Assembly (NCBI GenBank): GCA_010405405.1 | Contig: MU004233.1 | Span: 375,067-439,066, forward strand | DNA: 64,000 nt | Direction: 5' to 3' | Source: Microthyrium microscopicum | Lineage: Eukaryota | Shown: positions 1 through 64,000 of the stretch, piece by piece | How the letters are laid out: each line of letters begins with the position of its first letter | Numbering within the stretch: position 1 is the first letter of the stretch | Program-made: the position numbers and the translations under genes | Notes under the pieces: model-generated | The model's input: only the letters and a program-made list of their open reading frames with translations | The model's database searches: none | What the model was told of the DNA's origin: nothing

Positions 1-518
1 AAGGTCAAATAGACCTTTTTGATAATCTGCAACAATCGGAGAAGTAAAGAAAGCAAAAAAGGAGGTTAGAAAAAGTCACCATTTACAAACACCAACTAGC
101 AGGGATGGCACCAACCAACAAGGCTGAGATCGACAGTGGAAAAAGTTGGCACAAGGCTGACATCTGATAGCGCCACAAAGATCAGCTGCAAAGCCTGCAA
201 AACGTCATTTACACGTGCACGTTCGCAAACGATCTGCCAATCTATCAAGATAAACAACAAATTTTATTGCTTCGCACATCGTGATAACTGCATTCAAGTA
301 GCTAAAAAGAGAAAAAGTCTAATATTCGTATAGTGTTACCTGTAGAACCCGGCCCGGAAAGAAGAATTGATGAACGCGCACTGATGATAGCTCTGAAACG
401 ACATGCTGAAGCTGTAGAAGGGTGCATAATCAAATCGCTGATATCCTTCAGAATAAACTCCATCCTCATAGCCATAACTGGCGATAAGAAGCCTCCTTAT
501 CCAACAATTGTAGGTAGT

Positions 519-1201
519 TTACTTCTTTTGGACCTTCTCCTCTGTCTTCTTTTGCACACCAACGAGCCAGTCGGTACCGTATTGCATCACCGAGTAAATG
601 ACGCGGAGTTCAGTGTCGATAGCAGCTCTGGCACGACCAATAGTCTTGCCGTATCCTTGTTTTTCGTACTTGGAGTATTCTTCGTTGTACATTGAGAACA
701 TTTTGCCCTTGCCTTCGCCGTAGAGCTTGAATGGGTATCCGGCAACGTCGGAAGCTTTCTCCTTTAGGGTGGCGGTGTCGTCCTTGACGATGGGGAACTT
801 GGATTCGAGGGTGGAGAGGCCAGAGTCTCCGAGTGAGTCGGCTTTGGCGACGTATGGAGACACGTAGCTGATGGGAGTTTGGAGGTATGGTGCAACTGGC
901 TTGTAGAGAAGGTTATCAATTCGGATGTAGGCACCGTTGAGGAAGTCGAGAGATTTTGCGCCATATGGGTTGGACTTGTATGTTTTGATTGTGTCATTGA
1001 CCACGGGGAATGAGGTCAAATGCTATGCTCCTGTTAGTATGTTGAATTCCTCCTGAAGAAGTGGCCGTGACTTACTGAGAGGAATTGAGAGTGAGGCTCT
1101 CCACCATTAGTGGTTGGTGCTGAAGGCATATTGTCTTTTACTTGGTTGACTCCGTTGGTGATTGTATCGGTGACTGTGTCTTTTTCAGCATGTGGTGCCA
1201 T
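519..1201 (-). CDS. cap20: Perilipin-like lipid-droplet protein (CAP20/Mpl1 family), 2 exons
   Basis: ATG at 1201; exon 1 1201-1076 (MAPHAEKD...HSQFLS); GT-AG intron 1075-1023; exon 2 HLTSFPVVNDTIKTYKSNPYGAKSL...PYVAKADSLGDSGLSTLESKFPIVK is typical of fungal perilipin/CAP20 proteins. Confidence 0.85.
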
Positions 1202-4200
1202 TGTGAATTTGAGGTTGTGAAAGAAGTGGGAGAGTGGGGGTTGGTATCTGAGATAAGGCTTAAAACAGAAACAACCAGGGCACAGAGTATAAGAGGGCAA
1301 AGGAGATGTTTTGCAAGATAGAGTTGGATGAATTTGGATAGGCAGATGAGAAGGAGTCAAAGAATGGAGAATCAGGGTAGCAAGGGATTGTGTATGTGAG
1401 AGATAGCGTGTGCAAAGAGTTGGGCGATTTCTGTTACTTTTTGCAATGGAGTCTGGCCGCTAAGTTGACCAGTAACACGGTGGATCTGAATCGCAGGGAG
1501 GCTTGGAGGCGTTCTTTGGTCGACCACGCTTCAGCATGTGAACGAGGGGCCTTTCTGAAGTGTGCTCCAAGCTTGTGCAGCAACCTCAAGATACTGTTCA
1601 ACAATGCTAAGCGCTGGACAGGGAAGATGAATAGATTGTGATGATGGGAAGAAAATAGCTTCGTTTGCAAGCAGTCGTCATACCTTTTGTACCTGCGGAT
1701 TTGGGCATTATTCACAAGAAAATGCTAATTCACCTTGGAGAATCGGCGACTGGTTGGAGAGAAGGATTTTGACAACTGCTTGTTTTCCAATCAAACTGGC
1801 GGGGGATAAGACGTGGGTCGGGACAAAGGGACGAAGAAGGCCTGGGGGTTGTAGAATTAATCAGATATTGAAAAGAGGAGTTGGAGGGATCGAGATACAG
1901 GGTGAGCAAGAAAGTATGATGTTTTAAACAACGGCAGGTGTAAGTCTGCGAGCACATGGCTAGGTCGTAGTTCCCACAATAATAACAGGTTTTGTATCAT
2001 ATCTTGTGTCATTCTTGATATGTTGTTCAAACCATCCCATTCGAGACTACTGTGAAAGGCGGCAGTCAGCCTGGGCAAAAGGTAGAAAGTGTGTTAGAAC
2101 TCTATCTCAAGCCTCGAGATATCAGGGAAGCTCCATCCCACGTACATGACAAGCGCCAAACAACCTGGGCTTGACCTTGAAATAAGATGCCCCTGCTCAA
2201 TGCTAGTACCGTATCCTGAGATGCTCCCGACAACTTACGAGATTTATAGAGACGTGTAATAATAGAGCATGTAGATGCGATGGATGCAATGCGATGCAAC
2301 AGCCACCAACGGTTTTACCCGCGACAATGGGGCAAATTGTACCTCGTGGTGGCTAAATATTCCCAGTTCTGCTTCAATTCGCGGGAATGCAGAGTCACTA
2401 CCAGCGGGGCTCTCAAGCAGCTCAAGAAGACAAGAAATGACTGCAGCACGGCAGAGTAACCCACATGCAAGAGATATGACAACGATTGGGTTGGCCTTGA
2501 GAATTGAGATTGATGCAGAAGCCCAGATTGGCCCCTTATTCTGACATGTGAAAGGGCACGGATCCAACGAGCAAGATATTTTGGACTTTAGGAACTTTCA
2601 CCAGAACGTTTCCAGCGCAAGGCTGGGAGAAACGCCAACCAATTTAATCTGCAAGAACGCGCACCCCTCCCGCAAATCGTCAATCCAACCAACCAGAAAT
2701 TTAACGAGTTGCTCATGCATTAAATGCGCCGCCGGCATGTGGCCATAGCTTCCGGTTCTTATCGAACTCAAGCCCTGTAGTGGACATCGTCTTCAACTAC
2801 AAGTACCTCTCTCTTCATCCCTCTTCTTGGATGTTAAAAGTTCCCGAAGACAACGAAATCCAAAGCAACAAATCGGTCCTTCTACTTGTTCTCTGAAAAC
2901 AAGCGATAGCAGATTTTCACCACGCGGTATGCGCTTACCATGTCTCTCTACAGAACGGGACTGACGGCATATGATCCCGCTTGATCCTTCCAGATCCCAA
3001 GGTACTTAGTTCGTACAACTCGACATATCAGTTACACAACAACCATTTGTAGTTCTGTACCTTACGCCTCATGCCCTGCGGAAACACCGGGAACCATGAA
3101 AAGTCTTATCACATCATAGCCCTCCTACAATTCATGGTAGTCTATGACACCCGACCAGCCAATGATCCATTCTAATCACCAAATTTGCTATCTTGCCCTC
3201 AATTCAACCGGGGAATGAATCCTATGGAATTAAGCATCTGGTTCTCAGCGATATGAAATCACTCCTATAGCTTCTATTGCTCTTCACATTGACCACGCTT
3301 GCAGGATATATCCACAACTACATGATATCTGATACTTTTCTCTCCCCTTCCCCTCTTTCTGCTCGCCATATCTTCCCGATTTCATCTGCATGAAATAATG
3401 CATGTCCGTGTCCTCGTATGCTGATCCGAACATGTGGATCATCCAAGCTCAAGCCAATCAGGCCATAACCAAGCACGTCCAGCCGCCCAGGTATGTGGTA
3501 CTCAACGGCGGCTGGCATCACAATTCTTCGATGAACCACGTTTATCATCTGAAGCCGCTAAACTTTCGCATGATGTTACCGTTGTGGTTCATCAGGTACC
3601 AACAATTAAGCGCTTCACTAGAATTTCAATGAAGAGATAAGATCCAACAGCATGTACACCTGGGTTTACCTGGGTTTCTAGAAGTTGACTCCAAGTCAGG
3701 GTCGCATGTCAACCTCGAGGATTTGTTCTTTCCTTGTCTGTTTAGGTGCTGTGTAACATTGGAGTTCTCTCTTCTAAAGGCTTCACGCTGGGATTGAGAT
3801 AACTAGTCTCTACATGGTACAAACCAGCCATAGAATCACCTTACTCACTGGGCGCTTTACAGTCGTTCCCGAGATCCATAGTATCAGAAACTAAAAACCG
3901 AATATAATTGCTCGAAATAGGCCATCGAAAAATAACTCTCAACATTCCGTACAGGTAAGAGTCCATTATCGGTCAGTGACGATTATTATTCCCTACCAAA
4001 ATGGGACAACGTTTCACGCTCCGGAATCCCTCAATTAATAATATCCTTTCCATACCCGCTAAATCACCCCATAACTGCATCAACCCATCACTCCATCCAG
4101 GTACTATACAAAAACAATACGAACCAACCCCACAAATACCACAATATTCCACAAACCAGAGCCTCCTCCCCATGGACAAGGAAAACTCTTCAACTCCACC

Positions 4201-4353
4201 ACAATCAATACTCCAAGCGAGCCTCCACAACCCGTCTTGCCCGTTCGCCACAATACCCTGTACAGCTCTATACAGCTCAGTACAGCAACTCCCCATCACT
4301 ACCATGCACACAGGGTCCATGTACGTGGGAATATTCATATACATATCTCCTTC

Positions 4354-4587
4354 CTAACCATACCTCCTATCCAAATCCCTGAGCGCACGATCCTTCATAT
4401 CCTCAGCCGTACGCGCGACCTCTTTCGCATCCCGACTGTATCCCGAATTGCCGGTAAGAGTGCCGCGACCGGTGCCGTTGTGTGTGATTTCTTTATATTT
4501 GTTTGAGGCGGTTGTGCCGGCGCTTTTGAGGGAGTCGGTTACTGAGGTTGCTGCTTTGGAGACGGAGGAGGATGTGGAGTTTGTCAT
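4354..4587 (-). CDS. Small hydrophilic (hydrophilin/stress-like) protein, 77 aa
   Basis: Clean ORF with good start context (CAAAATG), S/T/G/K/D-rich composition, CA-rich leader; no family recognised. Confidence 0.5.
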   Translation of the reverse strand: MTNSTSSSVSKAATSVTDSLKSAGTTASNKYKEITHNGTGRGTLTGNSGYSRDAKEVARTAEDMKDRALRDLDRRYG

Positions 4588-4733
4588 TTTGGGTTATGTT
4601 TTGGTGGGTTTGAGTTGAGGTTTGGGATTGTTGTTGCGGGTAGTAGTTGTGTAGCGTATTGTTGGATGATATTGTTCTTGTATGTGTTTTGCTAGGAGAA
4701 GTGAATTGATGACTTTGTACTCGTGAATGAGAC

Positions 4734-4741
4734 TGACGTCA
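4734..4741. promoter_or_regulatory. CRE / ATF-type bZIP site (TGACGTCA)
   Basis: Perfect palindrome CTGACGTCAG about 150 bp upstream of the 77-aa ORF start. Confidence 0.4.
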
Positions 4742-4767
4742 GGAAGTAATCTATTCAGCAATCATTT

Positions 4768-5062
4768 TGACAGAAGGTTCGTTCCAAACCCTGGATCCGC
4801 GCTAGTCCTAATCTAGGATTAGGAAGCAGAAATACCAAAATTTAGCCTTTATTAGCTATTATATCTTTTTGTCTTTTCTACCCCTTTCTATATATTACTT
4901 TTACCTCTATTATAGCTTAAATTCTAAGCTTTAAGAAGATACGTTTTACGTCTTTAATAAGATATAAATACTATAGTTATTATAGTAGTTAGTTAATTAG
5001 ATTCTTTAATATTCTCTTTACTAATTCTATATTCTTTAAGCTATATAAACTATATTCTATTA
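4768..5062 (+). repeat. Copia 5' LTR (295 bp)
   Basis: Ungapped alignment to 19347-19641; the differences seen are C/T and G/A transitions. Confidence 0.95.
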
Positions 5063-6029
5063 GTTATAAGCTTAGTATTCTAATATATCTTTATTATTTT
5101 ATTATTCTATATATAAATTTTTTATAAACTATATTATTATAATCTCTTAAATTCTAGCTATTATTATATACTAGTTTTAGTATTAATATCTAATATTTAG
5201 ATTATAAATTAACTTATAATATTGCTTCTAAAGTTATAATTATTACTAAAGTTAGAATTACTATCTAGAATTACTACTTCTTTAGAATAAGGTTAAGAAG
5301 TACTTTACTTTATTTATTCTTCTTTATAATAACTTATACTTCTTTTTATTACTTTATTATTTATAATACCTATTTAAATTATTAAGAAGTAATAAGAGAA
5401 CTTTACTATATTATTTAATAGTAAGAAAGAGTAAAAAATTAATAGATTAAATTAGGAAATTACTTAAAGAGGTAATCTTATAAATCTTAGAAATATAAAT
5501 ATTTTTTTATTCTCTTTTTTCTTTTTTTTCTTTTTCTCTTTTTTATTATATACTTTAAGCTTTATATCTTTATTAGTACTCTTTCTATTATATTTAGTAT
5601 TTATATAACTTTTATTATTAAGATCTTAGCGTCTTTTTATCTTTAATAGTTTTTAAAAGCTATTACTTTTTTAAATTCTTAGTACGCTAATAGCCTTAGT
5701 ATTAGTAGTATTAGAATACGTTAATAGCTTTAGTATTTATAAAGATAAAGTATAAGTAATACTTTTTACTACTTTTAGTTACTATCTAGTTTTCTGATCT
5801 TTAATAGTTCTTTTATTATTATTACTTTCTTAACTTTAAGGATTTAATTACTATTATTCCTTAACTTTAAGGACTTAACCTCTTTACTACCTTAGCTATA
5901 GTAGTACTAAAAACCTATGCTACTTTTAAGTATATCTTAAATTCTTATAGAATATTATTAGTAATTCTACTACTACTAACCTAATCTTAGTACTTTAGTC
6001 TAGGCTTAGTACGCTATAACTAGAAGGTA

Positions 6030-6360
6030 TATTTAGTAAAGATATATAAGTATCTAATTATTTTATATTCTATTTCTAAGCAAAGTAGAAGGAGTATTTA
6101 GTAAAGATATATAAGTATCTAATTATTTTATATTTTATTCTTAAGCAAAGAGATATAATGCTAGGCTTAAACTATCTAAAGAGGAAATCTAGAAAACCTA
6201 GAGAGTATAAATATCTTTTTTTCCTTACTCGTTCTCCTTCTCTTCTTTTTCTTTTTCTATATTAAGGTAGTATTTCTTAAATAAAGGTATAGAGATACTA
6301 AGGTAGTATTTCCTAAAATAAAAGTATAAAGATATTAAGGTAGTATTTCTTAAATAAAGT
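6030..6360. repeat. Short direct repeats in the Copia leader region
   Basis: TATTTAGTAAAGATATATAAGTATCTAATTATTTTATATT twice (~6030, ~6095); TAAGGTAGTATTTC three times (~6263-6350). Confidence 0.7.
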
Positions 6361-8886
6361 AATAACTTATTAGAAGTACTTATTACGAGCTTATATATAC
6401 TTTTTTTAAATAAACTTAATATAAATTACCTAAATAGGTAATTCCTTAATTCCTAGAAGTATAAAATACTTTTTTTCTTTTTTTCTCTACCTTTTTTTTT
6501 TCTTCTTTTATATATTAAGATAGTTTCTTTAAATTAAAGGTATCTCTAAAATAGCCTACTAAGCTAAAGGAATAAGCTATAGTAACTTAATATAGTAGTA
6601 ATATTTCTACTTCCTAATTAAAGTAGTATTAAAGATATTAGTCTTTATAAAAAGCTAGATATTATTTCTAAGTATACTATATAAACTTTATAGAAGAATT
6701 ACTTAAAATAGTAACTACTAGAGATTTCCTTATAGTAGTTATATTAAAGAATAGTAATAACTAATATATTTAAATTAACTTTATAAAATAATAGGTATAT
6801 ACTCTAAATATATAGGATTATATTAATCTAAAAGGAACTAGTTCTCTTTTAAAAGAACTAGTACGCCTATCTAAAATATACTTAATAGAATTTACTATTT
6901 CTTAAGTATCTATAGAGAATAGTAAGGATTAACTTATTTAAATAGTAGAGTTAATTCTTACTTAAGAATATAATATCTTATTATAGATATATAATTTAGA
7001 TTACTAGGAGTACTAAGATACTAAAAATGCTATAGTTAAGATTAATAACTTCTTAAATAAAATAGTATTTAAAAGTCTCTAGAACTACGTTACTAATATC
7101 TTTAAAGCTTAAGATATACTTTAGGTACTTTAGAAAGATATTTATCTTTCTTAAACTAGTATAATTTTAAAGCTAGATAAAGAATTTAATACTTTAAGAA
7201 AGAGGTATAAATAATAAGAACTATAAATTTAGCTAATTTACTAGATATTCTTTTAAAGAGAAAGTTTCTTTTATAATAAGGATAAAATTTTTAAGAAATA
7301 GCTTATAGATACTTTTATAGATGCTACTTAAGCTTTCTATCCTAGTACCTAAATATAGTTTACTTATTATTATATAGAAGGTAAATAACTTATTCTTTTA
7401 GAGTATATTAAGAAGTATTAAACTATCTATAATAAAGAAACTATACTAGTATTATAATTTAGTATTACTTTTACTACTATTCTTAATAGAAAGACTTAGG
7501 AAAAGATATTTTAACTTAAAAAGACTTCCTTAACTATAAATACTTATTAACCTTTTTTAATATCTAAATTATAAAGTTCTTAAAAGAATAAAAAGATAAC
7601 TTTTTCTTATCTCTATAGTAAGATAGAACTTTATAATAATTACTTTTATTTTTAACTTAATAAACGTTTAAATAGATAGTATTCTAATCCTAAAGTAGAA
7701 ACTAAAGTTAAAAAAAGCCTTAGGAATCTTATACTTAAAGTTAGAGTTAATTATATCTTTTAAGGAGAGTAAGAATAAGAACATAGTAATAATAACTAAC
7801 TACTTAGACTAATTAAATATATAAGTATTAGAATAGTAGTTATAAGAGTTATAATATCTATAATAGTTAAGATATTTTCTAATAAAAGGTTTATTCTAAA
7901 TTTTAGAGTAAATATATATATTTATAATAATAAATTCTACTTTAAGATATATAAGAGTATTCTTAGTTCTTTAATCTATAATAAAGTCTTTTTATAAGTT
8001 ATAGGATATAGTAATATAGATATTACTATTTTAAGCCTTAAAGGATACTAAATAGTTACTCTTTATAATATTGCTTATATATTTAGCTTTTATAAAAATC
8101 TAGCTTCCTATTATAGAATAAAAGCTATAGGATATTATTAAAATAATAAAATAGGCTAGATTAGGTATATTAAAATAAGAAAGCTTCTAGCTAAGATTAT
8201 CTCTTTTAATATTTACTTCCTCTTTAAAAATAATTCTTACTATATCTTTCCTATAATATTATTACTTTCTTATACTTTTATAGCTTCTATATCTAAATAG
8301 TACTAATAAATAGGTTATATTAATAAAGCTATAGTATCTTATATAGAATACGCTATTAAAGGTATAAAAATTACTCTAAATATTACTCCTTCTAGAGATA
8401 CTAAAGATAATAACTATTTCTATAAAATCTATATTAAAACGAAACAAAAGAAATAGATTTCTCGTTAACTAATAGATTTAGGCTTAAAGCCCTTTAAGAA
8501 GCTTTATATTAATCTAATTTAGGTTAAGAAAGGTTATAATAATAATTACTAAATTATCTACGCTTATTATACTATTATAAAGTTCTATTTATTAGAAATA
8601 CTTTCTTAGAAGATATAAAAAAATTATATTTAATTCCTACGCTACATGCTTACTATTATTAAAAATATAGGTTATAAAGTAGGTAATATTAAATATAAGG
8701 TCCTTTAAATCTATAAGAATTATAAAGCTATAATAAATAAGAAGTAGAATAATAAGATCTAGCTAAATAGTATTATTAAAGAACTATTTATACTCTATAC
8801 TACTTTATAAAATAGTCCTATAGAAGTATTAGGATAAATCTTAATGTTTATTATAAAGGCACTAAAACAATATAGTAGTCTTTTAG

Positions 8887-9109
8887 TATAAGGAGCTAAT
8901 AGGTACAATAGGCGAGTAGAAAGTAGCTAGTATTGTAGGATCTAAGTACGGAGAGAAGAGATCTAGAGATGTAGCTATAGATATAAAGAAGTAGGGGCCT
9001 AGGATATCCTTAGATATACTAACCCTAAATAGGATAAAGAGATCTTATCTATAGGATTAGATCTTAGTATCTAAATATTATAATACTAAACTTATAAGGA
9101 TTCTTTACA
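8887..9109 (-). repeat. Gypsy 3' LTR (223 bp)
   Basis: Aligns with 16382-16604; termini T[G/A]TAAGGA...TC[C/T]TTACA. Confidence 0.93.
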
Positions 9110-12100
9110 TAACTTTCCTCCTTAAAAATAGACCTTATAGGCTATATCTTAATCTAATTTGTTCTAATTTAGTTTAGTCTAGTCTAGGCTAGGCTAAGCT
9201 AGTCTATATAAATATAAACTTCTTTATATATATTACTATTAAGGAATATAGTAATATGCTATCTACTTACCTTAGTACTATCTAAATCTATTTAATAAAG
9301 AGGAGGATGTCTATTTAAGCTAGTTCGTAATATTCTATAATCTCTTTAATAGTATAAATTAATAACTAAACTAGGGGTATAATGCTATTAATAAAATAAA
9401 TAAATATAACGCTTTTTTATATTATATAATCCTAATCTACGAGTAGTCTATTAGTATTATAATCTTCTTTTTTAATTTAATTTACTAATAGGGACTAAGA
9501 TAGATGCAGACTAAGCTTCTAAGGATAAAGCCTATAGAATTCTAATATAGTATTAGGCGTGTTAATAGTATCCTTCTAAGGCTGCTAAGTTTTATTATAA
9601 AATTCTATCTATTTAATCTTATATTTAAGTACCTTATTCTTATCTCTACTATCCTATTTGCTATTAATAATAGTATTAACTAGCTATTTTTCTTTACTTT
9701 TCTTCTTACTAACAACTACTAGGGGAGGATTTAACTCCTATAATAAGTACGCGTTATTATTAATTAAATATAACAACTAGGCGTAAAATACTAGGTGTAT
9801 CTTTATTAATTTAGAAAGATCTAATTTATATATTACTTTATTAATCTTACATAATATCTTAAAAGGACTAGCGCTTTTGCTATTAAGTATCTTTAAAGGA
9901 CGAGTTATATTATAATTTTAAACGTTAAGTCATACCTAGTCTCTTAGATAGAGATCTAGTACTAGGCGTTAATATTTATTAGCGTAGAGCTTTTATTAAG
10001 CTTAAGCCTAAACTAATTGCTCCTTTAGGAACTTATAAAGCTTCTTATAATTATCCTAAACTTAATTAATAGTAATAACTTCTTTGCGCACTATAATAGA
10101 AGCATAGGACGCTTTTAGTAATAGGCAATAGGTAGATTTAAGTTCTAATTTAAGTAAGAAACTATTTTATGCCTTAAAAGGTGCAAACCTAGTAGTAGTA
10201 CTTATGGCAGAATTTATTACAAACTTAGCAAATAATAATAAGGCTACCTAATTATCCTAATCCTAATTAACAAAGGATCTAAGATACTATTTTAAAGTAG
10301 TAATAATTATTTTAGTAATGCTATTAGATTCTAGATACTATATAGTACTTAATCTTAGCATAACGCTTATACGTTTATATAGGCGACCCTAAAAGGTAAA
10401 TATAAATTAAGTTCCTTAATCTAAAAGGATTAAGTCTAGCTAACTATATAACTTCTATACTTAATTAATAAATGCTATAACTATTATTTCTATTAAAAGA
10501 CTTAGAAAAGTAATAAATTATTATAATTACGTTAAATAATTAATAATAATTATAATATACTAGTAAACTATACCTTAGTATATATAACGTAGTAGTAAAA
10601 TAGTAAAGTCTATAGAGATATTAGACTAAGCTTAATTTAGTAAAGGAAATAAATAAAGGAGCCTTTACTTCTTTTAGCATACTAGTTTTATAAAGATATA
10701 GTAATAACCTTTAATATATTTTTTAACGTATTCTAATATTCTTAGCTACTAATAATTTTATTAAAGGTAGTAGTAGGTTATTATAGTTCTTTTATAACCT
10801 ATAACTTTATATTAATGTGCTTATTTTATTACTTTATTCTATAAATACGTTATTAGTATAAATAACTTTTATTAATAAAGGATAGTACTATTTAGTAGAG
10901 CCTTATAATCTATTAATTTAATTTAATTTTAATTTAGTATACTAAAGGGCAAGAAGTAGTCTTTCTATGCCTTTACTAGTTAGATTATAATAAGTAACTT
11001 ATTTCTCTTACTTACCTTTATTACTTCCTATATAAACTACTCTAAGTTAAAATCTAAGGATTTAGTATTAACTAGTAGTAAATTATTTAAACTAGCTAGA
11101 GCTTTATTTTAAGAGCTTCTTATAATAGGTTCTAAATTAGACTCCCTTATTATAGTAATATTTAGCTTATCTAATATAAGCATAGCTATCTATATAAAGG
11201 ATAAGGTAATAGGGTTAATAAGTATTATAGTTAGTTTAATAGCTTATTTAGTGCTAAATTAATATAAGAATAGGAGTAGTTAATACTATTATTTAATCTA
11301 TAAGTCTTTATTATTCTAGAATATATTCTATAATCTTTAAGTTAAAGTATTAGCTTTACTATTATCTTTACTAGGGTAATACTTAATTAAGAAGTAAAAC
11401 TATAATAGGAATTTAGCCTAATATATTTAATAGCGTATAAGCTTCTTAGTCTTTATAAAGGTTTAAAGATTTTAATAATCTAAGAATACCTTTATAATAT
11501 CTTTAGTATTAAATAACTTAGGCTCCTATTCCTTAAAAGTATAGATAATAGTAAGTAGTTTCTTATTATAAATATTATAATTATATTTTACTAGTAATAT
11601 CTTTTTAAAGAGGAAGATAACTAGTCTTAGATTACTATTTGTATCTTTTTATAATAATATAGTAGTATAAGCCTAATCTAATACGTTTATCTCTATTTAA
11701 GTTTCCTTAGTATAGTTAAAGTATTATAGTATTAGCGCGCTAGTAAAGTTTACTTTTAGCTTCTTAAAAGCTTATTCTTTAGGCTTATTAGGATCCTAAG
11801 GAAATATAGCTAAAGTATCCTTTTAAGTAAGATTCATTAAGGATACTACTATAGTAAAGTAATTAAAGATAAACTATTAATAGAAGTTAGTAAATCTAAG
11901 GAATGCCTAAATATCTTTAAGATAGCTTAGTTATTCCTAGTTAACTACTATATTAACTTTTAAAGAGTTTATCTTAATGCTTTTTATAGTAATAATTAGA
12001 CTAAGGTATTTTACTTCTTAAATAGTAAACTCTAACTTCTTAATATTAAGAAATAAGTCTATACGTTCTAATATATCTAGTACTAAATATATATAGGCAT

Positions 12101-15100
12101 TATATTCTTCTAGTATTTTGCTAAATACTAGAATATTATCTAAATAAATAGTTATAAAATTGTTTAAAAACTATATTAGTGTATAATTAATATATACTTA
12201 GAATATTCTTAATTCTCTTATAAAGCTAAAGGGTAGTACTTTAAACTTAAATAGGCTATAGCATATTAAGAATACTATTTTATATTTATCTCTAAGTTTA
12301 ATATAGATACGTTTAAAGGTAATAATAACGTTAAACTTAAAGTAATACTTTACCTTTATAAGGCGTATAAGTGTCTTACTAATAAATAATAAAACGTTAC
12401 TATTTTTAATAATAATATTATTTAACTTATAGTAATTAATATAAACGTAGATATCTTTTCTTAGCTTACTTATATAAAGTATAAGTATAGTATATTAAGA
12501 TTTTAAACTTATAATAAAACTATACTAAAGTAGACTCTTAATATATTATTTAATAACTAAGGCTTATTTTAGTAATATTAATATAAGTTAGTATTTTAGA
12601 ATTTTAGTATTAAGGATAAGGTTAATAGTATAGTTATATTTACTATAATAGGGCGTAAGAATATCTAAATGCTTTAGATTAAAGACTTTAAAATATTAGT
12701 AGAAACGTTTTAAGATAAGTTTTAAGATCTCTTCTTTTAATAGATAAGAGTAATTTTACTTATCTTACTATTTAAGATAATTTTCCTTTAATATAGTATA
12801 TATAGTAAAATTTATAGTAAATTTATTATTATTATCTTTATTACTATTAGGAGGTTTTTTTTCTTTTTTATTATTAAAATTTTTAGGCTAGAATATATTA
12901 ACTATAGCATCTTTACGCTTTATTAGTTTCTTAAATACTACTATAGATATAAAAGTAATATCTAATTCTTTAAATAACTCTAAGTTTATAAATTGTTCTT
13001 TTAAGTCTATAATAATTAAGTATTATAATATAATATAATTTATAATATATTTTATACTATAGAAAATTAATATTCTTAAACCTTTATATAGGTTAACTTT
13101 ATATTAATTTAGTTAAAGTGCTCTTAGAATTAGATTATAAGAGGCTACTTTTATAATAAAATAGTTAATTTACTTAATGTAGTATCTAATATGTAGGTTA
13201 AGAATAGTAGTTTTATTAACTATAGATACTAACTTATTATTAGTAAGTATTACTAAGCATAGATATATAAGTTAAAAAATAAGAATATTATATTACTAAA
13301 GATAATAAGGGTTAATAATTCTTATTATACTACTACTAGTATTAATTAAAATACTAGTATTAGAGTAAGTTAAACGCTATAGTATAAATACTAAACTAAT
13401 AGTAGTCTATTATAATCTAATAATAGGATTTTTCTTTTTAATATCTTAAGGCTATATTACTAGTATAATAGAGGCTAGTAAAATATAGATAGTATATAAG
13501 TATACTAATAAGATTTATTTCTTATAAATAGCATCTTTATACTTAAGGCGCTAAATATACTAGTAAAGGTAGCTAAGTATCTTCTTAGTCTTCTCTTATA
13601 CCTTTTTTTTAATATTTTTATAGTCTTTTTTAGTCTAATAGAATATTTCTTTAGCTTTCTTAGTATTTTAGTACTACTCTTTATTATATTAATAGAATAT
13701 CTCCTTTACGTACTTAGTATTAGCATTAAAAGTATATTTCTTTCTTTTATTATATACTTTAGTCTTATTTAGCTTTTTTTTATAGCTTAGCAAAGAAGTA
13801 TCTAGTTTAAAGACTAATAATTATTATTCTTAGTAGCATTTTCTATAGAGAGTTACTATTCTTTTTAAACTTTTATAAATATTACTATTAAAGGTATAAC
13901 TAAGGCTTTAATCTTATTATTAAATAAAGGTTCTTAATCTTTATATAGTATAGTCTTATTAAAGTAGTAGTAACTCTTTTGCTTATAATAGACGTAATAT
14001 TTATCTATTTTTAAGGCGTTAAAGACGTCTATAGAATAGTTAACGTTACTAGTTTTATTGTTTTGGGCTCCTTTATTAGTAAACTAATTATTATTATAGC
14101 TATAAGAGGTATTATTTATAGTAGTAGGCTTATAATTAATTTAGCACGTAACTAAGTAAAGTTAAGTATAAAATATAGTAAAACTACTAAAATACTAGCC
14201 TATTAGTAGGTTTATAAATTTATAATTAATAAGATTTTGTAATTTAATAATCTTCTTATGCTTAGATAGTTCTATATTTACTAAATTTATTAAGAAGTAG
14301 CTAATAAAAGCTTAAAGACCTTCTATATCTTTTATTTTAGTATCTAAAGACTTTAACTATACTTTAGTATCTTTAAAAGCGTTCTTAGAGTAATAATAAC
14401 TATCTAAATCTACTTATATCTCTTTTATAGTACTATAAGGGTCCTTTAACTTATAACCTTTATATATAACTATAATACTATAGGTAGGGCTAGTATAATA
14501 AATATAGATAAACTTAATTTTTTTCTTTTTAATAGGGATATATAAGTATATATTCTTATTAAGAAGTATATTTAATATCTTTTCCTTTTACTATTTATAG
14601 TATGTAGGTTTATCTTTAAAATTACTAAGTTCTTTAAACTTTATAAGTATTACTAGGAAGGTACTATTAGCTACTAATAATAATAAGATATAGTATATTC
14701 CTTAGGCTTAAAGCTATAAGTATAAAACTACTAGATGCGTTACTTATAATATAGAATAACCTAAGAAGATATTATCTTTTAAATTATCTAGGTTAACGTA
14801 GGCTTAGTTTAAATTTATTTAAAGTCTATCCTTAAGTTCTTAGACTTAGTAGTAAAGGTTAATAACTAACTTATAATATTATAAATTAGTATTATACTTC
14901 TTTACTAATTTAGTAAGAGCTATTTATTTATTTAAATAAGTAATAGTTAGTACTAACTTATAGTTATAGTAAATTTAGCTAGTAAGTGTTTTAAAATCTA
15001 TTATTATTTAATAATAAGTAGCTACTTCTTCCTATAGTACTTCTACTAATTTACTTAGTTAATCTACTTCTATATTAGCGTTTATAAGTTCTCCTACTAG

Positions 15101-16381
15101 TTAATCTTAAAGTTTTTAAGTAGACTAGTAACGTAATACTATAGTTTAATTAATTACTAATATAGTATATAGTTATTTAAAGAATTAATCTTCTTCTATA
15201 AACTTAATATATTAGTCTAGATACTTGCTATTAGATATTAATATATAATATTTCTAGAGAGTAGTAAAATTATTAGGATTATCTTAAAGAACTATTAATA
15301 TTTATTTCTCTACCTTTAGTCTAATTTTATATAATGCTTATATAAATAAAAGCTTTATACTAGTAAGTAATATAACTTTACTATTAAGGTCTACTAGTTC
15401 TAGAGGTAAATAAAATAGAAATAATATAAGAACGTTATAAGGTTCTTTTTTACGTACTAGTAATTCTAGCTAATAGTAGATATTAATAGGTAATCTTACT
15501 TCTAATATACTTTTATTTAATAAATTACTAATAATAGTACTAGAGGTTAATACCTCTTTACCTTTTAATCCTAGCTCTTTTATTATACTTACTAGTATAA
15601 TAGGTGCTATAGTTAATAGTCTAATAATAATCTTATAAAGTTATTAAATATTAATACTAACTTAAGTATTTTAATAGAGAAATTCTTTATCTTTATTATC
15701 TAAAGCTACTTTAGGTAATAAAGGTAACTTTTTAATAAATTTAACTACTAAGATGCTTTTTTGCTATAGCGTTAATATAATAGTAGACTATTAATTAGTT
15801 CCTATATCTAGAACGACTAGCTTCTTAGTAAAATAGCTATCTTTACTACAATAGAGTAAAACTAAGTAACTTTAAATACTAATACTGCTATACTTATAAG
15901 TAATATAAAAGTTACTTAAGGATGCTAGTTTAAGACTAGGAATAAGTAATATCTTACTTATAGTAATACGTAGCTAAATAATATAGTATTTCTTAATAAA
16001 TTAAAACTAATTTAATAAATTAATAGATATAGATTTAATAAGGAATAAGGTAAGTATATTTTATAATTAGTAGAGAGGAAGTAGTATAAATGCTTCTATA
16101 GATCTAAGAAGAACACTACGGGATAAAGTTTAGGCCTCTAAGTAGTCTTTATTTTAGTAAATAACGCTAAATTTATATTACTTTAGTTAGTATTTACAAA
16201 TTTGCTAGTACCTTTAGTAATGCTAATCTTAATTAAGAGTAGTATTACTAAATACTAATTAGTTAGATTTATAATATAACTATAATAATTTAATAAAAAT
16301 TATTAAACGCCTCTATACGTTTATTAATAATATATAAAATATACGTAGAGCGTAAAATTTAATATAGAGGTACTTAGATTA

Positions 16382-16604
16382 TATAAGGAGCTAATAGGCA
16401 TAATAAGTAAGTAGAAAGTAGCTAGTATTATAGAATCTAAGTATAGAGAGAAGAGATCTAGAGATATAGCTATAGATGTAAAGAAGTAGGGGCCTAAGAT
16501 ATCCTTAGATATACTAACCCTAAATAGGATAAAGAGATCTTATCTATAGGATTAGATCTTAGCATCTAAATACTATAATACTAAACCTGTAAGGATTCCT
16601 TACA
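16382..16604 (-). repeat. Gypsy 5' LTR (223 bp)
   Basis: Aligns with 8887-9109. Confidence 0.93.
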
Positions 16605-19346
16605 TTTAGATACGTTATAGCTTAAACTTACTTACTTAGCAGTTTATTTGCTTAATAAGATTCTAAAGAAGTAGCTAAACTAGAGAATATTCTTTAAGAT
16701 AGTGTTTAAATGAGTACTAGATCTCTTATTAGTCTAAATTATTAGCTTAAAAGCCTATATTTATGATTCTAATATTCTAAAGCTTAAGAAGCTTTAATCT
16801 TGCTTAATTAAAGGCTAGCTAATAAGTTATACTAGAAGTAATATCTTTAGGGTTTAGATTCCTTTAAATAACTATATTATTAAAGTATAAGATATTATAA
16901 TTAATAAAACTATTAAATTTAATGCTACTATACTTATTATAAGTAATAACTAATTTACTAATATACCTTTAAATATATTGCTCTCTTATCTTAAAATAGA
17001 CGTTAGTAGTAGTATATTTAACCTATAAGAAGCTAAATAATAGCCTAATTAAAATTAGGAAGTATAAAATAATTAATAGTAAGAATAAGATAGCTATTAG
17101 ACTTCTAAAAATAATTCTAATTAACTTATATTTAATAACTAGCTAATAATACCTAATCTTATACTATTACTACTATCTTAGCCTTCTTTATAATATCTAA
17201 TACCTTTTATAAGTTTATTACCTACTTAAGATTATACTAAATTAAGAGAGAATACTTTAGAAGATCTTACTTCTATAATTTTACTAGTACTACTACTAGC
17301 TACCTTAATAGCTTACCTAAAATAGTAGTATATTACTAAATATAAATAAGAGATCTAAGCCTCCTAAAATATTTTTATATACGTTATAAGAAGTAGTTGT
17401 ATTTTATAATCCTTAAAGACTACTAATTTAGTACTTTATAAACCTTACTTCCTCGTCTTATTATATTATATATTCTTTATAGCTTTAGTTTAATACTACT
17501 ATAAAAGAAATATACTAGAATTACTAAAAATATAGTCTAAAATAATAAAACGCCCTAATTAAGACTAGTATCTTTTAGCTACTAGAATTAAAATTAAAAT
17601 ACTTTAGGAATAAGGTATATTTAAAGAGGTCTATACTCCTTAAACTAATAAGCCTATTTTACTTTTAAAGTAGGTATTCTTAGAGAAGTATAATTTAAAT
17701 AGCTTCTTTTTTAAATATAAGGCTAGAATCTATATAAGAAGAGATCTATAGTACTAAAATCTAGAACTAGAGATTTATGCTACTACTAGAGCTTACTATA
17801 TATTATATATAATTTTTATACTAATAGTTATATTTAATCTAGATCTTTACTAATTTAATGCTATAAATACCTTCTTAAATATTATTCTAAATAAAATAGT
17901 TCTAGTTTAATACCTTAAAAGCTTTAATATCTTTAGAAAGGTCTTACTACTTCGCTATGCTTTTTATAGATTATTAAGATCTTTATTATTATAATATTAG
18001 GATATAAGAGTTATTCTTTATATAATAAAGTTTAAGCTTATTTTAGAAGACCTCTACTTCTTTAAATATATTTAATATCCTATTTTTCTTTTTTATTATA
18101 TTAATAACTTTCTTCTTCTCTTACTAAAAGTATATTAAGTAAAAGTAAATAAAATAAAATATAAACTTAGTACGCGCTACGCTATAAGGGATTTAAGTAC
18201 TTTAAAAAGCTTCCTTAATATTTAAATACTTTAAGATTAAGTTAATTAAAAGCTTTAAATCTTATAGGACTAGTATATTAATAAAATTAGTACTAAATTT
18301 TAGCTTAATATTATAAAGAAGACTAAATATGTTATTCCTATTTTAAATCTTATTAAACTTATTCTAAATAAAGAATAAGTATCTAAAGATTAGATCTACG
18401 CCTTCTAAATATATTATAGCTTTATAATCTATCCTATAATAATATATAGGCTAAATATTTATTATATAGCTTCTTATTTAAGCTATTTTAATTAGAATCC
18501 TTCTAAGCTTTACTACTATAAGATTAAGAGAACTATTCTATATCTTTAAGTAATAAAATACCTTATACTTAAGTATTATAGAACTATTAAAGTATTTACT
18601 ACTAGTAAAGAAGTATTTCTTATAGCTTATAATGCTATATTTATAAATAATTAGGAGACTTAAAGATTAACCTAGGGCTTTCTATTTAACTTATTTAGAG
18701 GACCTATTAGCTAGTAATTTTTATGTTAGAAGATAGTCTTAATATCTATAATAGAAATAGAACTTCTATTCCTCTTAAATACTTTAAAAGAGCTAATCTT
18801 AATTTAACGTTTCTTTTTATAGCTTAACTTTAATCCTAATATTAAAATACTAATATTAAATAATAATACTTAAATAGTAGGTATTATAATAAAGTAAGCT
18901 TAGCTTTTATCTTTTAGATTAAAATACGTTAATATATATTAGTTCTAGCTTTATTAAGAAGTTATAAAGAGTTATATCTTTATTAAATAGGTTCTTATAG
19001 GCTAGATACTAGTAAATAGTTTAATAAAAGCTCTCTTTTTATAAGAATATAAGAAGTTTAAGAAGATACTAAATTTAATAAATATAGAGTACTTAGTACT
19101 AGCTTAGAAAGATTCTTTCTAAAATACTATAAATATTCTTACTATTACTATAAATTACTAAATCTTCTATATTTTTATATAAGCTAAATCTCTTATATTA
19201 GGATTACTTAATAGTACTCTTTATTTCTTATTTTAATTAGTTTTAATATTTTAGTAGCTTAGTCTTAGAAAACCTAAAAATTAATATTCCTTTATACTTA
19301 ATACTAAGTATATCTTAAGATTTATAGGTTAGAAACTTAAAGAGTA

Positions 19347-19641
19347 TAATAGAAGATTTATTCTAAACCCTAGATTTGTACTAGTTCTAATTTAGGATTA
19401 GGAAGTAGAAATACTAAAATTTAGCCTTTATTAGCTATTATATCTTTTTATTTTTTCTACTCTTTTCTATATATTACTTTTGCCTTTATTATAACCTAAA
19501 TTCTAGGCTCTAAGAAGATACGTTTTACGTCTTTAATAGGGTATAAATACTATAGTTATTATAGTAGTTAGTTAATTAGATTCTTTAATGTTCCCTTCAC
19601 CGATTCTGCATTCCCTAAGCTGCACGGACCGTATTCCGTCA
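19347..19641 (+). repeat. Copia 3' LTR (295 bp)
   Basis: Aligns with 4768-5062; ends CCGTCA followed by TSD CATTT. Confidence 0.95.
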
Positions 19642-20560
19642 CATTTCTCGCGATAGGGACTGGGGCCCTTGTCGGTGTTCATGAACTGCGTCCAATCATG
19701 CCCTGCCCTGCTGCTTGTCATTGTGAAATTGAACGCGAGTTGCGTTATAGCAAATACTTCCTCCTGTGGACAATCTATTTTGTTCATTCTGCTTATTTAG
19801 GTATTGTTTCGGTCTATAGCAACTCGATCATTCTAGCGTGAGGCATCCTATTACAACTCACACGACCCTGAGCGGTCTCGAATTGACGAACAAGATACAG
19901 TATGTAGCCCGGAAAATTCCTCCCTAGAGATAAATGAAACTTCAAGGAAGTACATTAGGCCACAATAACTACTGGGGGGTTGATTCTCTTGATAAGAAGG
20001 CTCGCATATATCATAGATATAGAAGAGAACTCGAAATCGAACTTGCGAGTCTTTGCGTCTTACAACTAGTAAGATCAGCCAAAAGCCAACATAACACACG
20101 CTAAATTGAGCCATATGTCCAAGGCAATCTATGCTTTGACCAGCAACGAAATTTATCAATCGATGATTCAAGCCATGGATTTCTACTGGTCAGTATCATC
20201 CAACTTGGCCCATACCATTTGTCGATTGAGCTCGTAGGTTTTGGCTCAACATGACAAAGCAGATTCATGAGGCTGAAGGACTGCGACGAAACTCGAACTA
20301 TGCATCTAGTTCAATCACACCAATAGCCAGTCGTATATCCAAAGAGCTTCTTGGCCGGCTTATCTAAATTTCATAACATTTCTGCTATAAAAGCTCAGGT
20401 GTGGATCTCAAAGCTGCTACTTTCAGTCTCTCATTTCTCTCTCTCCAGGTTTGGCACCTCCTATCACTACCAGCACAGATTCTAGACAATGTTAAGCAGC
20501 GACTGTCCAGTATTTGATCCAAAATACCTGAATTCTAAGGACGAATGTGCATCATGTGAC

Positions 20561-21319
20561 CCTTAGCGGCACACCATATGAACGTTAACCGTTGATGGGC
20601 GGTTGAGCCAAAATAAATGGCTGGTAGCCAGTTTATTAGTAAAAGACAGCTAGAATTAGCTAACTATTGTATCTTATGAATCGTTAGATAATGTAAACTG
20701 TTAAACGTGTTTAAACCATTCTAAATAGCTAAAGGTTTATTATATTATAAAGGTTGGTAATGATAAACGGTTTAGTAGTGGTTAAGGAAAGGTTTATTTT
20801 GGTAGGAAGTTTTATTAGTAGAAACTCTTGCTAAGAGCTAAGCACTATATGATCCAATAATGTGCACTTTATTTTTAGTTTCTTAATATATCCTTGTAGA
20901 TTTGCCTAGATTTTATGTACATTAGCGTAATAGTCTAGCTACTTTAAGCCTAGTAACGCCTCTTTGAAATGCCTTTCCGTTTCGTAGCCTGCCACCTGTT
21001 CAATTCCCGTAAGAAGCACAAACCACAATTAGATAAATAAATAGTATTTCATCAAAGCAAGTCCAGGATCAATTGAATCTGGCTTGACTTTTTTTTTGGC
21101 TTAAGGATTTTTGCTAATTAAGCAGGTTGATCAACGGTTTATTTTGGCCAACGGTTTACTCTCACTAACCATTAAACACGTTTTAACTACTTAATAATAT
21201 TAATCGTTGAGCAAAACCAACGGAACAAAAAACGCCTATCCAGCTCAAACGGTTTATTTATGCAAATAGTACATCCACGGTTTATTCACGGTTTATCTGC
21301 CCGGGGTATACCGCTAAGG
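20561..21319. mobile_element. Non-autonomous TIR DNA transposon remnant (~760 bp)
   Basis: TIR CCTTAGCGGCACACC vs CCTTAGCGGTATACC (reverse complement of right end); candidate TSD AC, or GACC if the TIR is one base shorter; repeated subterminal [A/C]ACGGTTT motifs; AT-rich interior with no ORF. Confidence 0.7.
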
Positions 21320-22527
21320 ACCTTTTTTCATGCGAAACATACCTCAGCAAATGTACCATGGATCTAGAGAGCTTTCCCATAGGCTGAGAAGTGCACATGT
21401 TATCATGATTGAAGAAGGCCTGTATACCAATGATTAGCCGCAATGGCCTCGATGTTTCAATGTCAAAAATCTACACGTAGGTGATATCGCTAAGTCCAAG
21501 AAGTCCATGTGCTGAAAGAGGCCCGCTCGATCGACTTGGTCCTAGAATTTGATAAAATTCTGTCTTGGGCATCGGCCTCACCATTTTTCTGACCGGTCTT
21601 TCATGCAGGCGGGTAAACCTATAACAAGGCGAAACCATCAATGATGCGAGGCGCCCAACAAAACCAGCACGATCTCTGAACATCATGGAGCAATTTGCGG
21701 TGGAAAAGGCAATTCTCGACCTGCGGCTTCGGTGAGGACCGTCCACAAGCATTGGCCCAAACACAAAAGTAGGCAAAATCGCAGTTCATGGTATAAGCTA
21801 TCATACTATAAAGTAAGCAGGAAAAGTCCCATTCTCCTCCTGCCTAGCACGTACGACTTTATGCAATCTCACTAGGCCTTTCCCAAGATTGGATTACGGC
21901 CATTTTTTGTTTATCAACCAGCAGCACTATCATCATTCCTTCCATCCTTAGCCTATACAAGACGTCTTGAGTACTCGGATGATTATGGTACGCCATTAAA
22001 TCGTCTTCGCGGATTTGGATATTGACAGAGCACATGTAGCACAACGACCAAAATGTCAACAAGAACACAACCCAACTTGAGCAATGTGAAGCTTGCGGAT
22101 CCTTTTCTCCTTGCACTTGCCTGTTCCACTAAAATAAAGACATTAAGCAGTACAAGCAGGAGTCCTTCAGCCAAACAGTCAGGTATAGGAACAACTACTA
22201 AGATATTGTAAAGAGGGAATGGCAATAAGAATGATCCGGTCTATTCAATTCGCATACATCAGAATTGGATGGTTTGCCAAGCACAAATACCTCTAAATTG
22301 AAGAAATGTTTTGCTTTAAGACAATCCACAAAACTTTCTCACCTATTTATAGACACGAAGGATGTATCAGACCGAAAGTACGAATACACAATGCCATCGA
22401 TCAGTATATATGGATCTATAATTCACGGTTACAAAAATCATACGCACAATCAGAATGTCGAGAAGAATAAAAAATAATATTGCTATTTTATGATGTTTGT
22501 AGTGACAAGAGCTTGAGGAGTATAAGT

Positions 22528-23487
22528 TTACAAGAGATATACAGAAGCTACGGCAATGATCATAGCATAAGCCGCGGCACTGAAGCAGTTCAAGCTATTT
22601 GCCGCACTGGCACCAGCAGTGCTCGATGGGGATGATCCAGAAGCAGAAGTGCTTGTGCTGCTGTTGCTACCATTCGTGCCCATGGCAAAATTGGCACAAG
22701 TCAGACGAGTCGCGTTCTTCGAATGAATGACAATGCTCCTGTTACCGAAGAAGTACGAGCTGTTGGGATTGGTCGAAAGATAGGGGTCAGTGTAAGTAGC
22801 CATGAATGTAGCGGAAGTGATGTTGCCGTGCTTGCCTGCAAGATCACCAGCCTGGCATGAAGCTGGATTGGCAGTGTCGCAAGCATGCAATTCGCCGCGG
22901 TTGGTAGGATCGAGATGGCCTAATGATGTGGTACAGTTGCCGCCTGACACTGGCATTTCGTGGATGTGGTAGACTGGGTTTTAAGTTAGAATACGATAAC
23001 ACATGAAGTGGTGGATAGAGTGATGGGACTTACCAAGTGGACCATACATAGCTGCGTCGGGCAGACCGCTGAAGCTGATGTTGAACATAACTCCTTGACC
23101 GCCTTGCATTGCCATTCCGACGATGGTACCGGTGATGGTGGAGCCAGTCAGGTTGTCAAAATTTGTGCTTGGAAGAACAGCCGAATAAGTCGCAGCTGGA
23201 AGATTGCTTTGGACTGTCGCATTGCCACCGGGCCCTGCCAACAATATTATATTAGTGATTTACGTCTAATTGCACAATAACTGCTGAATATACGAACCAA
23301 CAAAACCTGGTAGAGCTGGGCCATCATCTATGAGTGCGCCTTCGATTGTCTCGACACCAGGGAATGGGGTTGGAGCGACTGGGACAACACCTGCCTTGGT
23401 TGTCGTGAGAAGAACTGGTGATGGTGGTACTTGGGGCTTTGCTGAGGCCAAGCCGACAAGGCCTGCTAAAAGAAGGGTCTTATACAT
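22528..23487 (-). CDS. Secreted, GPI-anchored Cu-only superoxide dismutase (SOD5-like), 3 exons
   Basis: Signal peptide MYKTLLLAGLVGLASA; introns 23297-23235 and 23033-22974; motifs YHIHE, GHLDP, CQAGDLAGKHG, RSIVIH...RLTCANF; Ser/Thr-rich tail and hydrophobic C-terminus. Confidence 0.88.
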
Positions 23488-24467
23488 ATTGAGGATGCAA
23501 AAAGGATATTAACTTTTGAGATGGTACTATTAGTACGCGAGGTATTTACTTAGTTCAATGAAAGCTTGGAACCGTAGAGTGTAAATATATAGGCTCGGGA
23601 ATACTGAATTAACTGAGTCTTAGACTGCATGTAACAAGTTTGAAGCGTCGTCCGCCATCGTCATACAAATGCGTTAGTGTCATCATGACTTATTACTACA
23701 AGAAGCTCGAAGCCTGTTATGAGGAAAGGAAGCACCATGGGTAATGTTGTGATGATACAATGACTCTGCGGATCTCCTGCGCCTTTCGTGTTAAAAGGGA
23801 CATATACTCAGCCAATGAGAGTAAGAAGTCGCCATTGTACTCCATTTAGTTATATTTAGACATGGCATTCATAGATTTGCGATATTCCGACGGAATTCAC
23901 GAGTTTGCGTGTTCACATAATGAACAAATTAGTAGATCTTGAGATCTTGATGCTGCACTCTAGGAAGCTGACAGGAGTAGTAGAGTATGTCTTCATGCAC
24001 CTGTCGTTCTCTACAACTACATAACCATATGTGCCATACTAACATATAGATTGATTTAGCTTCAGTAATATCCATTGGGACAATTGGTTAGATCGTATAA
24101 GACACATTCGATTACCGTATCCCTGCGAAGATTGAAACTGGCTGAACTGAGGCCTAGTAGTGAGGCTTAATGTGGGTCTGGGTAGTGGCAAAAATGGGTA
24201 AAGTTTGGCGGTAGTTTCAATGAGGCTCAACCTCAGCAGTAACTGGATGCTTAAACTGGACTCAAGTACAAAATGCAGCTGTCTACATCATTGGAGAACC
24301 AAATTGCTGAAGCTGTTGCTGCAGCTTCCCGAGCGTGCGTTTTCGCCGGCCTCTACGCACAAACTTAATCCCACATCAACCACCCAACTACATAATCACC
24401 TTTGCTACAGCAGCCACAAGGAGGTCGACTATCATGGGCAGTGCTGACTGATTGTGTGAAAAGTATC

Positions 24468-26538
24468 ATGTTGAAGCTATTGCGCAGAACCAAAAAGCCA
24501 TCACCTCTTCAATTATCCATCCCTGAACCACAATGTTCGTTATGCGGGGACCTTTTGAGATTCGACGAGCGTACTGGCCCCATCGTATCATCGATCTTCG
24601 GCTGGGATACGGATGCAGTAGAAGCCGCAAGGATGAGCAAATGTGAGATTTGTAAATTCTGTTGCGCAGCATTGGATAGCATAGTCAGCGCTGAAGATAT
24701 AACGGAGCTCCAGGACATGGTTGTTCGTGCTACCGTGAATACATCTAAAAGCAGAGTAGCCGACACAAAGGTATTCCGAAAGCACGAAACCAAACTGCGT
24801 ATACAAATAGAATCTGGGAGATTGACGAGGAGGCGAACGGAATGGACGATATATTTACAAAAACGCAGTCTGGCACTGCCGTTCGTACGCTTACCTGATA
24901 AGCTTACGAGCAGGTGTTTTGGTAACACAGGCTCGCCGGCTGCGGCATCTTGGGCAAAAATGGAAATTGACAAGTGCTATGCAAAGCATTCCATCTGTGC
25001 AGGCCGAAAAGGAAATCAACCATCGAAGCCGAAACAAAAGCGTCTGCTTCCGAAGCGTGTTATCCAGCTTCTCGAAAACGGTAAACTTCGCCTCAACGAG
25101 ACCGCTCCGAACGAGCGAGATGTCTACGCCTGTCTGAGTCATTGCTGGGGTGGTAAGCAGGCTCTGACCACAACACTTGCTACGCTTCCTGAGCATTTGA
25201 AGAACGTGGATGTTGATAGCCTACCGCGCACGTTCAAAGACGCGATTACCTTCTTGCGATACCTTAACATCAAGTACATATGGATCGACTCGCTATGCAT
25301 AGTTCAGGACTCGAGGGAAGACTGGTTCCAGGAAAGTGGTAATATGGCCGGAATATATGCCAATAGCTTTCTCACACTGGCTGCAACAAGAGCTTCCAAC
25401 GGAGAGGTGGGACTCTTCTCCGATACGGTTTCTGTCGAGTTGAACTGTGGCAAATCCGAGTTGCTGCTATGTCGACTTCCAAATCATCCAATACCAGGGA
25501 GTGTTACCAATGAAGACTTCCCGTTGCTAAGTAGAGGCTGGGTAGCACAAGAGATACTTCTGTCGCCACGAATACTTCACTTTTGCAACGGGGACCTGAT
25601 TCTCGAATGTGTGGAAGATATCGTCTGCTCATGTGGAGAGTCGATCAAGAATCTTAATGGCATGAAGGATAAAATGTGGGCCACAAGCGAGGAGATTCCA
25701 GCTCACAGTACTCGCACCATCCGAGCACTACTGTATCAGTCCAGTAAGCATGCAGCAATAAAGTCAAAGGCTTCTGTAATTACGACAGCAGAGCCCAGTT
25801 ATTTCAGAGCATGGCGCGAATTTGCATCGCGCTACTCCAAGCTCAGTCTAACGTTCCAGTCTGACCGCTTGCCTGCCATGGCCGGCTTAGTGCACCGGTT
25901 CGCTGCAGGGTATGGCAAGACGGACGCCAAAGCACTGGGAACGACATATGCCGCGGGAGTCTGGGAAGAGAACTTGCACAATGATCTGCTGTGGTTCATG
26001 CCAAATATAGTGAAGCCGCAGGCAAGGGCAGAGGGGACGACCGCACCAAGCTGGAGTTGGGTATCTTGTGGAAGCGTTGTCGCCTGGCTTACTCCCACTG
26101 CTGGAGCGGAGCTTTGGTTTCAAGTCGTAGATGTAAGTAAAGTGCGAAGCTGTCAGCGAACATGATCCTTTTGGGATGGTAGAAGAGGCGATGCTGAAAT
26201 TGCGGGCACCATTGTTGAAGATGACGTTACGGAAGAACAATCATCTCCATCACATCTATGATGTGCAAGTCAATGGAGAGTGGGGCCTATGTTGTTACCC
26301 AGACTTTGACTTGGATGAACTGATTGCTGAGGATGGATCAAAATTTGTAGGTTTGCCGATTGTGCACAGATCAGGAGTATTATCAGGCTTGCTTCTGTGG
26401 ACGAGAGATGATGGAATATTCGAGCGCGTCGGATTGTGGTCCTGTGATAAGCAGAGATACATAGGGACAGGTTGGAGAGTAGAGCGGCTCAGTGAGTGCG
26501 TGGAAAGGTTAAAGCATGAAGAGATCGTGATAGCGTAA
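24468..26538 (+). pseudogene. HET-domain (heterokaryon incompatibility) protein, frameshifted at ~26133-26140
   Basis: HET motifs YACLSHCWGG, YIWIDSLCIVQD, MAGIYANS, LLSRGWVAQE, DRLPAMAG, APSWSW; the C-terminal part (DPFG...FERVG) continues in another frame after a GTAA duplication. Confidence 0.85.
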
Positions 26539-29500
26539 ACGTTGTTCTCATTTGCTGGTAGGTCCATCTTATCACGACGAAGTGCTGTCATAATGAGGAA
26601 GTGTCCACTTCGGGCGTATTTGTATCCTTATACCTTACGTCTGACTGATTGCCATGTACAGTCTAGAGCAGTATTGCCGAACACACTCGCTTGTATCACG
26701 CCCATGTAATCATGGGCCCCGTGAGCGTAACGTCGAGATCATCCGTGAGTTGAGGACTTGCCGTACATCGCGTTCCTTGGATGATTTACTGGGATCTGTA
26801 ATAGCCCAATGCTCGCCCATGTACGGCTTGCCGAAAAATAATACTTACAACATATCAGCGGACAGAGAAGGACTGACGAGAAGATGAAATCTCTCCGTTG
26901 CAACCGGTTCTCAAATGTTTTGGTAGTGTATGAAGAGATCAGACTCCATATAATTGATAGCAGTCGGATGCCCGTCATCCGAACAGTCGGCAGCAATCAA
27001 CAGTTGCGGTTCCAGGCATCTGGGTCAAAACGCATGGATCATCCACCCAACCACAATCTTGGGTGCCACGGAATATTGAAAACTGTTGTTCTCTGATTCG
27101 AGAAGGTCGGAAAGAAGATACGTATCAGCTAGTCTTCGTCTAGTATGGCTGTAAAGCGCCTCAAAGGATGCTCGGAAGTTTGAAAAAGTCTACACCTTGA
27201 ATGAATCTCGGGTCTGTTCGGTAGTTGTTTAGCACGAAGTTATCTTCTAGCACCTCCAGAGAACAATGCATCCTGCAGGGAGCTTTGGTATTCCTGGGAA
27301 GATCGAACTGCTTTTCCTGCGCAAAGCTTTGTCCAAGGATGCTGTCCAAGAGCCAAGGGAGCTGATATGCAAGAGCTTTGCGGGTGTATAACGGCAACCA
27401 GCATTCAATGCACTACCATCGTTCACCCATTGCACGCCAACCAAGGTGATAGTACGGGTGATGAAGAAATGCCGAGCTCTGGGGCCACCATCGGTTAGCA
27501 TGCGCGTTGTTCGTTGTAAACTTTCAGGTATTGACTTTGAACCTTGTCCGCTAAATATTGAGCAATTGCCCGCTGTCGCTTCCTCGCCATTACCTACCGT
27601 AGAACATGTTCTGGTATGAAGATCTAAAGGCGATTGGAGTCCATGCATGCAGGAGACGGGCTTGACAGGCAAGAGGGTGCAGGACTTGTCTCACTGTCTC
27701 ACACAAGGACCTGCCACCAAAGGGACATGGGTGCCATCACCGCAACACCATCTCCCAGCTCCTCCATGATATGATCCAAATGTTCATTTGATACCGGCAA
27801 TTGGACCCGAATTTGTAGTAAGTAGTTTGATTCTTCCTACAATCTCTTCCAAATCCCACAAACCTGGTAATCTGGACGGCTCTAGCCGCAAGCGTCCGCT
27901 CGGGATTTAGTCCTGGTGGGGGCTCTTGAATTGGATATTCGCCTAACAATAAGCGTCCCAGTAAGGTACTTGGCCTTGAGCAGTGCATGGCTCAATGGTG
28001 ACGGTAGTCCATTATGGCATTGATATGCAGCGCTGGGGCAGTACCCAAGTTTCGTTGACATATCGGAATTTGCCAACTGGTTTATGGGTGTACGGCCACA
28101 CTCTGAAGCGTCAATCTCTATACGAAGCTGGAGTTGGAACCCCCGCGTGAAATGAATGTCGATCTAAACCAGAACTAACAAAGATCGTAGATAATCTACA
28201 CCGCCTTGGTTCTGGGAAGGTAGCGAACTTAGCCGGCGCTCGTTGCCGAAGAAGCAACTTCCACGGGGCTAGCAGACGTTTTCTTCGACGGCTCAACGAG
28301 CCGTTTTTGCGCTACGCGTCTTGATTCTAACTAGCAACACCTGGCCAGAACGGAGCAACAAAGGATCGTGAGACTATCAGGATCTTTGAGTAATCTTTCA
28401 GTGTCGAGCTCGACTTCTCGAAACTTGGCCCTTGAGGTCCAAAAGGTGGATTGGTAGTTGTTGACGAACACCTGGGACTAACTACCACAATTAAAGGGAC
28501 CTGAACGCTTTTAAGCTGCAGCCGTGTATTGCGACCTCCTGTTGTACTATACAGCACAACTGACGCCCTGCTACTCTTCTCTTCCTATATGGTAGAGATT
28601 AGCGGACACTCTTGAATCGGTATGTCTGGTCATATTGTAAATCGCGCAAATTGGGTGCCAGCGTGGCAGATTGGCTCCATCGGTTCCTTGACTGAGCGCT
28701 CTTGGTGCCTAGTAGCCCTTTGCCAACACTGAACAGCCAGCGAGCCTCGCAGTATCGTTTGCCATGACAGGCTCAATCACAAATGCGATCCGGTTCGTCG
28801 ACTCACATGCAGATAGTTGAATATCAATTTTAGCCTGTTTCACTACTGCACAAGGCTAAAGAGAGCTCAACAGAGCTGCTCCCAGTCGAGTGGATCGCTC
28901 AGAATTCGACAAGGAACCCGGTCGGCCCGCTCCACAAACTTTCCACTATCAGGGCGCCTTGGGCATTCTAATTTCTGCTGGCAAGCAAGGCACGTTGAAA
29001 CGTGCCCGATCCAGGTACAGGTACGTCGCCCAAATCCACGTTCCAAAATCTTCCGACTGCTCCCAACCACCACCAATTCAGGCGACGGCTGTCTTGCGCC
29101 TTGCACGAGCGAGGCGATGATGTGCTTGAATGATTGCAATTCTCCTCGAAGGTCGAATTCTGTGTACCAAATATGCCGCACTCCTCTCACATTGATTTGA
29201 CCAAAACACGTTGCCGAGAAACTGAGCTGTAGCGACTAACGGCAACGATAGATACAATTGCTCTGTGCCGTCTAACAGTGACAACGCGAGTCCAGGTTTC
29301 CCCAGGCCTCCTGCACGTGTCACTCTTGGAGACTTGTCTATCTCGCTTACTCTATAAGCTTGTCGGGGTTGAGTGATCAGTCAAAGCCGCACCTGGTGTA
29401 AGAGTTGCACTGGCAGTTTTTATGACTGCTCGAGGTAAGAAGCTAGCTGCACTGCATCTTTCCGCCCCCTGATCGGTATTGTCCTTAGCTTGTCCTTTGA

Positions 29501-29735
29501 TCGCTTTCCTTCCAAACATCTTCTTCTAGCCTGTCAAATGATCCCCCACCTTCGTCATGTTGGCCTCTGGGTTTCGCGTCTTGTCTGGGCTTCGTGAGCT
29601 TCGCATTAGCCTATTTCGGTATGAATATGCACGCTCATCAATGTTCCTGTCTATAAAGCCCAGTATGTCTCCATATGCGCTACGACCCGAGTGTCTACAT
29701 CATCTTGCCTTATTTTTCGATCAGAGTTGACTATC

Positions 29736-31814
29736 ATGTCGAACCATCTTGATAGCGCCCCAGCTAATGCTGAAAAGAAGGCAGGGGCTCAGGCATCTTC
29801 AAAGACTAATCAGTCTTCGCCCTCTTCCCTACTACCAGCCATGGCGACCATTGAGGATGATGATGAGCGTCTATTAGCTAGACTTGGATATCGACAGGTA
29901 AGTAGAGAAGACATACTGAACATGACCCTTTTAATCCTTCATGTAGGAATTGAAAAGAGAATTCACCAAATGGTCTACAGTATCATACGCGATTTCAATT
30001 CTGGGGGTTCTTGGTTCTGTACCTGCGACAATGACAGCCCCTTTGACTGAAGGTGGCCCAGCGACTGCAGTTTGGACTTGGGCAATTGGTTCTCTCATGG
30101 CGATGTGCATAGCAAGCTCAGGCAAGTCTTCCATTGGAACAACTCGTAGCCCAAACCCAACTGACCCGCGCCAATAATAGTCGCCGAGCTGGTTTCTGCA
30201 TATCCCACCGCGGGTGGGATGTATTTCGTTACCAAACACGTTGTGCCCAAGGAGCATGTTGCAATCTGGGCGTGGATCATCGGCTGGTGCAATTTTCTTG
30301 GTCAAGCTGCTGGCGTGGCGAGTCTGGCTTATAGCATTGCACAAATGATACTTGCGGCGGTTGTGATGAACGGACCAATCGTCGACGGAAAATCGGACTT
30401 TACCCCGTAAGCACTTCTATAATCGCTCTCGGAGGGTTTCATGCTTTACTGATATACATAGATCGAACTACCAACTTGTCCTGATATCCATACTCATACT
30501 GTGCCTCTTCGGCGCAATCTGCTCATTAACAACGAAGAATCTGCATCGAGTGGTACTCTGGTTTGCGCCAATCAACGGTATGATCAATATTACCTCTAAC
30601 TTTACAGTATACTAATGTTCTCAGTCCTTGCCTCCGTCTCGATATGTATCGCACTACTGGTCCTTACCCCGAATAAGCAAAATGCAAGCTGGGTTTTTGG
30701 TGAAGTTACGGATGGGTCAGGATGGGGAAACAAGGGATTTTCATTCTTGCTAGGGTAAGAAGAGCACTTTCACCTGGAGATTCTCCCTGACTTTCGATAG
30801 ATTCCTATCCGTTGCGTGGACGATGACCGATTATGACGGAACGACACAGTATGATAGCTTTGAAATCCACTCATCTGTTCTCTTACTGACACCAAGAAAG
30901 CATGTCCGAAGAAACACATGATGCAGCCATTCGCGGTCCTGTAGCCATACGAGTGGCAATTTTGGTCTCAGGTCTTGTTGGATGGATGCTGACTGTGACG
31001 ATATGTTTCTGTCTCTCCGACTTTGATGCCATCATGGCCTCACCGACGGGCATGCCGGTTGCCCAGGTTTTTCTCAATGCTGGAGGGAAGACAGGCGGTA
31101 CTATCATGTGGTTCTTTGTCATTCTGGTTCAATTCTTCACAGGATGCTCTGCTATGCTTGCAAATGCGCGTATGGCCTATGCTTTTGCCCGTGATGAGGC
31201 ATTTCCTTTGTCCAGGTAAGACGATAGTGACGGATCAAGATGACTAAACATGCTGACGTCGTATCTTAGAGTATGGAGCAGGGTCAGTGAAACAACGACC
31301 ACTCCAGTAAACGCGGTCTGGCTGGTTGTCGCCTTCTGTACCTGTCTAAATCTCATTGGACTGGGGTCGCCGCAAACGATCAATTCTATTTTCGCTATTA
31401 CCGCCCCAGCTCTCGATCTCAGCTACATCGCAGTCATTGCAGCACGACGCATCTATGAACACCGAGTACCTTTTATCGAAGGACCATACACTCTAGGAAA
31501 ATGGGGACCTTTCATTAACACCATTGCGTGTTCCTGGGTCGTGTTCATATCCGTAGTCCTGTTCTTCCCTCCAATACGGCCAATTACAGCCGGCAACATG
31601 AACTATGCGATAGTGGTGGCTGCTATAATAGGTTTTGGGAGCTTGAGTTGGTGGTTCATCTCCGCGCGACAGTACGTATAGCAAAACCAATAGGATAAAT
31701 TGACAAGCTGACTTATCTGCCTATAGTAAATATACTGGCCCACGCACAAAAGAAATGGTAGTGGAAGTCCCTACAGAAGACCCAGAATGGGCTAGTCCTC
31801 CACAGTCTCCGTGA
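29736..31814 (+). CDS. APC-superfamily amino acid/GABA/polyamine permease (UGA4/TPO5-like), multi-exon
   Basis: LARLGYRQELKREF, AELVSAYPTAGGMY, WTMTDYDGT...MSEETHDAAIRGP, RMAYAFARD, NMNYA, YTGP; several GT-AG introns and one GC-AG intron. Confidence 0.9.
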
Positions 31815-33183
31815 AGCCATGGACAAAACCAGTCCCGGATCGGCTTCTTCCATCCTCTGGGTTCTTTGGCGAGTATCGGAAGTTTCCTTATAAGTGCTAC
31901 TGTCACAGACTCGGATTCATATGTGCATACTAAGGCCGCTCAACTCAACCTTGTGCTTCACTGTCACTTTCACAAACGTGTTGCGACCGAACCAATCCAT
32001 CAAGGGAGGAATATAAAGATGATGGCTGTTGAGACAACAACATTGGAAGAGGAAGCAGGTCACGTCCTGATGTATTCAATTCCGTTGAGCGCTTTTTGTT
32101 TAGAAGCAGATGCGGATAAGCTATGCTACGGTCACACAGGTATCAACATCTCATTGCATAGCGTTACTTAGATTTTAGAAGCATGTTCTTAGAGCTAGTT
32201 CGTCGTCTCAAAAACTTAGTATGAGAAGAATGAGCAATAATTAGTCCTCACAATCGCTGTCGCTCCACCGTCCTACCATGCTGTCCCGGGTTCACGCCGA
32301 TTGAAACTACATAACAGATCTCATCGACAGGCCTCCTGAGGACGTCCTTAACAATCTAAGCACATTCCCAATGGACCGGCTCGACGGGCCGTTGGAACGG
32401 TTCATGGCCTACGGCGCAACCTACAGTCAGTATCAACTATTCCATGCCAGATGTACTGGAGAAGGATAGATCCGCGTTGTTCCGCAGGGCAGCACCTGAC
32501 TCTGTACATCTGTAAGCCTGGGATCAGGCGTCCAGCAATAGCGTTGAAGATGGCCAGCCGCATAATGCCGCAGTGAAGCGGATATTCTTTCGCGGCCTAC
32601 ACAGTCTAGAATGGTGTGCTCATTCAGGTTCTAGATATTCAGCAGTAGGTATGCCATGCGATGGGGACGTATTGATATGCTCAATTGCCAAGATATGATG
32701 TGCCATAGCTGATGCCAGCGACGTAGTGCCAGAACCCAATACACTGAGCCGGATTTAATGAGCTTCATCAGACGGTTAGAGAAGGAAGAAAGCTCAAACT
32801 CTTCTAGACAGTCGATGTCTCGTATCGAGATCTATCTTACCGATAAAGTAAATACAAGTAGTGAACGCTGGCAACGACTGCGTATGCAAGATGCCCGATT
32901 GGGGGGTTCGGTAAAGCAAAGCAGGGAAACACCCCATGAGATCACCACCCACGATAGCTTGTCAACAACTTGGAGACGGTAAAGGTCATTTGACAGCTTA
33001 TTAATGAACGAGACAAATCGATTGTGGAATACTAACTTCATTATGTTATCAGTACTGACGTAGTGTGCTAAAACTTCCGAAATGTAGCTGGGATTGGCCG
33101 CGCAAACTAACCCTACTTATGGAAAACAGGATGGTATCATTGACGCTCGAAAACAACAACTACAGTTGGAACGCGGGTAGTAA

Positions 33184-36100
33184 TCACTTTCTCTTGCGAA
33201 ATTCGGCTGACCAGCTAATCCACTCGGTAAAGAAGTTGGGCTGGATGGATACCTTTGGATTTGAAAACCAGTTTCGTTGAGTTTGGGTATATACCTCGAC
33301 CGCTCGATCATAGTTGGATGCATCTAACGTCACCAAGCTTCTGATGACCAATGTGCTAGCTCGACTGCAGGATGTACAGTGGGCACTATGTGTTTTCTTT
33401 TGAGCCTCTGCATGAATTTCTTGGAGTAGTGTCCAAGTTGATTCAACGTCGCTTGGGGATGGATAGGTCTTGCTCTTCTGACAGGTAGAGTGTTGCAATT
33501 TCAATACATCGCCTGCTCCTTTGATAAGACTCTTGTCATTGGATGTTCGTAGGAGTTCGAGGAGAGGAACGATTAAAACGAGAGATGTGCTGTTACTCGC
33601 TTCCTTCTTCATGTAGATGCTCAAGAGGTCCAAAACTCGCCGCTTGAAGTTGATCACATTTTCTTTGGCGTTTTTGCGTTCCTTTTGCTTGCTCGCTTTC
33701 AGTCTGCGCTCTCGGAAGACTGCAGTCAATTTAGGCTCTATTTCCAGCATTTCCTCGTCATCCATGGATGCACCATCGGAGTCCTCGTTACCATTGAGCA
33801 GGGCATCTGCGCGAGACGTTTTGAGAGCCTCTGCAAGCTTGAGCTCAAAGTCTTGAAGTTCTTCGTCAGGTGAATCGTCGTCGTTATCCTCTTCCGAATC
33901 GTCATCGCTGTCTTCGGAAGATTCTGCTCCTCCGGTAGCGTCGACCATCTCAACGTCCGAATCAAGCTCGTCTTCGCTATCATCGCCATCCGATCTGTCA
34001 TCTTGTTCAGCAAATAGCTCCTGCTGGCCTGCCAAAGTTTCTGGTTGTCTCAGAATGGTGATAAGTGAATCCAAGCCGTCTTCAGTGATGTAGCTTGTGA
34101 TGGATGAGAACACCTGGGTAGCCATAGTGCGGAACAGAGCTGAGGGTTTGGACAAGAAACTAAGCAGAATTTCGAGAACTTGGTCGTATTTTCGCTCATT
34201 TGATACTTCTTCCTCTGGAAAAGCTTCATTTAGTTCTTGAAGAACGGCTATCGCATCTGGCTCTCCTGAATAGGCTTGTATCAACGTAAGAGAGAAAAGC
34301 AGCAAAATAGCCTGGTTGGGTATTTCCTTCTCTTCGGTAGGCGATATGCTCGACAACGCTTTGGCCTTGTTGTACGCTTCCTTGATGGTCTTATGCACCT
34401 CCTTTTCCGCGTCTAGTATAAGCTGATGGTCCTTGTTTGATTTGGTAATATTGTGTAGCTGGTGGACCACAAACCAAGGCCACTTGCTAGGATTTTTCGT
34501 TTCAGACAGCGTGAAAGCTAAGCAAGACGATAATCTAGAGTGGAACATTTTTCGACTGGATGCTGATATTTCAGGTCGTGGAGTTGCGGACTCTGCTCCT
34601 TCGTCCCGAAGCTTGCAATATGCATGTTTCAGGTACAACGATAACACAGGCTTGATAGATGATTTGGACTGCGGGTCATCGATTGCCTCTTTCACTCGTC
34701 CTCGATAGCTTGCGAGGAGTAAATCTGCGAGAGCTTGACGAGCATTTTCTGCAGCTTTTTGGTCCTTGCTTCTTTGCTTTTGTATGAAACCATCAAACAG
34801 GTCTACTATTTTAGCAAACGATTTTGGACTAGCAGCAACTATGATTTCTTCCAGGGTTTTGGTCTTCGTTAGTTTGTCGAAAAAGATAGATCCAGGCTTC
34901 GTCATCAAACCGGCAACCACCTTGTCTGCAATGTCGGGAGAGTTCTTCACTCTGCTCTTCAGCTTTCTTAGAGCGTCCGCAGCTGCCTCATGAAGTGTTT
35001 TGTCCTCGCTGCTTTGATTGTTGATTGTATGATAAAGAAAGCTTGGTTGAAATAGGAATCGAATGGTCCATTCTGGTGCAGTTTTGATCATTTTAGTAAA
35101 TAGTTGGAACCCCCAGAATCTTCGTTCCTGCGAGGATTTCTCGGTCATCAATCCATCTGAGTTATGTTAGTTGTGTATCACTGGAGCTTTGATCGAAAAC
35201 TTACTGTCCACAAGCCCGGTCCAGATGGATCTGAATTTGTTGGCCTCTGCTTCCTTGGGCGAATCCGTGTCTTCTGGGTCTGACACTTCAATTGCCCGAG
35301 CGAGAACAACTTCCCAAGAGAAATTGACTGACTGTTGCCAATGTCCTGATTTTGCTTTTCCATTTTCAGAGTCGACAGGCTGCTTTGTGTCAATCTGATC
35401 ACGCATAGCCTTTAGCAACTGTGATCTGTTATCTGCATGGAGAGGATCATCATGAATCCATGCACTCGCAGGAAACTTCAATGTGGAATTTCCCTTGGTG
35501 GTTTGAGCCGTCAGCCAAATTGCCACTCCTTCAGGTGTCTTCAGAATTGCACCGGAAGCCAGCTTCTCGACACAAATCTGAATGAATTTCGCAGAGTCCT
35601 TCTCCTGAGAAGCCGTTTTGATCGCTTCGACAATAACCATGCCACATTCTTCTCGAATCCAAGATACTGATTTTGCGAGATTGAATACGATCTCAAGCAC
35701 CTGGTCTAGCAACTCCATGGACTTTGCTTGTCGTAGAATGGAAGACTCAATCATAGATTTGCATGCATACAGTCTTCCAAAATGGTGATCTCGTTTCTCC
35801 TAAAGTTGGTTTAGCAAGGATTCTCGGGGTATTTTTTCGAACCACCAACCTGGCCAGCAACTTTGCCTTCTGGGCGAGTCGACTTTACAATCAGCGGGAC
35901 AAGTTCCTCCAACGTCATCATGTTAAGAATAGCATGTTGGCTTTTGGGTCCATACAACTGTCGAAGTAGTTCGGTAAGGGCAACAAAGAAGCCATAACGT
36001 GCAGCTTTTCGTCCACTGCATAGACCGCGAATCAATCTCGTAATGACCTTTTCAATGGTTTGAGCACTTGGATTTTTTTCTGGCGCCAGCTCTTGCAAGA

Positions 36101-36305
36101 AATCTTTCGCAGCTTGAAGTCGAACATCTGAAGACTCGTCTGCAAGCTCGTCGTATATGCGCGCGAATGCTTGATCCTGCTCCGTAAATTGACGTTTCCG
36201 CACTGGAATACTGGATGGCGATTCTGGTGTTTCATTGCTGGTATCTCGAAGCCGTTTACGGCCCAGCTCCACGTTGTTTGCGTTCTCTGTAAGCGACTTG
36301 GCCAT
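33184..36305 (-). CDS. POL5: DNA polymerase phi / Pol5 (MYBBP1A-like ribosome biogenesis factor), multi-exon
   Basis: RLIRGLCSGRKAARYGFFVALTE, WIREECG, ERRFWGFQLF, FDKLTKTKT, acidic tract, MDDEEM...FKRRVLDLL. Confidence 0.9.
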
Positions 36306-36383
36306 AATGTGCGAGTAAGTTCGTGAAATAAACTCAGATTGGTGTTATGAATTGACAAAGACAAAAAAAAGTAGACCAAGGCT

Positions 36384-36409
36384 AAAATTTCATTGATGAT
36401 CAAGATAAG
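36384..36409. promoter_or_regulatory. RRPE-like and PAC/GATAAG-like motifs upstream of POL5
   Basis: AAAATTTCA (TGAAATTTT on the minus strand) and GATAAG within ~100 bp of the start; fits a ribosome-biogenesis promoter, but the motifs are short. Confidence 0.3.
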
Positions 36410-37356
36410 ATTGGCTTAGGCCTGCGCACGGACGTGTTTTTCAGAAGCTAACCAATTGGGAACTAGCTCACTACTGTATCACAATGTATGTCTTGGCGCG
36501 TTTTGATTGGCTCGTGCTACCAGTTCAGCCTTGTCGCAGCGTTTTCCAAAGAAGATATAAGGCACATTGGATAATGAAGGCCAATCAGTCCTTGCTTTGA
36601 AAGAGACCTTGTCTCGCTCCATGGAGCGATAGGCAATCGATAATCAACATGAATCCCGTGCCTTCAACAGCCTCGCAAGCTGCTGTTTGCTACGTCCTGC
36701 TATTGGCTGCTTTATGTTCCATCACATGCGATGAAGACTTGCGTGAACGATCAAACTGATCTGTGATATATAGAGCTTTTATTCTGCGATTGAAGAGCTG
36801 CGCAAGAGCAAAGGTAGACCCTTGAGCCAAACCTTGGAAGATGCTTTGGTGGGCGAGAACTGCGTTAATCGTCCGGCTTAGCTTTTGAACTCTGGCGCTC
36901 AAATGCTAAACTGCTGATAGTATCTGGCTGAAATTGACAGAGGTTTAGACGTGAACTGCTAGCTGGACACTGCAACGCGACGTGGTTTGGCTGGGGGAGT
37001 CTAGAGTCGAGACGCTTTGGGGCAACAGAAGAGGGGGTGGCGATGGCTGGGCTGGGTTGCAGCCCCCTTCTCCCACCTCCCAAGGTCCACGACTCCATCA
37101 CGGCAATTGAATTACACCCCCTCCAAAGCTCCAACGTGCTTCGTGACATCCTTTATGTACGCATGTATACTTTCGCGCCTTGCGTGAAGTAGCCTTGCAA
37201 AAGTGCTGCATCTTCAAAGACATCGGCTTTTGATATAAGCCATCCACGGCTGAATCTCACGATATCCTCCACCAGCAGAACAACGCCACGATACTGGTCG
37301 TTGACATAGAGCTCACGTATTCGTCTAACATTGCAAAAACTTCTATCACGGCTATT

Positions 37357-38595
37357 ATGTCTTCGCATCCTCAAATAACAAAAGAGTTTACTCAAAGTCT
37401 CTTCGTTCATGGGAACGTCAATGAAAAGCTCAGCCCTTTCTACTTTCTTGTCTCTCGATATGGCTGCCCCAATGTCTCTGCATTCTCTTTCTTTATGAGT
37501 CTACCAATCGAGTTGCGCATGACCGTCTACGAAAAGTGTGAACCAGCAACACTTTGGACGCTCATGCGGACCAGCTCACAAATCAGAAGCGAAAGCCAGA
37601 CCTTTTTCTGGGCGCACAAGGAGCCTTGGTATCTTCTGGATATCCCTTTCTCTTTACAACACACTCAGGCTCGGTATCATCAGTTGATTTGTCCCGATTT
37701 CGCTGCTCGTGTAGAAAAAGTCGAAATACCAGCCAAAATACCAGCCGACCATCTATGGAATCCGATTCTAGGAATTCTAAGACTGCAGTACAGCGAATGC
37801 AATGGCACCATGAAAGACTCTTGGAGGATATTTCAGACATATTTTCCAAAGGCTAAGAGAGTTTTGATTACCCTGCGAACCCGCTGGGATGACGAAATAC
37901 TCGAATCCCTGGATACCTTTGTTAAGCAGACGCCGCCAGGCATAGAGCTACTTGTGTCTAGCATCGCCTATGACAGCAGTGAATCTAGAAAAAGAAGGCA
38001 GCTCTGGAAACGATCCTCTGGTCAAGACCATCTGCAGTGGAAATCCGTGGATGACCATTGGCAAGCGCATTCTATCTTCATGCCCTGCAGGACGCTTGAT
38101 GGGATAGCTGGTCGTTTTGTTCGACATTGCTACTATCATGAATGCTACCACATCGAGAGAGATTCTTGGAAAGTGCTTGCACGAGATATGGTTATGAAAA
38201 GGTACTTGGCTCCAGGATCCGAAGGCCAATCGCTCACTTGTCCCCGCGAAGGCTGCGTTGCAGAACTTAAGAACGAACGCGAATGGATAGAACATTTCTC
38301 CTGGAGTTTCGACGAAACTCATAGTGCCCCAAAGTATGAAGACTACGCGACTCTTTTGCCAGAGGCCGAATATCAACCATTTCTACGACTTTTAAATACA
38401 GCAGAAAATGACCCTAAAATGTGCTGCCAGAACATTTTCGATCCACATGAATATGGGTTTGAAACATGGAAACGGTGCATGCGGGATTTCTTTACCAATG
38501 TTTGGGATGATCCACCGCTTCATGTTGGTCAGGGTCTGAATTCTGGGACGTTGTTCAGGGCCTTTCGATGTTATGTCCGCGCTCTTTATTTGTGA
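37357..38595 (+). CDS. Hypothetical protein with N-terminal F-box-like motif, 412 aa
   Basis: FFMSLPIELRMTVYE...LWTLMRTSSQIR; C-terminal CPxxxC...WIEH zinc-finger-like motif. Confidence 0.65.
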   Translation: MSSHPQITKEFTQSLFVHGNVNEKLSPFYFLVSRYGCPNVSAFSFFMSLPIELRMTVYEKCEPATLWTLMRTSSQIRSESQTFFWAHKEPWYLLDIPFSLQHTQARYHQLICPDFAARVEKVEIPAKIPADHLWNPILGILRLQYSECNGTMKDSWRIFQTYFPKAKRVLITLRTRWDDEILESLDTFVKQTPPGIELLVSSIAYDSSESRKRRQLWKRSSGQDHLQWKSVDDHWQAHSIFMPCRTLDGIAGRFVRHCYYHECYHIERDSWKVLARDMVMKRYLAPGSEGQSLTCPREGCVAELKNEREWIEHFSWSFDETHSAPKYEDYATLLPEAEYQPFLRLLNTAENDPKMCCQNIFDPHEYGFETWKRCMRDFFTNVWDDPPLHVGQGLNSGTLFRAFRCYVRALYL

Positions 38596-38611
38596 GCCAT
38601 TGGCAAAACTC

Positions 38612-39046
38612 ATGAGGTATTACAGGGATGATGATTTGCGGCCAAACTCTATCTTAATGCCTTGTAAAAAACTCCGTGGCATTGCTGGCGCATTCATCAA
38701 ACACAACTACTACGCCTTTTATCACGATCTGGAGCTTGCGGGTATTTTAAGAGTTGCACACAGTCTAGTCGCACAAAGATAGTTCTGTCCAGATTCGCCG
38801 CTCCGGTCTATCAAGTATGTTCGTGTGGGACGTTTTAGCCCCATAATGTCCGAAGATGAATGGTACAATTACCTGTTTCACGACGTCAACGTCACCCTCT
38901 ACGGCTGGTTTGGCCATGAGAAACTTGCATCGCTTTTGCCCGAGCCCAGGTACCAGCCCTTTCTCCAGCATCTCTACGTATTAGAACAGGCGTCAGGCAT
39001 GGATACAAAGAGAGCTAGAAGAAATGCAGCCTTCGATCCATGCTAA
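38612..39046 (+). pseudogene. Partial tandem duplicate of the 3' half of the F-box-like gene
   Basis: SILMPCKKLRGIAGAFIKHNYY vs SIFMPCRTLDGIAGRFVRHCYY; LLPEPRYQPFL vs LLPEAEYQPFL; single in-frame TAG at 38780-38782. Confidence 0.7.
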
Positions 39047-39640
39047 TTCGGTATCAGAACAATAACCCAGGGCAGGACGGAATTTCTCAAATATTTGCTC
39101 GAAGATCCTTATTACTGTGAAGGTCGCAATGACTTGAAATATTCGCTCTATGGAGCTTTCAGAGAGGTTGCACAGGGCATATATCACTAGGACAAGCAGC
39201 TGATACTGAGATGAGGATTGACAAGTTCGGGTTGGAGTCAGGTCTTCTCTTTCGTGCGTAAACCAAACCGGCTGTTGATTTTGAGCTCTGCCTAAGAGAT
39301 AACGGTTTTGAAGGTGGTCCGGTCCATCTTCACTCTCGTGTCGTCAGGGGCAATACGTAAGAGTGTGCAAAAGAACGTATGGCAAGCGGGCTTACGGCTT
39401 GAACTTGTCGACTCTTGCTATGGGCGATTTCACTGCGGACATCGACTATTTCAGGTCTATTCGCTGGGATGGAGATGGAGGTCTCTTGTGAGCAGGACGA
39501 TGTCCAAGACAAAACGGCGCGCAACTCGGAGGAGGTTGGAACCAATTGGGGGAATTGATGGTCGTTTTACAAGCATGATATGTGCAATAGCCAGCAGGTC
39601 GAGAATTGTGCTCATAGCCCTGCAGCAATTCCACGTTAAT

Positions 39641-41447
39641 TCATTGAATGTTTAGTCGATACTCCAAAGCTAGCCGCTCCTTACACATATCACCGATCAA
39701 ATATGCCACCGCCATAGGATGACAACTTGGCAAAAATGGCGTAACACTCATATCCGCAACCCGCAGTGCCTCAATACCCTTGACCCTGAAGTGAGTATCG
39801 ACAACTGCCATCGGATCATCGTCTGTTCCCATCCTCGCCGTGCAACTCGGATGCCAATCTGTCACAGCCACTTGACGACCATAAGCCAGGATGTCTTCTT
39901 CGCTTGAGCTCTTCGGCGCTGCGAGTGCTGCTTCGATATCATCTTGTAGACTTGGATCACTGAATATTTCTTGCACAATTCTGGCTGATTCAATCAGGTT
40001 GCGTTGATCAAAAGGATGATCGAGAATTCTAGGATCACAAAGCGGCGGATCATATGGGTTGGTAGACGCAAGTCGAATGCTGCCTCGTGACTGTGGTACA
40101 TGTCCAATAATTAGTGCTGTCAGGTAATGGAGCTTGGGAATGGCATCTGGAATAAGAGGCGGTGTATGAGTGGTGATTTCCCAAGTTGGGACTGTGGACT
40201 GCTTCAACCGCTCCTTCACATCTGCTTGAAGCGATTTATACTCCTCGCTATTTACCATCGCGGCTGATGGCCGTAGAAAGCCCATTGGCATACATCCATG
40301 AAGCGAAGCGAGAGGGCCAGTACCATTAGTATTGAACCGAGCTTGAGCCTCAGCATAAGCTCTCGGGTCAGTGATGAAAAGACGTGGGTTTGGTATCGAA
40401 GATTTGAGTTGTATGACGAAAGGAACGAGCCAGTGGTCTTCGAGATTGCTGCCTACTCCTGGAAGGTCTTTCACGATTGGGATACTATGTTTGTCGAGTT
40501 CCGCTTTAGGTCCTATGCCGGAAAGCATCAAGAGTTTTGGCGTATCGATGGCTCCAGCGCATAATATGACTTCTTTTCGAGCGAGATCTATACTAGTAAG
40601 GAACCGTTCGAACGTGATTTTTGCAACTCACATTTTTTGTCGTCGGCCTCCACTCCTATTGCTCGTAAGCCTACCAATATGAGTCCTGTTACTTGAGTAT
40701 CTGACAATATTGTCAAATTGCTGGGGTGATTGTGAAGGAAGACCGTAGCACCCGTCGCTCTGTATCCAGTCTTTCCAGCGGTTGGACACATTCCCAAGCC
40801 TATGGGATCACCAGAGTTGATGTCTAAATTAGTTGATATGCCACAGTTCGCAGCAGCAGCAAACATGCTCGTGAGCCCAGGTTCCCAGGTTTTTGGGAAG
40901 TAAACATACACCCCATCTGCATTTCCATGCTGGTGCAAACCCGGATTCGCAAACTGCTGATACTCAGGGGCCACGTTGGTGTCATAATTTTCAATTCCTT
41001 GGAATCGCCTTCTCGTATTCTCCCAATTGAAGAAATCGTCATCCACGATCTTTGCCCAGTGATCATAGTCTCCTTTGGGACCAATTGTGTAGCAAGCAAA
41101 GTTGATTTTGCTCGACCCCCCGAGACCTTTGCCGCGAGAACAGTCGAGAATGCGATTGTCCAAGGCCTTTTGCGGAACAGTTCTGTAGTTCCAATTGTAT
41201 TCAGGATATTTCGTCAAGATATCATATCGGTCTGCGACAATCAGTGATGCGGGATCACACTCACTTGTCCCCGCCTCAAGAAGTAGCACTGATGGTTTCT
41301 TTGGTGTGTCTGCCAGTCGCCTGGCGAGGATACATCCTGCTGGACCGCCTGATAGAGGTATTACTCATCAATTCTTAGTATATGAGAGATGAACATACTT
41401 CCCACCACAATAAAATCATACTTTGTGATATCCGTCTCTGGAGTCAT
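39641..41447 (-). CDS. GMC (glucose-methanol-choline) oxidoreductase, 3 exons
   Basis: YDFIVVG|SGPAG FAD-binding motif across intron 1; RGKGLGGSSKIN; LSGIGP; PGVGSNLEDH; WHPSCTARMG; LRVADMS. Confidence 0.92.
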
Positions 41448-41777
41448 ACTTGTCAGTTTGCATTGCAGTGGACCGCGTCCAGATGCGTTGAGGCTGTGGC
41501 AAAATCGAGGATATAGCTTGTAGAGTTGAAGCGAATGGAGTCTTGCACCAACGTTGACATCGATAGATTTAGCTTTCAATTGTGTCCAAGATCATAATTT
41601 GGACTGTTGATACTATTCACGATTGAAGCACAGCATCAAGGTGGGGTTGATCTCGACTTCCCGAACAGAACCCGACCTCCCAAACTATTTCGACTTGGCC
41701 TGAACAATAAATATCATTTTGTCTGATAGATTTTTCAAGGCCAAGGGCATAAGTATCATTCCCCAGGATCCATAAAC

Positions 41778-43118
41778 ATGGCCGAAGATTGGAAGGCTGC
41801 CATAACCTTCAGTGACCGCCTCAACCACACGGTCGAAATGTAAGTCTATCTCCATCACGAAGACTCAAAACCAACATAAGCAGAACAGCCGCCTACAAAG
41901 CCGCCCACCCAGAATTAGACTCCAAAGAAGCTTCAACCGCAGCAAGGAACCTAGAAACAACCATATTCAACGACGCCAAAACACTGGTCATTTCCACTGT
42001 GCCCCGACACCCATCACCAAACTAACATCATCCAGCCCGATTATCAACTCCTCTGCCAAAAGGCCATATCAGACCTCCAACCATCCCAAAGTCAATCAGC
42101 ACCACCAACAGAAACCCCAGAGATCCTAGCAGCCCGTCTCCTCTCAACAACACCAAGCACCACAAAACTAGGCCCATACACACAATGCGCTCACTTCAAA
42201 TCCGGCATATTCAGCGCCATCTACGTCGCCCGCACACCCACTGACCCCGACATCAAGAAACCAGAGACATTCGTGGCACTAAAAGCAACCCATCTATCAT
42301 CCATGCAACCACCCCATAACTCCGCCCGCGAAGTCCGTCTCCTACACCGCACTGCATCCTCACACGTCGTTCCCATCCACGATGCCTTTCGCGATGGAGC
42401 TGGGCATTTAGTGCTCGTTATGCCGTTTCTGCCGCTTAGCCTTGATCAAGCTATCACCCAGCCGAAAAGCGGAGTAATGTCGGTAAGTATGAGGCGTTGT
42501 ATGCGCGATATATTCGCCGCATTGGCATATGTACATTCCCAAGGTGTGATTCATCGCGATATAAAACCTAGTAATATCCTCCTCCATTCTACAGACGGAC
42601 CGGCATATCTAGCAGACTTTGGTATCGCTTGGGGTGAGGGTGATGCTGATAGTGAGCCGAAGGAGCGCAAGATCACGGATGTAGGGACGACTTGTTATCG
42701 GGCGCCGGAGGTGTTGTTTGGCGATACAGCGTATGGGACGGCATTCGATATGTGGGCGATGGGCTGTGTGGTTGCAGAGGTAGCGACTGGAAGAGAGTTG
42801 TGGGAGGGAGGCGCTGTGGGCACGGAGTTGGTGTTGGTGGGAAGTATTATGCAGGGATTGGGTACGCCGACTGCAGAGGAGATGGGGAGTTTGCCGGACT
42901 GGGGGAAGATAGAGTTTAAGAGGTATGAGAAGAGGAATTGGGAGGAGCTGTTGCCAGGTGTGGAGGCGGATGTGTGGGATTTGGTGAGCGGGTTGGTTAA
43001 GTGGTCGGCGAGTGAACGATTGACGGCTGAAGACGTAAGTTACGCTGTGAAATAAATATTCGTGTGCTAACGACGGTAATAGGCTCTCAAGCATCCGTTA
43101 TTCGAAGGTCTAGATTGA
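41778..43118 (+). CDS. CMGC/CDK-like Ser/Thr kinase, probable monomeric CDK-activating kinase (Csk1/Cak1-like)
   Basis: VALK, HRDIKPSN, DFG, DVGTTCYRAPE, DMWAMG; non-canonical Gly loop (FKSGIFSAIY); last exon ALKHPLF. Confidence 0.8.
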
Positions 43119-43281
43119 AGTATTTCAGCGCCTGTTTGGGCTGATTGTCATTAGATAGTGTATCACCCATAGGAGTCCATACACCTATCCCTGTTATCAA
43201 CTCTTGATCAACGATACATATGACAAGAACTCCCCAGCGCCATCGTGAAGAAGCTAACCAAAGAAGAGAACAGTTGAGCAT

Positions 43282-44512
43282 CTATTGTGCTCCTCTCGGT
43301 TTGCCCTTGACTTTGGCCTTCTCTTTTTGAGCTTCCTTCTTTGCCTTCTTCTGTGCTGCAATCTTCTCGTCATTCTTGCGTTTGAGCTTCTGCTGTTCCT
43401 CCTGAGTCCGCTCCTTGGGCTTGAAAAATCCGTCAAGGCGTGATTGTTGTGCAGTGCCAGAAGTCTTGACCAGTCGAGCAGCGCCACTTCGCACACGATC
43501 CTCGTTGAATCCCTTCTCTTCGACAAGGAACTTGACCAATCCATCAACGTCTGGTTTCTCCCATTTGAACTCGCACTCGGGCGCATCAGCAGGACGTACG
43601 TCCGGCTCGAGGAACAGAAGTCGTGCATCAGCATAGGGCCAGTCCTCGGGCACCTCATACTTCTTACTCGTCTTGAAGAACTCCACCACAGTCTCCAAAT
43701 CCCCATGCTCACGAATAAGCTTCAACGCCGTCTGCGGACCAACACCCTTGACCGGATCCAGATAATCGCAGCCCAGCAAAATACACATATCAATGAACTG
43801 CTTCCGCTCCATCTCCAGCCCCGAAAGCACTTTGTCCAGATGGATCTCCTGGATCGGCTCCTTGCGCTGCTCACTGAACGTCAAATGCCGTAGCAAAATC
43901 GGCGTATCGAAAGTCAACGTATCCATATCCTCACTCGCCGCCGCATAAACCTTCCCACCCCTCGCCAACTCCGCACACTGCGCCTCCGCCTCCGTCGGCG
44001 CAATAATAAACGGAATACCCATCAACTTCAACAATCTCTGACACTCCGCATTATGCTCGCGTGTAACTCTCACGGTCCGTCTTGCAAACTTCTCCACATC
44101 CTCTGCAGTACCCGTCTCTTTCGCCTCGTCATGTGCTTCGTGAGCTTCTGCTTTACGCTGGAAGCGCTTAGCGAGTTCGCCGCTCTTGAGTTTTGGTGGT
44201 GCGCCGTCAAAGACGTAGAGAGGCTTGATGCCATTGTCAGCCATGCGTAGGGTGCGGTAGAACATGCCCATTAGATGGGAGGTGGTTTCGCCGGATTCGT
44301 TCATGAGTTGTTGGCCGTCGGAGCGGACGGCGATGAGGAAGGAGTAGATGCTCATGGAGGCGTCGATGGCTACTTTGCGGCCGAAATGGGTTTTGATGTC
44401 GCCATTTTTGACGGCGTCTGGACAGTTTTCGCTGATGATTTGGAATAAGCCTATGCAGTGGTTAATTTGATAATCGACGATATATTCTGTATTACTTACT
44501 CTTGATACCCAT
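43282..44512 (-). CDS. FEN1: Flap endonuclease 1
   Basis: MGIK|intron...[47 protein letters not shown]-box QSRLDGFF. Confidence 0.97.
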
Positions 44513-44614
44513 AATGGCGGCTTGCGAATTCGGTATAGCAGAAGTGTAAGTGTTGCTCTGGAAGTGGAGAGATGTCAATCCATGAAGCTGAGGAGAGGTA
44601 CGGAGTACCAAATG

Positions 44615-44620
44615 ACGCGT
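44615..44620. promoter_or_regulatory. MCB element (ACGCGT) upstream of FEN1
   Basis: ACGCGT about 100 bp upstream of the ATG with nearby CGCG variants; expected for an S-phase gene. Confidence 0.55.
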
Positions 44621-44977
44621 CGAAGCCTAAAAGCGCGACTGCCAAAGGACGCAATCACGTGTGGACGCGCTTGATCCATCGCAACTTCCCCTTTTGGAGG
44701 CTATCTTGATCAATTCTGAAGATTTCAATTTTGAGACCAAGTCAATGGATCAAACTCACCAAAAATCCACTTATATTCTCTCTTAGTTCAATAGAAATGC
44801 TTCAAATGTCACCGAGGAGAATCTCGGTCGACATTAAATCTTTCAACGCCACCCGCGGCGCCACTAATGTGGGGAAAGCTTCAACAGCAGCCGAGCTCCC
44901 ATACAAAAATATATCTCCATTGACATCACTCTCCTCCACATTCTCACATTTGAACCCCTCAATATAGTTTTTCAATC

Positions 44978-46380
44978 ATGATCAGACCAATATGTAGACA
45001 CGTCTCCAGGCAATTGGCCTCCAAGCGACCCTCAATCCCCCTCCCGTCTCTCACCAACTCCCTCCGCACCTACTCCGCCGGAGCCGCCCCCTCTTCCCTC
45101 GCACCACAACCATTCAAATGGGAAGATCCTCTCGCTCTGCAAACACTCCTCACTGAAGAAGAACTCTCAATCCAAGAAACCGCCGAATCATACTGTCAAG
45201 AACGCCTCCTACCCCGGGTTCTCGGTCCGCCCCCTCCTCCCTCCCAATCCACCTGTACTAACGCACACCAGACGCATACCGCGATGAAAACTACGACCGC
45301 GCAATCCTAACCGAAATGGGCTCCCTCGGCCTCCTCGGCTCCACAATCACAGGCCACGGATGCGCCGGCGTATCCCAAGTCGCCTCCGGCCTAATCACAC
45401 GAGCCGTCGAGCGCGTCGACTCCGGCTATCGATCCGGCATGTCCGTGCAATCATCGCTCGTAATGGGCGCGATCTCCGAGCACGGGACAGAAGAGCAAAA
45501 AGAGCGTTTTCTGTCGAAGATGGCCAAGGGCGAGAGCGTGGGGTGTTTTGGGTTGACGGAACCAAATCATGGGTCTGATCCAGGGAGCATGGAGACGGTG
45601 GCGGTGAAACAGGAGGGCGGTGGGTATAAGTTGAGCGGGAGTAAGACGTGGATTACGAATAGTCCGATTAGTGATGTTTGTTTGGTTTGGGCGAAGTTGG
45701 ATGGGGTTATAAGGGGGTTTTTGGTGGAGAGGGAACGGTGTCCACCGGGGACGTTGGAGACGCCGCCGATTAAACATAAGACTGGGCTGAGGGCTAGTTT
45801 GACGGGCATGATTCATCTTGACAACGCACCTGTGCCGGAGGAAAATATGTTTCCGGACGTCACTGGCCTCCGCGGTCCATTTAGCTGCCTCAACAGCGCA
45901 AGATACGGTATCGCGTGGGGCGTCATCGGTGCGTTGGAGGATTGTATCGCTCGCGCTCGCGAATACTCCTTGGACCGGAAACAATTCAAGGGCAATCCCC
46001 TCGCCAAGTACCAACTCATCCAGAAGAAACTCGCAGACGCATCAACGGATGCGGCGTACGGTTTGCTAGCCGCATATCAATTAGGCAAATTGAAGGATGA
46101 GGGCAAATTGGCGCCGGAGATGATCAGCATGGTAAAGAGGCAGAACTGTGATCGCGCGTTGGAGGGAGCACGAAAGTTGCAGGAGGTGTTTGGTGGGAAT
46201 GCGGTGAGCGACGAATATCATGTTGGACGACATGTGGCGAATTTGTTTGTGACGCAGACTTATGAGGGACAGAGTGATATACATGGTAAGTTTCAAATTA
46301 TCCTTCTAGGGGATGTGGCTAATAATGTTGTAGCGTTGATTTTGGGACGAGCGATTACGGGCGTTCAAGCGTTTGTTTAG
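44978..46380 (+). CDS. GCDH: Glutaryl-CoA dehydrogenase (mitochondrial acyl-CoA dehydrogenase), 3 exons
   Basis: Mitochondrial-type leader; [60 protein letters not shown]. Confidence 0.93.
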
Positions 46381-46971
46381 ATGTTGGGTGATGTCGTATG
46401 CTGGAGTCTGGAAAGCCGTTGGGATGTAGGTAGTGACGCTATAAGGCTGAAAGCGAAAATGTACATAAGACAGTGGATATCACCAACAGTTGGGCGAGGC
46501 ACATAAAAAGCATAGCAAAAACGTCACGAACCAAGCACCAAGTTGATAGAAGCATAGGAATGTTTCTCATGTTATCATTCATTTGATCTATCGTGATATC
46601 ATAAGCCTCCAAGATACCCTCCAGACCAGCCCAACCCATAATCCCCATAAGCCCCCTGGATATTCCGACCTGCCTGGTTCCCATAATATGAGTCTCCCGT
46701 TAAGTACTCTCTAATCTGCCGCCTATTCAATGTTTCCTAAGTCTACTGTCCATCTCTTCGGACTTGCCATTAAAACATTAACTATACAAGGCCGCGCCGC
46801 GTGTGCAAAGCCGGCCTACATATGGGGGCGTAGTAGTACATGGATGGATAACAAAGTGTTGATTAGCGTGTGGAGACACTCGCGTCCGCTCCTTGGTGGT
46901 CGTGTCGGTCATTATGGGATATGATGTTGATATAGGAATAGTTGCCGCTCGTGGCGTGCCTTCTTGGTGGA

Positions 46972-49900
46972 TCATATGTCCGACATTTCGACATCGGCGT
47001 CCTGGCTGGTGAAATTGAGCTGTCGCGTAGTCGTTACATCTCCATCTGTTGGGCCCCAGTTGCCTTCGAAGATCGTTGCACCCAGTTGGCTCCGCGTATG
47101 TACCCACTGCAGTCCTTGGTGGCGGAATATTTGCTCGGCAGTGGGGCGATCGGATGCCTCGCGAGCTAGCATTGACCGAACTAAGCCATCCAGAGAATTG
47201 TCGTCTTCCTCATATTGCATGAAAAGCGGTGGTTGTCGAAGACCGAAGAATGGCTGTGGCCGCAGCGGGGAAGACGAGTCGCTCGAACTGCCCATAATTG
47301 GCTCGCCGTTAATGTCCCGGTCGAGATGGCTTTCCGGATTATTGGTCAAGGCAGGGAGACTCGATATATCGCCAGATCGGAGCGCTTGCCAATTGGGCCC
47401 GTTCTCTGGCAGGAAGGTGTTACAGGCGATCTCCAATGCGATCAACCCGAGAGCAAAGACATCCACAGGTTTGTCGAAGCGACCTTGGAGTACCTCAGGA
47501 GCGATGTACTCCCGATCGCCTTCGCCATCGACACCCTTTGATACTGGCCAACTTGAGGCAAGGCCAAAATCACCAATCTTCAGACATCTATCCTCGGTAA
47601 TGAAAATATTGGCGGGCTTTAGGTCCAGGTGGATGAAACCGGCATTGTGAATTTCACGGAGACCCTATGAAATGTTAGCAAATAGTTGACCATTACAATA
47701 GCAGCTGACTTACCATAGTCATTTCCGCGAGAATCTTCCACACGCGGAAATCATCGATACGGGCCTTGTTACCGGCTACAGCGAGAAATCTCCTAAGACT
47801 GCCCCGTTCACAGTATTCGGTTTGAATGTAGAGGTGGTAATCAGCCTCCCAGGAATCCCGATATTCCAGTATATGGTTTTGTCCGCGTAGAGTCCGGAGG
47901 ATTTCCACTTCCCGAAGTTTCTTGGCCCGATCCCGATTACCAACATACTGCTTTTTGGATTTCTTTACCACGCATACTCGGCCAGAGCTCGGAGAGTTGC
48001 CAGTTCCAAACACAGATTCGACTGGATCCGAAGCCTTGTAGACAACCGAGAACTCACCCTGTGCCAGGACAGTAACAGTAGAAAATCGCGCCGTTATGCT
48101 CGTATCAACATCGGCTTGGACTGCAACGCTGAAGCCAAAAAGATTGTCGCGAGACGCCGTTGGTGTTGCAGGAAGCGCATTAGTACTGCGCTTGAACCCA
48201 GAGATTGAAAGACGGCCTGGATCCGGAGGGCTTAGTCCACCGGATGGTGTGTGCGGCGATGTTCGTCCTGAGTTATCCTGTACTGGAGTAACTGCACCAC
48301 GAACTGTCTTAGTAATGGATCTTAATTGATATTGAGGGGGAGGAGGCATCTTGCTCGGCGTCTCTGTAATATCTGGTGACGAAACAGGAGACAGACCGGA
48401 GTCAAATCGAGGAGTGTTGGCTTTTTGTGAAAGAGGAGGCTCTTGAGCAACAGCCTCGTCTTCTTCAAAAATTACAGGCTGTATTGGGGTTGATCTTGGA
48501 GTCGATCTTGGTACAGGAGGCAACATTGTGCGCGAAAACATTTTCTTGACATGATTTGCGATAGGAGATCGCTTCGGACTGCGCGGACGTTTCGCAGCTT
48601 TGACTGCCAAGGGCGAGTCATCAACAGAATAAAAATCATGCTCACCTTTGCGCGTAAGTCGAGGCGCTGGTTCATCCGAGGGGCTCGGTGTCGTGACGGG
48701 GGCGAAAGTATCAGGGCCTAACGAAGTTCTTCGACCGAACAGACTGCTTCGAAGAGAGGTGGCTTTGACTCGTCCAGAGCTGCCGAATTTTGTTGGAGTA
48801 GGCGGAAGCTCATCTGCACTAGATTGGCTATCCTGCGCCTCCTTTGATCCGGCATCGCCGTCTTCACTGACGAAACTGCTGCGACGGACAATATCACCCC
48901 CAAACAGGTTGTGGCTGGACGATGCGTTAAGTTTTCCAAATAATCCGAAAGGTGACGTCTTGCGCCTCTCTGTATCGAAAACAAGTGGCGTCGTTGGCTC
49001 TTGAAAGGGCGTGTAGTCATGTGACTGCACGCTTTGGCGGAAGGGAGTTGTTGTTACAGGTGGGAAGGAGGCGCGCTTTGATGGTGTATCCGGCATGGCG
49101 AAGCGCTCGGTGTCATTGTAAGGGTGGAATTCGGGGTGGCGATTCCGCTTCGATACGAGGCCTGTTGAATTGTAGCCGCCGGGGTGTATTTGAAGTCGGT
49201 GCGCCGGGGCAGGTGTCGCGAAAGAGCCATCGCTTGATGAATCGTTGTCAGTGTTGATAGTTGGTCGTGTTGCGCCGATGGGAAGCGACTTCGAGAGGAG
49301 GGGGTGTTTGTTGGTGGGTAGCGGTGGCTTGCCCATCACTTTCGAGTTTCCGTTGTTTTGAAGAGGTGCCATATTTGTTTCTTCTAGTAGACTTGATCCT
49401 GATGATGAAGGAACGAGTGCGCGTGATAACGGATGCGGTTGATGTGTTGTGGTGGGGAAGTAGAAACTGGGTTGGTGAGATGGGGTCAAGGTTGAAGGAG
49501 AGTGGAGAGAGTTTGTTGATTGCAAGGCTTGGGGGTTGCCAAACAATGAATTGGAGGTGGTGAAGCTGGAGGTGGTTGTTGGTCGTGTTTGGAATGGCGA
49601 CAGGTGACCTAGTTGGGAGCCGTCAAGTGAAAACCTATTTCGGGCTTTTACACCTGGAGCAGGAGATGATTGGCTTGCTACCTCCTGGAGTGAATCATTG
49701 GTTCCTCGAGATCGCGAAAAGAGATGTGGTTGTCGTCCGGATTTGCGAAGAGACGACGCTCGCTTAATGGCAGGAGAGGAGAAAGAGCCAAATGCGCCCT
49801 CGTTTACAGAGGCTTGATGCCTTAGTGGCCGTTCGGAAGGTTGTTGTATATTTAATTGATCTTGGGGCGCAGCAATGGGAGTACTGAATAATTGTTGATG

Positions 49901-50602
49901 TACAGATTGACTAAAGATGTCGAAGTCGGCTCCAAAGTTGGCACCGTGAAGGCTTCGTCGCTTGACGGGGGTACCAAACTGCTGCTCTTCTGAGCTTAAA
50001 GGCGCATCGTTGCGCTTCAAAGGACTTGCACGAGCTGGAACAGTCTCAGACAATACGAGAAGAGTCTCGGGTCGTGGTCGCGGCACCTCGAATTTGACTG
50101 GGGTGTCGTGTGTATCAAAGCGAAATCGAGGTGATCTCGTACTTTCCTTAACGGGCTTTGAGGCTGAACCATCAGATGAGTCGGAACCAAACCTATTCTC
50201 GTCGCCGTTCTCATTTGGTGGAGAGTTGCTATTGTGTGAGCCATCACTGGCTCCCCGTCGCAGGGGCGTCCTATTGCCACCCATTCGAGTGGATCTCAAA
50301 GGTCGTCTTATGGAGAACTTCTTCTTTGGTGCTGGGGATTCTGGGGTATTCTGTTGTGACAATTGGAAAAGACCAAAGGTAGATTGTTGTGCGCGGGGAG
50401 TTTGTGTGCGCGATATAGAAAATGGCGAAGTTGCAATTGGTGTATGGCTTGGTGACTGTAGATTATAACGCTGAGGTTTAGACGGAGATCTTGAAAGAGA
50501 TCGTCTTATCTCGGCAGCTGCGAATCTATCGATATACTGGGCGTGTGTAGGAGATGGTAGGTGCATAGTACCACCAACTTCGTGATGAGGGGAATAGTCC
50601 AT
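46972..50602 (-). CDS. WEE1: Wee1/Swe1-family CDK-inhibitory kinase
   Basis: Long S/P-rich N-terminus with many TP/SP sites; [50 protein letters not shown]; intron ~47713-47665. Confidence 0.93.
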
Positions 50603-51246
50603 AGTTACGTCTCTCGATCCAGGAGGGAAAGTTGATATGGATAGTGGGTGGTCAAGTAGTTGACAAGAGTCAAGCGGGAGCAATGTACAAGCAGAGTATG
50701 CGAATGCTCTACTGTTGACAATCGATAGAGATACAATGGAGTCCAAACTTTGAGCTTTGACGGCAGCTGAGAATAGAAATGAAATGGATTGCAAAGCTCA
50801 ATAGTGCGAGAACCGGTCCCGTATCACGTATGAAGTTGGTCGAGGAGAAGTTGCGCAAAATCAAGCGGGGTTGAGACAAGTCAGCATTGCCTGTTGTTTT
50901 GCCATCCGTTGAAGAATAGAAATGGCAAAATCGCGCGCAAAGGCCAGCGGCTAAGGTCGATGTATGGTTAGAGGCAAAGGATCAGGTGGGCGGTGACGTG
51001 TCCAGACTTGATGTTGCGGTGTCGCGATGCAGGAATGGGGTAAACAATGGCCGTAGAGCCAATGGACGCGCGACAAATGTATGGACTGTGTGGTAAAAGA
51101 AGTGTTGATAATGGGCGAAGATGAGTCGGATTGCTGAGTGTTAGTAGAGAGTGGAATCCAGGTCCAGAGAGGAAGTGTTGGTGGTGGTGGTTGTCGAGGT
51201 GTCGGTGCTTGATGGATAGAAGTTGAGAAGGAAGAAGTCAGAACAG

Positions 51247-51404
51247 ACGCGTTGATTGTGTGGAGGAAGCCGCGAGGAAGCCGCGAAGGGAAGCACCTGC
51301 CTTCAAGCCTTGCATCGGGGGGCTTGGCGACCCTGAGCACGTGTCGAGGTCCACCCGGCTGCCCTTTGCGTCCAATCAAAACTAATTAAATACTTTCGAC
51401 GCGT
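51247..51404. promoter_or_regulatory. Two MCB elements (ACGCGT) and a CCAAT box upstream of WEE1
   Basis: ACGCGT at 51247-51252 and 51399-51404; CCAAT at ~51372. Confidence 0.45.
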
Positions 51405-52722
51405 GTGCACGGGCACAACAACAACCCCATGAACCATTTCAACCTCTCCCCTGGAAAGGAACGCTTTTTCTGCCACATAACAAGCCTCATATATCTCCAG
51501 CCAATATCAATCCTCTGGTTGGATTTGCATCCTTTTCGCATCTGGTTCAAACTCCGAAAGGGTCTGAAAGGGATAGGAAGGAGCTTCCATCCAGATCCAA
51601 ACCCCCACTCGCCGTCAAGATCTCAACAGGCAGTCGCGTTGTTTGTTTACAAGTAAACATTGACATGTATACAATCAGTAGGTAGGCTCCAGTCGCCACC
51701 CTGTTCTTCTCTCTTCTTCTGAAGATCATTCAGGCAGATGCTTTCTTTTTGCCACCTAGATTGGGCAGCAAAAAGAATCGTCACAATTTTTGTTGTAGTT
51801 TCGGCAATCAAATTGAGTTGCTACTTTGGCTGCTTTGCATCAGGGGCTGCATCTACCCGCGCCTAAACATAATTTCGTATAACCTTCCAGCTACTGCAGG
51901 GTCGATCTTATCATGGGATCCTAAGGAACAAGGAACTAGAATGTTTTGATATCGATCTCTGCCGTCCTCGAGTTCCTCTAAGCCTTACCCGTGGTACCCT
52001 GCTTGAAAACAAGATCCAACTTCATCTCCATCGCGCTGACATCACGGCACAACTTCAAAGATCGATGTCAACCCACAAGCCGATCTTGTCGCTGTATTCC
52101 AACTTATTTCTCGTACGGTGGCATATAACATTGTTAGCCATGAGCATTGTTCCCTGCCGATTGCTGACCATGACCTCTAGAAGCTTCTCATGTGTTGTTG
52201 ATAATGGTTACTACCATACAACCAGGCATTCCACTCGGACACCCTCTACAGCGTATTTCCTAGTTAATTGTACTACCTAGACCCTGAACTCGAGTTGTTG
52301 TTCACAGTGCTTGACAACTTATGACATCACTGCGATCACTGTACTCCTCTATATTCCTCCGCATCGAATTCCCCGCAAATGCGCAACTTCATGTGTACAC
52401 GTCATGTTTACTCTATCGCTGAAAAGGGGTATGATTGTCCACATAGCAACAACTTCATTTCTGGCACTTTGATAGCAACACCGTGACAACGTCCTATCGA
52501 GTGTAATGAGTGATGTAATCGGGCTTTGAGCTGAGCTCAACAGCTTTACTTCACAAGTCACTATGGCATCTTTAGCAAATTTACAAGACTGTCCTACATG
52601 GTTTTTTCGTGGTAGCGTACTTTAGTACTTTTAGATGTGATCGGTGAGTTGAGGAATATTGAAACCAATACTATCGAATACTACGACTCGACATTGGACA
52701 CTGAAACTTGTATTAAGACAGT

Positions 52723-52812
52723 TCGAAATTTCCGACAGATCTGGAGATGCTAAACTTTCGACCATCATCGAAATTTCCGACAGATCTGGAGATGCTGAAC
52801 TTTCGACCATTA
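52723..52812. repeat. 45-bp tandem duplication
   Basis: TCGAAATTTCCGACAGATCTGGAGATGCT[A/G]AACTTTCGACCAT[C/T]A twice, just downstream of the 52831 stop. Confidence 0.9.
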
Positions 52813-52830
52813 TATTGGTATCCAACACCC

Positions 52831-55800
52831 TTAAAAATCTCCACTAAGGAGATGTTCTACTGCGCGCTGTACTTTGCCACCACTTTTGCGCAAGGCCTTG
52901 ACATTATGCTCCGATTCATAGAAGCCCATGTCGTTGAGTTGTCGCAGCTGGTCAACGTATGGTTCCTCTGAAGCTTGTCTACTGTGATATGGCAGGTTTG
53001 TGATGCCTCTACCTCTTGATTCCTCCGGGGCTGAAGCGAAATCTTCATCAGCAATTTCGACTGGGTAGCGACCTTCTTGTGTCTCACTGAACCAGGGAGA
53101 TGTAATCCGTCCCTGGCTATCAATGAACGGGTTGGTAGGTCTAACTTCATCGTCACCCTGCCTTTCACCAGTCCGGCTAGCAATTTGTTTCTGGTACTCC
53201 GAATCATCTAGGAGGGCTGGAGGGATAAGAGGCTCATGTTGTATTCTGAGAGACTCCAAATCACTTGCCCACCCCTTACTATCGTGGGTCGCCCGTGATT
53301 TATTCTTCGCTGTCTTTGATTGTTCTGGTAAGGATTCAAACTCTTCATCTTCTTCACCGTCATCGTTGATGGGCCGTCTGTAACGCTTGTGTGTGGAGGA
53401 AGGAAACTTCCCACTGGAAGGTGATGTTCTCGAATCTGTTCCTCGACGTTGTAGCCCCCTGATCCTCGCTCGTTCTATTCTGTTTACCGCCTGGAGGGCA
53501 ACATCATCCTCAAGCTCTTTTGTAGACGACCAATTAGCAATAGCATCATGTGTCATAGCCTCATCGGGTAAAATGGTAAAGTTGCCGCTTTTTACGGATG
53601 ATCCGCTCGGTTCGCTCAGCAACCATTCCAAGAATATAGTTTTTAGTCGGTTGCCATGTTCATCGACAAGGCTTATATCGTTGCGTTTCAGAATACTATC
53701 TGACACATAACGCTGCGGCTTTTCCCATGATAGACCAGAGACCAAATCGAATTCGTGGGTGTCAGGTAAATTAATTACGACATCAAATGATTTCGCCTGT
53801 AGGGAATTAGATCATGTCGTGTTATATGTGATGTAGGATGGATACTTACATTTCTGTCACCGATCATCTGGGGCTCTTTTTCACTTTCGCTGGAGTCGTT
53901 TTCAACATAAATGTTGCTTGACCCGATCGCACAGTCGTACTCCATGTCGGAAGCATCAATAATAACAAAACGAGTCCTTCGTAGTTTAGCTTTTGTACCT
54001 GACCTTTTTATCCACTCTAAAGCGATGGTCTCTCGTATCTCTGTGTCAGCAGTTAGGTTCTGGTCTTCCATAACTCTTCTCGAAATGCAACTGTTAACAT
54101 TTCTACATTTCCTAGCTGTCAGGGCACAGTACTGGCGTGTCGTGGGATTGAGAACAAGAATATCAAAAGGCTTTTCCTGAGGGGAGCATTAATTAGAGTC
54201 CACTGGAAAAGACTTTGCGAAAATTGATGTGACTTACTTCGGGCTTGAAGGTTGGTACGTATAAGCCCGCACCTAAAAAGGCATGATCTTCTTCTCCGCT
54301 CTCACTCGAATTGCTTTCTGCGCTTTTCCAGCCCGGGTCGGTTTCTCGTGGGATGGGTGCTGGGAAAAGCGGTGATGGCGGTACGGAGGGATTGGACGGT
54401 GTACCTTCAGATTTTTCTGATTCGAAAGATAATTGTGCTGATGCGGTCGTGTTATCTGATTGCGACGGAAAGCGTCTAGGGCTGTCAATAAACGTTTTGC
54501 TACTGTCAATACCAAATCGGCCTAAATCGCTGGCATGAGATTGGTGTTAGACAGTCCCATCGGACTTGATGGGAGCCATCGAATGCTATGGGAGCCAGCA
54601 AATGCTTCCCATTTCGGTATTTTATGTTGGAATATGATGGAGGTGCATACGAATAGATTAACTTACCCATCGCTAGACTCATCTGCAAAGTAATCGTTCT
54701 CTGCAAAATAGTCTCTACCTGACAAATTGGCGGCATCGCGATTCTCGTCGTAAATGGCTGGCGGATTCAACTCCCACGTTGGTGATAGATGGATGGCTGG
54801 TGTTTTCAAGTCCCAGGAGAATGATGGAGGTATAGTTGTCTCACTCTCGCCTTCTGGACCAACACATTCCAAGGTGTCGACCCACTCGAGGACTCTGTCA
54901 TTGTCGTTGATAGCGATATTGTATGTTCCAATCGGTTTATCAAGCCGTAGTATGACAGGCTTAGGCCATGGCAGCGAACGAAGGGAGAAATCGTGGATAT
55001 GTTTGAAAACGTGCTCGAGTAGCTCTGGTGAATCTGGAGGGCCGGAGGAATCACAAAGGGGGCACTTTGTCAAGCCCATAGTTTGGACCGCGAATTGTGA
55101 TAAAATCGTTGCCAGATCGAGGGCTTCTCCTTCGGAATGAATCTCTTGAAGGTGATTCATCAAAGCTGAGGGCTCTTGAAAAATTGGGGGATCGTCATGA
55201 CAGTATAAACACTGCCATCGTGGAGGATGATCGTTCATAAAATGCTCATTCCACTCTTTCTGGGTGACGAAAAGCTTGAAAGGCGTTGGGCAGTCATCTA
55301 AAATACAGGTATAAGGACACAGATCGTTAGCAATGTGTCTCCTGGGTTATGTTAGAAAAATCTGAAAAGATTTGTGTCAATGTAAAGTATATGGAGAAAT
55401 GTTTCTTACCTCCACTGAGTAGAGTTGTTGGCTTCCTCAAAAGGTATGGCCTGGCAACAGCACGGGCATTTAAACATTTTTTGATCAGCTTTCGCTGTCT
55501 TTGGATTGGGATACTGAGCTGATCCTGTAATTGCTGTTATACGAGTCTGGGGCGATTTAATGTGCTGTCGAAGACCTTGAAAAGCGGTCTCAGGAACAGA
55601 AGCTGATACTCCTGACGCCGTAAATGCCGCACTTTTGGCCAAAACGGAAGGCTTGCTGTTGGTTTTTATTTGCGTTTCCCGACGAGTGACTGAACCTGAA
55701 GTTGTGCCCCTTGACTGAGTGCTCTTCGAGGCCCCAGGATGTTTAATACCGGTTGGAATTGGTGCCACAGGCAGATTTAACGATCTATCTCTCAATTGAT

Positions 55801-56623
55801 ATGAATGACGTTGGGCCTGTGTATGGTCAGCATAAGTCTGAGCCATCAGGGCAACTTACCTCCAAGAACCGGTGACGCCGTCTCAAATTCGCTTCAACTA
55901 AGCGTTTGCCAGGACTACAGGCTGTCAATGAGAGATTCATGATGAGATTGTCCGCACCCGTGATAATGAAAGGAATATATGGGCGGATAACATACCCTTC
56001 TAACTCAACGTCGGCAAAGTGATTCGGATCATAGGTTTCTCTGACGTTCCGGTCTGGCTTTGATATGATGAGGCAGTTGAGATGTGCTCTCAATTCTCTA
56101 TGTTGATTCGGGTTAAACGAGTTATCGGCCTTCTGCAAACGGCTCTTCTTCCCACTCTGTCGAATTGCAACTCCAATCGAAGCAAGGTTTTTCATCATTG
56201 AATCTACATTCTCCATTGATTCTGTGGAGCCATCGAATTCTGTCAGGAATTCCTGAAGAAGTTGCAGTAAGCCTCTGACAAGATTGGTATCATTCGGTCG
56301 CTGTTGGAACCTCTGGTCTAGTGATGCCTAGAAGTGTTCGTTAGTCAGGGCGTTCATTTTGGAGGCTTTGGCATTAATAATATCAATATGTGTTGAGCTC
56401 TTGCAAAACTCTACATGATATTCATGAGCCATGCAGGTTTTGATATAGACTTTACCTTATCACGGGCAACAGCGCCGACACTGTCAGCCCATAACTTCAA
56501 ATCTGCCAATCGATTTTGGAGGTGTGTCTTTTGAGCAGTGTCGAGGGCATCATTTATACACTGACCAAACTGGGCTATACAAGATCTCGTCAGATCTGAC
56601 GTCGATTTTTTTGAGTTATCCAT
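52831..56623 (-). CDS. Multi-exon protein: N-terminal helical domain, C2H2 zinc-finger cluster, two pseudo-retropepsin-like repeats, C-terminal UBA domain
   Basis: About 8 exons joined in frame via GT-AG introns (e.g. 56455-56328, 55409-55342, 54666-54530, 54237-54177, 53848-53797); RLADLKLW...ASLD; CPCC...RH...DLCPYTC; CLYC...HLQEIH; CPLC...HVFKH...SLPW; UBA QLRQLNDMGFYESEHNVKALRKSGGKVQRAVEHLL. Confidence 0.8.
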
Positions 56624-57309
56624 TGTGTTGATAGTCGTGTGAATATTTCTCTAGAACCTTTCAAATCCTGGACATTAAACTACCGCTGTAGCCTGATTGT
56701 CTGATCAGTTGAGTCTCGTTCACAAGTATCGGAGTTTGTGAGCACACGATATTCTCCTACCTAATGCGCTCACTGCAAGTCAGCGCGCTACCAATATTGA
56801 GTGCAATACCGGTATAGCTTCATATCGAAGATTCCGACGTAAGAAAACAGTCTAGTTGCACAGTGCGGAGCAAAAGAGCTGCTCCAATGGCATGCGGTCA
56901 TAACATAAGCGATAATGTATGATGCGCCTGTGGAGGTATGAATGTCGATAGAAAGTGAAGTCACTGTTTAAAGCAGGTCGAGTTAACTCCCAGTGAATTC
57001 AGCATCGAATATCTAACTGTGAGGACCAATCCGTGCCCGCATTTCGTTTTTACTAATAGAGGAACAGGATCCTGGTGCGGGGCTCTAGAGTCGTCCTATA
57101 CATGTATGTGGACATGCATCTGCAGACTGCATGATATAACCAATTAGGATCAAGAAATGCCTACTAGCGAACTGTTATGATACGGTAATTAGGCGGAGTG
57201 TACCCGCCTCCTCAGCTTTGGTATCAATGTTGGACTCAAACTCGAAAGCAACCTTCCCCATTTTTCAGCTACCTCGCTAGGTTTTCATGTCTTGACAAGA
57301 CTTCTGGAT

Positions 57310-60300
57310 ATGGCCTCGGCTCTGAGAGCCCCAGTGAGCTCAACATTCCTTTCATCGGTAGCACTTGAGGCTTGGAAACTGGTCTTACAATGCGCGATCA
57401 ACGTAAAATCTCAGCCGGGTGCAACAATAGCGACTAAGCTCAACATTATACTGGGGCACCTCGAAACGCAGCCAATCTACCTTTTACATCAGGATGTTGA
57501 CAGGTTATCCAATGAAGTCCTGAGAGACTTATACAGGATGAGCACGTTAAGCAAAGTTGGAGGAACATTTGACGGAAACATCGAACCAAAGGACATTCAT
57601 GACCGTTTGCTCAAGCTATATCAAAATAAGAAGCTGCAGATGCAAGTTCAGCTTTCAGTCGAGAAGTTTCTCAGTAATAGCTCGAAATCCGATATCGATC
57701 CATATCTGAGGCACCTCGACGATCTCTTGGGAAAGTTGGTTACCAAAGAGTCAAGTCGTGATCAAAACATCCCACACTACGAACACATGCAAGTTGAAGA
57801 TCAACAGGAGCATCCAAAACTGGTCAAAGAACAACTTGCTAGCATTATACGCAAGCACGCAGCTTGCATTGAAGATGACGGTACTTGGCACCCGACCAGG
57901 CTGTTTTTAGAGACTGGCTCTAAGACAAAAGCGAACTATTCGGACTTTGATTTAGTTGTCGCGGCGGCTGATATGAAGTAAGTTTCTCCGTTACCCATTG
58001 CGAAAGTGCTACTGTTTTGGCAAGTACCTGACAATGCCCAAGTACCATGTGCCTCCCATCTAATCTTATATCTACCATGTAGTGCGATGGGGGATTATTG
58101 CTAGATGCATATGTCATATCTCACGCGCACTTTCACTTCGTATACTCACATATTTCAGGTTTTGGCAGGAATTTTCTCTCAGAATTCCTATGGAAGATGA
58201 TGAAAACCTCTCTAGCTCTAGTGAGGAGGATGAATATCGCATCGAGTTAGACGAAGGCGATATCTGTGATATCATAACTGAGCAAACATTTGCAAGAATT
58301 TGCTTGCAATTCGATAGGGAGGATCGTTCGTTGTACAAACTTCAAAGCTTCCAGACACTTTCACATTCGATGTCTACGGGCTACGGCTGGTCGCTCTCTG
58401 ATGTATTGCAAAAATGTGATTTATCTGTTGCAGACAAGATCACATTAGCACATACTGTTTCACACGCATGCTGGCAGTTTTACGATTCGGCTTTAATGGA
58501 TGCAAAATGGACTAGCGAGGATATCTGGTAAGGCTTCCTACACCTGCGTTAGGTCGCTGGCGAACCTATCCAATGCCAAGAAGAGTCGATGAAGATTTGG
58601 CATCGGAAGAGGCTTCTCTCTTTTTCAGCACACTTGACTCCTGACTTGACTATTACTCCGATGATATACTAACTCATTACAGGTTTATGCCCGGAGACCT
58701 CATAAATCAGCACAGTGATCGCATCCAACTAAAGCCATTTATATCATTTCCATTCGGACCTTGTAATGATTTTCCAGCAGAGTTCCCTCAGGCAGATCCG
58801 GTCACACATCGATATTCAAGGATTCTTCTTCTAGGGATTGTCCTCCTGGAGATAGGCCTGGGTCAGCGAGTTGAGATCAAATCATCCCCATCCTGGAGCC
58901 TTCACGCACAGCTTAATTTCACTCATAATATTGCCAAAGCGGCTTTGAATCAATTTAAAACGACAACATGGGACGACTTCTCCTTCAAAAGCACATATGA
59001 AGAAGCCATTGAAAACTGCTTAAACTCAATGAATTTTAAAGACGTACAGAAAAGAACACGAAAGGTGCATGGGAGAAAGTCGCAAATAGCACCACATGCC
59101 ATAGGGAAAGGACCAGAGGAAAAGGTACGAGTAGATAAGACTGATTCAAACAAACGCTCATCTTCACCAATGTCCCAAAGAAGAGATGCGCTTTATCGCA
59201 AGGTGGTGGCTCCTCTGTCTTGGTTGGCCAATGTGGGATTTGAGAGTTCGAATAAAGCTTCCTTTGCAATGATTCGAAAAGCTTCAAGGTCTCAAGAAAA
59301 CATTATTGACAATGGCGCTTTCTTGGGAATGTGGAGCCAAATACGGGCCGCAAAGTTTCATTCAGGTCAGCCAGTTCGTGCCGAAGATTGGATGCAAAGT
59401 CTCAAAATCATCGCTGGTCATATATTTCAGTGTAGGCGAGCTGTAAGCACTGCCTTGAAACCAATTCGCATCGCAGTCTTGGATACGGGGCGAAATCCCA
59501 CTGTTCTATTCTTCAAGAGCCCACAAAGAGCACGCTGGATCAAGGATTGGAAAGACTTTGATGGCGGCTCAACTTCCGCAGTAGACGAGTTTGGTCATGG
59601 AACTTTTATGATCAGACTCATCATGGAAGTGGCTCCCATGACAGAGATCTATGTAGCACGCGTGGCTCAAACAACTGATGGACTCGAACAGAACGAATCA
59701 CAAGTTGCAGAGGTTAGTATTTTCGTAACAATTGCGACTTTTGACAGATGTTGACCAACATTTCACAGGCAATTGAGTGGGCAGGCCTGGAGCATCAAGT
59801 TGACGTGATCTCGATGTCATTTGGTTTTCCAAAAGCTAGTAAAAGAATCTCCGAAGCGATTGCTAAAGTAAATTTAGAACGAAATGGCTCGGTAGTCTTT
59901 CTTGCCAGTGCTGGGAACTCGTCTAGCTACCAGGGTATACCATTTCCTGCTCGACACCCATCAGCCATCCCAATCTTTGCTACGAACTGTAGGGGAACAT
60001 TTCTCGAATCTAATTCCACTCAGTACGATAAGATAGAGGCACTCGGTACCTACGGGGATGATATTCCGAAATCGCTCTTAGATGAGCTTCGACAGCATTG
60101 TTCAGATGCAATTCTACAACCAGGAACATCAGTCGCCACGGCGATTGCGGCAGGAACTGTGGCAATGATGCTATCTTATACTGCCGCTCTATCTTCCCTG
60201 ACGGGATTTACGGGGGGTCCGGAGGTTTTTGGAATCAAACTCAGAGTTGGGATGAGAAAGGTGCTTCGCCGAATGTCACAGCAAACCGGTTCTCGTCGTT

Positions 60301-60619
60301 ATTTCATCAATCCGGTAAGTTTCCCCAGTGTTAGATTCAAAGTTCTTGACGACATCCGATGGAAACAAAACACCACGTCTCCCATCGCACTCGATGGCTA
60401 CCATACGATGCGTTCCTGACCGAGTACTATATCTCCCACCGCATGCGATGGAAGCTTTAAAGTTTCTCATTCGAAGGCCACTTGAGCTTTTCAAGCGTGT
60501 CAGTTGTGCTGGAACATTATACTAATACATTTCAGGTCAGATTTTGGGCGGACAAACCAAACGACAACGAAATGTTTGTAGAGATGTGTGCAGCTATATC
60601 GGATGTCAGTCTGGAGTAG
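57310..60619 (+). CDS. Intracellular subtilisin-like S8 serine protease with large N-terminal region (HET-Q2-type architecture), 5 exons
   Basis: Introns 57978-58158, 58528-58682, 59713-59768, 60315-60535 join in frame; catalytic motifs IAVLDTG, DEFGHGT, ASAGN, GTSVATA; no signal peptide; central degenerate kinase-like segment (WTSEDIWF...LGIVLLEIGLG...YEEAIENCL). Confidence 0.9.
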
Positions 60620-60689
60620 AGAAGCTCTGGTTTTCTGTAGATATCTGATTAAAAGTTTGGAAGGATGAAATCGAAGCTACAGGCCTTTC

Positions 60690-60900
60690 AACGGCATAGC
60701 AAAATAAAAGGCGTACTCCCATCAACTCTGATGGCGCCCAGAGGCTACGGTTTGTTATCGAGTGCTTTATTTGCCATAAAGGGCGTTCAGATTGGGAGTA
60801 TTTATCAGATACGATGGGAATTAAAGCGCCTTTTAATTAGCAGCGCTGGTGGTAGCCATCAGAATTGATGGGAGTACGCCATTTATTTTGCCATGCCGTT
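60690..60900. mobile_element. 211-bp MITE-like element with 51-bp TIRs and 7-bp TSD GCCTTTC
   Basis: Arms 60690-60740 and 60850-60900 are reverse complements with 5 mismatches; GCCTTTC at 60683-60689 and 60901-60907. Confidence 0.88.
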
Positions 60901-62333
60901 GCCTTTCTCGGAATCAAAAGAAATACAGATGTCGTCTCCAATTGTTGATTCTGTGAACTCAATCTCCTCCTCTATATCATCCTTGAGTTCCTGTTTATCA
61001 GCTTCAACCATGATTGGAGGCTCTTCACTGCCAGAGCCTTCGCCGGTCATAAAAGCGGATTTGTGCGAGAATAATTCGCCCTGTGGCCCAGCTCGCTTGG
61101 GTCTGACCACGTGTAATCTATAGGCAAACACAACCCCGGCAGCAGTGTTATATGAGTCTGTCACGGTTTTTGCTCGATGATGTGCGACAGACGCTCCTAC
61201 TTCGACAGGGGCGATCCCACCTGCGGCAGGACCAGACCTGAAAGTCGTTAGTAATACTAACATGTTTCGGCAAGACCGTTTGGTCCTTCAAGAAGTAGGA
61301 AACCATAAACAACTTAGATCAATCGCATGCATTGGGAGCCATAGCACTCGATCAGGTACGCAATCTATGGGAGCCATATGGGAGCCATCAGATATGCTGG
61401 CCACCAATCTTGGTAGGTTTCGAATGTCATCAAGCATCAAGATTTGACACGGGGCGATCTTACCCTGATAGCTCAGTGTTGAAGTTGCTTCCGACCTCCG
61501 TCTTCACTTCAAACGACTGCTGAGCAATGCGAAGTCCAGACACGACGTACAGTGGTCGCTTCCCGAACATTCCAGAGTCAATTTGGCCACGAACGGCAGG
61601 CAGATTGGAGATGGCTAGTAGTGCCTCAGCGGAAAACGGCTGTGCGAACATCTTGATTTGGTGGTCTGCGGTGCCGTAGGTAAGTGCTGCGTGGCTTCCG
61701 ACGTTGGTTTTGATCGAAGTGGAAGCGACCTCCTGGGGTTCGTCAGTACAAAATGTCAATTATGTGTGAAGATTTCTGGCCATTTTATGACCAAGAGTAG
61801 GCTGAGCGAAGACGCCAGTCGCTCCAATCGCGTTACATGGCTCCCATCGTACTCGATGGGCCTCTTAGAGAACTTCTCGACATGCATATCAAGGGGTTGA
61901 CAAAATAAATGGCGGGTTCCCAGCGAGTGCGATGGCTCCCATACAAGACGATCGATTATCAAGTGCTTTATTTACCACCGACCGCGTTCAGACTTGGGCA
62001 ATTTATCGAAAGCGATGGGAAATATAACACCTTTTAATTAGCAGCGTTCGTGGGAGCCATCGACGCTGATGGGAGAACGCCAGTTATTTGAGAGAAACGT
62101 ACCAGAAATTTAGCCCAGATACTAAATTCATTTGACTGTGAGCGAGAATTGGAATGTGTATGATTCTTCTCCGTTACGGTATCAACCTTGGGGAGCACAA
62201 TCTCCGGATGGCTGGACCCGTCAATTGATGCAAGTACGAGTGTCGGCCTTGACGGGTGAGATAGTACTGTTCCAAGCTGCAGCGGGCCATCGGAACTAAA
62301 ACTGAAGTCTGGAGGTAGAAACCAAGTCGGCAT
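60883..62333 (-). CDS. Fungal gasdermin (HET-Q1/RCD-1-like pore-forming cell-death protein), 3 exons, 284 aa
   Basis: Exons 62333-62103, 61732-61464, 61237-60883 (855 nt, in frame); family-typical segments TWFLPPDF...GPLQLGTVL.HP..P, PLYVVSGLRIA, VVFAYRL; SAFM followed by an acidic C-tail; adjacent to an S8 protease. Confidence 0.85.
61891..62101. mobile_element. Older, diverged copy of the 60690-60900 MITE inside gasdermin intron 1
   Basis: Collinear shared blocks: CAAAATAAA.GGCG, TTATC[A/G]AGTGCTTTATTT, GCGTTCAGA, ATTTATC, CGATGGGAA, CCTTTTAATTAGCAGCG, AGCCATC-N6-GATGGGAG.ACGCC. Confidence 0.82.
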
Positions 62334-63448
62334 GATTATGCTTGCTGGAAAATGTAGATCAATTCAAAGAGCAAGCTGTAAGGTAAAAATCAGAGAGCAA
62401 TATTAGTACGTGCTAGCGTTGGGCATGAGGTTACGCGGAAATGGCGCATTATTCTGCAGACGATATCGCTGGGCTGTAGCTGCATGCAAGCAAGCTATCA
62501 AGATTAAAACTACCTGTTACTAGTAGCTCGAATTGAAGTTCAATTTTCTATTCCATAAAGCCCATAACTTTTGGGGAACAGTACCTTCTTTCCGACGTAC
62601 TCACTATCTGAATTTATCTAACCTCGTTGTATCAGTCGAATTCGAATACGAATTTGAAGAGAGAGATTTTGAGTGATATATAATCCCGTCTTTTACAGAG
62701 CGTGATGGGTATTTGTCCAGGTCGTGTCTGAACTTGAGTGAGACGAATAGACGTTACAAGATACTAGTAGATTCAAGTTATTGTAGAGCATCGTCACCTC
62801 GCAACTAATAATCGATCGCACTCTTTACCTTGTCTTACTATTCCAAACGCGCGCTATGGCAACACTGGAGCGAACTTCGCTTCCCGATGCTCAACGGCAT
62901 ATTTTTCGAAGGACATCCTATCTGCGCGCCAAGTTCAATTTGTAAATCGAAACAACGATGCAGCGAAGTGGTGAAGAACTTTTAACGACGTGCAGATGGC
63001 TGTGCCTCCTGTTGGAAGATTTCTTCTCGTGTATCTCGTGGTAACGAGTTTAGGAGATCAAGATCAAGCTGCGAAGATCACGGCTGTTCTGGAGAAGAAG
63101 ATGCTGCTTACCATAGCGTGGAGGGGGGAGTTATAGAAATCATCATATGATGATTTGGTACACAAATCTACAATTTCTTCCCCTTTGCCGATTAAAGTTA
63201 TGCAGACATTGTTGTTACGATGATGAAAGCATAATTGAGAAGAATAAAAACGATCATAACATGCTAAAGTTATTCGTTCTTGCCTAAGATTCCCCTATGA
63301 TCATTTGCAAAACTCCCCCTCGCGCGCTATTTATGGTAGGCAGCTGGACCGAACATGCTGGCCCAAGTCTATTTCGCAGATGCAGCCACAGCTGGTGCGA
63401 CTTCAGCATCAGGTTCTGAAGATCCAGTAGCATGTTCGGTCCAGCTGC

Positions 63449-64000: not shown

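Follow-up and report, generated by a model that had tools for sequence, protein, structure and literature searches.

The CCATC-N6-GATGG palindromes of a fungal cell-death gene cluster are most likely debris of a small foldback transposon

Introduction

Why does one short palindrome, CCATC-N6-GATGG, recur in and around three neighboring genes of the fungus Microthyrium microscopicum? An initial annotation of this locus offered two answers: a binding site for a dimeric protein, either a transposase or a regulator, or RNA hairpins that coordinate the splicing of a toxic gene set. We examined the motif across the 64,000-nt stretch of DNA analyzed here (hereafter, the window), in which a C2H2-type gene, an S8 protease gene, and a gasdermin-like gene form a cluster, referred to as the islet. 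The palindrome is an internal module of a small hairpin transposon with whole and decayed copies in non-coding DNA; most likely, therefore, it is commonplace debris of mobile DNA, and not a switch for splicing.

Results

Abundance and chaining of the palindrome

The window contained seven exact copies of CCATC-N6-GATGG; the expected mean was 0.06, and none of 100 shuffles reached seven. They were located at 54557, 60382, 60719, 60856, 61844, 62057, and 40255; six of the seven, all non-coding, fell within 54.5–62.1 kb. Allowing up to one mismatch raised the number to 15 matches (1.19 expected; 0 of 100 shuffles reached 15) by adding 54576, 58075, 60436, 61385, 61920, 36719, 53357, and 55215. 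Every position at which the motif had been reported earlier was confirmed. The units were also chained as described, by GAG or CTC with a 19-bp period: the junction GATGG-(GAG/CTC)-CCAT matched six times compared with 0.01 expected, five of these at four islet loci, and Tandem Repeats Finder detected a 19-bp period at 54569–54606 as well as an 11-bp period at 61366–61388.

The absence of the motif from coding exons, as first claimed, was true of the exact islet copies. Strictly it did not hold: the coding ORF of a GMC oxidoreductase contains the exact copy at 40255, and the zinc-finger gene has one-mismatch matches at 55215 and 53357 in its coding exons. None of these three has the CTC/GAG context. 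By eye, the spacer of 15 islet units leaned to GCAYTC, a bias expected of diverged copies of one sequence.

Host genes and the length of their introns

The C2H2-type gene (52831–56623, minus strand) was modeled here as 1100 aa with six introns and a terminal UBA domain. The public model, BT63DRAFT_201986, stops at 54664–54666, at a TAA overlapping the putative 5′ splice site, and the palindrome array of this gene may therefore be 3′ UTR. Accordingly, the statement that the units occupy introns of three genes stands for the S8 protease and gasdermin genes, while by the public model the C2H2 "intron" at 54530–54666 is perhaps not one.

The S8 protease gene, which carries DUF7580 (57310–60619, plus strand; introns 57978–58158, 58528–58682, 59713–59768, and 60315–60535), matched Peptidase_S8 in Pfam with an E value of 1.9e-12. 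Its exons were collinear with no residues missing in all six homologues tested, and intron 4 was confirmed by the conserved C-terminus. The convergent gasdermin-like gene, 263 bp away (60883–62333, minus strand), has introns at 62102–61733 (370 nt) and 61463–61238 (226 nt), and its model was identical to the public 284-aa protein. When its predicted structure (mean pLDDT 65.9) was used as a Foldseek query, the best 10 matches in the PDB were all gasdermin pores, with RCD-1 (8jyz) at the top (E = 3e-8; TM 0.48/0.56). The gasdermin/S8 pairing, judged by consecutive locus tags, also occurs in other fungi. As a separate observation, a C2H2-type gene with varied sensor-like tails adjoins S8/gasdermin pairs in many fungi; for work on regulated cell death in fungi, this neighbor may be of greater interest than the motif.

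The five introns carrying the units measured 137, 181, 221, 226, and 370 nt, compared with 43, 53, 56, 61, 68, 128, and 155 nt for the remaining introns of these genes. The carriers are thus unusually long, as had been noted (one-sided Mann-Whitney p = 0.0025). The C2H2 intron would shrink to 63 nt, a normal size for this locus, if its 74-nt array were taken out; the other four carriers still measured about 127–146 nt after removal of recognizable MITE parts.

Two whole copies of a probable foldback MITE

MITE copy 1 (60689–60901, no strand assigned) is 213 bp long, with inverted ends of 52 nt showing 90% complementarity. CCTTT abuts it on both sides, a candidate 5-bp flanking duplication with this single example, as copy 2 is truncated on the right. 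Palindrome units at 60719 and 60856 place the motif in both arms, in agreement with the initial annotation, and a weaker inner unit lies at 60802. The DNA of copy 1 folded into one long hairpin (−59.7 kcal/mol, z = −11.2) in which the arms paired mutually. It contains no transposase-type ORF: the frames of at least 40 aa across it all ran from stop to stop and started outside, one of them being the gasdermin tail. The last five codons and the stop of the gasdermin gene lie in the right arm of copy 1, and the protein here ends in ...DSEKGNGMAK, while most of 10 aligned homologues stop at or near ...CISF. In this way, the insertion of copy 1 replaced the end of the gasdermin reading frame.

Copy 2 (61890–62089, no strand assigned) lies in gasdermin intron 1 as a direct repeat of copy 1, about 1.2 kb from it, and was recovered both by alignment (73% identity over 210 nt) and by nhmmer (E = 1.7e-72). 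It holds units at 61920, 61939, 62003, and 62057, lacks the outer right end, and sits beside the 5′ splice site at 62102; its arms are 39 nt long and 74% complementary. When the two whole copies were compared, 19 of 20 palindrome-arm positions matched and 3 of 12 spacer positions did (Fisher p = 7e-5); identity over the whole alignment was 73%. The reported conservation of arms with a varying spacer is therefore seen in these two copies; it does not extend to all units, given the GCAYTC bias of the spacer and the decay of the intronic arms. No transposase gene was found in the window, and a Pfam scan of 18 of the long frames (≥110 aa) of 1–52.8 kb gave none. Among the superfamilies tried, none matched the ends (CAACGG/CAAGGG) together with the 5-bp duplication seen once.

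Partial and decayed copies

An nhmmer profile of the two whole copies was searched against the window. The resulting inventory comprised the two whole copies, about five partial ones in the islet, one decayed copy at 36.6 kb, and one doubtful one at 20.6 kb. In gasdermin intron 1, a two-unit module (61821–61863, plus strand; units 61825 and 61844) is antisense to the gene and is an inverted match to 54553–54595. Gasdermin intron 2 holds a decayed piece in gene-sense orientation (61319–61405, minus strand; units 61385 and 61320) that aligned to profile positions 41–107 (E = 1.7e-3), and the 11-bp period noted above is a slippage repeat within it. An internally deleted piece in S8 intron 4 (60378–60452, plus strand; units 60382, 60401, and 60436), also in sense orientation, matched the profile on both strands (plus, E = 2.8e-5; minus, E = 4.7e-4). 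S8 intron 1 carries a two-unit module (58053–58093, plus strand), with a decayed unit at 58056 and a one-mismatch unit at 58075; as nhmmer gave only E = 22, it is tied to the MITE by its pattern of units. In the C2H2 gene, three chained 19-bp units (54557, 54576, and 54595; 54553–54625, minus strand; E = 0.035) are followed by a stretch, AAAATA..AATGG, similar to the end of a MITE. Overall, nhmmer scores were weak for three of the five intronic arrays (E = 0.035, 1.2, and 22).

Outside the islet, a decayed MITE-like copy (36639–36781, plus strand) was supported by nhmmer (E = 8.3e-4), by alignment, and by the one-mismatch unit at 36719; it is intergenic, upstream of a DNA polymerase phi gene. 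A possible pair of abutting MITE ends near 20590–20640 scored weakly (E = 3). The motif had been thought to cluster in the islet alone, and six of the seven exact copies do lie there, whereas the decayed relative at 36639–36781 does not. By our own count, seven of nine insertion events fell in the islet, which makes up 14% of the non-coding, non-RIP DNA of the window (binomial p = 3.7e-5). Two regularities were noticed post hoc: the distance from the 5′ splice site to the start of the first CTC-oriented unit is 64–76 nt in four of the five arrays, and sense orientation is likewise found in four of the five.

Discussion

A probable origin in a non-autonomous MITE

On balance, we consider it probable that the CCATC-N6-GATGG units of Microthyrium microscopicum are repeated subterminal modules of a non-autonomous foldback MITE about 213 bp long. 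Its two ends would each comprise two tandem 19-bp modules, a module being a 3-nt linker (CTC or GAG) plus a 16-nt palindrome, and the half-sites would be putative binding sites of the element's transposase, two per end. The proposal of a dimeric-protein site thus finds a place in its transposase form, which fits two units per inverted end and arms matching at 19 of 20 positions against 3 of 12 for the spacers; its host-regulator form was not supported. In the islet, two copies are nearly whole and five or more are truncated or have internal deletions, the short derivatives having probably formed by internal deletion and replication slippage. Local re-insertion into a transposon-tolerant, fast-evolving cell-death locus may have built up the cluster, with surviving copies apparently confined to introns, UTRs, and intergenic DNA. 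The carrier introns would then be long because MITE copies landed in them, and the palindromes would presumably have no role for the host genes. Weighing against the MITE reading are the single example of the flanking duplication and its poor fit to the superfamilies tried, the failure to find a transposase gene in the window, the weak nhmmer scores of three intronic arrays, the residual length of four carriers, and the two post hoc regularities. If correct, the reading amounts to routine repeat annotation in a little-studied fungus. Its practical use would be to account for the unusual lengths of the introns and for the changed C-terminus of the gasdermin, and to caution against taking transposon modules for a regulatory code.

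Alternative explanations

Two explanations would give the palindromes a function in the host. In one, pre-mRNA hairpins slow or gate splicing, for example through intron retention, which would limit joint production of the pore-former and its protease to stress. Both gasdermin introns did fold better than shuffles (introns 1 and 2, respectively: z = −3.69 and −2.75), and the putative C2H2 intron begins at a stop codon, so that its retention would yield a short protein and its splicing a long one with the UBA domain. However, three of the five carriers folded no better than shuffles (z = −1.22, −0.88, and +0.24), gasdermin intron 1 owes its strong fold simply to the whole MITE, and in copy 1 the arms pair together instead of forming unit hairpins. 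Nor was covariation detected in 21 units: 69.0% of cells were paired compared with 70.3% after shuffling, 418 of 500 shuffles were as high, and two-sided changes appeared in one of six pairs (three cells, two of these in both arms of one MITE), as expected of decaying relics. Rfam gave no match at the gathering score in the window. With arms decaying one-sidedly and intronic units that are MITE pieces, the hairpin proposal of the initial annotation is very improbable. The other explanation, in which the palindromes are bound by a dimeric regulator, such as the neighboring C2H2 protein, that controls the three genes jointly, draws on the concentration of units in one conserved three-gene cell-death cluster and on the arm-versus-spacer pattern of the two whole copies, which is that of a protein target with two half-sites. 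Against it, the promoter regions (56624–57309 and 62334–62840) contained no unit scoring ≥9, and the islet units of the MITE, intronic, and C2H2 arrays all lie in introns, a 3′ end, or MITE copies. The intronic units have lost arms without compensation and match the MITE profile (E = 2.8e-5, 1.7e-3, and 0.035), the related copy at 36639–36781 is outside the cluster, and the searches made here found no support for DNA binding by the C2H2 family. A host regulatory site is thus also improbable.

Introner-like elements of Dothideomycetes were reportedly treated by van der Burgt in 2012, and Microthyrium microscopicum is a member of this class. It is conceivable, although unlikely, that the element gave rise to some of the carrier introns, or that these spread by the copying of entire introns, in the manner of introner-like elements; the palindromes would then belong to an intron-generating mobile element, a view that overlaps and is compatible with the MITE reading. 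Support comes from S8 intron 4, of 221 nt, and gasdermin intron 2, of 226 nt. The two share a 59-nt core with 80% identity (E = 6e-12), both in sense orientation. Their 5′ flanks, minus GTAAGT, scored 12 compared with 6.5 ± 1.2 for shuffles (p = 0.003) and were likewise exceptional against 3000 real windows (p ≤ 0.003); the 3′ flanks gave p = 0.03–0.07, the best of 66 intron pairs, and the homology ends at the exons. The likeness thus seems to run past the MITE-like core as far as both splice sites, which would not be predicted if the element had merely inserted into two old introns with no relation to each other. The greater length of the carriers also agrees with this view. Yet this is a single pair, flank profiles found no third member in the window, copy 1 is not an intron and has no GTAAGT-type donor by eye, only two of the five carriers fold better than shuffles, and selection against disturbance of splice signals could alone give similar insertion offsets. 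A published screen, which called a family when at least four introns were alike up to both boundaries, reported no introner family for Microthyrium microscopicum GCA_010405405.1 (PMC12130899), and the window offers one pair; by the same rule, old decayed members could escape that screen. That the element is an old MITE-derived introner family missed through decay, with S8 intron 4 and gasdermin intron 2 as sister introns, we regard as rather doubtful. The long introns of the cluster would in that case be recent gains, not old introns carrying passengers, and one element would be seen side by side as a transposon (copy 1) and as introns, in a fungal class known for introner-like elements.

Comparison with known systems

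In genomic setting, and not in the motif, the locus resembles the het-Q1/het-Q2-like gasdermin–protease clusters of fungi (Clave 2022, PMC8851545), in which a protein of gasdermin fold adjoins an S8 protease gene. It differs in having a C2H2-type gene as the third neighbor, and the cluster is known here from sequence and predicted structure.

The fungal class is one feature shared with introner-like elements. Collemare 2013 (PMC3609843) describes these as multi-copy, longer than regular introns, stable in predicted structure, and prone to decay; further sources cover those of Dothideomycetes (Collemare 2015, PMC4457414) and transposon-type introners (PMC12130899). The islet is similar in its long introns, two of the five folding better than shuffles, in one candidate pair of introns from unrelated genes with apparent likeness from donor to acceptor in sense orientation, and in decay of both sequence and length. 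It differs in showing one pair where hundreds of copies are typical, in having a non-intronic copy with inverted ends, and in the absence of an introner family from the published screen.

The probable MITE described here recalls foldback MITEs with repeated subterminal motifs: it is 213 bp long and without an ORF, has long inverted ends and, in copy 1, a short candidate flanking duplication, repeats short motifs near both ends, occurs with internally deleted and truncated derivatives, and is found in introns, UTRs, and between genes. One feature that sets the islet element apart from them is the motif itself, a 5 + 5 palindrome arranged in 19-bp tandem modules.

Palindromic Units and Their Source

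The exact palindromic unit CCATC-N6-GATGG, two 5-nt arms around a 6-nt spacer, was found at seven places across the 64-kb window, for which shuffles predict 0.06, and none of 100 shuffles reached this number. With at most one mismatch allowed, 15 matches were obtained compared to 1.19 expected from shuffles. Six exact copies (54557, 60382, 60719, 60856, 61844, and 62057) and near-exact copies at 54576, 58075, 60436, 61385, and 61920, all listed in the initial annotation, were recovered in place. The chaining of units through a GAG/CTC spacer with a 19-bp period was also confirmed: GATGG-GAG/CTC-CCAT occurred six times versus 0.01 expected, five of them at four loci of the islet (the C2H2/S8 protease/gasdermin cell-death gene cluster at 54.5-62.1 kb), and the period was detected by Tandem Repeats Finder at 54569-54606. 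The seventh exact unit (40255-40270) falls within the reading frame of a gene for a GMC oxidoreductase; with no CTC/GAG context around it, this unit is probably an unrelated chance occurrence.

Two nearly whole copies of a MITE, a miniature inverted-repeat transposable element, lie in the islet. Copy 1 (60689-60901) is 213 bp long; its inverted ends measure 52 nt each and are 90% complementary, and as single-stranded DNA it is predicted to fold on itself into a single long hairpin (-59.7 kcal/mol, z = -11.2). Copy 2 (61890-62089), located in gasdermin intron 1, is 73% identical to copy 1 and lacks the outer right end, beside the donor site. Each arm of the MITE carries a tandem pair of 19-bp modules, in which a 3-nt linker is joined to a 16-nt palindrome, and weaker units are present in the interior. 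RIP was rejected as the source of the differences between the copies, which comprise 30 transitions and 38 transversions. A profile built from the two copies matched S8 intron 4 at 60378-60449 (E = 2.8e-5, and 4.7e-4 for the reverse strand) and a decayed intergenic copy outside the islet, upstream of a DNA polymerase phi gene (36639-36781; E = 8.3e-4). It also matched gasdermin intron 2, with E = 1.7e-3, and, less strongly, the C2H2 array (E = 0.035). The palindromes are thus parts of a MITE family and not free-standing sites, and the transposon half of the earlier interpretation stands.

At 20590-20640, on the edge of an AT-rich block, two MITE-like ends possibly abut, with a weak score (E = 3). 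The 15-kb block itself (4700-19700; approximately 20% G+C, no frame of at least 110 aa) lies between two direct repeats of 286 nt (4772 and 19351; 86% identical), and it looks like the remains of a RIP-degraded LTR-type transposon.

No description of this element was found among papers on MITEs in introns of Dothideomycetes, the class of Microthyrium microscopicum, as judged by title and abstract, or among papers from 2016 onward on introners and inverted repeats in Dothideomycetes; none of the papers found on M. microscopicum introns concerned repeats. The family comes from an unstudied fungus, and MITEs as a kind are already known.

Genes of the Cluster

The gasdermin-like gene (60883-62333, reverse strand) has a three-exon model identical to the public protein BT63DRAFT_423112 (284 aa). 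No Pfam match was obtained with its exons or the whole protein, and exons 1 and 2 gave only chance matches against PDB sequences. The 10 best PDB matches of its AlphaFold model (mean pLDDT 65.9) were all gasdermin pores, with Neurospora RCD-1 at the top (E = 3e-8); the predicted identity as a gasdermin is therefore due to fold comparison, as the sequence searches all failed. MITE copy 1 sits in the last codons of this gene (60883-60901; left flank CCTTT, 60684-60688). The protein ends in ...CISFDSEKGNGMAK, most of the 10 aligned homologues stop at or near ...CISF, and the terminal NGMAK and the stop codon are MITE sequence. CCTTT abuts copy 1 on each side and probably marks its insertion site. 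A perfect 20-nt inverted repeat (63340-63359/63429-63448) precedes the start of the gasdermin gene by approximately 1 kb, and a second perfect 20-nt palindrome is located near 63137-63156.

The S8 protease gene (57310-60619, forward strand) encodes Peptidase_S8 and DUF7580 domains and contains four introns, which were confirmed by collinear exon translations without loss of residues in all six homologues tested; the last exon restores the conserved C-terminus FINP-x-FW. The gene looks intact, and on visual inspection its translation shows catalytic-triad D, H, and S motifs. S8 exon 4 gave 94 matches, none of them an S8 protein of M. microscopicum. S8 intron 2 (155 nt), which has no CCATC unit, carries another palindrome, CCAATGCCAA ... 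TTGGCATCGG (58570-58606), complementary at nine of 10 positions and paired in the predicted fold.

The public C2H2 protein BT63DRAFT_201986 (546 aa) ends at a TAA (54664-54666) that overlaps the donor of a 137-nt intron (54530-54666). Our model of this C2H2-type gene (52831-56623, reverse strand) splices past that end and adds 527 residues with a UBA domain. Exons 5-7 of the model matched nothing in the tails of 57 homologues, and the 137-nt splice is therefore putative; as the public stop also overlaps the donor, this first unit-bearing segment is either intronic or part of a 3' UTR. A 45-bp tandem repeat (two copies, 97% matches; 52723-52810) lies just downstream of the C2H2/UBA frame end.

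A previous study describes fungal gasdermin genes as adjoining S8 or caspase-like protease genes (PMC8851545), and its main text mentions neither "zinc" nor "C2H2". S8/gasdermin pairs seem to have the C2H2-type gene as a conserved third partner: in nine other fungi, the locus tag of a C2H2 homologue is adjacent or near to that of an S8 or gasdermin gene, for example in Scytalidium lignicola (g5277/g5278/g5279), Cladophialophora immunda (PV07_09763/09762), and Phialocephala subalpina (PAC_11567/11568). The tails of these homologues vary (WD40, TPR, ankyrin, kinase, or phospholipase). A HET-domain gene was also observed at 24396-26165 (E = 8.9e-26), and the region thus has more than one allorecognition-type gene.

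Clustering, Intron Length, and Tests of a Host Function

Seven insertion events were counted in the islet, which makes up approximately 14% of the non-coding DNA of the window outside the AT-rich block, and two elsewhere (binomial p = 3.7e-5; coding sequence masked roughly); local clustering is therefore real within this window. The five unit-bearing introns (carriers: the C2H2 intron, S8 introns 1 and 4, and gasdermin introns 1 and 2) are long, as initially proposed, measuring 137-370 nt compared to 43-155 nt in seven other introns of the same genes (p = 0.0025). Removal of the 74-nt array leaves 63 nt of the C2H2 intron, and the other four carriers still measure approximately 127-146 nt after subtraction of recognisable MITE parts.

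Between copies 1 and 2, 19 of 20 arm positions and three of 12 spacer positions of the units are identical, with 73% identity over the whole element (Fisher p = 7e-5, which overstates the contrast, as the motif was picked after the data were seen). When 21 units including decayed ones were aligned, deviations from the consensus broke pairs and were uncompensated; 69.0% of cells were paired, a share that 418 of 500 shuffles equalled or exceeded (shuffle value, 70.3%). This fits arms that matter during mobility and drift after being stranded in an intron. Among the carriers, only gasdermin intron 1 (z = -3.69), which contains a whole MITE, and gasdermin intron 2 (z = -2.75) folded better as RNA than shuffles; the C2H2 intron (z = -1.22), S8 intron 4 (z = -0.88), and S8 intron 1 (z = +0.24) did not, and non-carrier introns ranged from -1.15 to +1.29. 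Units scoring at least 9 were absent from the promoter regions 56624-57309 and 62334-62840. No Rfam family reached its gathering score anywhere in the 64-kb window, and the sole Rfam match at E ≤ 1 within 54-62.5 kb was a chance-level snoRNA in an S8 exon. With two of five carriers folding better, promoters free of units at that score, and uncompensated pairs, the other half of the earlier interpretation, a regulator site or coordinated splicing control, was not supported.

Two Similar Introns and a Possible Intron-Generating Past

S8 intron 4 (60315-60535, forward strand; 221 nt) and gasdermin intron 2 (61238-61463, reverse strand; 226 nt) belong to adjacent, unrelated, convergent genes, and their likeness exceeds the MITE-like core. 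These sister introns ranked top of 66 intron pairs. Their core spans 59 nt with 80% identity (E = 6e-12), the 5' flank without the donor hexamer is also alike (p = 0.003 against shuffles; p ≤ 0.003 against 3000 real windows), and the 3' flank gave p = 0.03-0.07. One unit has the same spacer, GCATGC, in both introns and unlike arms. The flanks were considered as outer inverted ends and rejected (p = 0.63 and 0.095).

As an unlikely rival with a modest chance, the element may in addition have been an old intron-generating, introner-like one. In favor of this, the two introns can be aligned from donor to acceptor and are sense-oriented in both genes, which is the signature used for calling introners in PMC12130899 (section 12). 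The same study, however, assigns no introner families to this genome (supplementary file 7); its screen requires four well-kept members. No third sister intron was found in the window with profiles of either flank (5' or 3'). The sister introns recall the introner-like elements of Dothideomycetes (PMC3609843).

Follow-up and report, generated by a model that had tools for sequence, protein, structure and literature searches.

A MITE-related insert behind the donors of two young introns may explain their similarity in a protease and gasdermin-like gene pair of Microthyrium microscopicum

Introduction

How do introns of two adjacent, unrelated genes come to resemble each other? The question is raised by a 64-kb stretch of Microthyrium microscopicum DNA (64,000 nt of contig MU004233.1, assembly GCA_010405405.1, positions 375,067 to 439,066; hereafter the window), in which the last introns of an S8 protease gene and of its convergent gasdermin-like neighbour, here called A and B, are similar. 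Fungal introner-like elements (ILEs), reportedly described by van der Burgt in 2012, offer one answer, and the original prediction for this DNA was that a new introner family related to a local MITE had created both introns. We set this answer beside a second, that a small element landed in introns already present, and weigh local copying and conserved function as further explanations.

Results

Introns A and B lie in a convergent protease and gasdermin-like gene pair

57310..60619, plus strand: S8 gene (het-Q2-like protease), 898 aa, DUF7580 and Peptidase_S8
57310-57977, 58159-58527, 58683-59712, 59769-60314, 60536-60619, plus strand: S8 exons (gene model, 4 introns)
60883..62333, minus strand: gasdermin-like gene, 284 aa, 2 introns
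62333-62103, 61732-61464, 61237-60883, minus strand: gasdermin-like exons (gene model)
60315..60535, plus strand: intron A, S8 intron 4 of 4, 221 nt, phase 0, GTAAGT...TACTAAT-N3-TTTCAG
61238..61463, minus strand: intron B, gasdermin-like intron 2 of 2, 226 nt, phase 2, GTAAGA...TACTAAC-N3-TTTCAG

The intron coordinates, quoted strings and phases (0 and 2) of the original prediction were confirmed in the sequence, as was its geometry: the genes are unrelated and convergent, and the copies therefore form an inverted repeat, with core arms 866 nt apart and 702 nt between the introns. The predicted ending TACTAA-N5-TTTCAG needed correction, the spacing being N4 in both. Both introns have canonical signals (GTAAGT or GTAAGA donor, TACTAAT or TACTAAC branch point, TTTCAG acceptor), and their junctions (FINP/VRFW in A, ELSG/SGP in B) are collinear with 32 S8 and 27 gasdermin homologues, respectively. 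Scytalidium, Xylogone and Phialocephala supply the closest homologues. The flanking exons show no mutual likeness. At 221 and 226 nt the introns have near-equal lengths, three to four times those of 16 further short candidate introns (46-86 nt), which speaks for introner-like gain.

The S8 protein has a Peptidase_S8 domain (E 1.9e-12). A profile built from the gasdermin homologues retrieved RCD-1 (8jyz, E 7e-4) and bacterial gasdermins, and the predicted structure of homologue P0099 (pLDDT 77) matches the RCD-1 pore (E 5.9e-9); the gasdermin exon-3 ORF as query gave no matches in the homologue search. The two stop codons are 263 nt apart. As in the clusters of the het-Q1/het-Q2-like type presented in the accessible part of PMC8851545, a gasdermin-fold gene lies less than 10 kb from an S8 or CHAT protease gene, here one for an N-terminally extended S8 protease, and an LF motif is placed upstream of a C-terminal tail that is short and acidic. 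Gasdermin and protease form a functional two-gene death module according to that text, and the S8 protease probably activates the neighbouring pore-forming, gasdermin-like death protein. The likeness concerns the host genes only, roles for introns or transposons being absent from that part of the description.

Homology is confined to the donor-proximal two thirds

Shuffle tests on the whole length, the 5′ module and the core excluded chance as the cause of the similarity. Local alignment of A and B scored 61 (16.8 +/- 2.2 in dinucleotide shuffles) and global alignment 22 (-133 +/- 14), with 0/1000 shuffles reaching either score, which bears out the predicted similarity from the donor onward and in the core. 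In BLASTN against the 64-kb window as database, 59 nt aligned with 79.7% identity (E 1e-9), which passes the intron-intron cut-off (E <1e-5) of the introner pipeline in the available text of PMC12130899. By MAFFT, 126 of 212 aligned positions are identical over the whole length (59%); from nt 6 to the end of the core (~130 nt) identity is 76% and K2P 0.30. The longest exact run is 9 nt, so recombination between A and B is unlikely and the hazard foreseen from it was overstated.

60394..60452, plus strand: core arm in A, 59 nt long, with 80% identity to the B arm
61319..61377, minus strand: core arm in B, partner of the A arm (alignment and BLASTN)

The 5′ module (43 nt, nt 6-48) reached scores matched by 0/2000 shuffles in seven of eight scoring schemes, and contains a 7-bp hairpin preserved despite three one-sided changes. 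The core (z 21), which in A contains the palindromic motif CCATCR-N4-YGATGG and GATGGCTNCCA, follows. From there to the branch point, likeness over ~60 nt is at shuffle level (p 0.06-0.87, eight scorings), and that of the last 25 nt (p 0.03) reflects splice signals only. The homology originally noted thus covers the donor-proximal two thirds (~140 shared bases) and ends ~80 nt before the acceptor, the ~60 nt leading up to the branch point being random-like. In A and B alike, and in the same orientation, similarity sets in no further than 5-8 nt from the donor, as introner-like gain would have it; if an insert abuts the donor, similarity likewise seems to begin at the splice site. The missing homology before the branch point, despite 76% identity over the 5′ 130 nt, counts against introner-like gain, unless A and B came from different subfamilies and hence only functional parts are still alike. 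Similarity to both exon-intron boundaries, on which the accessible part of PMC12130899 insists for introners, is found on the 5′ side and fails on the 3′ side.

A folds no better than its shuffles (z -0.88; 39/200 fold equally well) and B marginally better (z -2.75; 0/200 as stable), which may also weigh against an introner.

Seven-nucleotide repeats flank the homologous segments

60324..60459, plus strand: eA, inserted segment of A, 136 nt, intron nt 10-145, 5′ module plus MITE-like core
61317..61455, minus strand: eB, inserted segment of B, 139 nt, intron nt 9-147, homologous to eA
60317..60323, plus strand: AAGTTTC copy 1, candidate target-site duplication, intron A nt 3-9, within the working donor GTAAGTTTC
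60460..60466, plus strand: AAGTTTC copy 2, intron A nt 146-152, on the 3′ edge of the A/B homology
61456..61462, minus strand: TAAGATC, first copy of the imperfect B repeat, 5/7 identical to TAAGTTG
61310..61316, minus strand: TAAGTTG, second copy of the imperfect B repeat, at positions equivalent to those in A

The repeat in A is perfect (7/7), with P 0.019 if its second copy must lie at the homology edge and P 0.063 if its position is unconstrained; that in B (TAAGATC/TAAGTTG) is not significant alone (P 0.76), and all these P values are post hoc, since the repeats were found after looking. Once the insert and one repeat copy are taken out, canonical introns remain, of 78 nt in A, starting GTAAGTTTCTCA (donor GT plus the second AAGTTTC), and of 80 nt in B, starting GTAAGTTG (donor G plus TAAGTTG) and opening GTAAGTTGTT. 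Each keeps its own GTAAGT donor, branch point and acceptor, and their interiors are mutually unrelated. Within the full-length intron, the GTAAGT-type donor persists as a relic at the homology edge, at 60458 in A and 61318 in B; together with the 7-nt repeat it argues against introner-like gain. Here the original claim that the element created the introns loses support: A's internal repeat and the normal 78- and 80-nt leftovers are a signature of landing in pre-existing introns, which the original prediction itself had named among its grounds for refutation.

Terminal inverted repeats (TIRs) were not found in eA or eB (p 0.45 and 0.19), and A and B as TIR-bounded elements, whether as whole introns or as inserts, are ruled out. 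The outermost bases of eA and eB are less conserved than the core; with the lack of TIRs, this is unlike a typical cut-and-paste element and weighs against the insertion reading, as do the poor significance of the B repeat alone and the post hoc P of the A repeat (0.063 unconstrained). We also considered A and B as donor-disrupted stwintrons and rejected this by inspection, since AG does not precede the relic donor.

The core is related to a local MITE

60690..60900: MITE copy 1, 211 nt, TIR 46/52 (z 12), target-site duplication (TSD) GCCTTTC at 60683-60689 and 60901-60907
61890..62101: MITE copy 2, in gasdermin intron 1 (370 nt, 61733-62102, minus strand)

The local MITE has TIRs, a TSD, small size and more than one copy, as expected of MITEs. 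Copy 1 covers the last 18 nt of the gasdermin-like CDS, and copy 2, in which no TSD is recognisable, is collinear with it without gaps over ~210 nt (73% identity; score 143, z 58). The core of A and B resembles the MITE (z 5-9); MITE similarity was not detected in the 5′ module or 3′ parts, and neither A nor B is collinear with the MITE over its full length, the flanks contributing nothing beyond the core (p 0.25-1.0). eA and eB do not share the TIRs at the MITE family's termini. The A repeat AAGTTTC has the same length and ...TTTC end as the MITE TSD. Only two copies of the kind seen in A and B occur in the window, and nhmmer located the 5′ module nowhere else in it. The introner pipeline of PMC12130899 asks for at least four members drawn from separate paralogy groups; in the window, two genes carry copies. 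The predicted tie to the MITE hence stands for the core, while the similarity stops short of the 3′ boundary. Motif-bearing copies all lie within 54.5-62.1 kb, with none across the other ~40 kb of gene-rich sequence; single 1-mismatch matches at 27727 and 40253, the latter inside a 328-codon ORF, were discarded.

Intron A occupies a lineage-specific position and shares its ends with other introns

The S8 intron 4 junction is uninterrupted in 86/86 informative ORF-type homologue fragments (five more end before it); the intron 3 junction, examined as control, is the start point of 29/91 such fragments, i.e. a widely shared position. This indirect comparison of ORF fragments thus places S8 intron 4 at a lineage-specific position that is not ancient, as the original prediction required. 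P0096, P0097, P0103, P0106 and P0119 are ORF-type gasdermin homologues, putatively from unspliced DNA. Four ORF-like gasdermin homologues (P0096, P0097, P0103 and P0119) read through the intron 2 position, which is weaker evidence than that for S8. Both observations favour introner-like gain, and the lineage-specific position of S8 intron 4, being a direct prediction of introner origin, weighs against the insertion reading.

57978..58158, plus strand: S8 intron 1, 181 nt, 5′ and 3′ ends common with intron A
58528..58682, plus strand: S8 intron 2, 155 nt, perfect AGGCTTC at 58531-58537 and 58610-58616
54530..54666, minus strand: third-gene intron, 137 nt, two GATGGCTCCCAT motifs

S8 intron 1 has the hairpin motif in reverse orientation (58075-58094). 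The AGGCTTC repeat of S8 intron 2 (nt 4-10 and 83-89, P 0.034) bounds a 72-nt insert; without this insert and one of the repeat copies, the intron would be 76 nt long. Similarity that would make this insert a relative of eA, eB or the MITE was not found. The third-gene intron was rejected as a third family member, since only the motif core is common and the 5′ region is dissimilar (p 0.6, 0.1).

The exon-intron context ...CAG/GT is peculiar to S8 introns 1, 2 and 4 and gasdermin intron 2 (0/18 other candidate introns; Fisher p 1.4e-4). Introns of this class end TATACTAAC-N4-TTTCAG, and their 3′ ends are identical at 11-14 of 22 positions (controls 6.8 +/- 2.3; permutation p 2e-4). Both features support introner-like gain and could reflect a common origin of the four introns with (G)GT junction duplication.

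Discussion

We favour, with a probability of roughly 0.55, the reading that two short, young introns each took up a MITE-related insert beside the donor. A single small, non-autonomous DNA element, ~136-139 nt long and with a core that would be of one repeat family with the MITE 150 bp away, may have landed immediately behind the 5′ splice site of pre-existing, ordinary 78-80-nt introns, duplicating 7 bp of target in a MITE-like manner. The upstream repeat copy would have left the donor intact (GTAAGTTTC in A), so that splicing should still remove the whole enlarged intron and the proteins be unchanged. The host introns would themselves be young, at least for S8 intron 4, whose position is missing from all sampled homologues, and we infer that insertion came after intron birth. 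Several lines of evidence favour this reading: homology ends ~80 nt before the acceptor, whereas the MITE copies are collinear over ~210 nt; the 7-nt repeat in A sits at the homology edge, with a 5/7 equivalent in B, and the MITE TSD has equal length and TTTC end, which suggests that the 7-nt repeats are target-site duplications; excision leaves canonical introns with unrelated interiors, and S8 intron 2 has the same anatomy; and the core, but neither the 5′ module nor the 3′ parts, is related to the MITE. Against it, three near-equal offsets (after nt 9, 8 and 10) require a strong target preference, and the element would have to favour donor-like ...AAGYTTC targets. Of the other 16 short candidate introns (46-86 nt), most are shorter than the leftovers (76, 78 and 80 nt), whose near-equal lengths would be simpler under whole-element origin.

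The closest known system is that of repeat inserts in regular introns, for which there is precedent in three fungi, where repeats within such introns mimic multi-copy introns (PMC3609843); the introner pipeline demands similarity to both boundaries, which filters such cases (PMC12130899, as far as its accessible text goes). As there, similar sequence occupies only part of introns in unrelated genes, direct repeats flank the insert inside the intron, and the remainder of the introns is unrelated. The A/B insert differs in abutting the donor (after nt 8-9), in lacking TIRs and in having lineage-specific host introns.

Introner-like gain, in which an element with its own donor, branch point and acceptor created the whole 221- and 226-nt introns, is the leading alternative, though we consider it unlikely. 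Transposon-derived introners are known, ascomycetes included (available parts of PMC12130899 and 10.1101/2022.06.06.494994). ILEs are near-identical over their whole length, with tens to hundreds of copies and low folding energy (PMC3609843), and with the low-copy near-identical introns (LCI) of PMC3609843 and the accessible part of PMC4457414, the A/B pair has in common long canonical introns in unrelated genes at non-conserved positions in Pezizomycotina. Like ILEs, A and B have canonical signals, above-regular length and a position indicating gain (S8; more weakly gasdermin). Unlike them, they are two copies in the window, the third-gene intron sharing the motif alone, 59% identical overall, without 3′ homology and, in A, with ordinary folding; as a description, LCI (few copies in unrelated genes) suits them better. 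In transposon-type introners (Huff 2016 via PMC11282704; 10.1101/2022.06.06.494994; PMC12130899; each as far as accessible), MITE-related sequence likewise occurs together with a short duplication of the target, one copy of which a splice site overlaps. In the same accessible texts, their duplications lie at the two exon-intron junctions, with the intron spanned by the element; in A and B both repeat copies lie inside the intron, followed by ~70 nt of unrelated intron. Ascomycete introner families are reported without TIRs or TSDs in the accessible part of 10.1101/2022.06.06.494994. The Hypoxylaceae sister (stw)introns, in the part of PMC8469720 available, are likewise sequence-similar ascomycete introns at novel positions, with 45-55-nt terminal inverted repeats, which A and B lack, and no flanking duplications. 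Our literature searches found no relevant report on introners in Leotiomycetes, and on MITEs and fungal intron gain with target site duplication nothing on the A/B case.

Rather unlikely as a whole, and offered tentatively, is a combination of two layers, an older introner-like burst followed by a MITE-related element homing behind 5′ splice sites. The burst would have created S8 introns 1, 2 and 4 and gasdermin intron 2, with the (G)GT repeat across both junctions, common 3′ ends and positions that homologues lack; the element would then have entered three of the four introns at the same offset, the target ...AAGYTTC acting as a safe haven in which the donor is kept intact.

Less probable again is a single insertion, in A with its perfect 7-nt duplication, followed by inverted local copying over 0.7 kb to the neighbouring intron, with break repair or template switching acting through the donor homology (GGTAAGTT) and AAGTT of the repeat. 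It would suit the location of both copies in adjacent convergent genes, the confinement of the window's motif-bearing copies to 54.5-62.1 kb, the same offset of the insert in A and B, and B's imperfect 5/7 repeat, expected if it marks a homology junction and not a true duplication. The homologies, at 7-9 nt, are very short, though, GTAAG is separated from the element by TTTC in A but by ATCG in B, and the mechanism is without direct evidence; at K2P 0.30 between copies, the copying event would be old and therefore indistinguishable from two transpositions.

Conserved function, as an intronic RNA (e.g. snoRNA) or as splicing or retention control coupling protease and gasdermin expression, is highly improbable: the pair corresponds to a functional two-gene death module (accessible part of PMC8851545), UGAUGA-like and CUGA boxes can be read by eye in the shared part and the 5′ module's hairpin survives its one-sided changes, but A and B have no Rfam match at E up to 5, inspection found no C/D RNA terminal stem, conservation extends beyond the putative D box by 35 nt, the two sequences yield a weak consensus structure (-15 kcal/mol) and the core motif is common with a transposon.

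On the favoured reading of an insert in existing introns, a transposon insert right behind a donor can mimic an "introner", which is relevant to screens in which likeness between introns is taken as intron gain; the two are told apart here by the missing 3′ homology and the target duplication inside the intron. The locus also documents what appears from homologue comparison to be a young intron in the gene of a putative gasdermin-activating protease, in a cell-death gene pair heavily colonised by one repeat family, whose MITE rewrites the last residues of the gasdermin. The two-layer combination, if true, would provide a junction-duplicating introner in an ascomycete, a group in which introners are reported without TSDs in the accessible literature. 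Should donor-proximal targeting or (G)GT junction repeats prove general across the genome, they would have implications for the birth and growth of fungal introns.

A convergent protease-gasdermin gene pair and its introns

The two genes that carry the related introns form a convergent pair in a filamentous ascomycete whose intron signals are GTAAGT and TACTAAC:

57310-57977, 58159-58527, 58683-59712, 59769-60314 and 60536-60619, + strand: exons of the S8 gene (898 codons; DUF7580 and Peptidase_S8 domains)
62333-62103, 61732-61464 and 61237-60883, - strand: exons of the gasdermin-like gene (284 codons)
60315-60535, + strand: S8 intron 4, hereafter A (221 nt, phase 0)
61463-61238, - strand: gasdermin intron 2, hereafter B (226 nt, phase 2)

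The best S8 homologues, chiefly from Leotiomycetes, are ~50-53% identical. Pfam gives the gasdermin-like protein no name; a profile from 18 homologues matches RCD-1, a gasdermin-like protein of Neurospora (8jyz, E 7e-4), as well as gasdermins of bacteria, and the AlphaFold model of one homologue (P0099, pLDDT 77) has gasdermin pores as its top structure matches (8jyz_A, E 5.9e-9). Given these matches and the adjacent S8 protease, the pair is a het-Q1/het-Q2-like gasdermin-protease cluster. In het-Q1/het-Q2 the gasdermin is described as losing a short C-terminal segment to the S8 protease; among 1,884 fungal gasdermins, clustering with S8-type protease genes is reported for 63% (PMC8851545). 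In the homologue P0034 (Chaetothyriales, a 1198-residue gene model) the S8 C-terminus runs directly into the N-terminus of a gasdermin (...DGPLQLGTVIAHPKKPTLVLATL...); in contrast to the convergent pair here, this model probably fuses two same-strand genes that lie in tandem. Elsewhere in the window, a 15-kb block (~4500-20000, roughly 5-20 kb) has a G+C content of 19-25% versus 44-52% outside it and looks like a RIP-degraded repeat region.

Judged by protein alignment, A and B are real introns, since the product of the last S8 exon, VRFWADKP..., aligns with the conserved C-terminus FINP/IWFW...K (32 homologues), and the gasdermin-like protein is collinear with 27 homologues over both intron junctions.

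A and B are homologous on their 5' side

The similarity that the original prediction saw between A and B is real, with a local alignment score of 61 (dinucleotide shuffles 16.8 +/- 2.2, 0/1000 as high), a global score of 22 (shuffles -133 +/- 14) and a 59-nt BLASTN match, 79.7% identical (E 1e-9). The strings it quoted are present in both introns; its shared ending, TACTAA-N5-TTTCAG, has to be corrected to TACTAA-N4-TTTCAG in each. Identity is 76% from nt 6 to the end of the core (K2P 0.30), comprising a 5' module (nt 6-48; 66%, 0/2000 shuffles as high in 7/8 scoring schemes) and a 59-nt core (80-83%, z 21). Over the ~60 nt from core to branch point similarity is at shuffle level in eight scoring schemes (p 0.06-0.87), and the last 25 nt have the splice signals alone in common (p 0.03). 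The exons flanking A and B bear no likeness to each other, neither intron matches an Rfam family, and the consensus fold from the two sequences is weak. Exchange between the inverted copies would, as predicted, put the terminal exons out of phase, but the longest exact A/B match is 9 nt, so homologous recombination between them is improbable.

The cores are related to a local MITE, present in two copies:

60690-60900: MITE copy 1 (211 nt; terminal inverted repeats 46/52; 7-bp duplication GCCTTTC at either side)
61890-62101, within gasdermin intron 1: MITE copy 2 (73% identical to copy 1, gap-free and collinear over 210 nt)
54666-54530, - strand: motif-bearing intron of a third gene

The family mark is a palindromic motif, CCATCR-N4-YGATGG, followed by GCTCCCA. 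The sequence GATGGCTCCCAT (at most 1 mismatch) occurs 9 times in the window versus 0.21 expected, and the hairpin pattern 12 times versus 0.16, nearly all within 54.5-62.1 kb: in A, B, gasdermin intron 1, both MITE copies and the 137-nt intron of the third gene (52831-56640, - strand; a UBA domain at its end, E 1.9e-6, and no further Pfam match). That intron was considered as a further copy of the A/B unit and rejected, for it has the motif without the 5' module; within the window the A/B-specific unit is thus limited to two copies. The proposed kinship with the MITE holds for the cores (A nt 49-138, B nt 48-145; z 5-9) and not for the 5' modules and 3' parts, which show no MITE similarity.

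With its target-site duplications, MITE copy 1 spans 60683-60907, and its insertion point lies 4 nt upstream of the stop that the gasdermin gene originally had; the gene's reading frame now terminates within the MITE (ending ...SEKGNGMAK in place of ...SEKGL). The altered residues are in the C-terminal piece that proteases cut off in HET-Q1-type gasdermins. Downstream of the gasdermin promoter, several nested repeats at 63113-63582 (35-nt inverted arms, 63113-63147 / 63296-63330, 77%; a perfect 23-nt inverted repeat, 63337-63359 / 63429-63451; a 34-nt direct repeat at 63448 and 63549) could be a further small element.

Age of the intron positions

Position age was judged indirectly, from 91 short sequences homologous to S8 exon 4, almost all of jgi, lgn or ena origin, with the preceding intron for comparison:

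59713-59768, + strand: S8 intron 3 (56 nt, GTTAGT donor, within the S8 domain)

At the intron-3 junction 29 fragments start with unaligned heads (e.g. MLLLT) that read through the CTAAC branch point, 59 start beyond it, nearly all at Met705, and only 3 span it; from such starts we infer that the fragments derive from unspliced DNA. The intron-4 junction is crossed by at least 8 aligned residues in 80/91, while 6 more extend beyond it by tails of 17-32 residues, 5 fall short of it (uninformative) and none stops exactly there; the longer ORF-type homologues P0074, P0077 and P0085 likewise run across. Fragment starts and read-through thus indicate that the intron 3 position is widely common to homologues and that the intron 4 position, used by no sampled homologue, would be lineage-specific. 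For gasdermin intron 2 the evidence is thinner: the ORF-like homologues P0096, P0097, P0103 and P0119 run across its position; in P0098 and P0106 divergence sets in 3-6 residues beyond it. Around residues 132-153 and 199-205 of the gasdermin-like protein, several homologue fragments stop or part company with it. The family seems highly variable in where its introns lie.

Direct repeats inside the introns and shared intron ends

AAGTTTC occurs twice in A, at nt 3-9 (60317-60323) and, where the A/B homology ends on its 3' side, at nt 146-152 (60460-60466) (P 0.019 for the shuffled edge region, 0.063 if any position is allowed); it equals the MITE duplication in length and has the same TTTC end. 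Without nt 10-152, A becomes GTAAGTTTCTCATTCG...TACTAATACATTTCAG, a canonical 78-nt intron. The equivalents in B, TAAGATC and TAAGTTG, are 5/7 identical and not significant alone (P 0.76); the corresponding deletion leaves an 80-nt intron that opens with a perfect GTAAGT. The interiors of the two leftover introns show no relation to each other. S8 intron 2 has the same anatomy, with AGGCTTC at nt 4-10 (58531-58537, donor region) and nt 83-89 (58610-58616) (P 0.034) and a 76-nt intron once the insert is removed; its 72-nt insert is unrelated to the proposed inserts of A and B or to the MITE and has no detectable relative within the window.

The long introns of the pair that lack a MITE copy also resemble each other at their ends:

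57978-58158, 58528-58682 and 60315-60535 (+ strand), 61238-61463 (- strand): S8 introns 1, 2 and 4 and gasdermin intron 2

Each of the four ends in ...CAG/GT, and three have G/GT at the donor too; /GT follows 0/18 other candidate introns of the window (Fisher p 1.4e-4; AGGT/AG background 5.5%), these controls being products of our own ORF-joining heuristic rather than of an annotation. Their last 22 nt are identical pairwise at 11-14/22 positions versus 6.8 +/- 2.3 in controls (permutation p 2e-4). The pattern TATACTAAYNNATTTCAGGT, circular by construction, matches only these introns and one site in the AT-rich block.

Insertion into introns or introner gain

We favour, at a probability of about 0.55, a MITE-related insert (A nt 10-145, B nt 9-147; 5' module plus core) that would have entered two young ~80-nt introns right behind the donor, because the missing 3' homology, internal direct repeats, relic donors and normal-sized remainders are as this predicts. 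None of these is predicted by the gain of A and B as whole-intron introners, as originally proposed, which we regard as unlikely. In its favour, and against insertion, the S8 position is lineage-specific, the proposed inserts (136 and 139 nt) lack terminal inverted repeats, the leftover introns are nearly equal in size, and ...CAG/GT junctions and similar 3' ends are common to the four long introns. Moreover, the three putative insertions lie at almost one offset (after nt 9, 8 and 10), so that insertion requires a putative target preference for ...AAGYTTC, like the bases behind a donor. A single insertion, later copied locally by a templated process from one of the neighbouring introns into the other, is less probable again, and functional conservation of the shared segment very improbable.

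In descriptive terms the pair matches the 'low-copy near-identical introns' of Collemare et al., who also found that repeats within regular introns pass for multi-copy introns in three fungi (PMC3609843). Set against introner-like elements, which occur in tens to hundreds of copies, near-identical over their whole length and of low folding energy, A and B are identical at 126/212 aligned positions without 3' homology, fold ordinarily (A, z -0.88) or with somewhat low energy (B, z -2.75), and amount to two copies within 64 kb. An introner pipeline, as described in PMC12130899, demands similarity up to both boundaries to weed out inserts within introns, and would leave this pair out. Transposon-type introners are reported with duplications at the exon-intron junctions (PMC11282704; 10.1101/2022.06.06.494994), whereas both repeat copies of A lie within the intron; ascomycete introner families without terminal inverted repeats and target-site duplications are also reported (10.1101/2022.06.06.494994). 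A common origin of the host introns leaves the A/B-specific homology unaccounted for; what the shared ends hint at is one origin for these four introns, possibly an older introner-like wave with (G)GT junction duplication.
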